A DNA stretch of 64,000 bases from Octopus sinensis (taxonomy: Eukaryota), in NCBI RefSeq assembly GCF_006345805.1, contig NC_042997.1, forward strand, positions 137,454,001 to 137,518,000, written 5' to 3'. Of this stretch, positions 1 through 64,000 are shown piece by piece. A program made the position numbers and the translations under genes. A model generated the notes under the pieces. That model saw only the letters and a program-made list of their open reading frames with translations. It did no database searches and was not told the DNA's origin. How positions within the stretch are numbered: the first letter of the stretch is position 1; each line of letters opens with the position of its first letter.

Positions 1-171
1 AAAAAGCACCCAGCACACTCTGTAAAGTTGTTAGCATTAGGAAGGGCATCCAGCTGTAGAAACCATGCCACAACAGACAATTTGAAGTCTGGGCAGCTCC
101 TTAGCTGGCCAGTTCCTGTCAAACCAGCCAACCCATGCCAGCATGGAAAATGGATGTTAAATGATGATGAT
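1..171 (+). mobile_element. RTE 3' terminal fragment with (GAT)n tail
   Basis: attaggaagggcatccagctgtagaaac...ccatgccagcatggaaa...gatgatgatg is homologous to 11810-11977. Confidence 0.8.
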
Positions 172-1171
172 GAAAACCAAGAGCAGTTTCAGACAGGTTG
201 GTATCAAAAGGGTTAACAGCAACAATGTTGGTCTATCTCTTAACAGGTAACCCATGGAAAGATTTCAAACTAATATAAAAAACATATGACAGCTATTATG
301 TTTGCATTAATTACAGAAGTGAGCTACAACTCACCAGGGAATCTACTGGAAAACAAAATAGGTGAATTTAAATAGTAAAGTGACTTTATTGGAGGCATAA
401 GTAATTTTTTTTACCTTAGAGAGAGTTGATTCTCTAATTTCTCAACTTGTTGAGTTTTATCTTCAAGTTGTTGCTGAAGAAATTAAATTAAAAATATATA
501 AACTTCAATAATAATTTTGAAAAAAATGAATTTTAACTAATTATTATTTTGTTATAAATTGGGGTGGATTTGAAACTTTGGACATTTGCATATAGATTGT
601 TGCATGGGATATCATCAATGCTATAATGGACTTAAAAGGAAGATGAAGCAAACCTTTGCTAAAACAGCACATTTTACTAAATTCTTTATTACTTCACATT
701 CTATCTTAAATATGTTTCCAACATGTTACCTGGAGTTAAAGTTTTCAATTTCTGGCATATTTATGAGTTGAAATCTTACCACAATCTTTATAGTGAGCAT
801 ATTCTGCTTCCTTTAGTCTACCTAACTAAGAACAGAGTCCACTCTTACATTGCAAGTGAATGACTAACATTTCAAATGTAAAACCATTTGATCCAATAAT
901 GTGTGTGTGTGTTGTGTGTGTATCTAAGTCATCTTTCCCTTTTTAAGCAAGTGGGTGTAATTTGAAGATCTGTTTTATTTCTAGTAGGTCAAGTAGCCAT
1001 TTAGTAGCCCCCACTCACTTGCTCACATTCATATATGAAAATCTGATGAACACATGATAGGACCAAATGAGAAAAATTGGTGCACGAGATCAAATCATAA
1101 AGAAAGTATATTTAAAACAATTGAAAAGAAAAAAAATAAATCCCAATAAAGGAATAAAATAATTGCTTCAC

Positions 1172-1258
1172 CTTTAATGTAGTAATGTGATCTTCAAGAG
1201 CTGCTTTCTGTCCAAAAACCTCATCTGCTAAAGCTTTGGCTGTTACGATATCACCTGC
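1172..1258 (-). CDS. EEA1: EEA1-like coiled-coil exon (AGDIVTAKALADEVFGQKAALEDHITTLK), phase 0-0; gene continues beyond position 1
   Basis: Acceptor ttattatttctttaacAG, donor GTGAAG at 1171, 87 nt, open frame in phase with the previous exon. Confidence 0.82.
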
Positions 1259-1374
1259 CTGTTAAAGAAATAATAAAGTATTTATAAAAATAATAATGGT
1301 GTTAGAAATATTAGTAAAATTAACTGTGCTTCCACCAATGGTGGTAGCTAAGTGAAATTGTAATTGTGGCCAGT

Positions 1375-1655
1375 GCCAGTGACACATAAAAGGCACCTGT
1401 GCTGGTGACACATGACAGGCACCCATGTTGGTGACACATGACAGGCACCTGTATTGGTGACATGTGAGAGGCACCTGTGCTGGTGACATGTGAGAGGCAC
1501 CCATGTGGGTGACATGTAAAGGGCATTTGTGTTGGTGATACATAAAAGACACCCAGTACACTCTGTGGAGTGGCTGGTATTAGGAAGGGCATCCAACTGT
1601 AGAAACCAAGCCAAAAAAGACTGGAGTCTGATGCAACTCTCTGGCTTACCAGATG
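1375..1655 (+). mobile_element. Diverged RTE 3' UTR fragment with a 26-bp tandem repeat (about 6 units, 1390-1546)
   Basis: aggcacctgtgctggtgacacatgac-like units followed by ggagtggctggtattaggaagggcatcc. Confidence 0.7.
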
Positions 1656-2204
1656 ATCAAGATGATCTTAATTATTTTTAATGCAAGCTGTGATTTGAGG
1701 GATTTCACAGTTATTTTTTGTAGGTTAAGCCACCATGTAGAAGGGCTCCTTTGTTGGTTTGAGATGATGAAGATGGCAATGATGATTGTGACAATAACAT
1801 ATGAAAGCTGCAGCTAATGATAAATATTGTTATATGATGGTAACAATAGTGATTGTTTAATACTTCCAGAGATGCTCTGCCTGGAATGACAAAGTCACCA
1901 GTGCCTATCCAGACTAAAATTATAAAATATTAATGATTAAATATAAAATGTAAATAACTTCCAATTCCTTATGGAAATATATCTGTAATTCAGTAAAAGG
2001 CTACTATTTTGATGTTAAGTACAATTTGTGTGTGTGTGTGTGTATGCATATGTGTGTATGCAAATGCAAATGTATAAAAAAATACAAGTTTATTTATCAT
2101 ACAATACTGTATGCTTACATGCACACCCTTATGTGAGCTTACATGCACACATAGAGGCAAATCAGTTGGCTTAGCTTTAATTTATTCCTATAGATGTATA
2201 TATA

Positions 2205-3233
2205 GCAAAAACACTGAAAATGTGCAGAAAACAGTTTCCGTCACATTCCAGGGGAAAAAACTAAAAGTAGTTGATAGTTTCCGTTACCTAGGTGTCCAAG
2301 ACGATAGCAGTGGTTGATGCTCTGAGAGTGTAACTGCTAGAATAATAATAGCCTGGGCAAAGTTCAGAGAGCTGCTACCTCTGCTGGTGACAAAGGGCCT
2401 CCCACTCAGAGTAAATGGTAGACTATGATGCATGTGTGTGAACAGCCATGCTACATGGCAGTGAAACATGGGCTGTGACTGCTGAGGACACGCGTAAGCT
2501 TCCAAGGAATGAAGCTAGTATGCTCTGCTGGATGTGTAATGTCAGTGTGCATACACGACAGAGTGTAAGCACCCTGAGAGAAAAGTGGGATATAAAAAGC
2601 ATTAGATGTGGTGTGCAAGAGAGATGACTGTGCTGGTATGGTCATGTGTTGTGTATGGATGAAGACAGCTGTGTCACACCCTAGCAGTAGAGGGAACCTG
2701 TGGAAGAGGTAGACCCAGGGAGACCTGGGATGAGGTGGTGAAGCATGACCGAATGTTGGGCCTCATGGAGGTGATGGCAAGTGACCGAGACCTTTGGAGA
2801 TATGCTGTGCTTGAGAAGATCCAGCAAGCCAAGTGAGACTGTAACCATGGCCTATGCCAGTGCATCATAACCAGCCCATTAAAGAGTACCCTTTAATCAT
2901 TGGGCAATAAACTGTGCTTGTGAAGACTTGTTGAGGCAAGTGAAGTTGTTGGGGGTGATGCCAGTGCTGCCTGATTGGCACTTGTGCTGGTGGCACGTAA
3001 AAAGCACCATTCGAACATGGTCAATGCCAGTGCTGCTTGACTGGCCCTCATGCCTGTGGCACGTAAAAATTACCCACTACACTCTCGGAGTGGTTGGCGT
3101 TAGGAAGGGCATCCAGCTGTAGAAACTTTGCCAGATCAGATTGGAGTCCTGTGCAGCCTTCTGGCTTGCCAGCCCCTAGTCAAACTGTCCAACCCATGCC
3201 AGCATGGAAAGCAGACCTTAAACGACGAAGATG
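2205..3233 (+). mobile_element. 5'-truncated, disrupted RTE copy (ORF C-terminus plus 3' tail)
   Basis: KTVSVTFQGKKLKVVDSFRYLG and later sequence are homologous to 10650-11277, with stops and indels; the terminal tail ends at ~3233. Confidence 0.9.
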
Positions 3234-3236
3234 ATA

Positions 3237-3469
3237 CAGGGTTGGCCAAAAGTCACCTGACAGTAAATCAAAACCATTTAATTCCAAGATTTATTTATTT
3301 TTAACAACTGAATGAATTTAATAAAAGCATCTAAATATGAAATATCAAGAAAATTGTTCAAACTGAAATCCTTTTTGAGCGATACATTTTTCCATTTGAG
3401 TCAGTACAGAATTACAGCTAATGTTTATGGAATTTTGGTTTACTGTCGGGTGACTTTTGGCCAACCCTG
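3237..3469. mobile_element. Tc1/mariner-type MITE
   Basis: 31-bp TIRs CAGGGTTGGCCAAAAGTCACCTGACAGTAAA / TTTACTGTCGGGTGACTTTTGGCCAACCCTG (1 mismatch); TA on the left flank, TG on the right. Confidence 0.85.
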
Positions 3470-3678
3470 TGTAAGTTAATATTTTTTGCTGTCAATATAT
3501 TTTTGCATATTATTTCATAGTAATGAAACCTTTTATAAACAGTTTATTTTATTAATGCCTATTGCCTACTAAGAGTACTTAGTCGAAGTATGTGTGTGGA
3601 TGATACAACTGAACATCAACATTGGCTGTCACATTTATACTGCGTCTCAGTAGTACCGATAAGTCATTAGTATATATT

Positions 3679-3890
3679 GGTTTCAAATTTTAGCACAAGG
3701 CCAGCAATTTTGGGGGCAGGGTAAGTTGATTACATTGATTCCAGTGCTCCACTGGTATTCACTTTATCAACCCCGAAAGGATGCAAAGCAAAGTTGACCT
3801 GGGTGGAATTTGAACTCAGAATATAAAGACGGATAGAATGTCACTATGCCTTTTGTCTGGTATGCTAATGATTCTGCTAGCTTTCTGCCT
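3679..3890 (-). mobile_element. tRNA-derived SINE, family 1
   Basis: Homologous to the copies at 20238-20446 and 39904-40103 (gagctggcagaatcattagc...gagttcaaattcc...ggccttgtgccaaa). Confidence 0.75.
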
Positions 3891-3937
3891 TAAGCCATTA
3901 TTATATATTAAAATTCAAATTGCAAATAATAACTTAC

Positions 3938-4044
3938 CAGCTTTGCTGCCTTTTGTTCAACACCTGCTTTTATTTGGTTAACTTCTTCAAGTTGTTTTTT
4001 GGTTTCAGTTAACTCTGAGGCCATAGCGCGCAATTCTTTAGCAC
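3938..4044 (-). CDS. EEA1: EEA1-like coiled-coil exon ((S)AKELRAMASELTETKKQLEEVNQIKAGVEQKAAKL), phase 1-0
   Basis: Acceptor tttttctgttctgccaacAG, donor GTAAGT at 3937, 107 nt. EQKAAKL resembles the recalled EEA1 EQKAAQL. Confidence 0.88.
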
Positions 4045-4338
4045 CTGTTGGCAGAACAGAAAAAGTATTAAGAACAATAGAGAAAAACAAACATGAAACT
4101 GTAAGCCCCTGCTGAAATGCTGAACAAATGTTCTTGCAGAAATTGAATAATTTCCCACTAGACATCTGTTAAAAGCTAAACTGGGATTTATGAATAGATA
4201 AATAAATTTTCCTTTTCTTCTTCTTTCCAGGTACGTTCTTCATGAAAACTTAGATACTCACTTAAAAGTTACCACTCACTAAACATTACCACTTTTAAAT
4301 ACAATTGCATGTTAAATTGCCAATTTCTAAATACTTAC

Positions 4339-4402
4339 TGACATTTTGATTTTCTTCAAAAGATTTCATCTGAACTCGGTAAAATTCAAATTCTTCTCGC
4401 TC
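4339..4402 (-). CDS. EEA1: EEA1-like exon (EREEFEFYRVQMKSFEENQNV), phase 0-1
   Basis: Acceptor tttttgctgtccaacAG, donor GTAAGT at 4338, 64 nt. Phases match both neighbouring exons. Confidence 0.8.
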
Positions 4403-4924
4403 CTGTTGGACAGCAAAAACACAGTTAATAGCATTTCAGTTTAACTAAACATTTCTCTTTGTGACATATTCTTTTTACAAGCACACATGTATAAATTTAG
4501 AAAGGTATTGAAATTGAAAGTATGTTATTCATGTAAATTTGAAGATTATTTCTGACATAAGTGAAGTGAAATGGATATAGACGAGGATGGAAATGAAGTT
4601 GTGCAATTAATCCTCATGCACTCACAATACTTTAGAATGATACAACAACTTAGATTGCCATTTATAACAAAACTAAACAGACATGGAACAAGTAAACAAA
4701 CTAAAATAGAAGTCAAACCTTGAAAATGAACCCCTTATATTTGCTCTGTTGTCTAATATGTTACCAGTTCAAAAAAATTTCATGAAACTTATGACCATCT
4801 CTGCAATACAAGTACATTCTTACAGAGATACACATGTACAACTATATTTCCTTCTCCTTATGTAGAGGTATTGTTACAAATCAACAAGGCTGTTCACCAT
4901 GACTGTGTCCTTTTATTTATACAA

Positions 4925-5357
4925 TGTATCTTATCATGAGGTTTTGCTATCATGAGGCATTGAGAAGGACCGAGAGAGTAATGGTGAGAGAAATATGTGG
5001 AGTGAAACTGTTTGATAAGAGAAAGACTGAAGACTTGATGGGGATGTTGGGATTGGAGGAATCGGCTGGCAAGGGCGAATGGAGTGTGGTGGTATGGGCA
5101 TGTGTTGAGGATGGATGAGGAGCATGTTCTGAGGAGGGTGCTTGAGTTTGAGGTAAATGGACCAAGAGAGCAAGGCTGACCAAGGAAAACATGGAGAAGA
5201 CAGGTGGAAGAGGAGATTGGGAGGGTTGGCTTGAGAAGGGAGGTTGCCCGAAAGATGGCGAGATGGTGTGAGGGCGGTTGCTATGGCATTGAGGTAGATC
5301 TGGCCACCTCTGTTAACGGGGACAAAACCCGGATTTAAAATACTGGATGATGATGAT
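4925..5357 (+). mobile_element. Decayed 3' fragment of a second RTE subfamily
   Basis: LRRTERVMVREICGVKLFD, WYGHVLR-like and GQPRKTW remnants; ends in gatgatgat. Confidence 0.75.
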
Positions 5358-5810
5358 CTTAAAGCTAGCCTTTATCCAGGCCAAACTCTTCAATCCCTTC
5401 TCCTCCTCCTCTCTCTCTCCAGGGATATAGCTCAATCCTTGGAAACCTGCTGCAGAACATCCCATTCTTAAGAAGGACAGCCCTTCTGATCCTATCTACT
5501 TCTTCCAACATCTCAAAAGTGATGGGGTCAGCACAAATAACAATAACAATACCTGGAATCTCTTTCCCTTCTTAATAGACATTATCAGTACAGAATTTGT
5601 AAAACCAAATCTATTGGATATCTACTCATCTGAGTTACTCACCAGTGATCACTTACACAAGAGAAATTTGGTGAAAACAACACAAGTACATACACAACAG
5701 AACATACACATGCAACATAACATACACAACCCAAGCACACATACACTAAAACTTAGAAATATGTTTAGAAGTGAACATTGCTCTGTTACAAACAATGCAA
5801 TAGCATTTAC

Positions 5811-5931
5811 CTTCTTTGTGAAAGGTATTGCACCATCAGTTCCCTCCTGGTATTTCTCAAGTTCTTTCTTTAGCTCAGTAACATACCATTGCTCATCTTT
5901 TAGCTGTTTCTTTAGTTCTTCCATCTGTGAT
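5811..5931 (-). CDS. EEA1: EEA1-like exon, start of coiled coil ((K)SQMEELKKQLKDEQWYVTELKKELEKYQEGTDGAIPFTKK), phase 2-0
   Basis: Acceptor ctctccctcAG, donor GTAAAT at 5810. LKDEQWYVTELKKELEKYQ resembles the recalled EEA1 LKEEKWYSEELKKELEKYQ. Confidence 0.9.
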
Positions 5932-6702
5932 CTGAGGGAGAGATTAATATCTTATTTTTAAACAAAATGTCTTTCTTCTCGTGAAAAGGAGAGTATAGTC
6001 TATAGAATAGGCTCTAATATAATACTAGCATTTCTTTCTTCATTTCTGTTCAGAAAGTAGAAATAAAATTGACTTCATCTTTTATTGCAGCCACATAAAT
6101 TGTTTTTGGACAAGATACATAATTCTTTAAACATCTAGTGCATCTAGCAGACAGTTAATACAAGGAATAACATTTTTTCTTCATAATATTTGGCAAGATA
6201 AGAAGTTTGAATCAGAAATTAAGGAACAAAGAAGAAGAAGAAGCATGAAATATACATATTTAACCTTCCTTTTGTTGCCTACTTATTATGAAGTTCTTAA
6301 AAATTTCTAGTCAGTGGAAATCATGTATAACGTATTTCATTCTTTTTAAAACTCATCAGCATGACATAACCCAGGGTAAATTAATTAAGCATCTTATGAA
6401 AATTGAGACATTTCTTAAAAAGAAAATAATTGCAGCCTAGAAGAAATTATTTGTCTCAGCTTACTGCAATGAGAAATAGATAACAAATCTTTACAGAAGT
6501 TAACAAGCAGTAAAACTAGAAAACTATCCCTCAACAAATGATGGGTCAACTCAAACAAAGAACTTGAACTTAAACATACTAAGATATCATAAAACACAAC
6601 CCAGTTCTATCTGCACCAATAAAAGTACTGAAAAAAATATTTCTCTCAAAAAAGTTAAGGTATTGCTCATATCCTGGAAAAGCATTCTTTTACTAAAAAG
6701 TG

Positions 6703-7968
6703 ATATTATCGACACTTTCGTCTTGTCCCACTATGCCAGTCAAAACCCATCGCACAGCTTCCACACATGTGTTCCTTGACCATTTCTTCCCCCCCCTCCC
6801 CAAACTAACCCTGTCCCTCTCCCTATGTCTTCTATATGCCCCCGTCTTCGATAACCACCATCGCCATATATAAACCAGCGACCGCAAATCGCTAAGCCCA
6901 CTCGCTTTCAACTCCACTATGAATGCACAGCTCATGAACGGCTAAAAGTTAAAATTTCTTCTTTCAACCTCGCTTCCTACTACCCACTGCACGTATAATC
7001 ACTATTCCTTCAGTTCCTTCAATTTCTCTCTCATATTTTCCTTCAAATTGACTTCTCTGATACTTTCAAACCTACTTTCTTGCTATCACGATTTTTCAGT
7101 ACCCTCTATTCATATTTTCTTTCAGTTTTCAACATACCATTCATGTAATGTTTTTCGTTTAGCCTTGTCTCGTCTCCCTATTTGCTCCCGTTTCATAGCC
7201 ACTCATCGTCTCCCCTAAAAATTGACTTCTCTGATACTTTCAAACCTACTTTCTTGCTATCACGATTAACAGAATCCTCTTGCTAGTTTGGGGTCCAGTT
7301 AAGACTTCCTTGACGAACTCAGATTTTAGATTTTACCTCTTTCTCTCCAAGCCTATCTTAATATCAAATAATAAATATTATCGACACTTTCGTCTTGTCC
7401 CACTATGCCAGTCAAAACCCATCGCACAGCTTCCACACATGTGTTCCTTGACCATTTATTCCCCCCCTCCTCCCCAAACTAACCCTGTCCCTCTCCCTAT
7501 GTCTTCTATATGCCCCCGTCTTCGATAACCACCATCGCCATATATAAACCAGCGACCGCAAATCGCTAAGCCCACTCGCTTTCAACTCCACTACGAATGC
7601 ACAGCTCATGAACGGCTAAAAGTTAAGATTTCTTCTTTCAACCTCGCTTCCTACTACCCACTGCACGTATAATCACTATTCCTTCAGTTCCTTCAATTTC
7701 TCTCTCATATTTTCCTTCAAATTGACTTCTCTGATACTTTCAAACCTACTTTCTTGCTATCACGATTTTTCAGTACCCTCTATTCATATTTTCTTTCAGT
7801 TTTCAACATACCATTCATGTAATGTTTTTCGTTTAGCCTTGTCTCGTCTCCCTATTTGCTCCCGTTTCATAGCCACTCATCGTCTCCCCTAAAAATTGAC
7901 TTCTCTGATACTTTCAAACCTACTTTCTTGCTATCACGATTAACAGAATCCTCTTGCTAGTTTGGGGT
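6703..7968 (+). repeat. Near-identical tandem duplication: 6703-7294 and 7375-7968 (~592 bp each, 80-bp spacer); each unit holds an internal 49-bp direct repeat
   Basis: Both units run atattatcgacactttcg...cctcttgctagtttggggt. The internal repeat aaattgacttctctgatactttcaaacctactttcttgctatcacgatt is at 7045 and 7219 in unit 1. Confidence 0.93.
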
Positions 7969-8169
7969 TGACCCGCCCACCCACCCCCTCCACACATGCA
8001 GGAAGTTCCTATTCTTTTCATCCCTGGGTTGCTTCCCTTGAAGACTGCAAATGCTCTTTCACCATCCCTACTTCTAGTTTCGACCTAGGTAAGGTAATGA
8101 TCATACAGTGCAAAATATGAATGGGTAGTGTTATGCAGGTTGAATTGAAGGCTACTGTATTACTTGCTC

Positions 8170-11100
8170 ATGAATTCTGCCAAATGCGAGCTTTCTTTTC
8201 AGGTACATGAAGCTACTGTCCACCGACGCAGGGTCTCTAGGGCCCATACCTCCCACACCCTCAACGTTGGCACACTGAAAGGTAGGTCTGGCGAGATAGT
8301 TGAGATGCTTGAACGGAGACGTGTGGATATGTGTTGTATGCAAGAAGTAAGGTGGAGAGGAGGTTCTGCTAGGTTCCTCACAGGCAAGGAACACAGGTAC
8401 AAGATTTTCTGGGCAGGGAACACTGACAGGGTTGGAGGCGTGGGCATACTTATCGCTGAGAAATGGGTAGATAAAGTAATTGAGGTAATCAGAGTATGCG
8501 ACAGAATACTTAAGATTAGATTAGCGCTTCATCATAGTTTAGCAACCATTATATCAGCCTATGCTCCTCAGTCGGGGCTACCTGATGGACAGAAAGACCG
8601 ATTCTATGACACTCTACTGCAGACTACCTCGTTGACGAACGACAGAGACCTTCTCTTTGTGGCTGGTGACTTCAATGGTCACGTTGGACGACATGCTGGG
8701 GGCTTCCACGGCGTACATGGAGGCTATGGCTCTGGTTCCCGCAACGAGGAGGGAACCAGGCTGCTGGAGTTCTGCGATGCAAATAATCTTATGATTTGCA
8801 ACACTAACTTCAGGAAACCTACCAGCCACCTAGTCACCTACCGATCGGGCCAACATACCAGCCAAATTGACTACATCCTTGCCAGGCAAAGGGAGAGATG
8901 GCTACTTATAAATGCCAAAACCTTCCCAGGCGAAGAATGCACCCCACAACATAGACTGGTAGTTAGTGACTTTAGGATCAGGAGTAGGAGGACAACCAGA
9001 AGACGACCAACATGGAGAAGAAGGATCTGGAAGCTTAAGGATCCTGTGAATGGACAGAGATTTAGAGACATGTTACTTGAAGCCTTTGACGAAGTAGAAG
9101 GGGATAGTGTATCACATGGGGTAGAGGACAACTGGACGTTTCTAAGGGACAACCTGCTGAGAGCCACTGACCAGATCTGTGGCTGGTGCAAAGTCCCCTC
9201 TCGTCCCAAGGTAACGTGGTGGTGGAACAGTGTCGTAGACAGGGCTATTAGAGAAAAGAGACAGACTTGGAAGCACTGGAAGAATGGTGGTAGCAGGGAA
9301 TTGTATCAGACTGCTAAAAGGGAAGCTAGGAGACAGGTCTATCTAGCCAGAGGGGAAGCAGATAAGAAAAAATTTGCCAATGTTCTGCGCCGTGAGGACC
9401 AAAGACTGGAGGTGTTTCGCGTTGCAAGACAGTGTGTGAGAGAGAATTGTGATGTGGTGGGAGAGAAGTGTGTTCGCATGGAAGATGGTTCACTTGCGCT
9501 AAACGAGGATGCAAAGAGAGAGGCTTGGAGACGCCACTATGAAAGGTTGCTGAATAAAGAAAATGAATGGGATAAAGAGAGTCTGCCGAACGTTGACCCA
9601 ACAGAGGGACCAGCTATCAGGGTTGATAGTTCCTTAGTAGCTAAGGCAATTAGAAGCATGAAGACAGGGAAAGCCCCAGGCCCATCAGGTATCACTGCAG
9701 AGATGCTCAAAATATCTGGTAGTGTCGGCTATAGCCTAGTCACCTGTATAGTTAATCAGGTGATACATGAAGGAGTCATACCCAATGACTGGTGTAGCAG
9801 CATAATAGTCAACTGCTACAAAGGTAAAGGTGATGCCCTAGATACAAATAATTACAGAGGTATCAAGCTGTTGGATCAGGTGATGAAGGTTACAGAGAGG
9901 GTCATAAGCCAACTAATTAGAGAGAGAGTTAGTTTAGATGAGATGCAGTTTGGTTTCGTGCCAGGGAAAAGTACCACTGATGCTATATTCCTGGTAAGGC
10001 AGCTGCAGGAGAAATACCTAGCCAAAGATAAGGCCCTGTACCTGGCTTTTGTTGACATGGAGAAAGCCTTCGACAGGGTCCCCCGATCCCTCATATGGTG
10101 GTCAATGAGGAAACTAGGAATAGAAGAATGGTTAGTGAGAGCTGTGCAAGCCATGTACAGGGACGCTGCTAGTAAGGTGAGGGTTGGAAATGAGTACAGT
10201 GAAGAATTCCGGGTAGAGGTAGGGGTCCACCAAGGCTCAGTCCTCAGCCCCCTCCTATTTATCATAGTCCTCCAGGCAATAACGGAGGAATTCAAGACAG
10301 GATGCCCCTGGGAGCTCCTCTATGCTGATGACCTTGCTCTAATTGCTGAGTCATTATCAGAACTGGAGAAGAAGTTTCAGGTGTGGAAGCATGGTTTAGA
10401 ATCGAAGGGCCTTAGAGTCAACCTAGCTAAAACCAAAGTCCTAATAAGTAGGAAGGTAGACAAATCACAAACGCCTTCAGGTAGATGGCCCTGCTCGATC
10501 TGTAGAAAAGGTGTAGGTAGAAACTCTATAAGATGCACCAAGTGTAAGCTATGGACACATAAGAGGTGCAGCAATGTCATAGGAAGGCTAACTAGGAAGA
10601 TGGTTTTTGTATGTGGCAGATGCTCGGGAGCATTAACCTCTGAAAATCTGCAGAAAACAACTTCCGTCACTTTCCAGGGGGAAAAACTAGAAGTAGTTGA
10701 TAGCTTCCGTTATCTTGGTGACCAAGTCAGTAGTGGGGGTGGGTGTGCTGAAAGTGTAACGGCTAGAGTAAGAATAGCCTGGGCAAAGTTTAGGGAGCTC
10801 TTACCTCTGTTGGTGACTAAAGGCCTCTCGCTCAGAGTAAAAGGCAGACTGTATGATGCATGTGTACGAACAGCCATGCTACATGGCAGTGAAACATGGG
10901 CCGTGACTGCTGAGGACATGCGTAAGCTCGCGAGAAATGAAGCTAGTATGCTCCGTTGGATGTGTAATGTCAGTGTTCATAGTCGACAGAGTGTAAGTAC
11001 CTTGAGAGAAAAGTTGGACCTAAGAGGAATCAGATGTTGTGTGCAAGAGAGACGATTGCGCTGGTATGGTCATGTGGTGAGAATGGATGAAGATAGGTGT

Positions 11101-11277
11101 GTGAAAAAGTGCCACACCCTGGCAGTTGAGGGGACCTGTGGAAGAGGTAGACCCAGGAAAACCTGGGTCGAGGTGGTGAAGCACGACCTTCGAACTCTAG
11201 GTCTCACCAAGGAAATGACCAGAGATCGAGACCTATGGAAGTATGCTGTGCGTGAGAAGACCCGGCAAGACCAGTGA
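8170..11277 (+). CDS. RTE-clade LINE polyprotein (AP endonuclease, reverse transcriptase, C4HC3 PHD-like finger); uninterrupted 1035 aa from the ATG at 8170
   Basis: APE motifs TLNVGTL, QEVRW, AGDFNGHVG, SQIDYIL. RT motifs NYRGIKLL, FVDMEKAFDRV, GVHQGSVLSPLLF, YADD (10321-10332). RTE-type C-terminus LHGSETWAV...ERRLRWYGHV...RGRPRKTW. No stop or frameshift. Confidence 0.95.
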   Translation: MNSAKCELSFQVHEATVHRRRVSRAHTSHTLNVGTLKGRSGEIVEMLERRRVDMCCMQEVRWRGGSARFLTGKEHRYKIFWAGNTDRVGGVGILIAEKWVDKVIEVIRVCDRILKIRLALHHSLATIISAYAPQSGLPDGQKDRFYDTLLQTTSLTNDRDLLFVAGDFNGHVGRHAGGFHGVHGGYGSGSRNEEGTRLLEFCDANNLMICNTNFRKPTSHLVTYRSGQHTSQIDYILARQRERWLLINAKTFPGEECTPQHRLVVSDFRIRSRRTTRRRPTWRRRIWKLKDPVNGQRFRDMLLEAFDEVEGDSVSHGVEDNWTFLRDNLLRATDQICGWCKVPSRPKVTWWWNSVVDRAIREKRQTWKHWKNGGSRELYQTAKREARRQVYLARGEADKKKFANVLRREDQRLEVFRVARQCVRENCDVVGEKCVRMEDGSLALNEDAKREAWRRHYERLLNKENEWDKESLPNVDPTEGPAIRVDSSLVAKAIRSMKTGKAPGPSGITAEMLKISGSVGYSLVTCIVNQVIHEGVIPNDWCSSIIVNCYKGKGDALDTNNYRGIKLLDQVMKVTERVISQLIRERVSLDEMQFGFVPGKSTTDAIFLVRQLQEKYLAKDKALYLAFVDMEKAFDRVPRSLIWWSMRKLGIEEWLVRAVQAMYRDAASKVRVGNEYSEEFRVEVGVHQGSVLSPLLFIIVLQAITEEFKTGCPWELLYADDLALIAESLSELEKKFQVWKHGLESKGLRVNLAKTKVLISRKVDKSQTPSGRWPCSICRKGVGRNSIRCTKCKLWTHKRCSNVIGRLTRKMVFVCGRCSGALTSENLQKTTSVTFQGEKLEVVDSFRYLGDQVSSGGGCAESVTARVRIAWAKFRELLPLLVTKGLSLRVKGRLYDACVRTAMLHGSETWAVTAEDMRKLARNEASMLRWMCNVSVHSRQSVSTLREKLDLRGIRCCVQERRLRWYGHVVRMDEDRCVKKCHTLAVEGTCGRGRPRKTWVEVVKHDLRTLGLTKEMTRDRDLWKYAVREKTRQDQ

Positions 11278-11324
11278 GAACAATCAAAATCAAATCATAT
11301 ATCAGAAAGCAGGGGTTAAGTGAC

Positions 11325-11809
11325 CCATCCGTTCGTGTCCGCTGTCAGCCTCGTCTGGCACCCGTGCCGGTGATACGTAAAAGCATCATTCGCTCATGGC
11401 CGTTTGCCAGCTCTGCCTGGTCCCGTGTCGGTGGCACGTAAAAGCACCATCCGTTCGTGTTCGTTGCCAGCCTCGCCTGGCCCCGTGCCGGTGACACGTA
11501 AAAGCACCGTCCGTTCGTGGCCGTTTGCCAGCTCTGTCTGGCCCCGTGTCGGTGGCACATAAAAGCACCATCCGTCCGTGTCCGTTGCCAGCCTCGGCTG
11601 GCCCCCGTGCCGGTGACACGTAAAAGCACCGTCCGCTCGTGGCCGTTTGCCAGCTCTGTCTGGCCCCGTGTCGGTGGCACGTAAAAGCACCATCCGTTCG
11701 TGTCCGTTGCCAGCATCGCCTGGCCCCGTGCCGGTGACACGTAAAAGCACCATCCGTTCGTGGCCGTTCGCCAGTTCTGTCTGGCACCTGTGCAGGTGGC
11801 ACGTAAAAA
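11325..11809 (+). repeat. Eight ~60-bp units alternating A/B (4 x ~120-bp dimer) in the RTE 3' UTR
   Basis: A = ccatccgttcgtgtccgttgccagcctcgcctggccccgtgccggtgacacgtaaaag; B = ccgtccgttcgtggccgtttgccagctctgtctggccccgtgtcggtggcacgtaaaag. Confidence 0.92.
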
Positions 11810-13525
11810 ACACCCACTACACTCGCGGAGTGGTTGGCGTTAGGAAGGGCATCCAGCCGTAGAAACACTGCCAGATCTGACTGGGCCTGACGAAGCCTTC
11901 CAGCTTCACAGACCCCAGTTGACCCGTCCAACCCATGCTAGCATGGAAAGCGGACGCTAAACGATGATGATGATGATTAAGTGGGGGCAAAACATATATG
12001 GTTAATACAGAACTTAAAGAATAACCAAAATATATAAAAGCGGTGCTGTCATAAGGCCTGGTACACTGAGCAGTTGGTTGGTGGCTCATGAAACTATGAA
12101 TCCAGTGCTAACCTATGTATGCTGTAGCTCGTTGTCAGTAAATAACTTTGATAGGCCCTAGAGTATTGCTTTGGTTAGGGCTCTATAATGCTGTATATAT
12201 GGCTCTGTACTCAAGAGGATAATCCATAGAAGGAAGGACATGTAATTGTCTTGTGCTTAAGCTGAGAAGCAGTAAGTGAAAGCAAGTGAAGAGATAGGTG
12301 AAACAGGCAGAATCAAAGGGATGTGAGAAGTAGATTGCAAATAATAGTACAAAACAAAAGGAGATGACATAAAGCAATGAAGGGCAAGAGATTCAAGATT
12401 TTCATTAAGAGTGAGTTTAACATAGCATGAAGCAGTTTAATGAAGGGGAGTTGAAAGAAATCTTTTCAAAATATTCAATATCACTTATTTTTCCATGGTT
12501 GGATGGGTTCCAAAGCATCTCATCTCCTGTCATCTGGCAATACATATCAACTTCACAGTCACAGTCTTTACAACTGGACACTCATCTTTTGTCTAACCAC
12601 CTTATCGGAAGGATACTGGGAGCATTTTATGGTTCCACCAGCACTAATGAGATTGTTTATGGTAGGACTAAAGTGTCCCTGCCAGCCTACATTAGTTCTT
12701 ATTTGGTGTTACTACCTTCCTAACGGGTTGCCTACACCTATGATGTTCAAGTCAATTTTGTTTATCACTTCCTTATTGTCACACATGTGCATATATGTGC
12801 TCACTGAGCATTCTGTTACAACACTTATGGCAAGAAACATATAGCAAGTTATAGTAAGTTCACCAAACATGTTTACACATGCTATCTTTTCGAAGCAAAA
12901 CTTTCTTAACATCAATATAATAAATTTTCTCTACACCAATATTCACATCACTTAGTGAGGACTCCCACAAATACTAACAGTATGTACAAGATATATTCAC
13001 AAACTTTATTTTCTACACTATTATCTCAGTACTATAATTGACCACCTGTTTAATATTGGAATTAGGTTTTTTTTTATATCTGCTTTCCAGACCAGAAACC
13101 TGATACAGGTTATATTTCAATCCTAAAGAAGACAAGTATCTTAGATTCTCAGAAATACAGAAACTGGACTAGATATATAGAAATTAGATGAAGCCAGTTC
13201 TATAAGATTATACAGGATAACTGTTAAATGAAGAACCAATTCAAAACCTCTGCTCTTTTGAATTTATTACTTTCACCTAAATACATCATCCTTACTGTAT
13301 CTCACCTACATCCAGACTCAATACTAAACAATTTTTCTAATATTGTTTACCTATCTCACTAGAACCATCAATGTGGTCTCTCTAATTATGAACTTTCACC
13401 CCTACTGCAAATCAAATCAAATGATAATCTCATTCAGACATTTTTATTATTACAGGATCCCCAGTGCTCAACTAATCCTTAATTTATTGACCTTGAAAGG
13501 ATGAAAGGCAAAATCAACCTCAGTG

Positions 13526-13572
<47 letters not shown>

Positions 13573-13822
13573 GATTTGGATATATCGAAGAATCCTAACA
13601 AACTTACCAACATAAAGAGATATAGTCTCAAAACATAAAAAATACCAGAAATTGATGATTAAAAAAACATTCAGACAAATACAAAACCAAAACACCGAGA
13701 TTTACGAATGTATATAATACAGAAAATAGCACCACTAAACACTGTGCACATCCTACATAAAGCACTTTCAATACAGTTTTAAAGATAAGAACACCACAAT
13801 AAACCAAAAATATACAACTTAC

Positions 13823-13929
13823 TTTTCTTCCACAGTTGGAATTTTACCATCGTGTACAGACATGTAATGTTTTTCCAAGGCATCTTGAGAGGGTAATGGT
13901 TTTTTGCAAAGTGGACATAGGAAACCTTC
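13823..13929 (-). CDS. EEA1: EEA1-like exon, C2H2 zinc finger 2 (EGFLCPLCKKPLPSQDALEKHYMSVHDGKIPTVEE), phase 0-2
   Basis: Acceptor aaatctttttAG, donor GTAAGT at 13822-13817, 107 nt. C-x2-C-x12-H-x4-H. It supplies exactly the 0-to-2 phase change needed to join the next exon. The ORF track shows only a different frame here. Confidence 0.9.
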
Positions 13930-14525
13930 CTAAAAAGATTTAAAAAATAAAAAAAGGATTTTATCCATAAGCATAAACATTTAGATACAGTAGTTAATAA
14001 CAAAGAGAAATTGTTCTAATTGTGTATAAAAGATGAGCAATGGTTTATTGACTAAGAACTTACTGTTATAATAGAGATATCAAATGATTTCTCTTGTATA
14101 CACTTACTGAAGAATAATTAATTGTTAAAGCAAATAAGCTTCGCTTTGCTAAAAAGTACAATTTTAATTATTTTTATCAATTAAACATTTTCTCAGTTCA
14201 GTACAATAAGTATGTTAACCTTCACAAAAGTATAAGTTTGTCATGCAGAATGTATCTCTGGGAAATTTCCTATTGTCAATATTTTAAGTTACCAAGTTAG
14301 TGAATGTTTTTTTTTTCAGTCAAATTTTTATATGACTCAAGCACCAAAAATCTGGTATGCATGAGTAATACTAGGCTTTATTGAGCATTTTCCCTTTCTT
14401 TATTGAAAATTGTCACAAGCAAGGCCACAGACCGCTTCTAGATGTGACATTAATACCATAAAAGCCCTATATATCTATGCATATATATGAGAAAGCAATA
14501 AAATAATTGATAAAATATGTAAATA

Positions 14526-14745
14526 ATCATCATCATCATCGTTTAACGTCCGTTTTCCGCGCTAGCACACGTTGGACAGTTCGACCGGGTCTGGGAAGCC
14601 AGGGGCTGCACCAGGCTCCAGTCTGATCTGGCAGTGTTTCTACAGCTGGATGCCCTTCCTAACGCCAACCACTCCGCGAGTGTAGTGAATGCTTTTTACG
14701 TGCCACCTGCACAGGTGCCAGGGGGGTCTGGCATCGGCCACGATC
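14526..14745 (-). mobile_element. RTE 3' terminal fragment
   Basis: Reverse complement of the 11783-11977 tail (catcatcatcgtttaacgtccg...cttcctaacgccaaccactccgcgag). Confidence 0.88.
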
Positions 14746-15414
14746 GAAAATACGAAATAATAAATACAGTAAAGGTGTTAATAAAAATAAATAAAATGAG
14801 ATGATAAATAGAAGATCTGATAAAAATATCAAAATGAACAAAACTGCCAGCATTAATATGAATGTCTGGAGTAGGCATAGTACTTAACATAAGATCAACT
14901 TCACTTCCTGTCACTACTCAAGTTATTTCTTGACATTTTGACAAGAATTAATACTTGAAGCTAATGTCTGTTTATTACAGCTGTAATTTTCATTAATTAA
15001 ACACTTTTTAGGCTCATACATTAAGTATATTAGTCCCCAATTAATAAAGGATGTTTATTTATTGTATTAGTGTTTGAATTGTCGCTATTTTAGTAATAAT
15101 AAATTTCTCTTTCTCAGTAGCAATTTTCTGCCTCTCACCTTCTGTCTTTACCTGCCTATTTGTCTTGGAATTTTGTCTCACATTAGCTATAAATCTAACT
15201 GCTTTGCATCCTCTAATTCTTTCTTCAGTTACCTGATTCTGACCCCTCCAATGCATTAGCCACTTCTAACATTTATTAGTTCTTTTCTTCCTTCTTGTTC
15301 CTGTTCTCCCATGCACACTCAGCATCGTATTTGATATCTAAGAACTTTACACAAAAATACTATAATAAAACTAATGACAGCTAAAGAGGATTAAGAACTT
15401 CCCGGAATACTTAC

Positions 15415-15519
15415 ACCACCATCAGCATAATCTCTTTTGACAACATTGTGTTCTTGGAAATGGTTCTGAAGGATTTCTGCTGAATTAAATGTTTTCATAC
15501 ACTGAGGACAAATGAAACC
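15415..15519 (-). CDS. EEA1: EEA1-like exon, C2H2 zinc finger 1 (GFICPQCMKTFNSAEILQNHFQEHNVVKRDYADGG), phase 0-0
   Basis: Acceptor tattttttcAG, donor GTAAGT at 15414-15409, 105 nt. C-x2-C-x12-H-x3-H; GFICPQCMK matches the recalled vertebrate EEA1 finger start. Confidence 0.9.
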
Positions 15520-17363
15520 CTGAAAAAATACATCATAAATATATAAATAAAAAAACAAACTTTTAATGAGCTCAATTATCATCATTGACTTAACACTAAT
15601 CTGTGTCCCAGTTGACCAGAAATAATGTTGATGAAAAAGAGATTTTATTATGTTCTAGCTACTTATCTGGCTCCAGGTACAATAGCTGCAAGAAGATTAC
15701 ATAACCTCAGTCATTTCTATTATTATAACAAATGGTTACCACATTTGATAAAAACATTTTTTTTCTATTGAACAATCTATATTATATTTTCATTCAAACC
15801 TATATTGCTATATCATATGTTAACCCATTAGTATTCATATTACTCTGTCAAATATAATGTTCGATTATATAAATTGTTTTGAATTTATCAAGCACTATCT
15901 TGTAGTTTAGAGGCATTGTGATTGTTTAATTTTAGAATGACATTGCAGGGTTGAGGTGAAAAGCCAGATCTGACCAGTTTCAACATAAAACAGGTTAAAT
16001 ATTTTGGCCAGATATGGTCAGTTTGAATGCTAAAGGATTAATCATGCATTACCTTGTAGCTTTGAGATTAACAACAAAGTGACTGTTTATTTGTAGAATG
16101 ATATTATAGGGTAGGTATGAGACTGAATCAAGTTGATTTGAACATAACAGAAGTAGAATATTTGGGCCGGATACGGCCAGTTTAAATGCTATTTCTATTT
16201 ACTGTTGCAGAAGAAGAGATAAGAATTTGGTCTGACAGTGTTGCTGCTGTTTAGCCCCAAGCCAACCCTGGTGCTAAACAAGCAAATCCATAGGCTAGAG
16301 CATTTCCTTAAATTGTTGCATTGTAAAAAATGAGTATAAAACTGCTTCTGTATTCTAGCATCCCCCTAAAGATTCTTTGCAACTCTTTCTGGATATTTTC
16401 TCAGTAATGGGTACTAGCTTATCCAAAAACGTTACTTGTGGGGAAATTACCAGACTATCTGGTGTAATGTTAGATGCAATACCAAGTAGTTAGTAAGTAG
16501 AATGTTCTCACACATAAGGTTCTTACAATATTACTATCCTCTTTTGCTCGTTAATTTTAGAAATTTCACTTAATGTATACATACATCTCAATATAGATAA
16601 AGATTACATCAATCCTGTTACTTGACTGGTATTTTATTTATCAACCCCAAAAGGATGAAAGGCAAAATTAACCTCAGCAGAATTTGAACTCAGATGATAA
16701 AGAGCTAAAACTAATGATGCAAAGTATTTTTTTCTGATGTGCAAGGAATTCTGCCTGCTGATCTGATTTTTCTATATTGGTTTAGATTTATGGGTTTACA
16801 TCTCAGCTGTGTATCATCTCATTTAAAGTTCAATATTCTGATCTAACAACTTTTTCCATAATCTTTCTAGGTTTACCTCAACTGCAGATATTCTCTAACA
16901 TCAACACAACACTTTTTCACCCAGAATGTTAATATTTGTAAACATGGGAATCCTTAAAATAATATTTTGTGAAAATATTCCTTCTATTTTTCAATATGCA
17001 CCAGTAATAGAAGTGTGAGGCAAAAGGACTGTAAGGACCTAAAGAGCAAAAGTTCAACTGCCACCACAATGTAATTGCAGAAAGCTATAAGAATCTGTAA
17101 AACAGTGTTCAAATGATTCACAGAATCAGCTAACCCAACCTAATGTGAACAAATGGATTTAGTAACTGTCAGAGTTTAGTTATATGTATATAAACCAAAT
17201 GGCAGTATTTCCTTGAATTTTTACTTTCATAACCATTTAAATAGTGTCCTTCAATGACTCAAAGTCACTGAAAAAATACAGCAAACATCACTGTATGAGG
17301 GTGAGCCAGAAAGTAAACGCAAATAAAAACTGCATTATCTTCTGACTTTGTAACCAAGCTTTT

Positions 17364-17620
17364 ATCATCATCATCATCAACATTTAGCATTTGTTTTCCA
17401 TGCTGGTATGGTTGGTCAGCTTCACAGGAACTGGGAAGGTTAGGGGCTGCACCAGGTTCTATAGTCTGTTTTGGTTTCTGTGGCTGGATACTCTTCCTAA
17501 AGTCAATCACTCCACAAAGTGTATTGGGCACTTTTTACGTGGCACCATCACCAGTGCTTTTTACATGGCACTAGCACTAGTGCTTTTTAATTACGTGGCA
17601 CCATCACCAATGATTTCATC
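17364..17620 (-). mobile_element. Diverged RTE 3' terminal fragment
   Basis: catcatcatcatcaacatttagcatttgttttccatgctgg...ttttacgtggcacc. Confidence 0.75.
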
Positions 17621-18129
17621 ATTAGCACATTTGTTTCACTGATGATGGGGTCTTTCAATTTACTTGTGCCACATTCCTGCTCATAAATCTCTTAATTCTT
17701 CATTAGGCCTTATAATGTGAGAACATTTTTTTTATTTAAGAATATGAAGAACACATTGCAAATGAAACTTGTCCAGCATATCTAAGATTCTTGATTTCCT
17801 TATTTAACCATCTGCATGACATTGCAACACTTCTGACAAAAAAATACATACAACATTATATGGAGATGACATCATAGTTACATTTTGCTACTATCCCAAG
17901 GCACAGCTACATAACTTCTCTAAGTCTGCAATCAACCACCTAGAAATCTATCTTGAAAAACAATAAACTTAAAACAACACCTTTCAGACCACCCCCAACT
18001 CACTTCTTATTAGCAATGCTAGAGAACATCAGCTATAACCAACCATCATATTCAACAGCATGTCATGCACAAACATACAAGGAGTTACATACTATTGAAT
18101 ATAAGCAATGCATTAGATTAATCGTGGTG

Positions 18130-18210
18130 GAGTCTGGTTCGCCAGACCTCAGTCAAATCGTCCAACCCATGCTAGCATGGAAAGCGGACGTTAAACAATG
18201 ATGATGATGA
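18130..18210 (+). mobile_element. Short RTE 3' terminal fragment
   Basis: cgtccaacccatgctagcatggaaagcggacgttaaacaatgatgatgatg. Confidence 0.8.
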
Positions 18211-19565
18211 ATGCCAATCCTGTTTGAAAAATTTGTCCAATCTTCCTACAATAAATCATAATAAACTACAAAGAAACCAAAACAGTTTAATTCACATTCT
18301 CATAAGCAATGCACAAACCACATCTTTAGACTTGTAATCTGTAATTTTAACCACCTTGTAAAATAAAAGGCAGGCTGTTCTGTAACAGGCCATTATGTGT
18401 AAGTACATGACTCTCATTATCTACTGTAATTCTACTGTTAGTAATTGATACAATTACAGAATATCCAATACTTTGCAGACCCACTGTACAATAAAACAAA
18501 AATATTAAATATAAAAGGCCAACAGGGTATGTGATAAAGTACAGGTTGTTATTTCAAATGCTTGCTCTCACAATACATACCACTCTATGTACTATCATTC
18601 CAAAAAGAGTACGCTACAATAGCATCCTAAAAATACAATCATACAAAACTAGCAGCAGCATCAATAGCCTCATTATATATATATATACAATGTGCCGAGA
18701 TGACTAGTTTCGATTGTAAATGCATAGGAACAGCAACAACTGAATTCAAATCAAATTTACTTTCCAACCTCTGGGTGGCTACTACTAGATTCTAGATCTA
18801 GAGAGCCAATGCTATTACTTGACTTTTCAAGAAATAGCAGTCACACTTCCATCAAGCTACACCCTATTGTTTTAAAAAAATGGAAGGATTTACTTAAAAA
18901 TGTAGTCCTACAAACCCCTAAGAAAATGGGATGGGATGTCTTCACTGATAGATCTGCGTGATTAAGGCTGACCTGGGGCTTAGAGACAACAAGAAGCATT
19001 CAGGCAATAGTGAAGGTAGATAGTATAATAAACTCAGATTGCCACCATACATCACATGCAGTTAATCAGTGCATGTCAGAAGTGCAATATAGTCTTCAAC
19101 TTGATGGATGTATAACAACAAACCTAAGGATCAAAATAATCATTTGGCCAATGACCTACATGCTATAGGTCTGCCAGATTAGATACGCAACCATCACATA
19201 AGGATATAAATTATCACCCTCAAAAGACTACAAAATAACATAACATTGATTTCTTATATATGATTAAGGCCTTAACACTTAAGCATTTAAGCCAGCCATA
19301 TCCAGCTTAAGATATTCCGTTCCATGTTAAAAACTAGCCTTTCACACCTATCTGACAATGTCATTCAAAACATAAACAATCACTTCATTGAAATCTCAGG
19401 GCTACAAGATAATGGATGATTAATTTAAAACAATGTGAATAAATAGGCATTACATTTGAGTAATCTGAATGCTAAACGTTAAATGAGTAGAGAGGAAATG
19501 AAATGTTATGTTGTGACAGTCATGTATTTCCTAATAGAACATTACTTTCTCTAAACAAAAATCAG

Positions 19566-19862
19566 TGGAGGCACATGGCTTAGTGGTTAGGGTGTTGGAC
19601 TCATGATCGTAAGATTGTGGTTTTGATTTCTGGACTGGGCAATGTGTTGTGTTCTTGAGCAAAACACTTCACTTCATGTTGCTCCAGTCCACTCAGCAGA
19701 AGAAATGAGTACCACTAGGCATGTAACTTAGTGGTTAAGGTGTTGGATTCACAACCGTAAGATTGTGATTTTGATCTCTGAACCAGGCGATCTATTGTGT
19801 TCTTCAGCAAAACACTTCGTTTCACATTGCTCCAGTCCACTCAGCTGTAGAAATGAGTTTAG
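19566..19862 (+). mobile_element. Two tandem heads of a tRNA-derived SINE, family 2
   Basis: ggcacatggcttagtggttagggtgttggactca...ttgctccagtccactcagc occurs twice; related copies at ~32940-33125 (+) and ~40375-40712 (-). Confidence 0.7.
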
Positions 19863-19988
19863 CTTGGAGAGAGATGGGCTCTGTAAGACTTTCGCACCCA
19901 AGATATGCTGCATGGCTGCAGTGCCCCAACGACCCCCAAGGGATTAATCAATGTCAAACAAAAATCTACTTAAATGGTTTCTCCTTAA

Positions 19989-20210
19989 CCCTTTTGTTAC
20001 CATATTTCTGGTGAAATACAGTTTTACTTTGAAATAATCTCCCAAAAATGAAGAATACAATAAAATAAATCAGCCATGTCATTATTTACCTGATGTTTGA
20101 AACAAATTAACATGAAAGTTTAATGAGAAATTTTAACTTCAATCACATTAAAACAGGAAATTTGTACCATAGAACCAGGAGCAGTCTTGGACAAGTTAGT
20201 ATCAAAAGGG
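19989..20210. mobile_element. piggyBac-type MITE
   Basis: TTAA|CCCTTTTG...CAAAAGGG|TTAA: TTAA duplications at 19985-19988 and 20211-20214, ~15-bp TIRs. Confidence 0.8.
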
Positions 20211-20237
20211 TTAATATGACAGGTATAGAAAATACAA

Positions 20238-20446
20238 TGAGCTGGCAGAATCATTAGCATTATGGGTAAAATGCTTAGCAGCATTTTGTCTGTCTTTACA
20301 TTCTGAGTTCAAATTCCACTGAGGTTGACTTTGCTTTTCATTCTTTCAGGGGACGATAAAATAAGTACTAGTTGAGCACTGGGGTTGATTTAAGCAACTT
20401 GCCTCCTCCCACCAGACTTGCTGGCTTTGTGCCCAAATTTTAAAGC
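20238..20446 (+). mobile_element. tRNA-derived SINE, family 1
   Basis: A-box-like tggcagaatcattagc, B-box-like gagttcaaattcc, and the conserved family body. Confidence 0.78.
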
Positions 20447-20759
20447 AGATATTCAGCAGCTAAGGATAATGCAATTTGTATAGACCACGAAGATCTGAAT
20501 TAAGATGCTCTATGAAAACTAGTTTGGTACCTTATATTTCTGAATTTGAATCAAGTTAGGGACAGAAGTTGGATGAAATTAAGGAAGAGACTACTGGAAA
20601 CAGCTGTAAGTCTAATTTACTACAATGAAGAAATAAGTAATGAGCATTATTTTTACCTTGTCTTATATATATATATATTATCCGAAAAGTATAGTATTAA
20701 ATATCCATCACAGCTGATCTTACCAATCAGTTTCATGTAAAGAATACAATGTAGTGTTA

Positions 20760-22240
20760 GGTAACAATCTGATTATATAACTTTACGCTCATCAGAGTTA
20801 GCCGATATGGAAGGGAATATGGCAACTGCTCTCTATTGTCGGAGGTGGATTAGCACCTGTGAAAGAAGGTGGTGAAAAAAAAGAGGCCAGGGGGATTAGG
20901 TTAAGAGTTATGTATGCTAAGCTGGTTAGGAGTTATGTATGCTAGGAGTTGGGTATGCTAAGCTGTTAAGAGTTATCTTGAAGTGGGGAAGATGTGTATT
21001 ATTATGTGTATTAAGATGTGTATTATTATGTGGTGCTTCTGTGAGGATGGCGTGTGTGATATCAGTAGTGGTGTCATATGCATAATTTTGCCAGACTCGA
21101 AGGCATTGGTGGAAAGTTGTTGGCAGAGGGTTGAGGAGAGGACCTGTGATTGCAGTCATGGTGGAGCATGCAGATACAATAGGATGTACTTCCTTTCATG
21201 CAGGCAAGGATTAAACACCTCACTCCTGCTATTCAGGTAGACATCCATGTGTTGGATACCTTTTAACATTGCTCACTTCTCAGCCAGGCATAATCTGCAC
21301 TTCCTGCTGCTATTGAAGTATGGTTTGCATTTTTCTAGGATCTTCCACTTCATGCTGTACTCTGTGGTGCTTTCTTTCAAAACTCAGATGTGGTTGGCTA
21401 GGGTTGTGGTGTTATGTCTCTATGGGATGTTGAAGGAGGACTTGTGGTCATTAAAGTGGCTTCTGAAGGGGCCTTCTGTTGCCCCCACATATTTTTTCAT
21501 GCTCGCTTGTCCATTGGGTCCTTTTGCTGTTACTTCTGCCTTGTAAACAACTGTTTCCGTATTGTAGTGGCTGTTCAGTGGACAAGTTGTGTTACCCCTG
21601 CATGAGCATCCTGCCTCCGCCTCAGGTGTGGGCCTACATACTAAAACTTTTTTTACACTAGGTGCACAGCTAAAGGATAATCTCAGGGTGTGTCTATTAA
21701 ATATTACACTGAATCTATTGATATGGGTGAAGTGTCTATCAACTAAACTAAGGAAGATCTTACCTACTCTGGTCTTAATGTTTAAAGAGAATGGTGGCAT
21801 GAACCACAGTACTTTTTAGTGGCGCTTCTCTTGGTGGGGCTAGGGTTCCGGTTGTAGTACAAAGCAGCAGCATTGAAGATCTCTTTGCTTGAAGACAAGC
21901 TGGAAATTCTCCTGCTGACACCTTTAACCAGGTTCCTGAACACTATGGCTGGATGGCAGGAACCTGTGTTAATGTAAGACAACTTCCTATTTGGTTTCCT
22001 AAAGGGCCTATAGGTACCAGATTCTAGGTCTAGGTCAAGGAAATCTACATTTTTCAGGTTGGTCTCTATAGTGACCTTCAGTCTGAAGGAGTTCATGGTG
22101 CTTGCGAGGTCCTCTCTGAGCCTATCTAGTGTGTGGCTGTTGGTGCCTCTTGATATTGCCAGTGTGTCATCCCTGTAGAGGCCAAAGCTAGTTGAAGGGA
22201 ATTTATTTTTTAGTATATCTAGGATGAAATACCAACTAGA
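20760..22240 (-). mobile_element. Decayed Penelope-like element (RT C-terminus plus GIY-YIG endonuclease)
   Basis: FGLYRDD near 22170; thumb VDFLDL..TYRPFRKPN..YINTGSCHP; GIY-YIG VVYKAEV..YVGATEGPF. Contains frameshifts. Confidence 0.88.
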
Positions 22241-23879
22241 TCACATATGTCTGCACTGTCAAAAGGACCCATAACCAGCTCAAAGAAGCCCTCTAAGTCA
22301 GTTTATTTGGCCCAGGCAGACCTCTTACTGAAGAGTAGAGTTCTTCTGGCATGCATAATGTGTATCACACACACATATATACACGCATCATCTTAGCTAT
22401 ATTTCACAAGTTTCAGTTAGCTGATTATATTGGAATTATCTCCCTTGCTTGTTTCTTTTTCAGATATTAAACACACCTGAGGAGTTTTTTTTGACTAATT
22501 GCATGGATAAAATCAGATGAATACTTTCTTCAACTCACTCTGTTACATATATGAGATGTATATTTTGTTGCAGAAAGGTTAGTCTCATAGTCACAATGTT
22601 TCAAACAAATAAAAATGTTTCTAAATAAAAAAAGAAGTACTAAGTTCTAACAAGAACCGACAGTGAACTCTCAGTTAAAAATATGCATTGATTTCTTTAA
22701 ACAATCTTGAATGATTCTGGCATTTACATGACATTTACCCATGCTGCCAAAAAGTTGATACATGGGAAATTTTATAAATTAGAAACTTTATTTCATTTAA
22801 GCACTTTTCTATTCAATTAGAACCATTCAAATATCCTGCATCAATACTGAAAAAAAAAAAAATTTAAGAAGTAACAAGTAAGTAGAGACTTCTAATAATA
22901 AGAGCAGTTATTTCTTTATGAAGTAGAATACATTTACAAGTATGAAAAGTGAAATAAAAATAAACACAAAATGCAAAGCATTAAGCAGTTCAAAAATTCA
23001 ATTAACTATAATTGTTGTTTAGCTGCAAGTCAATCATAGACTTATGGTCAATGGCAAGCTACTCATGATCATCCCATCATCTTGTTTCACACAATATATT
23101 TAAGATAGAATTGTTTTTACCACTTAGTAAAAGAGAGAAGAGCAGTATCCATGACTATTTATTTTCAGGGACTCTAAAACTGGTAGGAGAGAAGGAGGTT
23201 ATCTTTAAACTAGAGACAGTGTTTTAGGAGATTACATTATGTGAAATAATGTATTAAGACAATACAGAATACTGTATTAGGACAACATGATGTATGGAGT
23301 ATTGCATTAAAGACATCACAGCAATAGGAGCTGGAGCTTACAGTTTGTAGACTACCATGTTAGGGAGAGTTACAGTGCATGAAATACTCCATGATATATT
23401 GTGTGGAATATGGTGAGTGGTATGACAAGGTGTGGAATACTCAGAGAGTAACAACACAATGTGTGAAATCACAGTGTGTGGAATACTCTGTGAATGACAT
23501 CACAGTGAGTGGAATATTGTGTGATATAGAGTACGAAACATCATATTAAGAGAAAGGAATACTTGCAAATTTCTATAATACAAAATTTGTAGTAAGAGCA
23601 AGGGTGTGGAAAATTATTGAGGAAATTTTACAATTTGATATCATAATGGTAAATCTATTATAATACATTTTGCATCTAGGATATAAACTGACCTCATTAC
23701 TTGAGTGATATTTTATTTTATGGACTTTGGTTAGGAAAGTTCACTTTGAAGGGACTTGAATTCAGACTGTAAAAGGGCTGCGACTAAATGCTACTTGATA
23801 AGTCTTCTGACGCTGCTTATTTGTCATTATTTGATTTAAAAAGTACAGCAAAAATACCACCCTGCCACAAAAAAAGCAA

Positions 23880-24275
23880 ATACGTGTGGCTGTGTGGTAG
23901 AAGTTTGGTTCCCAACCACATGGTTCTGGGCTCAATACCACTGCATGGAACTTTGGGCAAGTGTCTTCTACCAAAGCCTTGTGAGTGGGTTTGGTAGATG
24001 GAAACTGAAAGAAGCCTGTTGTATGTGTGTGTGTGTGTATATATATATGATGCATATATCTATATGTGTGTGTGTGTCTTTGTATCTGTGTTTGTCTCCA
24101 AACCACCACTTGACAACTGGTGTTGGTGTGTTTACATCCCTGTAACTTAGCAGTCAGGCAAAAAAGACCAATAGAATAAGTCCAGGGGTTGATTATTTTG
24201 ACTAATAAAAAAAAAAAAACCCTTCAAGTGATGCCCCCGCATGGCCACAGTCAAATGACTGAAACAAGTAAAAGA
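23880..24275 (+). mobile_element. Full-length SINE, family 3 (tRNA-like head, central (TG/TA)n, CR1-like tail)
   Basis: gtggctgtgtggtagaagtttggttcccaaccacatggttc...gaaagaagcc, a microsatellite, then ...gcatggccacagtcaaatgactgaaacaagtaaaaga. Heads of the same family at ~31640-31815, 47315-47490 and 48385-48550. Confidence 0.78.
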
Positions 24276-24993
24276 TAACCGATATTTTCAGTCTTAAAGA
24301 CAAAATAGATGCACATAAAAATGTCCACAGAATACACATCAGTAACATGCTGAAAGGATAAGCAAATAAACATGAAAAGTAGCCAAGTCATTAGAAAGCA
24401 AAGGAAAACATAAAAACCACAGACAAGATCAATGTTAAGAGTAGCTATAGTTAAGAAGATTTAGTGATTAATAATAGTTGGCACTAAAAGAGACAGGTTA
24501 ATAATGCTGCAAAGAGAATGTAACAAAATATCTTGCCATCATATTTTGACATAATTGGCATTAACTTGCAACCACAAAGCTGGCTATTTTGGCTCTTAAG
24601 GTAACTTTGATCATTCATCAATGGACATAATTTTGTGTCTGTAACTATATTGACTTATTCAATATTTTAGATAATATGGAATATTAAGAGGTCTGAATAT
24701 ATATACATAAATATATATATGGTTGTGGGTGTTTGCATGCATGTGTTGATATCTATAATAGAAAATATATGTAACACAGGTTGTAGATTTTCATTAATTT
24801 ATTTAAAATAAAGGCTTTAATATGTTGCTACTCCAAATTTCTCAGTTACTTTCACTTCAGAACATACAAGAAGTGAAGAAACTTAGAATTACAACAACGT
24901 GAAATCTCAACTTAGGTATCAGCTCTGCATTAGATGTTGAGTACTTATTCTTTGCACTTATGCACACACACTCTCACACAGTTATATGTATAT

Positions 24994-25202
24994 AAAGAGG
25001 TGCTGAAAAGTTCCTGGCTTTAAGGGTATTGTGAAACCCCTGGTTGGAGGCCTAATCTTCCAAATTCTTTTGCAGGGCTTAGAAAAACCAAAGGACCACT
25101 GCAATAAGTGTGTGAACCTGAGAGGGTTGAATAAAATCATTATCAACTGATCCACCTCTATTTTCTTTTATCCAAAGCCAGGAACTTTTTAACACCCTCT
25201 TG
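24994..25202. mobile_element. Mariner-type MITE
   Basis: TIRs gaggtgctgaaaagttcctggcttt / aaagccaggaactttttaacaccctc. Confidence 0.75.
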
Positions 25203-25256
25203 TGTATATGTATGTATGTGTATGTTTGTTTTTTTCATGAATTCTCCCTATATGGA

Positions 25257-25299
<43 letters not shown>

Positions 25300-26169
25300 T
25301 ACATACTGATAATATAGGATGAAGTTTTTTTCTCTACAGAAAAGAATTCCATCAAGAAATGTGGCAGCATATTAAAAAATACCTTTACGGTTGCTTATAA
25401 GATGTTTATAATATATACATATATATATAATATATATATAATATATATACATATATATAAAATATATAATATATATATTTATATATTTTTATATATGTAT
25501 ATATATAATATATTATATATATATATATATATTATATATATATATATATATACATACATACACAAATATATATTCCTTAATTGTTTTAAAGTAGCCATGC
25601 TACCAGTGTATATGTTAGCGGGTATGTGTGTGTTGAAACCTGCAAAAAATTTGAAGAGTTTAAATAAAAATTAAGTTAAGAAGTTTGTTCAGTGAGAACA
25701 AAACAAGAACTGAATGTTACATTAACAGTGCAATCAATAGATTAATTAATAATTAATTGGTAGATATTTAACCAACATACAAATTTTAATCATATATAAT
25801 AGATGTTTGGGATATAGTCTTTATATAAACCAGTTTCCACATTGTGGAGTATAATCATGTAGTTTAAATCCTTGTAATTTGAATGTAGCTTTACACACAC
25901 ACATCCATTATCATAAATCTTACCAATTGGTTTCAAACTGGTTATCAAAACTGGATGTTAGATAACAGCACAGTTACATAATACCATGTGTTCATCAGAG
26001 CTGTATGGAAAAAAAACAAAGCACCATATATTTTTTTCATAGCTGCTAGGTCTGATGAGCATGCAGTATTAATTGTGCTGTTATCTAACATCTGGTTTTA
26101 ATATCTGGTATGAAATCAATTAATATGATCAGCAGTAATATATGATACTGTAGACTTTGATTAATATAT

Positions 26170-28400
26170 ATATATATATATAAATACAAGAAAAAATGGA
26201 TGTAAATAACAAGGAGAAATTCATTGTTTTCACTGGTATGTCTTTAATTTAATTAATTAACAAAGAAGAAGGTAGCATTTATGATTGTTTCAACTTAGTT
26301 TCAGTAAATATCTTCAGAATGCGAAAAATAAATTGATACATTGGTAATAGTAATATAGTCAAAATTTGTTAGTCTTACATTATATTATGTTCTTAAGTTG
26401 ATTATTCTGCTGAGGAGTGGATTTCATTGTAGTAGATTGGTTAGTTTATGGTTCTGCTGGGTAATTAAAGCAGGGTGTATATTATTTTGGTGTGGAATCC
26501 CGAGTTTGACTAAGCACATTTTTTGTGCACGTGTGTATTAAATTGGTTTTAATCAGCGGTGAGTTTTCGTCACCAGCGGTATAAATTAAGGAGGGTCACT
26601 CTAACTTAAGGTGAAAAGGAGCTAACTCAAACTGGATTGTTTACACTAGGGAGAGTGGTTTAAAATTATATTATGGCTAAAGTTTAGGAAGTTCATAGTG
26701 ATAAAAGGGGCCCTATGTAGGTGTAAAGTAAACGTTTAAGGTGGTTCTCAGCTAATTAGACTTATATAGATGAATATGCTAGTGTGGGATTTGTAGAGGA
26801 TCCTACTATTTTACCTATACTTTGAAAAGACAAAGAAGCCTACATGAAGACAAAACCTGTGGCTCTCAAATTTCCTATTGAGGAGGGGTTGTTTAGCTAG
26901 GCATTCTGATAAGCAGAGATCATAGCATCTGTTGGCGGTGTTGTACAAGGTTGTTTTTGTAAGTATATGCCAGTTTAATCTATAATCTATTTTTTTTATC
27001 CTTAAGCCTTTTATCTATTGAGCCCTGTTGAATTTGCCTTACTCCTATTTCTGAAGTGTGTTATATCTAAGTATCATTTGGATTTTAGTGGTACCTATAT
27101 ATGATTTTTATCTGGCTATTTGTGTGCACATCACATTAGTAAACTGTGTTATTTGTCTTACATCTATTTGAGAAATGGCACTTCGTTCCTTCCCTGCAGC
27201 CACAAATTATTAGGTATATGTGTTCGTGTTATGTTGTGGGGGCTATTACTGTTCAGATCTATATCTAAGTTATTAGGAGGCACTACGTTAGTGGTGGGCT
27301 TAATTCTATTTGTTGGTTGGTTATTATTTTTATTGTTCACAATTTTTCTAGTTTCATAGAATTTGTTTAGTTTTTTATTATTTATTGAGGCTATGATTTT
27401 AGCTAAGTTATTGGTCAGGTTGTGGCCTACTCTAATTTTATACCTAAATAATTCTGCGTATTTATTTTTAACGTTTAGGTGTTTATCTATGATTTTCATT
27501 AATGAGCGAACTATGTCTGATTTGAGGTGCATGGTGAAGGGGATTACAAGCCAGATTATATCACTATTTTGTTTATTTTTGTATTGTTTTTTCTGGTATA
27601 GAACCTACCCACCTTGTTTGTGAGTTGTGTGAAGTTATGGTTATGGCTATCTAGCTTATTTCCCTAGTTGGGTTTTACTTTCCTGTTACTTTTGTCTGTT
27701 TTATTGGTATTGCTTGCGTAGGGTTTATGTGGACTAGATGGCATGGTTTCCTTGTTATTAACAAGGTTCATATTGGTTCTTTGGGGTGCTTTAGTTTTAT
27801 TCATACTGATGTGTAGGCTTATATTATTATTTTTGTAGCTAATGTTATTTTTGGGCTTATTTGTGTACTTGGTGTTATTAGTTGTGTTAATATTGTTCAT
27901 CTTATTGACTATTACTTTATTGGTATTAGTGTTGTAGTTATTTTCGTTATTACTGGTGGTTTGTATATGGGCCTTGGCGTTGTTATTATTGGGGTTACCC
28001 ATACTGTTCTTATTGTTGGTGTAGTTTGTGGTGATGTATGGTGTGTGGTTGGTATTAATGGTTTTAGTGAATGGGTATCTGTTATTTGGGCTACTTGTAT
28101 GGTGATTAGAGTGAAGGTATTTAATTTTTTGTTTAAATCTTGCTTTCTGTAGAGTTCCTTATGCCTATTAAAGATATTTATGTTGGAAGACAGGCATGAT
28201 ATTCTATTGCTAATGCTATGTATTAAGCCACTCTTAATAAAGTTTGGGTGGTTACTAGAAGCGTTTATGTATTTGAGGTTCGTGTTGGGTTTTGTATAGG
28301 GTTCATGGAGTCTTGTGGCTAGGATACAGTTTGTGTGTAAGTAGTTAATAGAGGTGTGTTTCTTTTCAATAGAAATAGATAATCCAATTGATTCCTAACT
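26170..28400 (-). mobile_element. Old, heavily decayed Penelope-like element with an Asn/Thr-rich low-complexity segment
   Basis: Minus-strand thumb remnant PYTKPNTNLKYINASSNHPNFIKSGLIHSISNRISCLSS near 28300; linker LMKIIDKHL...IRVGHNLTNNLAKII at 27530-27400. Confidence 0.7.
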
Positions 28401-28420
28401 CTCTTTTAGTTAATTAGTTA

Positions 28421-28460
<40 letters not shown>

Positions 28461-28610
28461 ACTAACTAATTAACTAAAAGAGAGGTAGGAATCAATTTAC
28501 AAAGTCCAGTTGAATGCTTGATGCAGTATATGCTGGTTTACAGCATTGAGTTCAAATCCTACAATAGATTAGTGTTTCATCCAGAAAAGAGAGATTCTGT
28601 CCATATAACT

Positions 28611-28887
28611 CAGTGGTTCACAACCATTTCTTGCCTATGGACCCCTTTGATTACTATTCCAGTGGACCCACATAGTCATTTGATTTTTTAAAACTAGTTT
28701 TATAGCTATTTCTCTCAAAATTCCTAACTTGTGTAGGTTGAACTATGTAAAACGTTAGAGACAGAAACCTAGCCGTTTCTTGTAATAAAAACATCCAAAG
28801 TAACACTTTTTCATGGACCCTTAAAATAATACTGTGGATCTCCAGTTTACTATTTTTGCCTGTGTGGACCCTGGTTGAAAACCACTG
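28611..28887. mobile_element. hAT-type MITE
   Basis: TIRs CAGTGGTTCACAACC / GGTTGAAAACCACTG and a perfect 8-bp TSD ATATAACT at 28603-28610 and 28888-28895. Confidence 0.92.
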
Positions 28888-29197
28888 ATATAACTGATGT
28901 TATTAATGGGAACTGAAACAAACTCCATTTACAAATCCAGTTCACAATACTTCTCAGTTCAATTTAGATCATTTCCTATTGTAATTTAAAAGTCTCATGA
29001 ACTAATGGTGGGAAGGATGTCACTAAAACTGACATACTATGTCAAAATAATGTTTAACATTAAATAACAGTTAGTGATAATATTACTCTAATATTTTCAA
29101 ATTGCTGTCAAAAGTCTTTCATCTACCACAACATTATAAGTTATTACTTTTTAATCCTCAGCAGAATAATGTGAGTGAGTTTCATTAACCGATACAA

Positions 29198-29677
29198 TGC
29201 AGTGGAATTCTGCTTTAAGCATGCCATATAACTCCTCGTTACATTAAAAAAAAATTTTTTAGAAAATGTTTGCAAATTTGTTTTCTACATATGAGATTTC
29301 ACACAGCTATCAAAGAAAAAAAACTTTTAAAATTTTTTACAAAATTAAAAAAAAAATTACATTATTTAAATTTGATGGATATTTGTCCTTATCTTGTTTG
29401 TTGTGAACACAATGTTATACCCTCCAGCCTTCATCAGGTGTATCGGGGAAATTTTGAACCTGGGTTCTCATAACTAAGGTATTTTTCGATGTTGTTGTTG
29501 TTGCTCTTCTTTTTCTTCTTATAATTATTCAGGTCACTGCCTGGAATCAAACTTGGAATCTTAGGGTTAGTAGCCCGTGCTCTTAACCACTATGCCATAT
29601 ACCCATGGGCATATGGAACAGTGGTTAAGAGCACGGGCTAATAACCCAAAGATTCTGAATTCAATTCCAGGCAGTAA

Positions 29678-29713
<36 letters not shown>

Positions 29714-30242
29714 CAACAACAACAACAACAACAATAATAATAACAATAATAACAACAACAACAATAATAATAACAACAACATATTGTAAAATACCTTAGG
29801 AATGAGAGAGAACCCAGGTTTGAAATTTCTCCAAAACACCTGATGAAGGCTGGAGGGTTGTGTTAACAACAAACAAGATGAGGGCAAAATATCCGTCAAA
29901 TGTAGAAGGAAAATTTTTTTAGTTTTTAGAATTTTATTTTTTAAATCACAGTTTAAAATATGCACAGTCCAAATTTTGGGCTTTAATCCCAGCAATAGAC
30001 CATTAAATGTGTTTATGGGGAGAAAGATATTGAAAAACATAAATACATCAGACTGGCAAATAAACAAGGAGAGTATGAGGTGGTCATGAGATGTGCTAAA
30101 AATCCCAGCTAATCATGCACCAAAAAAATTTTTGGGGGTTTATGCATAATCATATGAATTCCCATATGTATAACACAAATTGCAAAACTTTTATGAAGTT
30201 AAGTAGGGTTATATGGTGTGCTTAGAGCAAAATCCGCCTGCA
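29198..30242. repeat. ~1-kb imperfect palindrome: head-to-head tRNA-like heads, (AAT/AAC)n and hammerhead-remnant tails
   Basis: Symmetry centre cccAT|ggg at 29605/29606. Arms pair through the tRNA-like head, gagaacccaggtt, cctgatgaaggctggaggg and outer gcag..cttaagca..ccatataac blocks. Confidence 0.85.
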
Positions 30243-30618
30243 ATTCAATGTTAATAGCAATAGTACAGACAGAGGAAACAGTGAATTTAAAGATTAGGCT
30301 TTGAACATTGGTTTAGTTGATGTAACAAATTCTACATTTTCTAAATTCCAAAACAACACTGTCTACTGCTTTGATTAAATATCAGTATTAAAAAAACACT
30401 AACATCCAATCAAACAATGATATGTTAACACACTTGCACAGTTTCAGTCACCAGGTGGAAGCATAGAGGGTTGAGATTGAGAATTGTGCAAGAGAGTGAC
30501 ACATGCGAAGAAAGCAATATCAAACACCAAAAGCTTATAAAACAACAATTAGAACAACCACAAGCAAAACAACACCAGCTAAAAGATGCATGTCAAAGAC
30601 AAGATTCCTGAGTGATAC

Positions 30619-30690
30619 CTCAGTTTCACTGCTAACATCTGAAACTGCTTCAAGAGCTTCATGTTCAGGTGAAGAGACTGGGCTTAAACT
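30619..30690 (-). CDS. EEA1: EEA1-like exon (first coding exon found), SLSPVSSPEHEALEAVSDVSSETE, phase 0-0
   Basis: Acceptor tttttgcttttttttccAG (30692-30691) and donor GTatca (30618). The 72 nt join in frame to the GFICPQCMK exon, matching the recalled vertebrate EEA1 junction NESSSE|GFICPQCMK. Confidence 0.75.
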
Positions 30691-30994
30691 CTGGAAAAAA
30701 AGCAAAAAGAGTTTATTTATTTTTATTATATTACTCATACAGAGGTGTCTGTGACAACATGGTTTGTAGCTAGCATCCCCCTGAGATACAAGACCTCCAA
30801 AGAGTCAACATTATAGATATTGACCAACTTAAGAATTCAGAATAAAATCACCTGAAACACTGTAAAGATAACAGAATCAAAATTATATCTAAATTCATTT
30901 TATAGTAAAAAAAAAAAAATGCAGGACAATAAATAGCAACATCATTTAGTGATCAGAATGGGACACCGAATCTAACAAACTATTTAAAGATAGA

Positions 30995-31455
30995 GTGGTT
31001 GTATACTGTCAACATAACGTGACAGTCCCATAAGGGAATTACACCACCGCTGTTTAGCCCTATCGGCTCTGACACATTTCCTGTGTCCTTATATTTGCGA
31101 AGGGGAGGCAAGCACCCCCACCTGCTAGGATTCACACCTGAGGACATGCATGTTTCTGGGTCTTAACCCATCATCAGCCCAGGATAGTGAGACCTGCTGG
31201 TTGAGATGCCTGCCTAGCCTTCGCAAATATATATATTTACAGTGAAATCTATTCACTGGTTACCGTAATTAGAAATATTAAATTTCTAAATGTCTCAAAG
31301 AGACATGAGCGGTGGTGGAGCGATATAGTGGTTGTATAATGTCAACATAACGTGACAGTCCCGTAAGGGAATTACACCACTGCTGTTTAGCCCTAGGAAG
31401 CATCGACGCTTCCTGTCGGCTTTGACACATTTCCTGTGTCCTTAGATTTGCGAAG
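30995..31455 (+). repeat. ~110-bp direct repeat (about 30995-31100 and 31329-31455)
   Basis: gtggttgtata..tgtcaacataacgtgacagtccc.taagggaattacaccac.gctgtttagcccta...gacacatttcctgtgtcctta occurs twice. Confidence 0.85.
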
Positions 31456-31924
31456 CAACATTTCTCAAGCCTTTTGCTCTTGCAAACCCCTTGAAATACA
31501 TTCCCATCCCAGAGTACTCCTATATGAAAATTATATATCTTCATTTTCTTTTTTTCTTTTATGAAGTTAAATTTTGTAAGAGAGTAAACCAATCATAAAA
31601 CTATCTCTGAATGGTTTGGCAATCCTATATTTAACAGATGGCGTGACTGTGACTGAGTGGTAAGAAGTTTGCTTCCCAACCACATGGATCCAGGTTTAGT
31701 CCCACAGTGTAGCACCTTGGGCAAGTGTTTTCTACTATAGCTTCGGGCCAACCAAAGCCTTGTGAGTGGATTTGGTAGATGGAAACAGAATGAGGCCCAT
31801 TGTATCTATGTGTGTGTATTTATATTCTTTAAGTTTGTTTATGGGAAACATTTTTGAGTACACACATAAAAGCTCCTATGTTGTTATGATGGTTACAGCC
31901 TAGTGATTCCAACTTGCAACAACA

Positions 31925-32168
31925 GTTTTATGGCATGTAAAAAGCACCATCCGATTGTGGCCATTTGCCAGCCCTGTCTGGCACCTGTGCAGGTGGCATG
32001 CAAAAAACACCCACTATACTCACGGAGTGGTTGGCATTAGGAAGGGCATCTAGCTGTAGAAACACTGCCAGATCAGACTGGGCCTGGCGCAGCCTTCTGG
32101 CTTCCCAGACCCCAGTTGAACCGTCCAACCCATGCTAGCATGGAAAACAGACGTTAAACAATGATGAT
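31925..32168 (+). mobile_element. RTE 3' terminal fragment with one 60-bp unit
   Basis: aaaagcaccatccgattgtggccatttgccagc...aggaagggcatc...ccatgctagcatggaaaacagacgttaaacaatgatga. Confidence 0.88.
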
Positions 32169-32235
32169 ACTGAATTGTGCTGATATAACATAGGATAAAT
32201 ATAGTAATAATAATCATAATAACAACAACAATAAC

Positions 32236-32666
32236 AATAATCCATGGATGGAATTTATAAATATTTTAATGCATCGCTGTACGTTTTCACAAATCACATG
32301 CTTTTTGTGACCACAGTCCGCATTCCTGGGAAAATTACAATACAATTTGTATTACCCATGGACATCAGGTGGGTCTCTGTTCATGCATTCATTTCTTCAG
32401 GTGATCTAGCATTAAAGTTGGAACTAACAAATGTTCAACTGAAGGATTTTTATAAATATTCACCAACTAAAAGGCTCATTGGGTTATGTGGGCAGTCCTG
32501 GTGTATTTGGATTAATTGCGAACAAAGATCCATCTGATGTCATAGATATTACAAATTGTATTGTAATTATCCCAGGAATGTGGACTATGGTCACAAAAAC
32601 GTGTGATTTGTGGAAACACGCATAGCGATACATTAAAATATTTATAAATTCCATCCATAGATTATT
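32236..32666. repeat. Foldback/MITE-like element with ~147-bp inverted arms (32236-32382 / 32520-32666)
   Basis: aataatccatggatggaatttataaatattttaatg...gacatcaggtgggtctctgttc pairs with its reverse complement across a ~137-bp spacer. Confidence 0.88.
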
Positions 32667-34699
32667 ATTATTATCATTGCTATATATATGTTGCATGTGT
32701 GTCCCCTCCTAACAACTGATGTTAGTGTGTTTACATCCCTGAAATTTAGCAGTTCAGCAAGAAGATTGAACAGTCAAGTGTCAGTTTAGTTGGAAAGAAA
32801 CAATGCAGTTATTAATAACAAGAAGAGTTGAAATTAATGCATGCAAGATTTCACAGCTCCGGCATCATTCCTTCATAGTTAACCTATGAAGTTTACAGCC
32901 CACCCTTGTATTGTTATGCAGAAGTCTGCAAATATATTTATGAGAACATGTAGTCTTGTGGTTAGGGTACTGCACTTATGATCATGAGATTGAGGGTTCA
33001 ATTCCCAGACCAGGTGGTGTGTGGTATTCTTGAGCAAAAGATTTCATCTCTGCAATCACTTTGACATGTGACACTAAGTACCTGTACATGTAATATTGAT
33101 TTGGTGGAAGCAATAAGCTACTGTGCATCAAAAACATTTTATCACTAAACAAATCATCTGTGCAGAATGTTCAACAAAAAAATTTCAGAACTGTTTTTGT
33201 TGGACTCAAGAGACTACCATTATTATTAGATGTCATAAAGGAGACAGGAGTAGCATTAGCAAATCTCATAAACTATTTAAAATTAAAATAGTGAAACTGA
33301 AAATAAAATATATTGTGTCCAGCAAAAAATATCACACAGGGATTAATTTTCATTTGGTGAGGTTGATTTAGCAAAGGGATTTGAGGAAAATTACATAACA
33401 CTAAATCTACACTACCAAATGATTTATTTTTGATATTAAATGGAATATAAATTAAATATTTTGACAAAACATAATGCCCCAATCTCACTGAAACTGATGA
33501 GACATAACTAGGTTGAAACACCAGCCCTTGAGTTGTTAGACTTGCTTGTTTTCTTCAGGGATTAAAAATCCAAAGTTGTTTTTAGATTAAGGTTGGGAAA
33601 ACTTTCTGATATAAAATTGTTTCCTATGTTTTGTGCATGTTACATTATTTTCTTCAAACACTATTTGTCAAATCTATGTCACTAGAGTATCTGTCCCCAT
33701 CCTTTTTTTGTACTCATGTAAAACAATTAATCCAGACTAGGCAATCATGCTTGTAACAAAACACAATAAAGTGCAAAATAGAAAATACATGTTAGCGTGG
33801 ATGTTCTGCTAGAACAAACTTTACTGTGTGGATGGCATGAGAAAAACTCTCATACAGGCTTTTGGTACAGAATGCATGCTGGTGATATAAACAAACAAGT
33901 GTGCATTCTGCACCAAAAGTCTGTATGAGAGCTTCTCCCATGGTATCTCTGCAGTAAAGTTTGTTCTAACAGAACATCCACATTTAAGTGGGAATAAATA
34001 TTAACCTCAAAGTGCATAATGTATAATTTAATTATTACATATATGATGCAAAAACACCCTGTAGATTGCAATAGTCAATAAATTAGAAATAACATTAAAA
34101 AATTAATTTTTTCTGTATGGCCATGAGCTGTGGATCATGTGGTACCAGGCTGCCATTTGTGTAGTGGCTGGAAACCACTACACTAAATGATGCATTATGA
34201 ATATAGACTGATGTATAGTCTCACTGAGTTTATAACTTCACTAAAGCTGATAAAAGTCAAGCAGATCTAAATTGTGATTCTTTAGTTCACTCTAGGAGTT
34301 ATTACTCCAGCATTATTTTAGAGCCGGACTATGATAATTTCTTATATAAAATTTAGATTATTTTGTGCTTCTATTTTCTCCTGCTGAAAAAATACTTAGG
34401 ATAAGAGGTTAAAATAACACAAGGTATTATAGAGTTAGAATTTGTTGATAAAAGAAAACCATTTATACTGTGAACAGCCGAAGAATTTATAAACTTCAAG
34501 AGAATATGAAATAATTCTCTTTTGGAATAGTGAAACTCAAAGAAGATAAAGCTATAAAAAATAAAGTTTCTAAAGTAGAGAAATTCAAAGGATTGCTTTG
34601 GACCCATAGTAGAACACCTGTCAGGTTTACTGAAGATATAAGTTTGAGTTCCACAGGTAACCTTTAACCTTTTCCATCCAAAGGGTTTTCTAACTCAAT

Positions 34700-36205
34700 C
34701 AGCATCATCATCATTTAGCATTTGTTGTTTGTCCATGCCGGCATGGGTTAGATGGTTTAACCAGGGCTGGCAAGCTGAAAGGCTGCACCAGACTCTGATT
34801 TGGCATGGTTTCTATGGCTGGATACTCTTCTTAATGCCAACCACTCCAAGAGTTTAATGGGTGATTTTATGTGCCACTGGCATGGGTGCTATTTGCATGA
34901 CACTGGTATCTGCCATGACTGCGATTTTATTTGGCTTGATGGGTCTTCTCAATCATGACATAATACCAAAGGTCTCAGTAATTGCCTCCATGAGGGCCAA
35001 TACTCAAAAGGAGCTTTTCACATGCCACTGGCATCAGCCACTTTGCCTCCATGAGACCCAATGCTCAAAAGGTGCTTTTTACATGCCACTGGCACGGGTG
35101 CCAGTATGTGACACCAACATCAGCCATGACTATAATTTCACTTGGCTTGATGGGTCTTCTTAAGCACAGTATATTGCCAAACGTCTCTGTGAGGCCCAAA
35201 GTTTGAAGATCATACTTCACCACCTCATCTCATGTCTTTCTGGGTCTAACTCTACCACAGGTTACCTCCATAGAGATCAGTACTTCTTTACACAGCTGTC
35301 CTAGTCCCTATGCATCACATGACCATATCAGTGCAGTCATCTCTCTTGCACACCACATCTGATGCCTCTGAAGAATACTGACTTCATTTCTTTCAAGCCT
35401 ACACATGTCCTCGGCTGTTACAGCCCATGTTTCACTGCCTTGCAGTGTAGCTGTTTGCACACAGGCATCATAAAATCTGCCTTTCACTCTGCTAGGTTAA
35501 CTCTAAGGCTCTTCAATTCTAGACCTTGCTTCCATACCTGAAACTTCTTCTCTAGTTCTGGTAGTGATTCAGCTATAAGAACAAGGTCATCAGGATAGAG
35601 GAGCTCCCAGGCAGCCTGACTTAAATTCCACTGTTATTGCCTGGAGGAATATGATGAACAAGAGAGAGCTGAGGACTGATCTTTGGTGAACCCCTACTTG
35701 TACCCTGAATTCTTCACTGCACTTGTTTCCAACCCTCACCTCAATGGTAGTGTCCCTGTACATGGCTTGTAAAGCTCTCACCAACCACTCATCTATCCCT
35801 AGTTTCCACATTAACTGCCAGATAAGGGATCGGGGGACCCTGTCAAAGGCTTTCTCCATGTCAACAAAAGCCAAGTACAGAGGTTTATCTTTGGCTATGT
35901 ATTTCTCCTACAGCTGCCTTACCAGAAATATAGCATCTGTGGTGCTTCTCCCTGGCACAAAACCAAACTGCATCTCATCTAGACTAAATCTTTCCATAAT
36001 TAGTTGGGTTATGACCCTCTCTGTAACTTTCATCACTTGATCCAACAATTTGATACCTCTGTAATTATTTCTATCTCAGGCATCACCTTTACCTTTGTAG
36101 CAGTTGACTATAGTGCTGCTACACCAGTCACTGGGTATGACTCTTTCAAGAACCACCTGATTTACAATATGGGTGACTAGACAATAACCAACCCTGCCAG
36201 ATATT
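34700..36205 (-). mobile_element. Internally deleted, decayed RTE copy (RT region, C-terminus, 3' UTR and tail)
   Basis: AFVDMEKAFDRVPRSLIWQL...GVHQRSVLSSLLF is homologous to 10050-10320; the tail catcatcatc lies at ~34703. Confidence 0.9.
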
Positions 36206-36840
36206 TACAAATTATTATTTATAACTCTATCTGCTTCAAGTTACACTATTCCAAAAGAGATTTATACTGTGTTTATATAATCATGTTAAATATTGTGATG
36301 AAAGAAACTTTAAGTTGTATTTCTCATGGCAGACAGATGCGGGGTGAGGACAAAGGGATGGCCAATTTGTCATATTTAATAAAAGTAAGCTGGTTTTTAA
36401 AATGTTAAAATTGCTCAACACCACAATGAAGAAAGAACTGTATAGGTGCACACACTATTAAGAAAGGCGGGATACAGGCAAAAACTTCACTAGTATTTCT
36501 GAGAGTGAGTGGACTGATATTAGTCAGTCTGAGAATCACTGCTTTAACACTTTGGTTACCTTATTCCTGTTGATATACACTGCCTTTGTTTCAATTAATT
36601 TTGAAAATAATTAAGAGTTTAGCAAAGTAATTTAATCATTATTAAACTGGTGTTTGGAACATAAATTAAGTCAGAAATTTGTTGGAAAATTTTAATTTGG
36701 ATCACTTTAAAACAGAAAACTTATATCATAGAACCAGGGTCAGTCTCAGGCAGGTTGATATCAAAACAGTTAAAGCACATTTTCATCTAATGCAAACTTC
36801 CATGGTTTTGAAAAGGAAAAAATGTAGTAGATTTTTTGCT

Positions 36841-37546
36841 CACAGATTTTAAAATTATTTTTTAAACTAAACAGCTTGAAACTTCTATACTGGTGTAATT
36901 TCTTATGCTGAACATGGTTCACTTTCAACATTTTTGACAAAATTTTGTATTTTAGAAGTTATTTCATGTTAAAGTTGTTGTATTTGGGTAATTTTAACCA
37001 ATCAACGACGTGTATTCAGCCGAAGAAAGCTACTGCTCTAATCAAAGAGCAACGACTTCCAGGTCATCTCTACTAAAAGTCACCACTCTATTTTCTGTTC
37101 TGTTTTATTTTTGTTTATTGTCTGTGTGGCATATTTACATGCTTTTTGATCACCACTTTGTACATTTGTATTTTTACCACTCGTACAAAGAGGCGATCGA
37201 AAAGCAAACAACAAAAAAACAAAAAACAAAACAAAGCGTGTAATATGCCACACAGGCAATAAACAAGAATAAAATAGAACATAGAAAATAGAAGATAGAG
37301 TGGTGACATTTTGTAGAGATGACCCGAAAGTTGTTGCTCTTCAATTACAGCAGTAGCTTTCTTCAGCTGAATACACATCGTTGATTGGTTAAAATTACCC
37401 AAATACAACAACTTTAACATGAAATAACTTCTAAAATACAAAATTTTGTCAAAAATGTTGAAAGTAAACCATGTTCAGCATGAGAAATTACACCAGTATA
37501 CAATTTTCAAACTGTTTAGTTAAAAAAAATAATTTTTAAATCTGTG
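36841..37546. repeat. ~700-bp imperfect palindrome (foldback element)
   Basis: cacagattttaaaattatt...gtggcatatttacatgc pairs with gcgtgtaatatgccac...aatttttaaatctgtg; centre near 37165-37195. Confidence 0.9.
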
Positions 37547-37637
37547 AATGAAACTGAAGAGATCTGATTTTTTTTCAAATTGAAGTAAACAATTGAGATT
37601 AGGAATTTTTAAAAACAAAAATCTTTTTAATATTTAA

Positions 37638-37824
37638 CCCTTTAGCATTTAAACCAGCCACATCTGGCCAAAATATTCTACCTGCTTTATGTTCAAACTT
37701 GTCAGAGCTGGCCTCTCATACCAACCCTACATTATCATTCTAAAAAAATTAAGTTACCTCATCGAACACTCAAAATTACAAAATAATGCATTACTTTTGA
37801 CAAACTAATGTGAATGCTAAAGGG
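37638..37824. mobile_element. piggyBac-type MITE
   Basis: TTAA|CCCTTTAGCATTTA...TGAATGCTAAAGGG|TTAA. Confidence 0.8.
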
Positions 37825-39343
37825 TTAAATCCATACTACATTTTGTCTAGTTTGATCTTTGATTATCATAAAATGCTTTATTCTTGGATGTGCACATAAT
37901 AACAAACTAATTTTGGAAAAAGAATCACAGTAAACCCTCGGTTTAATACATTTCAAATTTAATGGAATAATAATAATACAATACAGTACTACTATGATGG
38001 TCACAGCAAAATACTTTTCTACTATACAGTCAAAAAGGCAAGTAAAAAGCACATATGCATTATTATGAGTTAATAATTTTATATTGTACAGTTTTGCATA
38101 TTGTATTAAAACAGATTTTCTTTTTACATTAAAAATGATTAGAAAATTAGTTTACCTTTGATTTAACAGAGTTTTGGCAATAATAGAAATACCTGCCTGC
38201 CTCTATGAAATCAAGGATTTACTCTATAAAATTGAAATTAAGTCCATACTTTGAATATAGCTTGTTTCTACTTGTATGTATACATTTTGAACTGATCAAA
38301 ACAGCATAGGTGCAAATATTGCAAAAAATTATCAGTTTCAAAGATGAATTAGCTTGAAAATTTATAATAGAACACATTTCAGACACTTAGATATTTGAAT
38401 AAATGCTTTAAATACACCTATTTTCAGTTATGAACCCTGAAAAGAAAAAGGAGAGAAGGGAATTGATTTTTGATTCTGCTCTTGTAAGTATTAGAAGAGA
38501 ATTAACTAAGACAAATGACTATGCCATGGTTTGTGAGTTGTAATTTACTGCACAGAAGCATGTTTTTGTGTCTGGGAAGTGCGTCTAATTTGATTTGCAT
38601 CAGTTTTTCTTGTGATGTTCATGGCCTTTTAATGATATTAATGAAAGTAGAATGGAGGGAAAAAAACAGTCCTGTAACTATTCTCTCTGAAGCAGGGGAA
38701 AGAGCATTCACCTGTCAGTAGTGATTAAATATTATTTAACCAGACAAATTCATAAAGTCAAACCTTGTAACTACATCTATTGTTAATCCCTACTTTTCAT
38801 AAGCACACCAACATACTTGTAATTCCAATTCATTCAAGAACCTATATATGATATATTTGTATAGTTGAGGTAAATATCAATGGGCTTTATTTGAATTAAT
38901 TTGCCTGACAAATGGTTCTAACACTTCACAGTTGAGTTGTTAGTAACAATAACATCTATTAAAATTACAGTAGTCATAGCCAGTGCTAGCATTCAATTCA
39001 GGGTGTAACAAAAAAGTTACATTGAAAAACAAATGCAGTTTTCATTCTTTTGACAAATATGGAAGACAGTTCTAGACATATTCAGATTTTATGAAACCTC
39101 TTCAATGGACAACAATGATATATTTTCTGAATATTTCTATTTTTTCTACAGCAATCAATCAATGTATATTTTTGTTCATTTATTTAGTTATTCTCTCAAC
39201 AATGCTTCAGCACATACAGTTAAATATATGCTTAGCTAATGAGATCTAATAAGATTGAAATACATCCAAAGTTGTTTAACATACATGCTTTTTTTAAATC
39301 TTCCAGTCATTAAATATACTTTCATGTATTCATTGTAGTATAT

Positions 39344-39401
<58 letters not shown>

Positions 39402-39903
39402 ATATATATATATTCCTTTCCTCTATTAATCTCGTAAATATGTGAATAGCTATGTTTTGCTGAAGAGGTCTAATAAAATTGAAACATGTCCAGAGTTGTC
39501 ATTTTCTCTGCTAAAGCTCAAACTATTCTTCTCTCACTATGTTGCCTATTTCTTATATAAAGACTAGGAAACAAGCCCATTTCAAAGAGCAGTTTTAAAA
39601 ATTATTTTTGAGTTATTGCACTTATCTTTGCTGGTTGATTTAAGCATAATTCATGAATATAATGTTGACTAACGAAAGTTATCATGCTCACCACACTGTA
39701 TTACTGGTTATTTCACCATCTATAATCTAATGTGTTTACTAAAGAAGCTGCACTTCTGCCGAAGAGCTTTAACAAAAGCTAAGTTGGTCCAGAGTTCCCT
39801 CCCATACTTTCCAAGTAAAAGAAAAAAAAAAAATGCTGATCGTTAACTAACATTATTTAATGTGTAAAAATAATATCATCAAGTAATATTACTTCTTAAT
39901 GTA

Positions 39904-40103
39904 AGGTGGTGAGCTGGCATAATCATTACTGTGCCAGGTAAAATGCTTAGCTGTATTTTGTCTGTCTTTACATTCCGAGTTCAAATGTTACTGAGGTCGA
40001 CTTTGGGGTTGATAAAATAAGGACCAGTTGAGCATGAGTTGATGTAATCAACTTACACGCCCACCTCCAAATTGCTGGCCTTGTGCCAAAGATTGAAACC
40101 AAT
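39904..40103 (+). mobile_element. tRNA-derived SINE, family 1
   Basis: ggtggtgagctggcataatc...ccgagttcaaatg...ggccttgtgccaaagattgaaacc. Confidence 0.75.
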
Positions 40104-40789
40104 ATTACTTCCTAATTTCAATATACTTTTGATTTTTAATGCTCAAATCATTCAACAAGTGGATGGTCCTTGAGTGCTTTTAGCAACATTCAAACTGTAG
40201 ACAGCATTAGGATCAACCCTCATGTTGTAGTAGAGATATTTAAGCTGGACACCAACTGCAATCTTATTAGTCTTGGAAGGAACTATAAAGATTATAGGTA
40301 CTGTCCCCTCCTCTGATGACTAACTTATGTAACTGAAAAAATAAAATAATATCTTGGTCATTACAAAACTTAGGTGAGAGCTGTATAAGCCATGTTAACT
40401 GGCACACTGTCGGTTACAACGATGAGGGTTCCACATGATACCTGTTCGTGATTAACAGAACAGCCTGCTCGTGATTAACGTGCATGTGGCTGACCACTCC
40501 AGACACGTGTACCCTTAACGTAGTTCTCAGGGAGATTCTGTGTGACACAGAGTATGACAAGGCTGGCCCTTTGAAATACAGGTACAACTCATTTTTGCCA
40601 GCGGAGTGGACTGGAGCAGCGTGAATTAAAGTGTCTTGCTCAAGGATACAATGCCTTGCCGGACATTGAACTTACGACCTTGTGACAGTGAGCTGAATAC
40701 TCTAACCACCTAATGACCTAGATTTCAAAGCTGAATCTATTGAAGTATTAGGGGATAAATTCTAAATGCAGATGTAAAGAAAAGTAGGA

Positions 40790-41420
40790 ATTCTAGATGA
40801 TGTATTTAATGTAAACAAAGAGTTCATGATGTATGTGGGATTACAAGTTAGCTGATAGAGAAGACCTCGTTTGCAACAGATGCACTGAAATCGCTAACAC
40901 GAAGAGCACCCATAATGTAAATCATTATAAATACCCAGAGGGCTCGCCAGAAGTAGTTAATAGCTTCCATTATTTAACTGACCTAATTTGCAGGGGAGGA
41001 GGGTATCCCAAAAGCATAGAAATCAATATAAGAATGGGTAGGAAAAACTTAAGGAGTTATATCTCTGGCAACAAGGGGATTTTCTCTCCAAGTGAAAGAA
41101 AGATTGTATGACACAAGTAGACAAAGTGCAATGCTGCACAACAGTGAAACACGGGCACTGAATGCAGAGGATGTGTGAAGATTTGAAAGAAATGAAGCAA
41201 ACATGTTTTCTGGATGTGTAATAAGTATGAATGATGGAGCACTAATGAAGAGAAAAACAGGGGTATAAAAGGAATCAGGTGTGTACAAAGGAGTAAAGAA
41301 ATGTTAAGTGATTTAAATAGAAGTTAATCTGTTCTACTCTGCAAATGACGAATACTAAAGACATGAAAAGTGGTAAAAGCTAATTTTGGGAGACCTCATG
41401 TAGGAGAGGACAAAAAAATT
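40790..41420 (+). mobile_element. Old, decayed RTE 3' ORF fragment
   Basis: DLVCNRCT..PEVVNSFHYL..GGG remnants align with the RTE post-PHD region; many stops. Confidence 0.65.
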
Positions 41421-43265
41421 GTGCATGTAAGCATTGAAAACGATGTATGCTGATGAAGAATAATAGAAACACTTCCTTGACAGAATACAAATAACAAAGT
41501 TTTGGGAAAACCATCTATCAACTCATTCTGGTATAGAAAAGAAGTTGGAATATATTTTCATAGGATAACCTTTCTTATCACTGAAAATTGATAATGAATT
41601 TTTATTTAAATGGGGAACAAAATAAAGGCTAAAATAATGTTATAAATTGAACAGAAACTGTGTAGGTAAAATACATAATGGTAAAAGTTACAACAGTAAA
41701 TGTTGTAAAAGATTACGTTTTTTACAGAGGAAAATAATCAGAATTATTAGGGAAAACTGCAATTCTTCCTATAGTTTAGAATCCTTTTTCTATATAAAAG
41801 AGGATTAGCTAATGAAATGAAGTAAAATTACTTCAACTATAAATCACTGAGTTCCTAACATCTCACGATTTAAAGTTGCATATTGAATTAATTTCATATT
41901 GTAGAACTTCATACTAACTGGTAATAATTGCCATGCATACTATGAGAATCCGAGTTTCCTTTCGAAACTATTCTAGCAGTGTAATGTAATAATTTGTCTA
42001 GTAAAGGAATTTATATTTGAGACTCTAACTAGAATATGCAGCATTTTTCTGGGGGAGCATATAAAAAAAAATAAACAAAAAATATATCAGTGGAATCTCA
42101 ATGCCAAGATTCATTATACCCTACTCTACATAATTACAACAGATTGGAAAATACCTTAAGTAGCACCAAACAGGCTCAAGAGTAACGAATGAACGAAAAT
42201 ATATTTTCAGCTCATAAGAGTTTTTAAGAAATGGCTTAAGTTTTATTGCATGTAATCAAATGGAATCGTTATTTAAATTTCATCACTTAGTTCTGATATT
42301 GAGTAAATACTAAATTGAAGTCCTGTTCAGATCTTGATAAAATTCACACCGGTAATATAGTGTCCGATTCATATCAAATAGAAATATCGCTGGTGGGAGA
42401 AGAAAATGAAAGTGTCCACATCGACAATATGGGATCAACAAAAATATTACTTTTTACGAACGAATAGATACCGCTATTCAATTAGTTTTTTTTCCGCTCC
42501 TACAAAAAAAAACAACGAAAAAACCCCAGCAAATCCAGTGCAGCAAAGAACGTAATTTCTTCGGATGTTCTACGCATCCTAAATTTGTTTTCTTTTTGCA
42601 GAGTTATAATTTATGATGCTTAAAGCATACAGAGAAATTACTATTATTTTTTTCCAAACTGGATAATTTTAGACTTTTGTCTTTATGTACGCCTTTATAT
42701 ATATATATAAAATAAAACCCAGGAGGGAAGGACAGTGCATTCTCATAATGGGGATCTGGCCCTAATGTTTACGAGAATCCTGCTAAAAGCACTTAAAACG
42801 CCAGTGGGTGGTGTTAAGCCGGGCGATAGTTAAGTACCGCCCAAGTAGACAATGGCGGGATTTGAGCTCAGAACGCCAAGAATCAAATCAAATACTACAA
42901 GACATCCCATCAGAGGCTTAAACTATTCTACCAGATATTAATATTTAAGCAATATTTTGCAACATTGCCAATATTTACTAATAAAGTGACGATCGATGAA
43001 ACGTGGAAAGCAAGATTTCAAAAAATCGTTTCAGTAGCTTGGTTTCATGTAGTAAGCTTTTTTCATTACACTTAGATCATTAAACCCTTGTGTGGCAGAA
43101 GATTCTTTTCATTTCACCCTCCCTATAAAAGGATTTTACCAAGTCAAAGCAACCACTTATTGGATTATAATTTCGATTCCTACTTGAAATTAATTTCATT
43201 TCCTTTGCTTTTAGTAAGGACATGGATATTACATTTAATTTCTTCGACTGGGTGCATTCAAGGCG

Positions 43266-43300
<35 letters not shown>

Positions 43301-43796
43301 ACAGGCGAATTTTTAATATTATACCCGTCTCACAAAACGGGTGTAAACTCTGATTGGAGGATTTTTACAATAGCTACCACATCCTCGTGGAGAAGGTTAA
43401 AGCAAGAAACTGAGTGACTGTTTCCTTTTGTGAAAGAATTTTTTGTCCAAAATATTTTTTTTTCTTTTACATTTTTACTATTACACTCGTCTCACGAGAC
43501 TGGTGTAATAGTGTAAAAAGATTTTTAAAACCCCTCAACCTCAGGGGTGGAAAAAAATACTATTCTGATAGCAGGTGCTGCGCAAGGCTCTATTTTCCAC
43601 GAACTCTGTTTCGATTCCCAATATACTTGGAAAAGGCACCAATATCACAGGTTTCAATTTTCTTACACTCTGTAAATCAATTAAATTCATATCGATACAA
43701 GAAATATTGTTTCGGACTAGGTATCGTGCAAACTTTGGCAGACGAATCAACAAGTTTTTATGTCACCGCCCCCAACAAAGTACACATATTAAAGCA

Positions 43797-44132
43797 ATGT
43801 TCAACACCTTAAAAGAACACAAATTGCTGCAGCTAGCTTATATGATAGAAAATGATAAGTTACAAATCAACAGTGTTCGAGATGGTCAATTGTTAACAAA
43901 CATATTGGAGAATTTTCTTTTGTTGACATTGAATAAAGCACATTACGCCGAAAGAGAAAGTTTTTTTCTAGAAAATATATTCAGATATAATAATAAAGGA
44001 AATCAGGATGTGTCTTTAAAATTACCTTGTCAGAGTCCTTTTTTGTTAGGAATCGACGAAGCATTTTCCAGTAATTTTGATTATCGTGAATATTTAAAAA
44101 TTATTTTTAAAGATTTAATTCCTTGGAAGTAA
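43797..44132 (+). CDS. Unidentified ORF (MFNTLKEHKLL...FKDLIPWK, 111 aa; frame open from 43572); possible first exon of a divergent gene
   Basis: 186 consecutive sense codons in non-repetitive AT-rich DNA; possible phase-2 donor AA|GTAAAT at 44129/44130; no recognisable motif. Confidence 0.4.
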   Translation: MFNTLKEHKLLQLAYMIENDKLQINSVRDGQLLTNILENFLLLTLNKAHYAERESFFLENIFRYNNKGNQDVSLKLPCQSPFLLGIDEAFSSNFDYREYLKIIFKDLIPWK

Positions 44133-44840
44133 ATTGCTTTCAAACAGAAACACCGCCATAACAGAACGTTCTTTATTCATATAATAGTCTACAGTCGACA
44201 ATATAAAGAGACCACTGTCATACAAAGAACTTCAGCCGAACTCGTTTTTATTATATCACATTATAAGGACAGGATTGATCAAATTGCTTAATTTTCTTGC
44301 ATGCAATGTAGGTCAATGTGTTTCTATTTGCTTGCTTCTTTGTGTATATACAAAAAAAGCCTATGTACGTTTCGATTCTAGCCTATGAATAAATGCATAA
44401 TTTCAAGAATTGGATTAAACCCAATGGTGAGAATCAATTATCATTTTGAATAATATAGGGTAGAATCTCTCAAGGGTTTTGGTCTTTTAAAAAAAGGAAG
44501 GTTACATGCTTATGGAAACGATTAAATTTAATCCCTTCCATAATCATGTAATTCAAAAATTTATTTGTATTCAGATTTTATCTTGGAATGATGTTAACAA
44601 ATTATTTTACATCCTTACCAACTCTCCATTTTCTCATCTTTTATGAAATAATACTTATAATAATCCCATATATATTGTGGGTTCTTTCCTCAAATATGTT
44701 GGTGATTAAACCCGTGAAATTTTTTATATATTAATCCCTTAGGAGGATAAGACATCCTTGACTTGACTGAAGACTATATATATATACGTTTAAATATTTG
44801 TTGTGCAAGATTTTTTATGTGAAGTCGTGTGTTGAAACAG

Positions 44841-46718
44841 ATATTGTTATATTTCGGAATGGTCATATTGCCAGTTTAGCCAATAAAAACACACGCACTA
44901 TATATTTGGTGTTATTTTGCTTCAGTGATATTTATTTTTTACATTAATCTTAATCTTATTTCGGCCAAAGTTCTTTCGTCACACTCCTGTGACCGCATCA
45001 GTGGTCCTTTGTTTTCTTCTCACTTACTTGTGTCTCTCCTTACTAACCGTCAGCCATTTTGTATTTCTATTGTATGTCTTCATTTGCGCATGCTTATATC
45101 TCTATGTGCGTCTATCAGTACTAGACACTGAACTCTGGCTAGAAATTGTGAAAAATAAAACCCAAATCCTTCATTCATACTATGCAAAACCTATGGCCTC
45201 AAAATACCTGATCCACCGGAACTCAGCCATTGCGGGCAATGCCAAATTCAATATTTTGATGGCAGACCTCGTCAGAATAATGAGAAATGTGTCACGCATG
45301 TGCGAGCCTACAGAATTAAAGAGACACATACAGTATTTCATTCACCGCATGCAGTTCTCAGGTTACAGCCATAAAGAAAAGATCAGAGTATACAAAGGAG
45401 CCATGAAGAAATTTGATAATATATTATGTAATGATAGGAATGGGATTTGCCCACTCTATAGGAACAAGTCATGGAACACTATAGAAAGGACAAAAAAGAA
45501 AATAGGGAAGGCCAACTCTTGGTATGATAGCCATAAATACCAGAGTGTCATGTTCGTTGACACCACCCCTGGAGGTGAACTAGCGTACCGCTTTAGAAGG
45601 ACCCTAGATAAACTTAAACTAAGAATTAAGGTTGTTGAAAAGCCAGGCAACCCTATCAGATCTATAATTGGTAGAAGCTATCCTTTTAGTAGAACTCTCT
45701 GTACGGATAACTATTGCACTGTATGTAGATTTAGCCCACAAACGAACTGTAAAGCCAGAAATGTGGTCTATAGTATAAGATGTATAGAGGGACGATGCAG
45801 TAACAAGACAGTAACATACGTAGGGGAAACTGCAAGAAGCATTGGTGAGCGGGTGAATGAACATTGGAAACAACTCAAGGAAGGTAAAAGCTCATCGATT
45901 CTGTACCAACACGCCGAACAAGAACACGGGGGATCAATCAATAACATAGAGATTAATATATTGTCCACACATAGAACAGATGCAACAATTAGACAAATTA
46001 CAGAAGCTACACATATAATAGAAAATAAACCTAGCCTGAATAGAAAACTAGAATGGAGCAATAGCGCACTCCACAACATATGACAATAGTGGATCCTGCA
46101 AACATAATAAATACACAGGTAATTAAAGAAATAGAAATGAATATCTATATGTGTATGTATGTGTGTATATATGTATGTATATGTATATGTATATGTATGT
46201 ATATATATATATGTATATGTATATTTTTTTTTTTTTTTTTCGATTAGATTTATTATTATTATTACTAATATTGTTGTTATACATACATACAAGCATATGT
46301 AATGATAATAATGGGTGGACGTAAACACATGAACAAAATTAGAACAAAAGCAACAACAACAAAAACAAAATACAAATTACAAGAATGTACATAACCAGAA
46401 GATACAAATATTACAGGCATCCCCCCCCACACACTAAATAAACATAGACGCACATAGAGATATAAGCATGCGCAAATGAAGACATACAATAGAAATACAA
46501 AATGGCTGACGGTTAGTAAGGAGAGACACAAGTAAGTGAGAAGAAAACAAAGGACCACTGATGCGGTCACAGGAGTGTGACGAAAGAACTTTGGCCGAAA
46601 TAAGATTAAGATTAATGTAAAAAATAAATATCACTGAAGCAAAATAACACCAAATATATAGTGCGTGTGTTTTTATTGGCTAAACTGGTAATATGACCAT
46701 TCCGAAATATAACAATAT
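44841..46718 (+). mobile_element. 5'-truncated Penelope-like element (Neptune-type) with ~275-bp inverted terminal arms
   Basis: Arms 44841-45115 and 46444-46718 are near-identical reverse complements. The body is open from ~45116 to the stop at 46083: thumb YAKPMASKYLIHRNSA, Cys linker CTDNYCTVC..NC, GIY-YIG NVVYSIRC..YVGETARSIGERVNEH. Confidence 0.92.
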
Positions 46719-46761
<43 letters not shown>

Positions 46762-46910
46762 ATATATATATTTGAGTAGAAAAATGAAATATCTTTTTAT
46801 GGATAATTCATTTAACCGATACCTGGGTAGCAAATTCACATCAGAAATAACACGGTTGAAGTTACGTGCCTAGGGCAGAGACTACGTGTTTTCGTGTGGA
46901 AATTTGTGTG

Positions 46911-47253
46911 TATTTTTATAAAATTTATGAATAAATGAAAGAATGGAGTTGAACGACAAATTAACAAATTTCCTTTATTTTCAACATATGTTTCGAAGGC
47001 TGCATATTCCTAATTATGAAGGAATAAGGAGTACATTATGCCGCTTTCTCATCAGGAAAAACAAGGAATTTATGTCAGCATCAAGATTCACAAAAACTTT
47101 TAGATGACTGCTCTCACGGAGAAAGCGGCATAATGTACTCCTTATTCCTTCACAATTAGGAATATGCAGCCTTCGAAACATATGTCGAAAATAAAGGAAA
47201 TTTGTTAATTTGTCGTTCACCTCCATTCTTTCATTTATTCTTAAATTTTATAA

Positions 47254-47259
<6 letters not shown>
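46911..47259. repeat. Palindromic element with ~140-bp near-identical arms (46911-47050 / 47119-47259) and a 68-bp spacer
   Basis: Direct reverse-complement match with only a few mismatches; followed by (TA)n. Confidence 0.92.
46966..47071 (-). ncRNA. Putative type I hammerhead ribozyme (PLE-type, palindromic stem III)
   Basis: Minus strand: ...uuuuuc CUGAUGA GAAAGCGGCAUA-(30 nt)-UAUGCAGCCUUC GAAA CAUAUGU U gaaaa... All core nucleotides present; stem II 10/12 paired, stem I 5 bp plus an extension, cleavage triplet GUU (cut after 46983). Activity untested. Confidence 0.62.
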
Positions 47260-47317
<58 letters not shown>

Positions 47318-47874
47318 CACAGGCGTAGCTGTGTAGTAAGAAGCTCGCTTCCCAACCTTATGGTTTCAGCTTCAGTCCCACTGCTTGGCACCTTGGACAA
47401 GTGTCTTTTACTATAGCTTTAGGCCGAACCAAAACCTTGAGAGTAGATTTAGTAGACAGAAACTGAAAGAAGCCCATTGTGTCTGTGTGTATGTGTGTGT
47501 GTGTGTGTGTATGCATGTGTATGTGTGTTTTTATATATATGATTGAAGAAATTGGAGTCAACATGAAAGAGTACAGTTGGACAGTTATTCTTTAATCACT
47601 ACAATTGTTTCCACACCACATGGTTCTCCAAAATTATAGGTATTTGGTTATGCAATTGTTTGCTTGTATAATGAGATCCCGTTGTGTTTCCTCGGTTGAT
47701 ATTCAAGTGTTGTCTCCGTTAGTTTAAAAACTTTGAATTCAAGTCCATCCCATCCATTCATCTCGGAAAATAATGCTATCAGATAGTATTATCTGGTAGC
47801 ATCAGGTGGGCGACCTTTATTCTGTATGTTGTCAAGTTCTTAACAGAATATACCATAACTATTTATATGTATGC

Positions 47875-47911
<37 letters not shown>

Positions 47912-49896
47912 ATATATAAAAATGATAAGAAAATGGAGATTTATGACTGACATATTTTAATTTATTAACAATACTATACTATTATAATATAATATAATAT
48001 AAATATAGATATTGGATTATAATATTTATATTAATATTTATAATTATACTTATATTATAATAATATGTTGTGTTAATAAATTAAAATGTGTTAGTCTTAA
48101 ATCTCCATTTTCTTTTCATATTTGTATATTGAATACATACCCATTTGAATTGTGGAAAAGTTTTTCTCTGCTATATTGGGTATTAAACTGCCAAACCAGT
48201 GAAAAATTGGATGGTTCTATCCCTATAGAGGAGATTGTTTCTCCTTGCATTGGATTTTAATATATATATATATATATGGGTGGGGCTTAGCCGTGTAGTT
48301 ACTCTGTTTTAACTGAATCACAAGACTCTACTGAACCTTGAAACCAGTGCTGCCATCTCATACAGCTTTGGGCTTTTATTATAAGTGCAGGTGTGACAGT
48401 GAGGTAAGAAGCTTGCTTCCCAGCCACAGGGTTCTGGGTTCAGTCCTACTGCATGGCATCTTGGGCGAGTGTCTTCTACTATAACCTCAGGCTGACCAAA
48501 GCCTTGTAAATGGATTTGGTAGACAGAAACTGAAAGAAGCCCATCGTATATCTATATATATATATGTATATACTTATGTGTGTGTGTGTGTATAAAATGC
48601 CTTTATTTCAATTTTTTTTATTTCATGTCAGACTATGTCTTCTCTGATGGATAGGCTTCTTGATCGGAACAATTTCTGCATTATTTGGGGCAATTTATAA
48701 TATATCAATAAACTAAACTTTTCGTTTTTCCATTTGGGGCATAAATGTAAAGATTTTTCTTAGCTCACTGCTAATGCTTTTGAGGGTTTTTCAAATCTGT
48801 TACCCTAATGAAATTCCTTATACACATGCATACACACATACACACTCACAAACTCACACACACACACACACACACACGCACACACACATAGCATGAGCAA
48901 TATATGTACATAGAGAGTGAGAGAGAGAGTGTCATAAAGATACATAAAGAAGGGGAAAGTTTACAATGAGAAATATGTAAATTGTCGTCAAAGTTTTCAA
49001 AATTTTTAAATTAAGTGAAAATTTAAAAATTTGGTATATTGAAGTACTTTTTCATGCTGAATCTAATTAAGTGATTTATCTATTCAATGATAAATTTAGA
49101 AAATTGTTACAGAGGTTTAAAGTTTGATTATTTTTACCCACTTGGAAAACAGTATTTGGAAGCTAGCATTTTCTGCGTGATAGCTGTCTATCATAAAATG
49201 AATGTAAACATTACAACAATAATGTTTTAAACAAAATGAAAGTAATTACATGTCATAGCAAGCAAGAGAGGTGGGGCAGCAGCATGCATGAAATATATGC
49301 ATATACAGAAAGTGATAAAAAGTACAGTAAATATATAGAGGTGAAAAGTGTAAAAGAGAGAGACAGATATAGAGTGGTAAATTTGTTGATCTAAAAGATG
49401 AGTTATTTCTCATTGCAAATTATATTTTTTGTTTAATTATAACTAAAAACCTTGGAATGCAGATTTTGAAAATCAAATCCATTTTTCTTGAGAACTCACT
49501 GTTTTGGAGCCTTTCTGTGGTATACCCACATACATACATACACTCTCATTTATATATATATATATAAGTAACAAAGTGCTAGCACCAAGCAGTGTTTAAG
49601 CATAAGCAAAATTTAGTCTAGTTAAAGTATGTTTGTAACATATTTGCCTTTTAGCAGTTGAAATATGTTGCAAACATATTTTAACTAACCTAAATTTTGA
49701 TATATATAGGGGTTGGACAAAATAATGGAAACACCTAGCATTATAGCATCATAATTTTGAAATATCTATAAAACTGTCAAAAGCTTGTTTATTTTTATGC
49801 TTTTTGATTTATTATTAGTGTTGCTTAATATGTTTTGCTAAAAATTGCTGCTTCTTTTCAGATATCATCAGAAAAAGGTAATTAAAGTTCATTAAA

Positions 49897-51046
49897 ATGA
49901 CAGATCTATCAGACTTTGAAAGAGGTCAAATTGTTGGTGCTCATATGGCAGACGCTAGCATAATGAAAACAGCTGAAATGTTTAGGGTATCAAGAAAGAC
50001 TGCCTTGAAAGTAATGACAGCCCTTGAGAAAGAGGGAAAGGTCTCCTCGTCGAAACCAAAACTTTCAGATAGGGACAGTGGGACTCTTACACGAATTGTA
50101 GAAAAGATCACAAAATTACAGCTCCCAAAATTACTGCAGAGCTTAAAAAACTGTTTGCCAGGGGCTGCACAAAGCTGGATTTCACAGGAGGGCTGCAATC
50201 AGAAAACCACTACTTTCAAAAACAAATATTGCAAAGCGTTTAGAGTGGAGTAAAAATCTACAGAATTGGTCCCTAGAGCAGTGGAAGAATGTTATTTTCT
50301 CAGACGAGTCATCCTTTACCTTGTTTCCGACTACTGGCCAAGTATACATGTGGAGACAGCCAAAAGAAGCATTTGACCCAGACTACCTTCTTCCAACTGT
50401 TAAACATGGAGGAAGATCTATGATCATCTGGTGGGGCTATATCTTGGAAATCCGCCAGCCCAATGGTTTCCCTTCATGCAGAATTAACAGTCAAGACTAT
50501 TTAAGCATTTTATCTGATCAAATTCATCCTATGGTTGCAGAACTGTTTCTGGAGGGAAACGCAATCTTTCAGGATGATAATGCACCAATTCCCACAGCTA
50601 AAGTTGTTACTGAATGGCATAAGGAACATTCTAGGGAAGTTGAACATCTTATCTGGCCACCACAGTCTCCAGATCTTAATATTATTGAACATTTATGGTG
50701 CATTTTAGAAAAACAAGTAAGGAGTCAATATCCTCCACTATGGTCACTACAAGAACTGAGGACTGTTTTAGCTGATGAATGGATAAAAATTCCTTTGAAA
50801 AAATTCAAACTTTGTATGAGTCCATACCTCGTAGAATTCAAGCCGTAATTACTGCCAAAGGCGGTCCTGTTCCATCATCATCATCATCGTCGTTTAACGT
50901 TCGTTCTCCATGCTAGCATGGATTGGACGGTTCGACCCTGGTTCTGGGAAGCCAGAAGGCTGCACCAGGCTCCAGTCTAATCTGGCAATGTTTCTACAGC
51001 TGGATGCCCTTCCTAACGCCAACCCTTCCTAACGCCAACATATTAA
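49897..51046 (+). pseudogene. Tc1-family transposase pseudogene (frameshifted; RTE tail inserted just before the stop codon)
   Basis: Fragments in different frames (49897-, ~50260-, 50815-). The terminal GGPVPY* is split by the insertion; TAA lies at 51044-51046. Confidence 0.88.
50876..51038 (-). mobile_element. RTE 3' tail nested in the Tc1 element
   Basis: catcatcatcgtcgtttaacgttcg...cttcctaacgccaac (last 15 bp duplicated), flanked by CAT at 50873-50875 and 51039-51041. Confidence 0.88.
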
Positions 51047-51091
51047 AATTAATTTGTTTGAAATTTTAAGTGTTTCCATTAATTTGTCCAC

Positions 51092-51127
<36 letters not shown>

Positions 51128-51300
51128 CATATATAAATGTATGTGTATTTTTTTAATGTTTACAAATAACACGGAAAAAAAAAATTAATAGTTACCAGGG
51201 TAGCAAAAATTCAAATAAGTACCAAGGATGTAACAGCCTACTTATAAAGGTAGAAATTCCAGGGTTTAGTGAAATGTTTTTGTGTCACATAGATAAATAA

Positions 51301-51776
51301 ATAAATGGAATTAAACGCAGGTGTTATTCAAATCTTTATACTTTTGAAGAAAACATTGGTATTATTCTAGAAGGAATAAAATGATGTAAAACAATGCAAT
51401 CTTCTCATCAGGGAAAAAAAGAGAAACAAAACAAAACACATCAATAAGACATTTTAACTGAATGTGATAACTGCATATATGAAGAAGGGAACTCTGGTAA
51501 GTTATTTTAAAAAAAAACTGTTAATTGATTTAATATCAAAAGCAATTTATATCAATTAATAGTTTTTAAAAAAATAACTTACCAGCATTCCTTTCATCAT
51601 ATATTCAGTAATCACATTCAGTTAAAATGTCTTATCGATGTTTTTTTCTCTCCCCTGATGAGAAGATTGCATTGTTTTATATAATTTTATTCCTTCTGGA
51701 ATAATACCAATGTTTTATTCGAAACATATATTGCAATTATAAAGTTTTGAATAACACCTGCCTTAACTCCATTTAT
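51301..51776. repeat. ~475-bp palindrome with decayed hammerhead cores on both arms
   Basis: ataaatggaattaaacgcaggtgttattcaaa...tctcatcaggg pairs with ccctgatgagaag...tttgaataacacctgccttaactccatttat. Confidence 0.88.
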
Positions 51777-52097
51777 ATATATATATACATATATATGTCT
51801 GTTTTGTCTATTGAAGTTCAGTTTCTGTTTTCATGTCTTCTTTCTAGTTAGTAACATCATAAACTGTATCCAGGACACTCTGTAAAGTGATAGGTATTAG
51901 AAAGGGCATCCACTTGTAGAAACCATGGTAGAATAAAATGTAAAAGTGCAACATGGCCCTTGATCCACTTCAGATCATTACAATCTGTCCATGCCAACCT
52001 AGAAAGCAAATGCAAAATGCTGATATATATATATATATATAGACAATTATGCTGATAAACAAATTAAATATAACTGCTTGGGTTTGATATACAATAC

Positions 52098-52128
<31 letters not shown>

Positions 52129-52419
52129 CACACACATATACAAACTGATATATTTTGTATATCAAACCCAAGCCGTTATATTTAATTTGTTTATCTGCAT
52201 AATTGTCTCCAAATCTGCTCCCCTGGCTTCCTCTTATAGCCACTCTTTACCCCATAGAATTGGCCACTCATAAAGACATTATTGTCTAAGTTTGAATGAT
52301 TTGAGTGCTACTAAGTGCTTTCTATACTGAGAGTTTCTGGATCCCATCTGTTGACTCGCTCTCTCTCTTTCTGTACACACACACACACACAAACGTCCTT
52401 CTTGACAATGATGATGATG

Positions 52420-52452
<33 letters not shown>

Positions 52453-53554
52453 AATATATATATCCTGGGTATGATATTAAACTGCATCTGGGTAAAGCTC
52501 CATTTGTGGAATTCTGGAGTTGTGGTGAGTGGGGAGTCACCCCTTAATTACCATTCCTTAATTACCAGGTCTATTCTGGCCTGAAACAGTAGTACCTGTC
52601 AGGGTCCCATCTATGGGTTAAATAGATTAGTGTGTGATACCAGACACAGTCTGCTAGCACACATACACATTATTGTATGCATGACGGCCTGTCTATTACT
52701 ATTGTTCTTATCATATATGTACTTATGATGCACACACACTCTGCTACCCACATGTTAACATCTAAATAAAACCTTTCTCTTACATTCTCCGCTTGTGTCA
52801 TCGTCTTGCTTATTCTTTCTGGCACTCATATTCATTTATGCATATTTTGGCTTTTATTGTAAGGCGACCGTACGGTGTTTAAAGGAGTCATTCATTCGTC
52901 ACCTCTCCTTTTTGCACAGTCGTTCTACACTTTCTTTTTCTTCCACATCTCTCACTCTAGCCATTGCTTTCACCTTCAACATACCTAGACAAAAAGATAC
53001 CCTCCACCCCAAATTACTATAAACTTTTCAAATAGCAGCATCAAGGATTCGAGATGCTGTTATTGTAAATTTTCTTGTTTAAGACGTTTTTTTCTTTAAC
53101 AGTATTTATTACATAAATAAATGGGTTACAGTAAATAAGAAATGTAGATACAGGTTAATAAATGTAATTTTATTTGCTGCTAATTGCATAGTAAGCCTTT
53201 TGTAGAAAAAAAAAAGCCCCAGAAATTAAATTAAAAATAAAAAGATTATTAGTACCTGGTAGATAATGACTTTCTCAAGTGAATCATAATTTTTTCTTTT
53301 GCTCCTCTTTGACCTTTCTGTCGTAAATTTCCCTACTTTATCGTTCCAATTTCCTATCGTACATAAGAATTATGTATTTTCTTTACACCAATGATAATGT
53401 ATCAACCTCCTTTTATTCCATATAACTCATTTTAAAATTCATTCTCCATTTCCAGCCAAACACACGCATTCCTAAAGACCAAGGGAAATTACTCTGTTCA
53501 AATATCTAAGAGTTATTTATCTTAACGAAAGCCAACGCGTTTATCACACACGCG

Positions 53555-53557
53555 CGC

Positions 53558-53636
<79 letters not shown>

Positions 53637-53650
53637 ACACACACACACAA
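53555..53650. repeat. (CA)n microsatellite
   Basis: Direct reading. Other long SSRs: (AAT)n 13527-13571; (TA)n 25257-25295, 25406-25570, 28420-28457, 39340-39412, 46716-46770, 47257-47315; (TACA)n 58922-59060; (TATC)n 60130-60193. Confidence 0.97.
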
Positions 53651-53670
53651 ATCTCTCTCCCTTATATGTG

Positions 53671-53704
<34 letters not shown>

Positions 53705-53934
53705 CGGAGATGGATTTGCATAGCAAGTGACCTGATCTGAGATCGTATGCTGGAACGAAAACAATTGCAGCATGGAAGGTGTTTATAGACCATTTAAGAA
53801 ACAGACAAAATCCGTTAGATTCACTTTAACATTTAAATTTAATTTGCCAAAATATTTTCATCGCTTCGAGACTGCGACCTGTTCACTGACAAAATTCACT
53901 GCAGATGCAGCACGAATTTTGTCAGTGAGCAGGT

Positions 53935-54540
53935 TGGTTGGCATCTATGCACCTAGCACGCTAGGTAAATGGGATGAGTTCTGTTGACACCTGGAGAACT
54001 TTCTTGTGACATCAAGGGCACTAGTTTTGCTGGGTGATTTCAACGCTATTCTGGATAATGTAGGCTTGAATGCTAGGAAGTGTAACTCACGTCTCATTGA
54101 TCTGCTGAAGTGATTTAGGCTGGCAGGTCAATACAGACTTGATAATCCGAGCATTCCAATGTGGACTTGGTCTAATAATGATGGATCTATCAGATCTTAT
54201 ATAGACAGGATAATAGTTAATGCTAGTGATAAGTCTAGTTTAAGCTGTACATGGTTTAACTATGTACCCTACAAGGAGCATGTGCAAGCTGCATATAGAT
54301 AAAGTTCATAGACAGGGATCTGGCTATTGGAAGTTGAACAAGACCCTATTGGATTGTGAAACGTACCGTAGCCAGATTAAGGTGTTAGTAATGAGGGCAC
54401 TAACCAGCTCTGTATTAACAGTCGGTGGTGGAGTGCCCTCAAAAGAGCCATTCGACTTGAGTCGATTAGATTTAGCAAGCAGTTAAGTCTAGAGCAGACT
54501 AGAGTAGAAAGGGAATTAGTTAAGGCATTAGAAGAGGCAC
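53935..54540 (+). mobile_element. L1/Tx1-clade LINE endonuclease-region fragment, decayed
   Basis: IYAP..., LVLLGDFNAIL, WTWSN..SYIDRI, GSGYWKLNKTLL motifs, with stops and a frameshift. Confidence 0.8.
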
Positions 54541-54545
54541 TTTTA

Positions 54546-55500
54546 TTCTTTTACTTGTTTCAGTCATTTAACTGTGGCAATGCTGAAGCACCACCTTCAG
54601 TCGAACTGATTAAACCCAGGACTTATTCTTTGTCAGCCTAGTACTTATCCTATTGGTCCCTTTCGCTAAACTGCTAAATTATGCAGACGTAAACACACCA
54701 ACATCGGTTGTCAAGCGTGTTTGTGTGACAAATACAGACACACAAACATACACACAAACACACACACATACACACATACACACACACATACACACACACA
54801 AACACACACATACATATTAGCACCATCCGTTCGTGGCCGTTTGCCAGTTCTGTCTGGCCCCCATACCGGTGACACGTAAAAGCACCATCCGTTCGTGACC
54901 GTTTGCCAGCCCTATCTGGCCCCCGTGTCGGTGGCATGTAAAAGCACCATCCGTTCGTGTCCATTGCCAGCCTCGCCTGGCCCCCGTGCTGGTGACACGT
55001 AAAAGCACCATCTGTTTCGTGGCCGTTTGCCAGCTCTGTCTGGCCCCCGTGTTGGTGGCACGTAAAAGCACCATCCGTTCGTGTCCGTTGCCAGCCTCGC
55101 CTGGCCCTGTGCCGGTGACACGTAAAAGCACCATCCGTTCGTGGCCGTTTGCCAGCTCTGTCTGGCGCCTGTGCGGGTGGCACGTAAAAAGCACTCATTA
55201 CACTCACGGAGTGGTTGGCGTTAGGAAGGGCATCCAGCCGTAGAAACACTGCCAGATCTGACTGGGCCTGATGAAGCCTTCCAGCTTCACAGACCCCAGT
55301 TGAACCGTCCAACCCATGCTAGCATGGAGAACGGACGCTAAATGATGATGATGATGATGACGACGGGCGTCTTTCAGTTTCTGTCTACCAAATCCACTTA
55401 CAAAGCTTTGGTTGGTGAGGCTATAGTAGAAGACACTTGCCAAAGGTGCCACGCAGTGGGACTGAGTCCAGAGCCATCTGGTTGGGAAGCAAAACTTACA
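54546..55500 (-). mobile_element. Family-3 SINE split by an RTE 3' UTR insertion
   Basis: Tail at 54546-54730 and head at 55362-55500, on either side of the (CA)n and the RTE piece. Confidence 0.72.
54818..55358 (+). mobile_element. 5'-truncated RTE consisting only of 3' UTR (six 60-bp units plus tail)
   Basis: Same A/B units and terminal sequence as 11325-11977; (GAT)n tail. Confidence 0.9.
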
Positions 55501-55815
55501 CACCCTGTTTCAAATTTTTTATGATTTCTATACGTTAAACATCGGCGAGTACGATTGCGTAAAAAGAAATCACAAATTCAGTTTTATTCAATAATTTTCC
55601 CTCGCTGTATAGTTCCAACCCTAAATTCAGAACCCTAACTATAAATTTTAATCTTGAGTCTTAACCTCTAACCTTAAACTCAAACTCTAAAACCCTAATT
55701 CTAATTCTAAGCATGAAAAACTGAAAAAAGTTTTGGATAATTGTCAAAAATGGAAAACTTAGGCTGCTTGTACACTCTAAAGAGGAGTGTGTGAAGTCTG
55801 TCAGAAACTTATATA

Positions 55816-56179
55816 TCTCTCTATATATAAACGGCAAAATGCCTGTGTCTGTGTATCCTTTATACAAATCCACAATTTTTCAGTTAGAGGGCTCACACTT
55901 TCTATAGTCATTCAAAACTGTCCAAAATTGGTCGTGCATATTTTTACATTTTCCCAGTCACCCCGCAAAGACATTAAAAAATCAATAGAAGTGACTTTTT
56001 TGTGAATTTTCTATCCAAATCCCTATCAAAATGCCTGAAACTTGATATGCGAATTGAATGCCAGCTAGCTGTATGTGATTGGTCGGAGATTTGGACAGTA
56101 CTCACGTGTATGCGCACACACGCAGCTGTTTATGCATGCACTAGCACTATGACCGGGTGTTGCTGGGTCATAGTGCTAG
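55816..56179 (+). mobile_element. Non-autonomous Helitron-like element
   Basis: Sits between A (55815) and T (56180); 5' TC(tctctatatataaa); 3' CTAG; subterminal hairpin ctagcactatgacc-gggtgttgctg-ggtcatagtgctag. Confidence 0.72.
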
Positions 56180-56197
56180 TATATATACATACATACA

Positions 56198-56231
<34 letters not shown>

Positions 56232-56559
56232 AAGTAACAAACTGAGGAAAAGAGATCCTTTGAAGGGGTATGTTAAACATCCAGTTCACTGGGACATCAC
56301 TTGAATACCATATAAATATGGATATAATGCAATTACAAAGATTAATTAAGTAGTGATACTATTGACAATCCAATAATCTATTTATATTATAATATTACAT
56401 GATATACTGTGAATATAATATAACATAAACAATTATTTAAAAAAAACATAAAAGGCTAACAAATTGTTTCGACTTATATACATTTTCTGATATACATACA
56501 CAATAGCAGTTCCCTTAGGGTCATGGTTTAAAGATAGATGAAATTCCTTGTGAAGGGAT

Positions 56560-56900
56560 GGTGGATTTGGAGTGAAGAAATTATTTTTACATTAGATATA
56601 AGGAAAATTTTATTAAAAAATGGATAGCAAATCATGAATACACCTTTAGGAATAGAGATAGGTTTAACAGTACTAAATAAACTAATTTGGGAATTGAAGG
56701 ATAGTAAAAAATCATACAAAATAAATGGGAAAATACTTAGTCATGCTAGATTGTATAAAATTAATGATGCTAGATGCAACTTATGTATAGATGAATTATA
56801 TCAGATTTTAACATCTAAGAAGAAATTGCTTAATGAAAGATGTGAGAGTGTTCTATCATGGACACACTATTCTAAATATATGTTTAGAAAATTTTATCAA
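56560..56900 (+). mobile_element. PLE GIY-YIG C-terminal remnant
   Basis: IWELKD...KILSHARLYKINDARCNLCIDELYQIL...LLNERCE resembles the Penelope endonuclease tail. Confidence 0.65.
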
Positions 56901-57084
56901 GTGTGTATACTTGTACTTGTATGCATCCATTTATAAATGTACATATATGTGTATATATGAATAAATATATATTTGTGTATATGCATGTAAGTGCTTGTAT
57001 GTATGGGCATATGTTGTTTTGTATTTATCTGATGCCATCGATATGTTGTTATCTATATGTATCTGTTTGAGCATGTATATATGG

Positions 57085-57116
<32 letters not shown>

Positions 57117-58199
57117 ATCTGTGTGTGTATATGCATATATGTATATGTATGTGTATATGTATGGGTTTGTGGGTGTATCTATATATATGTATGTGTGTGT
57201 GTATATATATATGTATGTGTGTATATATGTATATATATATATGTATGTGTGTGTGTATGTATATATGTGTGTGTGTATCTGTGTCTATAGATATGTATAC
57301 ATTTGAGTTTTTTCATCTCAATCTATATAATAACTTAATTTCGAAAATTGATTATTAGTGGACCAATTCTGAATTGCTTCATTTTTGTGCATATTCTTGT
57401 AGTTACTGTTAAATTTATCATTATACAAGTATTTAATAGTAATTTAGTATAGTCTTCACTATACTAAATGAATGGGTGTATAAATACACTTATTTCATTT
57501 ATTAATTAATTGATGACAATCATAGCAATAATAATGATAATAAATAGTTTCATTTGACTTACTAAATAAATTTAATAACCAAAATAATAATTATCATAGT
57601 ATTGTATAGTTTATAAATTGTATTCTTATTACAACAATGTTGTTTGTTACTTCTGAAAGTATTGATAGAGTTTGGATATACACTATGTATGGTCCCTCAT
57701 TTTGTAACTAATAATATTGATTAGTTCATTGAGAACAGTCCGTATTACTTGCTTGGTTTATATTAATGATTTCTATTGATTCACTAAATTCTCCATTCCA
57801 TAATATATGAATAACAATCATTATTTAAGTAACTTCAAATCTGGTTACCCCACCCAAATTAGTAAAATTTATTTTCATTACTATAGCCTAAATGTATATC
57901 TATGGGGTACTTTGGTTATTACATTTACAGCCTTAAGTCTATTAAAGTTTATTACGGAATTCTCCCTGTGATAAATTAAGTAAACAAAGAAAATTTTTAT
58001 TAGGTTTCTATTCATATCTACTGCGGAATTTTTAAAGGAGAAAAAGAGACCAGTACAGAAGAGGGAAAGCAGCTGTTATTATAGAATTTTGGAATCTGGA
58101 GTGTTTTGCAAGGTCCAACAAGAAAAATGGTGGTAAAAAGGTTTTAGCAATGGTTTGAGATCATCTTTAACATATATACAATCAAATTCATATGGAATT

Positions 58200-58870
58200 C
58201 TCATAGGTGGAATTTCAAAAAAATATATAGTTATGTTAATTTTTGTTGAGCACTTTTTTTGTGAAGTATAGTTCCATTATCTTATGGAACTTTGAATTTT
58301 CCATCACATATTGCCAAATGTTTCCTTTTTTTCAAGCATTTAATTTTGGTGTGAACTTCTTTATGAAGTGCAGCTCCATTATTTTTCAGAAGTTTAGGTT
58401 GTTCCTTGAGCATTTGTAGAAGGGGAACATTTTGAATTTTCCTTCTCCACATATTTCCAAATGTTTGTTCAGTGGGATTTTCTGTAGCTCCTCTTGTCAG
58501 ATGTGTTGTCTGTGGATTCTTGTGCATTGGCAAAGGGTTTTGCCAATATAATTCTCCTTGCATTTGGGGCAAGTAATGCAGTATATGAAGTTTTGCATCT
58601 TGCAGTTCATATTTGTATTTACTTTGAATAAGAATCCACTCTTAAATTTTATGTGGGTGTCCCCGTCTGTATATTTGTAGTTATTGTTGTTGTTGCATAT
58701 TCCACATCTGTCTCCACATTCCTTTATGGAGAATTCTATTTCATTCCCTGATGTGAATTTTGCTCTTGTAAGTTATTTTTTAAGGTTTTTTTCCTGGCAA
58801 TTACTATTTTACAGGTAGCTTTAATCTATCAGTTTTCTCATTTTGGGGTTCTGTAAGAGTAAATAAATAA
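58200..58870 (-). mobile_element. PLE GIY-YIG remnant
   Basis: Minus frame FKVNTNMNCKMQNFIYCITCPKCKENYIGKT..IHRQHI* (not the frame shown in the ORF track). Confidence 0.78.
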
Positions 58871-58952
58871 AAATTTATATATAATCATTCAACATTCTGA
58901 CTACCTTATTATTCTTAATATGCATACATACATACATACATACATACATACA

Positions 58953-58983
<31 letters not shown>

Positions 58984-59008
58984 GTACATACATACATATG
59001 TACATACA

Positions 59009-59040
<32 letters not shown>

Positions 59041-60132
59041 CATATATATATATATACTCATATACATACACAACAACTGAATAAATAGAACAGTATTCAA
59101 GAAACAATCAATAGAATAAGATTCGCTACATAATATACGAAACAGTAATAGTAATTATTGAGAAGAAAATAAATAGAACGTTCCGAAGCTGATTGACATA
59201 GCTTCAAGCAGCACTTCTGTAAGGAAACATAGAAGATGCTGAGACAATCTCATGGAGCTGAGCGACATGGTTGTGTGTGGACTTTTGAATGGTTCTTCTT
59301 GGGGTTCAGTTTGCCAACTTTTTATAACTGTTGGTCTAGCTTCTATAATTTTCTGAAAAACTATTTGGCAGGAAGTCCACACACTTCCTTAGAAGTATAC
59401 TGAGTCAATTGCTACAAGTCAACCAGGTCTACAACCTGACTGGGAAAGATTGAAATCCATAGTTGATTATTTAATATCTGGCAATGTTAAACTGTTATGA
59501 CAACTAAGTTTATTTCGTTACTACTCCAAATGGGTGTTTCCTTTCATAGAACTAATTCAACCTCTGCTTATTTTTGATGTCCCTTTAGCATGCGGTTTAC
59601 CAGTCCATTTATACTTTAGTGTGCAGTCTAACCCTTATCCCAACCCCTAACCTAATCCTAAGCCTTAACCCTCGTCCTAAACCCTAACCTCGAGATCAGG
59701 TTAGTGTAGACTACAGATACTGCAGTGGACTGCATGCTAAAGTAGCACCCTATTTTCTATATTTTCAATGGAAAAACAACATCTAGATGTTATTAATCTG
59801 CTTAAAAGTTCAATAGTTGGTCAATGTCTTTCTTTCACACCTGCATCATCTGAAGTTTCTCTGCATATTGAGACTAATACTTCTCGAACTACAATTTTGG
59901 ATGAATTTTTTTTTATCCACAGAGTAATTAATTTGTCACTCTTTTCTTCAGAACTGTTCATCGCCTGAACAAAATTTCTCATTAATTAAAAAGACCACTA
60001 TCGCTACCATAGTAAGTGTTAGAAAAATGGCGAGCATTTTACTTTGAAGCCATTTTCTATTACATACTGACTACCATGTGATCTCATTCATATGTAACCA
60101 GAATATATTCATATATATAAAAGTATCTATCA

Positions 60133-60194
<62 letters not shown>

Positions 60195-60960
60195 TTGAGA
60201 GAGAGGGGGAGAGGGGCGAGAGAGAGAGAGAGGAAGAGAGATAGACAAATAACAAAAATAAATATTGATAAGAGTCTTCGTTGGCACATTTAATGATTGT
60301 TGTTACATCCGATACATACCTATCAAAATAATACAGCTATTGATGCTCCTCTCTAACTGGTTTAGAAGGATAGATTTCCAAAAGCTTTCATATCACCCTA
60401 AAGTGATGTGATGACATTGTATCCTTTCTTTGGATGGTGTTAAAATAATAAAAAAAAACTTGTGGCAAATGCATTGCATGTTTGGAATTCTATTTATGAT
60501 TCTGCCGTCTTCCTAATGCCAAATATAAGCTCACACAACCATGCATGTAAACATTTCAATAGTGACTACAACAGTCAATTACCATTGTCTAACTCATGGT
60601 GCTACTTGTTTCTGATTAAAGATCAATACTCAAAGTTTCTCTTTGCATTTGTGCATTCAGATATAATATTCCCTATAATAATTTGGTTTCTTCAAAATAT
60701 ATTCTTTATATTTGATGTTCCAGTTTCAATCCAATCCAGATTTATACCTTAATATGCTTGTATCTTTTTGGTGAACAGTATTGTTCAAACTAAGGCTATT
60801 CAACATCATCCTACTGGGAACTGACAAGTGAAATGTTTAAACGGAACTCCATTGCTCTTTGTTCAAGAAAGTGCTAGGAAACCATAGAATAGTATCTTAG
60901 GGAAATTAATCTAGGTGATTTGTTTCTCCTTTACATTGCGATTAACTCGATATATAATCC

Positions 60961-61165
60961 TTTCTACTATAGGCACAAAGCTTAAAATTTTGGGAGGGGA
61001 GGGTAGTCGATTATATCAACCCTCAGTACTCAAGTAGTACTTATTCTATTGACCCTGAAAGGAAGAAAGGAAAAGATGATCCCGGCAGCATTTGAAATTA
61101 GAACATAATGACAGACAAAATGCCACAAATCATTTTGTCCAGAGTGTTAATGATTCTACCAGCTT
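60961..61165 (-). mobile_element. Diverged tRNA-derived SINE, family 1
   Basis: ggcacaaagcttaaaattttggg...gaccctgaaagg..aaagg...cagcatttgaaattagaac matches the reverse complement of the family body. Confidence 0.65.
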
Positions 61166-62194
61166 GTCATCTACTAACTCGATGTATAATGAAAGACTTT
61201 TAGCATTGTTAAATATCTTTTAGTTTTACTAAATGTCAATTTTACTGTCTTTACCTGAACAACTCTCTGAACCTGGAGAAATTTTATTTACATGGTTTAA
61301 TCCTAGCAATAGAGTTGAACAGCAGATCGATCATATCAAACTGATTGAGGCTGCTCATCACTAGGCTTGGATCAAATACCCTGATGGTTGAATTGATACT
61401 GTTCCAACTAAATATACAGGGTGTCTATAAATTATTTTACAGCTCCTACAATTTATTGTGTCCAAGTAAGTTTATCTTAATCTTTTTGATGTGACTCTAC
61501 TCCATACTGTTTTCTCTCCCTATCATTTTTCTCTCTCATCCTTTCTCTAATCCCCTTTTTTCTCCCCTTCACTGTTTCCTATCTGTCTCCCTCTCCCCCT
61601 TTTCTCCCTTACTCTCTCTTTCTCATTGCTCAAACATGACCATCGTCCATCGTTCTTTTCCTCACGTGATCATCTTTCTTTTCTTTCAGGACTGGAGGTA
61701 TCCTAGCTCTCTCTTTTACCTTTTCTCTTGTGAAAGAAAATATTTCTCCAACGTTCACTATTTTACCCTCGTTCTGGTATAACAACCCTCTATGTTTATT
61801 TTCATTTGGTTTTCTTGTATGTCTCCACTGTCCTGTTTTTGTTGCCAACTTTGACCCTCCATAAATCCCAAATTTTATTTTGGTACTTATGAGAACAACT
61901 ATCTTTGAAGACTCATATTGTTGTTCATGCTTGAAATGAGGAGTAGATAGACAGTGGAAAACTGATGAAGTGTTATTCTTTATGTTACTTGTCCTGTTTT
62001 TCATTTGTTTCTCTCATTGTTTGCGTATTGAACTTATTTGTTTACGTATTTCATGTTGTTTACTGTTGGTGACGCCCTGTACCCATATATGCATATGTAT
62101 ATATATGTATATATGTGTACTAGTACGGAATATGATCTCTCTGATACCGTTAGGTGAAGAGATGTTTTCCAGTGCCTTCATATTCAATATTTAA

Positions 62195-64000
62195 TAATTT
62201 ATAATTGAGGAATCCCACGCTAAGGAGCCGAAAATGGTCGGGTAAATCCTTAAAAATGTTTTAGCCCGAAGTCTGCGGCCATGCTGGGGCACCACCGCTG
62301 AATGAGCTACACTAATATGTGAATCCACCTCTGATACGTGGCACTTGATCAACAAGGGAGTTCGATGCTGCTGCCTGCATCTGCGTCTCCTGTCGTGAGG
62401 TAGGTTCATCTGGGACTCCCGACAAGAAGAGATCCAGCTTAGTTTTAAAGAAACCCACATCCACACCTTGCAAGTCTCTCAGGCATTTAGGGAGGATGTT
62501 AAAGAGCTGTGGTCCTCTGAAACCCAAGCTGTTGCAGTATCTGGACCTGTATTTTGATGGTGATGTTGGAATCTTTGGCACCATGCAGTGGCGCCCCATT
62601 CTGCGGTTGGGGTAACTTTGAATGCCAAAGTTTGGGACAAGACCCTCCAGGATTTTCCAGATGTATATCACCGCATATCTCTCCCGCTTCCGCTCTAGAG
62701 AGAAGAGGTTTAATACTTTCAGTCTTTCCCAGTAGCTGATATTTTGCATTGAGACGATCTTCTTTGTGTAGCTTCTCTGAATTGCTTCGAGTTCTGCTGT
62801 TAGTTTTATATTGTGTGGTGACCATAGTTGGGAGCAGTAGTCCAAGCAGCTGAGGACAAATGTTTTCCAGAGGACCATCAGTGTCTCCTTCTCTCTTGTT
62901 CTGAAAGTTCGGAGAATCCATCCAGCTAGCCGTCTGCATTTTATCACCAGATTAATAATATGCACTTGGAAAGATGCATCATTGCTCATGTCAATGCCCA
63001 GGTCACGCACTGATTTTGACTCAGGGATTGCAATTCTTCCTGGTCCAGTGTATCCAGTCTGCACGTCGTTTACCTTCGTGTGCCGGTAGTGCAGGGCCTG
63101 GAACTTACCTGCATTAAACGGCATTTTGTTGTCCTCCGCTCACCTGTATATTGTATCCAACTCCTGTTGCAGATGCGCAATATTTTCAGGGTTTTGTATT
63201 GTGTGGGAGACTTTTGTGTCATCTGCATAGCTAGCAAAGGTGGCCATCATAGCAACTGAAGCCATGTCTGAAAGGGCCACTATGAACAGCAGTGGCTCCA
63301 AGACAGTGCCCTGTGGAACACCGCTTGTTATTTGTGTTTCCTTGGAGGTGGCTCCATTGCTCACAACTGCCTGTCTTCTGTCTTTTAGGAAGTTGTGCAG
63401 CCACTCTCCAAGTTTTCCGCCTATGCTGAGACCACACAGTTTGTGACAGATCATACCATGGTCAACTTTATCAAAGGCTTTTGCAAAGTCGAGATATATT
63501 ACATCCACATTTGAGCCATTTAGTAGCTGTTTTAACACCCAGTCATAGTGTTGCAGGAGCTGTGTTAGGCAGCTTCTACCTGGTTGAAATCCATGCTGGG
63601 TGTCAGACAGCAAGTAATTTTCTTCAAGGAACATGATTAGTTTCTTGCGGACTATTCGTTCCATGACTTTGCTGATGTATGAGGTCAGAGAGATAGGCCT
63701 ATAATTTTTAGCATCTGCTCTGCTACCTCCCTTATGGATAGGGCATGTTACTCCCTCTTTCAATTTGACTGGGAGCTTACCACTTGCAAGAAAGCTCTGA
63801 AAAAGAAGCTGTAGCGGTTTTGTAAGGGTTCATTTGCACGATTTGAGAAGGATCGCTGGAAATCCATCAGGTCCAGCAGCTGAGTTTGTGTCAATCTCAT
63901 CTATGGCTAGTGTGATATCATCATCTTCAATGCTGATGTACTCAATTTTTGCCTCTTTGGCCGCAGGTAAAGTGGCAAAGAATTCTTCTGGGTTGTTTAC
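62195..64000 (-). mobile_element. CR1-clade LINE (RT region and 3' end), running off the window edge
   Basis: PIHKGGSR..NYRPISLTS, YLDFAKAFDKV, SGVPQGTVL, YADDTK, LERKRERY. In-frame TGA stops near 63830 and at 63140-63142; ORF stop at 62312. Confidence 0.92.

Follow-up and report, generated by a model that had tools for sequence, protein, structure and literature searches.

A window of 64,000 nucleotides from Octopus sinensis (contig NC_042997.1), the whole stretch of DNA analysed here, carries on its minus strand two neighbouring exons that each encode a C2H2 zinc finger (ZF1 and ZF2), which raises the question to which gene these fingers belong and whether their doubling is peculiar to this lineage or inherited from much older ancestors. 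The results make it likely that the ZF1/ZF2 interval represents exons 3 and 4 of the cephalopod orthologue of early endosome antigen 1 (EEA1), and that its two-finger layout is the ancestral bilaterian one.

Concerning the structure of the gene, nine spliced exons form one open frame of 253 residues on the minus strand (44064..415; Table 1), and the gene runs on past position 415, beyond the start of the window. The coding part of exon 1 is the interval to which MFRKLLKKDADK of the transcript-like contig P0002 maps in tblastn, and its end residue is the same in exon 1 of the snail. Exon 2 ends with ...SSETE/gtatca at 30619, upstream of ZF1. Exon 5 shares 56.7% identity over 30 residues with the bird EEA1 sequence P0070, exon 6 is aligned by EFEAMSLQVKALEEGKTL of P0068, and for exon 8 the identity with the proteins of snail, annelid and P0002 is 58-65% (all tblastn). 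A junction of exons 5 and 7 via the weak internal donor GATG/gtgcaa was dropped, as the frame is recovered with the 64-nt exon at 4402..4339, which matches the strong donor at 5811.

Table 1. Exons of the N-terminal gene model (positions in the window; a slash marks an exon border, residues in brackets are split between exons)
Feature	Position	Strand	Length	Phase	Translation	Remarks
Exon 1, coding part	44026..44064	-		ends in phase 0	MLRRFLTKKDSDK	ATG at 44064; donor AAG/gtaatt
Exon 2	30619..30690	-	72 nt	0-0	SLSPVSSPEHEALEAVSDVSSETE	ttttccag/AGT ... GAG/gtatca; frame checked
Exon 3 (ZF1 exon)	15415..15519	-	105 nt	0-0	GFICPQCMKTFNSAEILQNHFQEHNVVKRDYADGG	C2H2, H-x3-H
Exon 4 (ZF2 exon)	13823..13929	-	107 nt	0-2	EGFLCPLCKKPLPSQDALEKHYMSVHDGKIPTVEE(K)	C2H2, H-x4-H
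Exon 5	5811..5931	-	121 nt	2-0	(K)SQMEELKKQLKDEQWYVTELKKELEKYQEGTDGAIPFTKK	EEA1 motif E(E/Q)WY..ELKKELEKYQ
Exon 6	4339..4402	-	64 nt	0-1	EREEFEFYRVQMKSFEENQNV(S)	mends the frame between exons 5 and 7; frame checked
Exon 7	3938..4044	-	107 nt	1-0	AKELRAMASELTETKKQLEEVNQIKAGVEQKAAKL	tblastn and frame check
Exon 8	1172..1258	-	87 nt	0-0	AGDIVTAKALADEVFGQKAALEDHITTLK	
Exon 9	415..473	-	59 nt	0-2	QQLEDKTQQVEKLENQLSL(R)	tblastn and frame check; last exon within the window

Both finger exons are bordered by canonical AG/GT splice sites (ZF1: ...tattttttcag/GGT TTC ATT TGT ... GAT GGT GGT/gtaagt; ZF2: ...atctttttag/GAA GGT TTC CTA TGT ... GAA GAA AA/gtaagt), and both carry the finger pattern of the EEA1 subtype, GF[IL]CPxC-x12-H-x3-5-H. 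Compared at the level of residues only, the Phe-Ile-type pair before the first cysteine reads GFIC in ZF1 and GFLC in ZF2. The two fingers are no chance pattern: a 192-residue draft of the N-terminal model matches Pfam zf-C2H2_4 in two stretches (E 5.5e-10), and a tblastn comparison of nine relatives with the window located finger-like coding sequence at these two sites and nowhere else in it. An Rfam scan of positions 13000..16500 gave no match. When ZF2 is omitted in silico, a stop is reached after 13 codons, whereas ZF1 can be skipped without loss of frame because it measures 105 nt and is in phase 0-0; the joined product then reads ...SSETE-EGFLCPLC.... In these respects the sequence-only reading proved accurate: it had described two finger exons with canonical splice sites, the spacings H-x3-H and H-x4-H, the need for ZF2 to keep the frame, and the in-frame skip of ZF1.

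The best matches of the 253-residue model are proteins named early endosome antigen 1. In an exhaustive search of 1.84 billion proteins, the alignment with the top relative (E 6.7e-25) spans both fingers and the coiled coil, and the relatives that align in one stretch over fingers and coiled coil are early endosome antigen 1 or early endosome antigen 1-like wherever they bear a name. Among the sequences of the PDB, the finger of human EEA1 (3MJH_B) matches ZF2 with an E-value of 8.2e-6, being the only match named for endosomes or Rab effectors near the top of the list; the others are generic C2H2 proteins and one RNA-editing complex protein. The coiled-coil start E(E/K)WYSEELKKELEKYQ is present directly after the fingers in exon 5, as LKDEQWYVTELKKELEKYQ, and the approximately 150 residues that follow the fingers within the window are heptad-like and align to the coiled coil of the relatives. 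Each of the six full-length relatives that share this two-finger N-terminus has a C-terminal FYVE domain (E 6e-18 to 1.7e-20). Full membership in EEA1 rests on these relatives, because the FYVE domain and the greater part of the coiled coil would fall outside the window; the orthology claimed in the sequence-only reading is supported by every test that is possible inside it. No annotated cephalopod EEA1 protein and no cephalopod transcript occurred among the sequences recovered from the searched libraries.

The octopod gene resembles human EEA1 in the finger motif (E)GF(I/L)CPxC...HY..VHD, in the coiled-coil start that follows it, and in an N-terminal M(L/F)RR... leader. Human EEA1 combines a finger bound to Rab5 (PDB 3MJH) with a coiled-coil tether and a C-terminal FYVE domain, whereas the corresponding FYVE end of the octopod gene would lie beyond the window. 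The canonical human protein possesses one finger, to which the octopod gene adds an upstream finger on its own symmetric exon.

Fingers of this kind are not restricted to EEA1: Rabenosyn-5 (ZFYVE20) possesses an N-terminal EGFLCPLC...HY...H finger of the same subtype. Its finger likewise resembles ZF2 (score 82, versus 93 for EEA1), and a search of the PDB with the predicted structure returns generic DNA-binding tandem fingers, such that the gene might instead encode a different endosomal protein with a finger, for instance Rabenosyn-5, or a tandem C2H2 protein of the ordinary DNA-binding kind. Rabenosyn-5 is a Rab5 effector (PMC2185588). Its FYVE domain lies close behind the finger, within about 150-250 residues, and it has no long coiled coil, whereas in the octopod the fingers are followed by 150 coiled-coil residues that begin with the EEA1 motif. 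Rabenosyn-5 is argued against because there is no FYVE domain within the first 253 residues (the Pfam scan covered the 192-residue draft); the named relatives are EEA1, with FYVE at the far C-terminal end. As to a DNA-binding protein, the structure search yielded E-values above 0.001 throughout, and the hallmarks of Krueppel-type proteins were not found in the model: there are just two fingers and no long array, and the last histidine of ZF1 is separated from the first cysteine of ZF2 by the long linker NVVKRDYADGGEGF and not by a short TGEKP linker. An identity other than EEA1 is contradicted by the tests that the window allows and is extremely improbable.

Two fingers are found in the snail, the annelid, seven crustaceans, a spider, a nematode, a crinoid and one bird model. 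Every named invertebrate EEA1 that was recovered has two N-terminal fingers (Mollusca, Annelida, Crustacea, Chelicerata, Nematoda and Echinodermata), and of the 23 other sequences tabulated, 22 carry two or three fingers, the exception being a partial bird protein that starts at the finger. Both fingers also occur in one open frame in transcript-like Logan contigs: P0002 has a frame of 328 aa in 1392 nt, P0048 one of 945 aa in 3498 nt and P0141 one of 979 aa in 3270 nt. Octopod, snail, annelid, crinoid and bird moreover have their exon architecture in common: each finger has its own exon, an intron stands just before (E)GF, and the first-finger exon is in phase 0-0, with a length of 111 nt (snail), 120 nt (annelid), 105 nt (crinoid) or 123 nt (bird).

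The same order of fingers as in the octopod is seen in the EEA1 or EEA1-like proteins of Artemia franciscana (XP_065566487.1), Hirondellea gigas (A0A6A7G0K5), Armadillidium nasatum (KAB7500992.1) and Parasteatoda tepidariorum (XP_071043229.1), and in unnamed N-terminal models of the snail Candidula unifasciata and the annelid Ridgeia piscesae, in which the intron positions also match. Conserved among them are G, F, C, P, C and H in ZF1 and C, P, C, L, H and H in ZF2, followed by the same coiled coil. Despite this similarity there are differences: the hairpin GF is lost from ZF2 of the arthropods, whereas the octopod keeps it in both fingers, and the octopod ZF1 has the spacing H-x3-H, whereas all others have H-x4-H.

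The sequence-only reading had inferred from the two exons an exon duplication of possible novelty in molluscs, a novelty that by its own account would vanish if two fingers were general among invertebrates. The count across phyla shows that they are, with two-finger EEA1 in six invertebrate phyla or subphyla and one bird and with the exon architecture shared by crinoid and bird; because two fingers are the general invertebrate state, the novelty of the two-finger start is removed. For a mollusc- or cephalopod-specific duplication that made a new bivalent tether tip speak the position of the fingers on neighbouring exons and their resemblance (9 of 21 core residues identical). Yet no nucleotide similarity is kept between the two exons (global alignment score -7), and each octopod finger pairs with the finger at the same position in every other protostome tested, arthropods and nematode included, with score differences of +6 to +36. 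Given also the same two-exon layout from snail to bird, such a local duplication is regarded as very improbable. That the first fingers of other phyla are annotation artefacts is opposed by their genomic exons with canonical splice sites.

Compared with crinoid and bird, the pairing by finger sequence is uninformative, the scores being near zero or negative. For deuterostomes, the ancestral state is based on exon architecture and parsimony, as finger sequences alone do not establish one-to-one orthology with the protostome fingers. Judged in this manner, two fingers on two exons appear to be the ancestral architecture of bilaterian EEA1 and not a local invention. The two fingers of the crinoid are unusually alike (14 of 21 residues), such that gene conversion or a separate duplication may have occurred there.

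Concerning amniotes, the EEA1 model of the bird Malurus melanocephalus (XP_057242676.1) and mammal-like Logan contigs contain a symmetric extra finger exon of 123 or 126 nt, situated between exon 2 and the canonical finger exon and with an intron directly before GF. At the bird locus this exon lies upstream of the canonical finger exon; in the mammal-like transcript contigs the homologous exon is spliced onto exon 2 and is followed by an unspliced intron, which results in a product of 96 residues. The extra exon is absent from the canonical amniote protein, whereas among invertebrates it is present in every model recovered. The finger of canonical vertebrate EEA1 corresponds by position to ZF2, as indicated by the 3MJH_B alignment and by the exon order in the bird. 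A MAFFT alignment had suggested that vertebrates kept ZF1 and lost ZF2, as it matched the single finger of the partial bird protein to ZF1 and the GGEGHLSP after it to the beginning of ZF2; this was rejected in view of the extra exon upstream of the canonical one at the bird locus and in the mammal-like contigs. The canonical single-finger form of mammals would then be the one from which the first-finger exon is omitted. The gene itself is ordinary; mildly new is only the conclusion that a single finger, as in mammals, is derived.

How regularly ZF1 is included in the octopod is a further question. Between O. sinensis and a related octopod contig, the ZF1 exon is 96.2% identical, whereas the flanking introns are 82.5% and 87.4% identical (P = 2.7e-4). 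Only 4 of its 105 nt differ, among them one synonymous change, a V to I and an R to K replacement, compared with 14.8% of the positions in the flanking introns; ZF1 is under purifying selection between octopods. This conservation, together with the long polypyrimidine tract and the consensus gtaagt donor of the exon, is at odds with the idea that ZF1 is a facultative cassette and that the main mRNA joins 30619 to 13929 and encodes one finger, the two-finger form being minor or tissue-specific. The in-frame skip would permit such an arrangement. That the exon can be optional is shown by the amniotes, whose canonical protein lacks the homologue although one bird model and the mammal-like transcript contigs contain it. 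On the other hand, both fingers are included throughout the named invertebrate proteins and the apparent transcript contigs that were recovered, and none of these invertebrate sequences showed a finger-skipped form. A facultative ZF1 is considered unlikely, though its inclusion in octopod mRNA could be only occasional; the reading preferred here is that both finger exons would be included.

The AlphaFold2 model (mean pLDDT 83.4) consists of two beta-beta-alpha fingers, a flexible linker and a long helix. ZF1 is predicted to adopt the beta-beta-alpha fold, as is ZF2 with 10-residue block means of 91-92, and exon 5 is predicted to be helical with block means of 94-98; the linker between the fingers has a block mean of 59.

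The tether mechanism of human EEA1 has been described (PMC5902227). It is on the human protein with its one finger that models of EEA1 action are based, among them capture of Rab5 at the tip with a subsequent collapse of the coiled coil. By analogy, the octopod protein would form a parallel coiled-coil dimer, anchored on PI(3)P membranes by the C-terminal FYVE domain expected from its relatives and from human EEA1, and its distal tip would capture Rab5-GTP vesicles. With two fingers per chain, the tip would carry four per dimer. Binding of human EEA1 to Rab5 is impaired by the finger mutation F41A/I42A (PMC10397212). As both octopod fingers keep the GF(I/L)CP hairpin, whose Phe-Ile pair is required for Rab5 binding in the human protein, either of them may bind a Rab, to judge from the hairpin residues.

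ZF2 might, however, be the only finger that binds Rab5, with ZF1 binding a different member of the Rab5 group or some other protein, or serving as a spacer by which the tip is tuned. ZF2 is the positional counterpart of the characterised human finger; outside the hairpin, the two fingers follow different patterns in protostomes (C-[MFY]..F in ZF1 versus CK..L in ZF2), and ZF1 alone barely passes the threshold of Pfam zf-C2H2_jaz (22.7 versus 22.6 bits). Nevertheless, it is to ZF1 that the GF(I/L/V)CP hairpin invariant across all phyla belongs, and ZF1 keeps the exact human F-I pair, whereas ZF2 of the arthropods departs from the motif (NY/SY/TY-LCP). A division of labour of this kind is a possibility to be taken seriously, without being the probable one.

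For the octopod genome these results matter little beyond the correct annotation of the start of a gene for a housekeeping endosomal tether. A second finger with the same Rab-binding-type hairpin is present in most animal lineages sampled, and possibly in an unstudied amniote isoform; if it binds a Rab, it would double the valency of the tip or add a second specificity, which bears on vesicle capture. A wider proposal holds that each chain at the tip of the ancestral EEA1 bore two Rab-binding fingers, the first of them encoded by a symmetric exon kept from molluscs to amniotes, that regulated inclusion of this exon alters the number or identity of the Rabs bound, and that the one-finger mammalian EEA1 is one splice form. 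It is put forward tentatively and is, taken as a whole, somewhat unlikely; in the one searchable literature library, no paper was found that describes a two-finger ancestral EEA1 with a regulated first-finger exon. The genes of octopod, snail and annelid, with their clean and separately encoded fingers, are suited to binding tests. The octopod ZF1 stands apart in being one residue shorter between its histidines than every other finger tabulated.

The two finger exons lie on the minus strand and form part of a gene model that was built from stop-free stretches, direct sequence reading, and tblastn with relatives. All nine exons of the model, which are the first nine of the gene, have AG/GT boundaries, and the spliced product is a single open frame of 253 residues. 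Both finger exons, read on the minus strand of 13700..15650, are short and open and have canonical splice signals; with relatives as tblastn queries, finger-like coding sequence was located in the window at these two sites only. The exon of the first finger (ZF1) translates to GFICPQCMKTFNSAEILQNHFQEHNVVKRDYADGG, that of the second (ZF2) to EGFLCPLCKKPLPSQDALEKHYMSVHDGKIPTVEE followed by two bases of a Lys codon, and the coordinates, sequences, histidine spacings, and phases of the sequence-only reading were all right. Its phase logic holds as well: the frame is kept without the ZF1 exon, and omission of the ZF2 exon leads to a stop after 13 codons. At its low end the gene runs out of the window, which contains neither the bulk of the coiled coil nor the FYVE region.

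Features of the EEA1 locus (window positions, or positions in the locus or contig named), first-finger exons of other species, and other elements of the window
Feature	Position	Strand	Remarks
Exon 1	44064..44026	minus	ATG; MLRRFLTKKDSDK
Exon 2	30690..30619	minus	end ...SSETE, donor gtatca at 30619
Exon 3 (ZF1)	15519..15415	minus	105 nt; acceptor ...tattttttcag (pyrimidine-rich), consensus donor gtaagt
Exon 4 (ZF2)	13929..13823	minus	107 nt; acceptor ...atctttttag, donor gtaagt
Exon 5	5931..5811	minus	
Exon 6	4402..4339	minus	
Exon 7	4044..3938	minus	
Exon 8	1258..1172	minus	
Exon 9	473..415	minus	
First-finger exon, Candidula (snail)			111 nt
First-finger exon, Ridgeia (annelid)			120 nt
First-finger exon, Antedon (crinoid)			105 nt
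First (extra) finger exon, Malurus (bird)	L003 20409-20531		123 nt
Extra finger exon, mammal-like transcript contig (Logan)	L007 346-471		
Extra finger exon, vertebrate genomic contig (Logan)	L009 1495-1620		
Two adjacent models, Antedon mediterranea	L005 2001-4599, 4612-6599		
LINE-type frame	8164-11277	plus	1037 residues
Tandem arrays	11325-11808, 54819-55194		4 and 3 copies
SINE-like insert	14524-14748		~225 nt
Trinucleotide run	about 29660-29800	minus	
GIY-YIG-like frame	44989-46083	plus	364 residues
Mobile-element remains	49897-50848	plus	DDE_3 transposase fragment 50321-50848 (E 2.2e-10)
Mobile-element remains	62312-63763	minus	RVT_1 reverse transcriptase fragment 63140-63763 (E 1.1e-24)

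Two stretches of the N-terminal model match C2H2 families of Pfam (zf-C2H2_4, E 5.5e-10); no FYVE domain was found in the model. Among all PDB sequences, the human EEA1 finger chain of the Rab5-bound structure (3MJH_B), aligned to ZF2, holds rank 2 (E 8.2e-6), and nearly all other matches are generic C2H2 proteins. Exon 5 encodes LKDEQWYVTELKKELEKYQ, the motif with which the coiled coil of EEA1 begins, with 56.7% identity to bird EEA1 over 30 residues (tblastn). Among 1.84 billion representatives, searched exhaustively, 924 matched, the majority of them multi-finger proteins; those spanning both fingers and the coiled coil in a single stretch (best E 6.7e-25) are, wherever the source gives a name, early endosome antigen 1 or early endosome antigen 1-like. 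Six relatives sharing this N-terminus are full-length (Hirondellea, Armadillidium, Artemia, Parasteatoda, and two contigs that look like transcripts), and each has a C-terminal FYVE domain (E 6e-18 to 1.7e-20). Rabenosyn-5 possesses a similar finger, but its FYVE domain follows closely and a long coiled coil is missing, which does not match the window gene, and this identity was rejected. Given these database matches, the coiled-coil motif, the names and FYVE domains of the relatives, and the misfit of Rabenosyn-5, we accept the earlier identification as an EEA1 orthologue on sequence grounds, the FYVE end of which would be situated outside the window.

A pattern scan of the N-termini recovered found two fingers in Mollusca (the snail Candidula), Annelida (Ridgeia), Crustacea (Hirondellea, Chionoecetes, Artemia, Pollicipes, Amphibalanus, Armadillidium), Chelicerata (the spider Parasteatoda), Nematoda (Plectus), and Echinodermata (the crinoid Antedon), as well as in several further contigs; three sequences have three fingers. 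This distribution refutes the mollusc innovation suggested in the sequence-only reading, which had itself named a general two-finger state of invertebrates as an outcome that would remove the novelty. The two-finger state of the octopod is nothing special: the gene is ordinary within an invertebrate group of two-finger EEA1 proteins, many of them already bearing this name in annotations. In Antedon mediterranea, the two-finger protein is annotated as a 156-residue gene of its own, and the model immediately after it has a product of 1312 residues; the two probably represent one EEA1 gene split by annotation. Full-text literature searches (EEA1 with C2H2, invertebrate, cephalopod, C. elegans, evolution) found no paper on a two-finger EEA1 N-terminus, such that the cross-phylum pattern may be undescribed in print, though visible in databases.

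Conserved alignment columns span both fingers, and pairing octopod ZF1 with ZF1 and ZF2 with ZF2 outscores crosswise pairing in every other protostome compared (+6 to +36). The duplication is therefore older than the split of lophotrochozoans and ecdysozoans; no nucleotide similarity is retained between the octopod ZF1 and ZF2 exons. Between protostomes and deuterostomes, the pairing scores do not resolve finger orthology from finger sequence alone, and the deuterostome side of the shared origin is based on intron positions and parsimony. In the genomic loci mapped in four other species (Candidula, Ridgeia, Antedon, Malurus), the first finger constitutes a separate phase 0-0 exon starting exactly at GF, and the second opens a new exon at (E)GF, a layout that is thus common to lophotrochozoans and deuterostomes. 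In Malurus, the extra finger exon follows exon 2 (...NNEGSSE) and precedes the canonical finger exon (GFICPLCMKSHGSAEELFKHYEAVH). By position, the canonical vertebrate finger corresponds to ZF2, as had been assumed beforehand.

The Malurus gene model splices this extra exon, a symmetric C2H2 finger exon, in frame. A search with the bird model returned short one-finger models from turtle, opossum, anole, pig, beaver, and eel; the extra finger was present in a 70-aa model of the parrot Amazona, in genomic reading frames, and in L007 and L008, a pair of almost identical transcript contigs. L007 comprises a GC-rich 5' UTR, the ATG, and exons 1-2, which match pig EEA1 at every residue that can be compared and are spliced directly to GFICPLCMKRCITPIDLSEHYQKVH... 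(42 codons, phase 0-0); the contig reads on unspliced beyond the gtgggt donor. A genomic contig of another species (L009) contains the same exon after a cag acceptor, without the upstream part, and the upstream junction of L007 is therefore a genuine splice. In the two mammal-like transcript contigs, L007 and L008, the unspliced continuation yields a 96-residue product with a hydrophobic tail. Amniotes have thus kept a homologous symmetric finger exon (123 or 126 nt) after EEA1 exon 2 and before that of the canonical finger, and some transcripts use it. The locus itself is of low interest; the comparative point, i.e., that the one-finger mammalian tip is the derived form, constitutes a modest lead.

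The ZF1 exon is conserved between octopods. Window 16184..14113 has a counterpart in L001, a 1771-nt genomic contig of a related octopod (~86% identity in the alignment); within the ZF1 exon only 4 of 105 positions differ (one synonymous, V to I, R to K), without indels and with intact splice sites, the flanking introns being 82.5% and 87.4% identical (binomial probability of so few exon differences 2.7e-4). Three Logan contigs from other invertebrates (P0002, P0048, P0141), short enough for spliced transcripts, carry both fingers in one uninterrupted frame. In the AlphaFold2 prediction (18-sequence alignment), two beta-beta-alpha fingers are connected by a flexible linker (10-residue block mean pLDDT 59) and followed by a long helix (94-98). 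In both octopods, the ZF1 histidines are spaced H-x3-H (HFQEH, window 15445-15459); all other EEA1 fingers tabulated have H-x4-H, whether first or second and whatever the phylum. The shorter form is a lineage-specific one-codon deletion in an otherwise well conserved finger, and H-x3-H remains among the standard spacings for zinc binding.

Human EEA1 is a parallel coiled-coil dimer, the FYVE end of which binds PI(3)P membranes, and the N-terminal finger captures Rab5-GTP on the incoming vesicle (PMC5902227); F41A/I42A in this finger impairs Rab5 binding (PMC10397212). The F41/I42 hairpin is kept in both octopod fingers (ZF1 GFIC, ZF2 GFLC). GF(I/L/V)CP is invariant in ZF1 across phyla, and arthropod ZF2 has drifted to NY/SY/TY-LCP. 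On the most plausible reading, the octopod tip would present two Rab-binding modules per chain, which would confer higher avidity or a second Rab specificity.

Concerning the repeats, the intron separating ZF1 from ZF2 holds a SINE-like insert that terminates in (GAT)n; it is missing from contig L001 of the related octopod and was therefore inserted after the split of the two species. The SINE core GGCATCCAGCTGTAGAAAC occurs in 9 copies in the window (0 expected); the repeat resembles the common Octopus SINE, and the source is called an octopod on this resemblance only. Copies of this core adjoin the tandem arrays, whose units of ~121-124 nt (89-91% matches) contain the motif GGTGACACGTAAAAGCACC. 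The 7.9-kb intron that separates the ZF2 exon from exon 5 contains, in antisense, an uninterrupted frame encoding both an endonuclease/exonuclease/phosphatase and a reverse transcriptase domain (RVT_1, E 1.8e-31). The frame resembles an intact ORF2 of a LINE-type retrotransposon and explains why the window is rich in G+C at 8-12 kb. On the opposite strand, a frame that starts ~900 nt upstream of the EEA1 ATG weakly matches a GIY-YIG nuclease (E 7e-4, short of the Pfam cut-off) and may be the remnant of a Penelope-like element. Both further sets of mobile-element remains comprise another reading frame, just upstream of the transposase fragment and adjoining the reverse transcriptase fragment, respectively. 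Depending on the frame, a long trinucleotide run in the intron ~0.9 kb below exon 2 reads as ~40 leucines, as poly-Cys/Tyr, or as Ile/Val.
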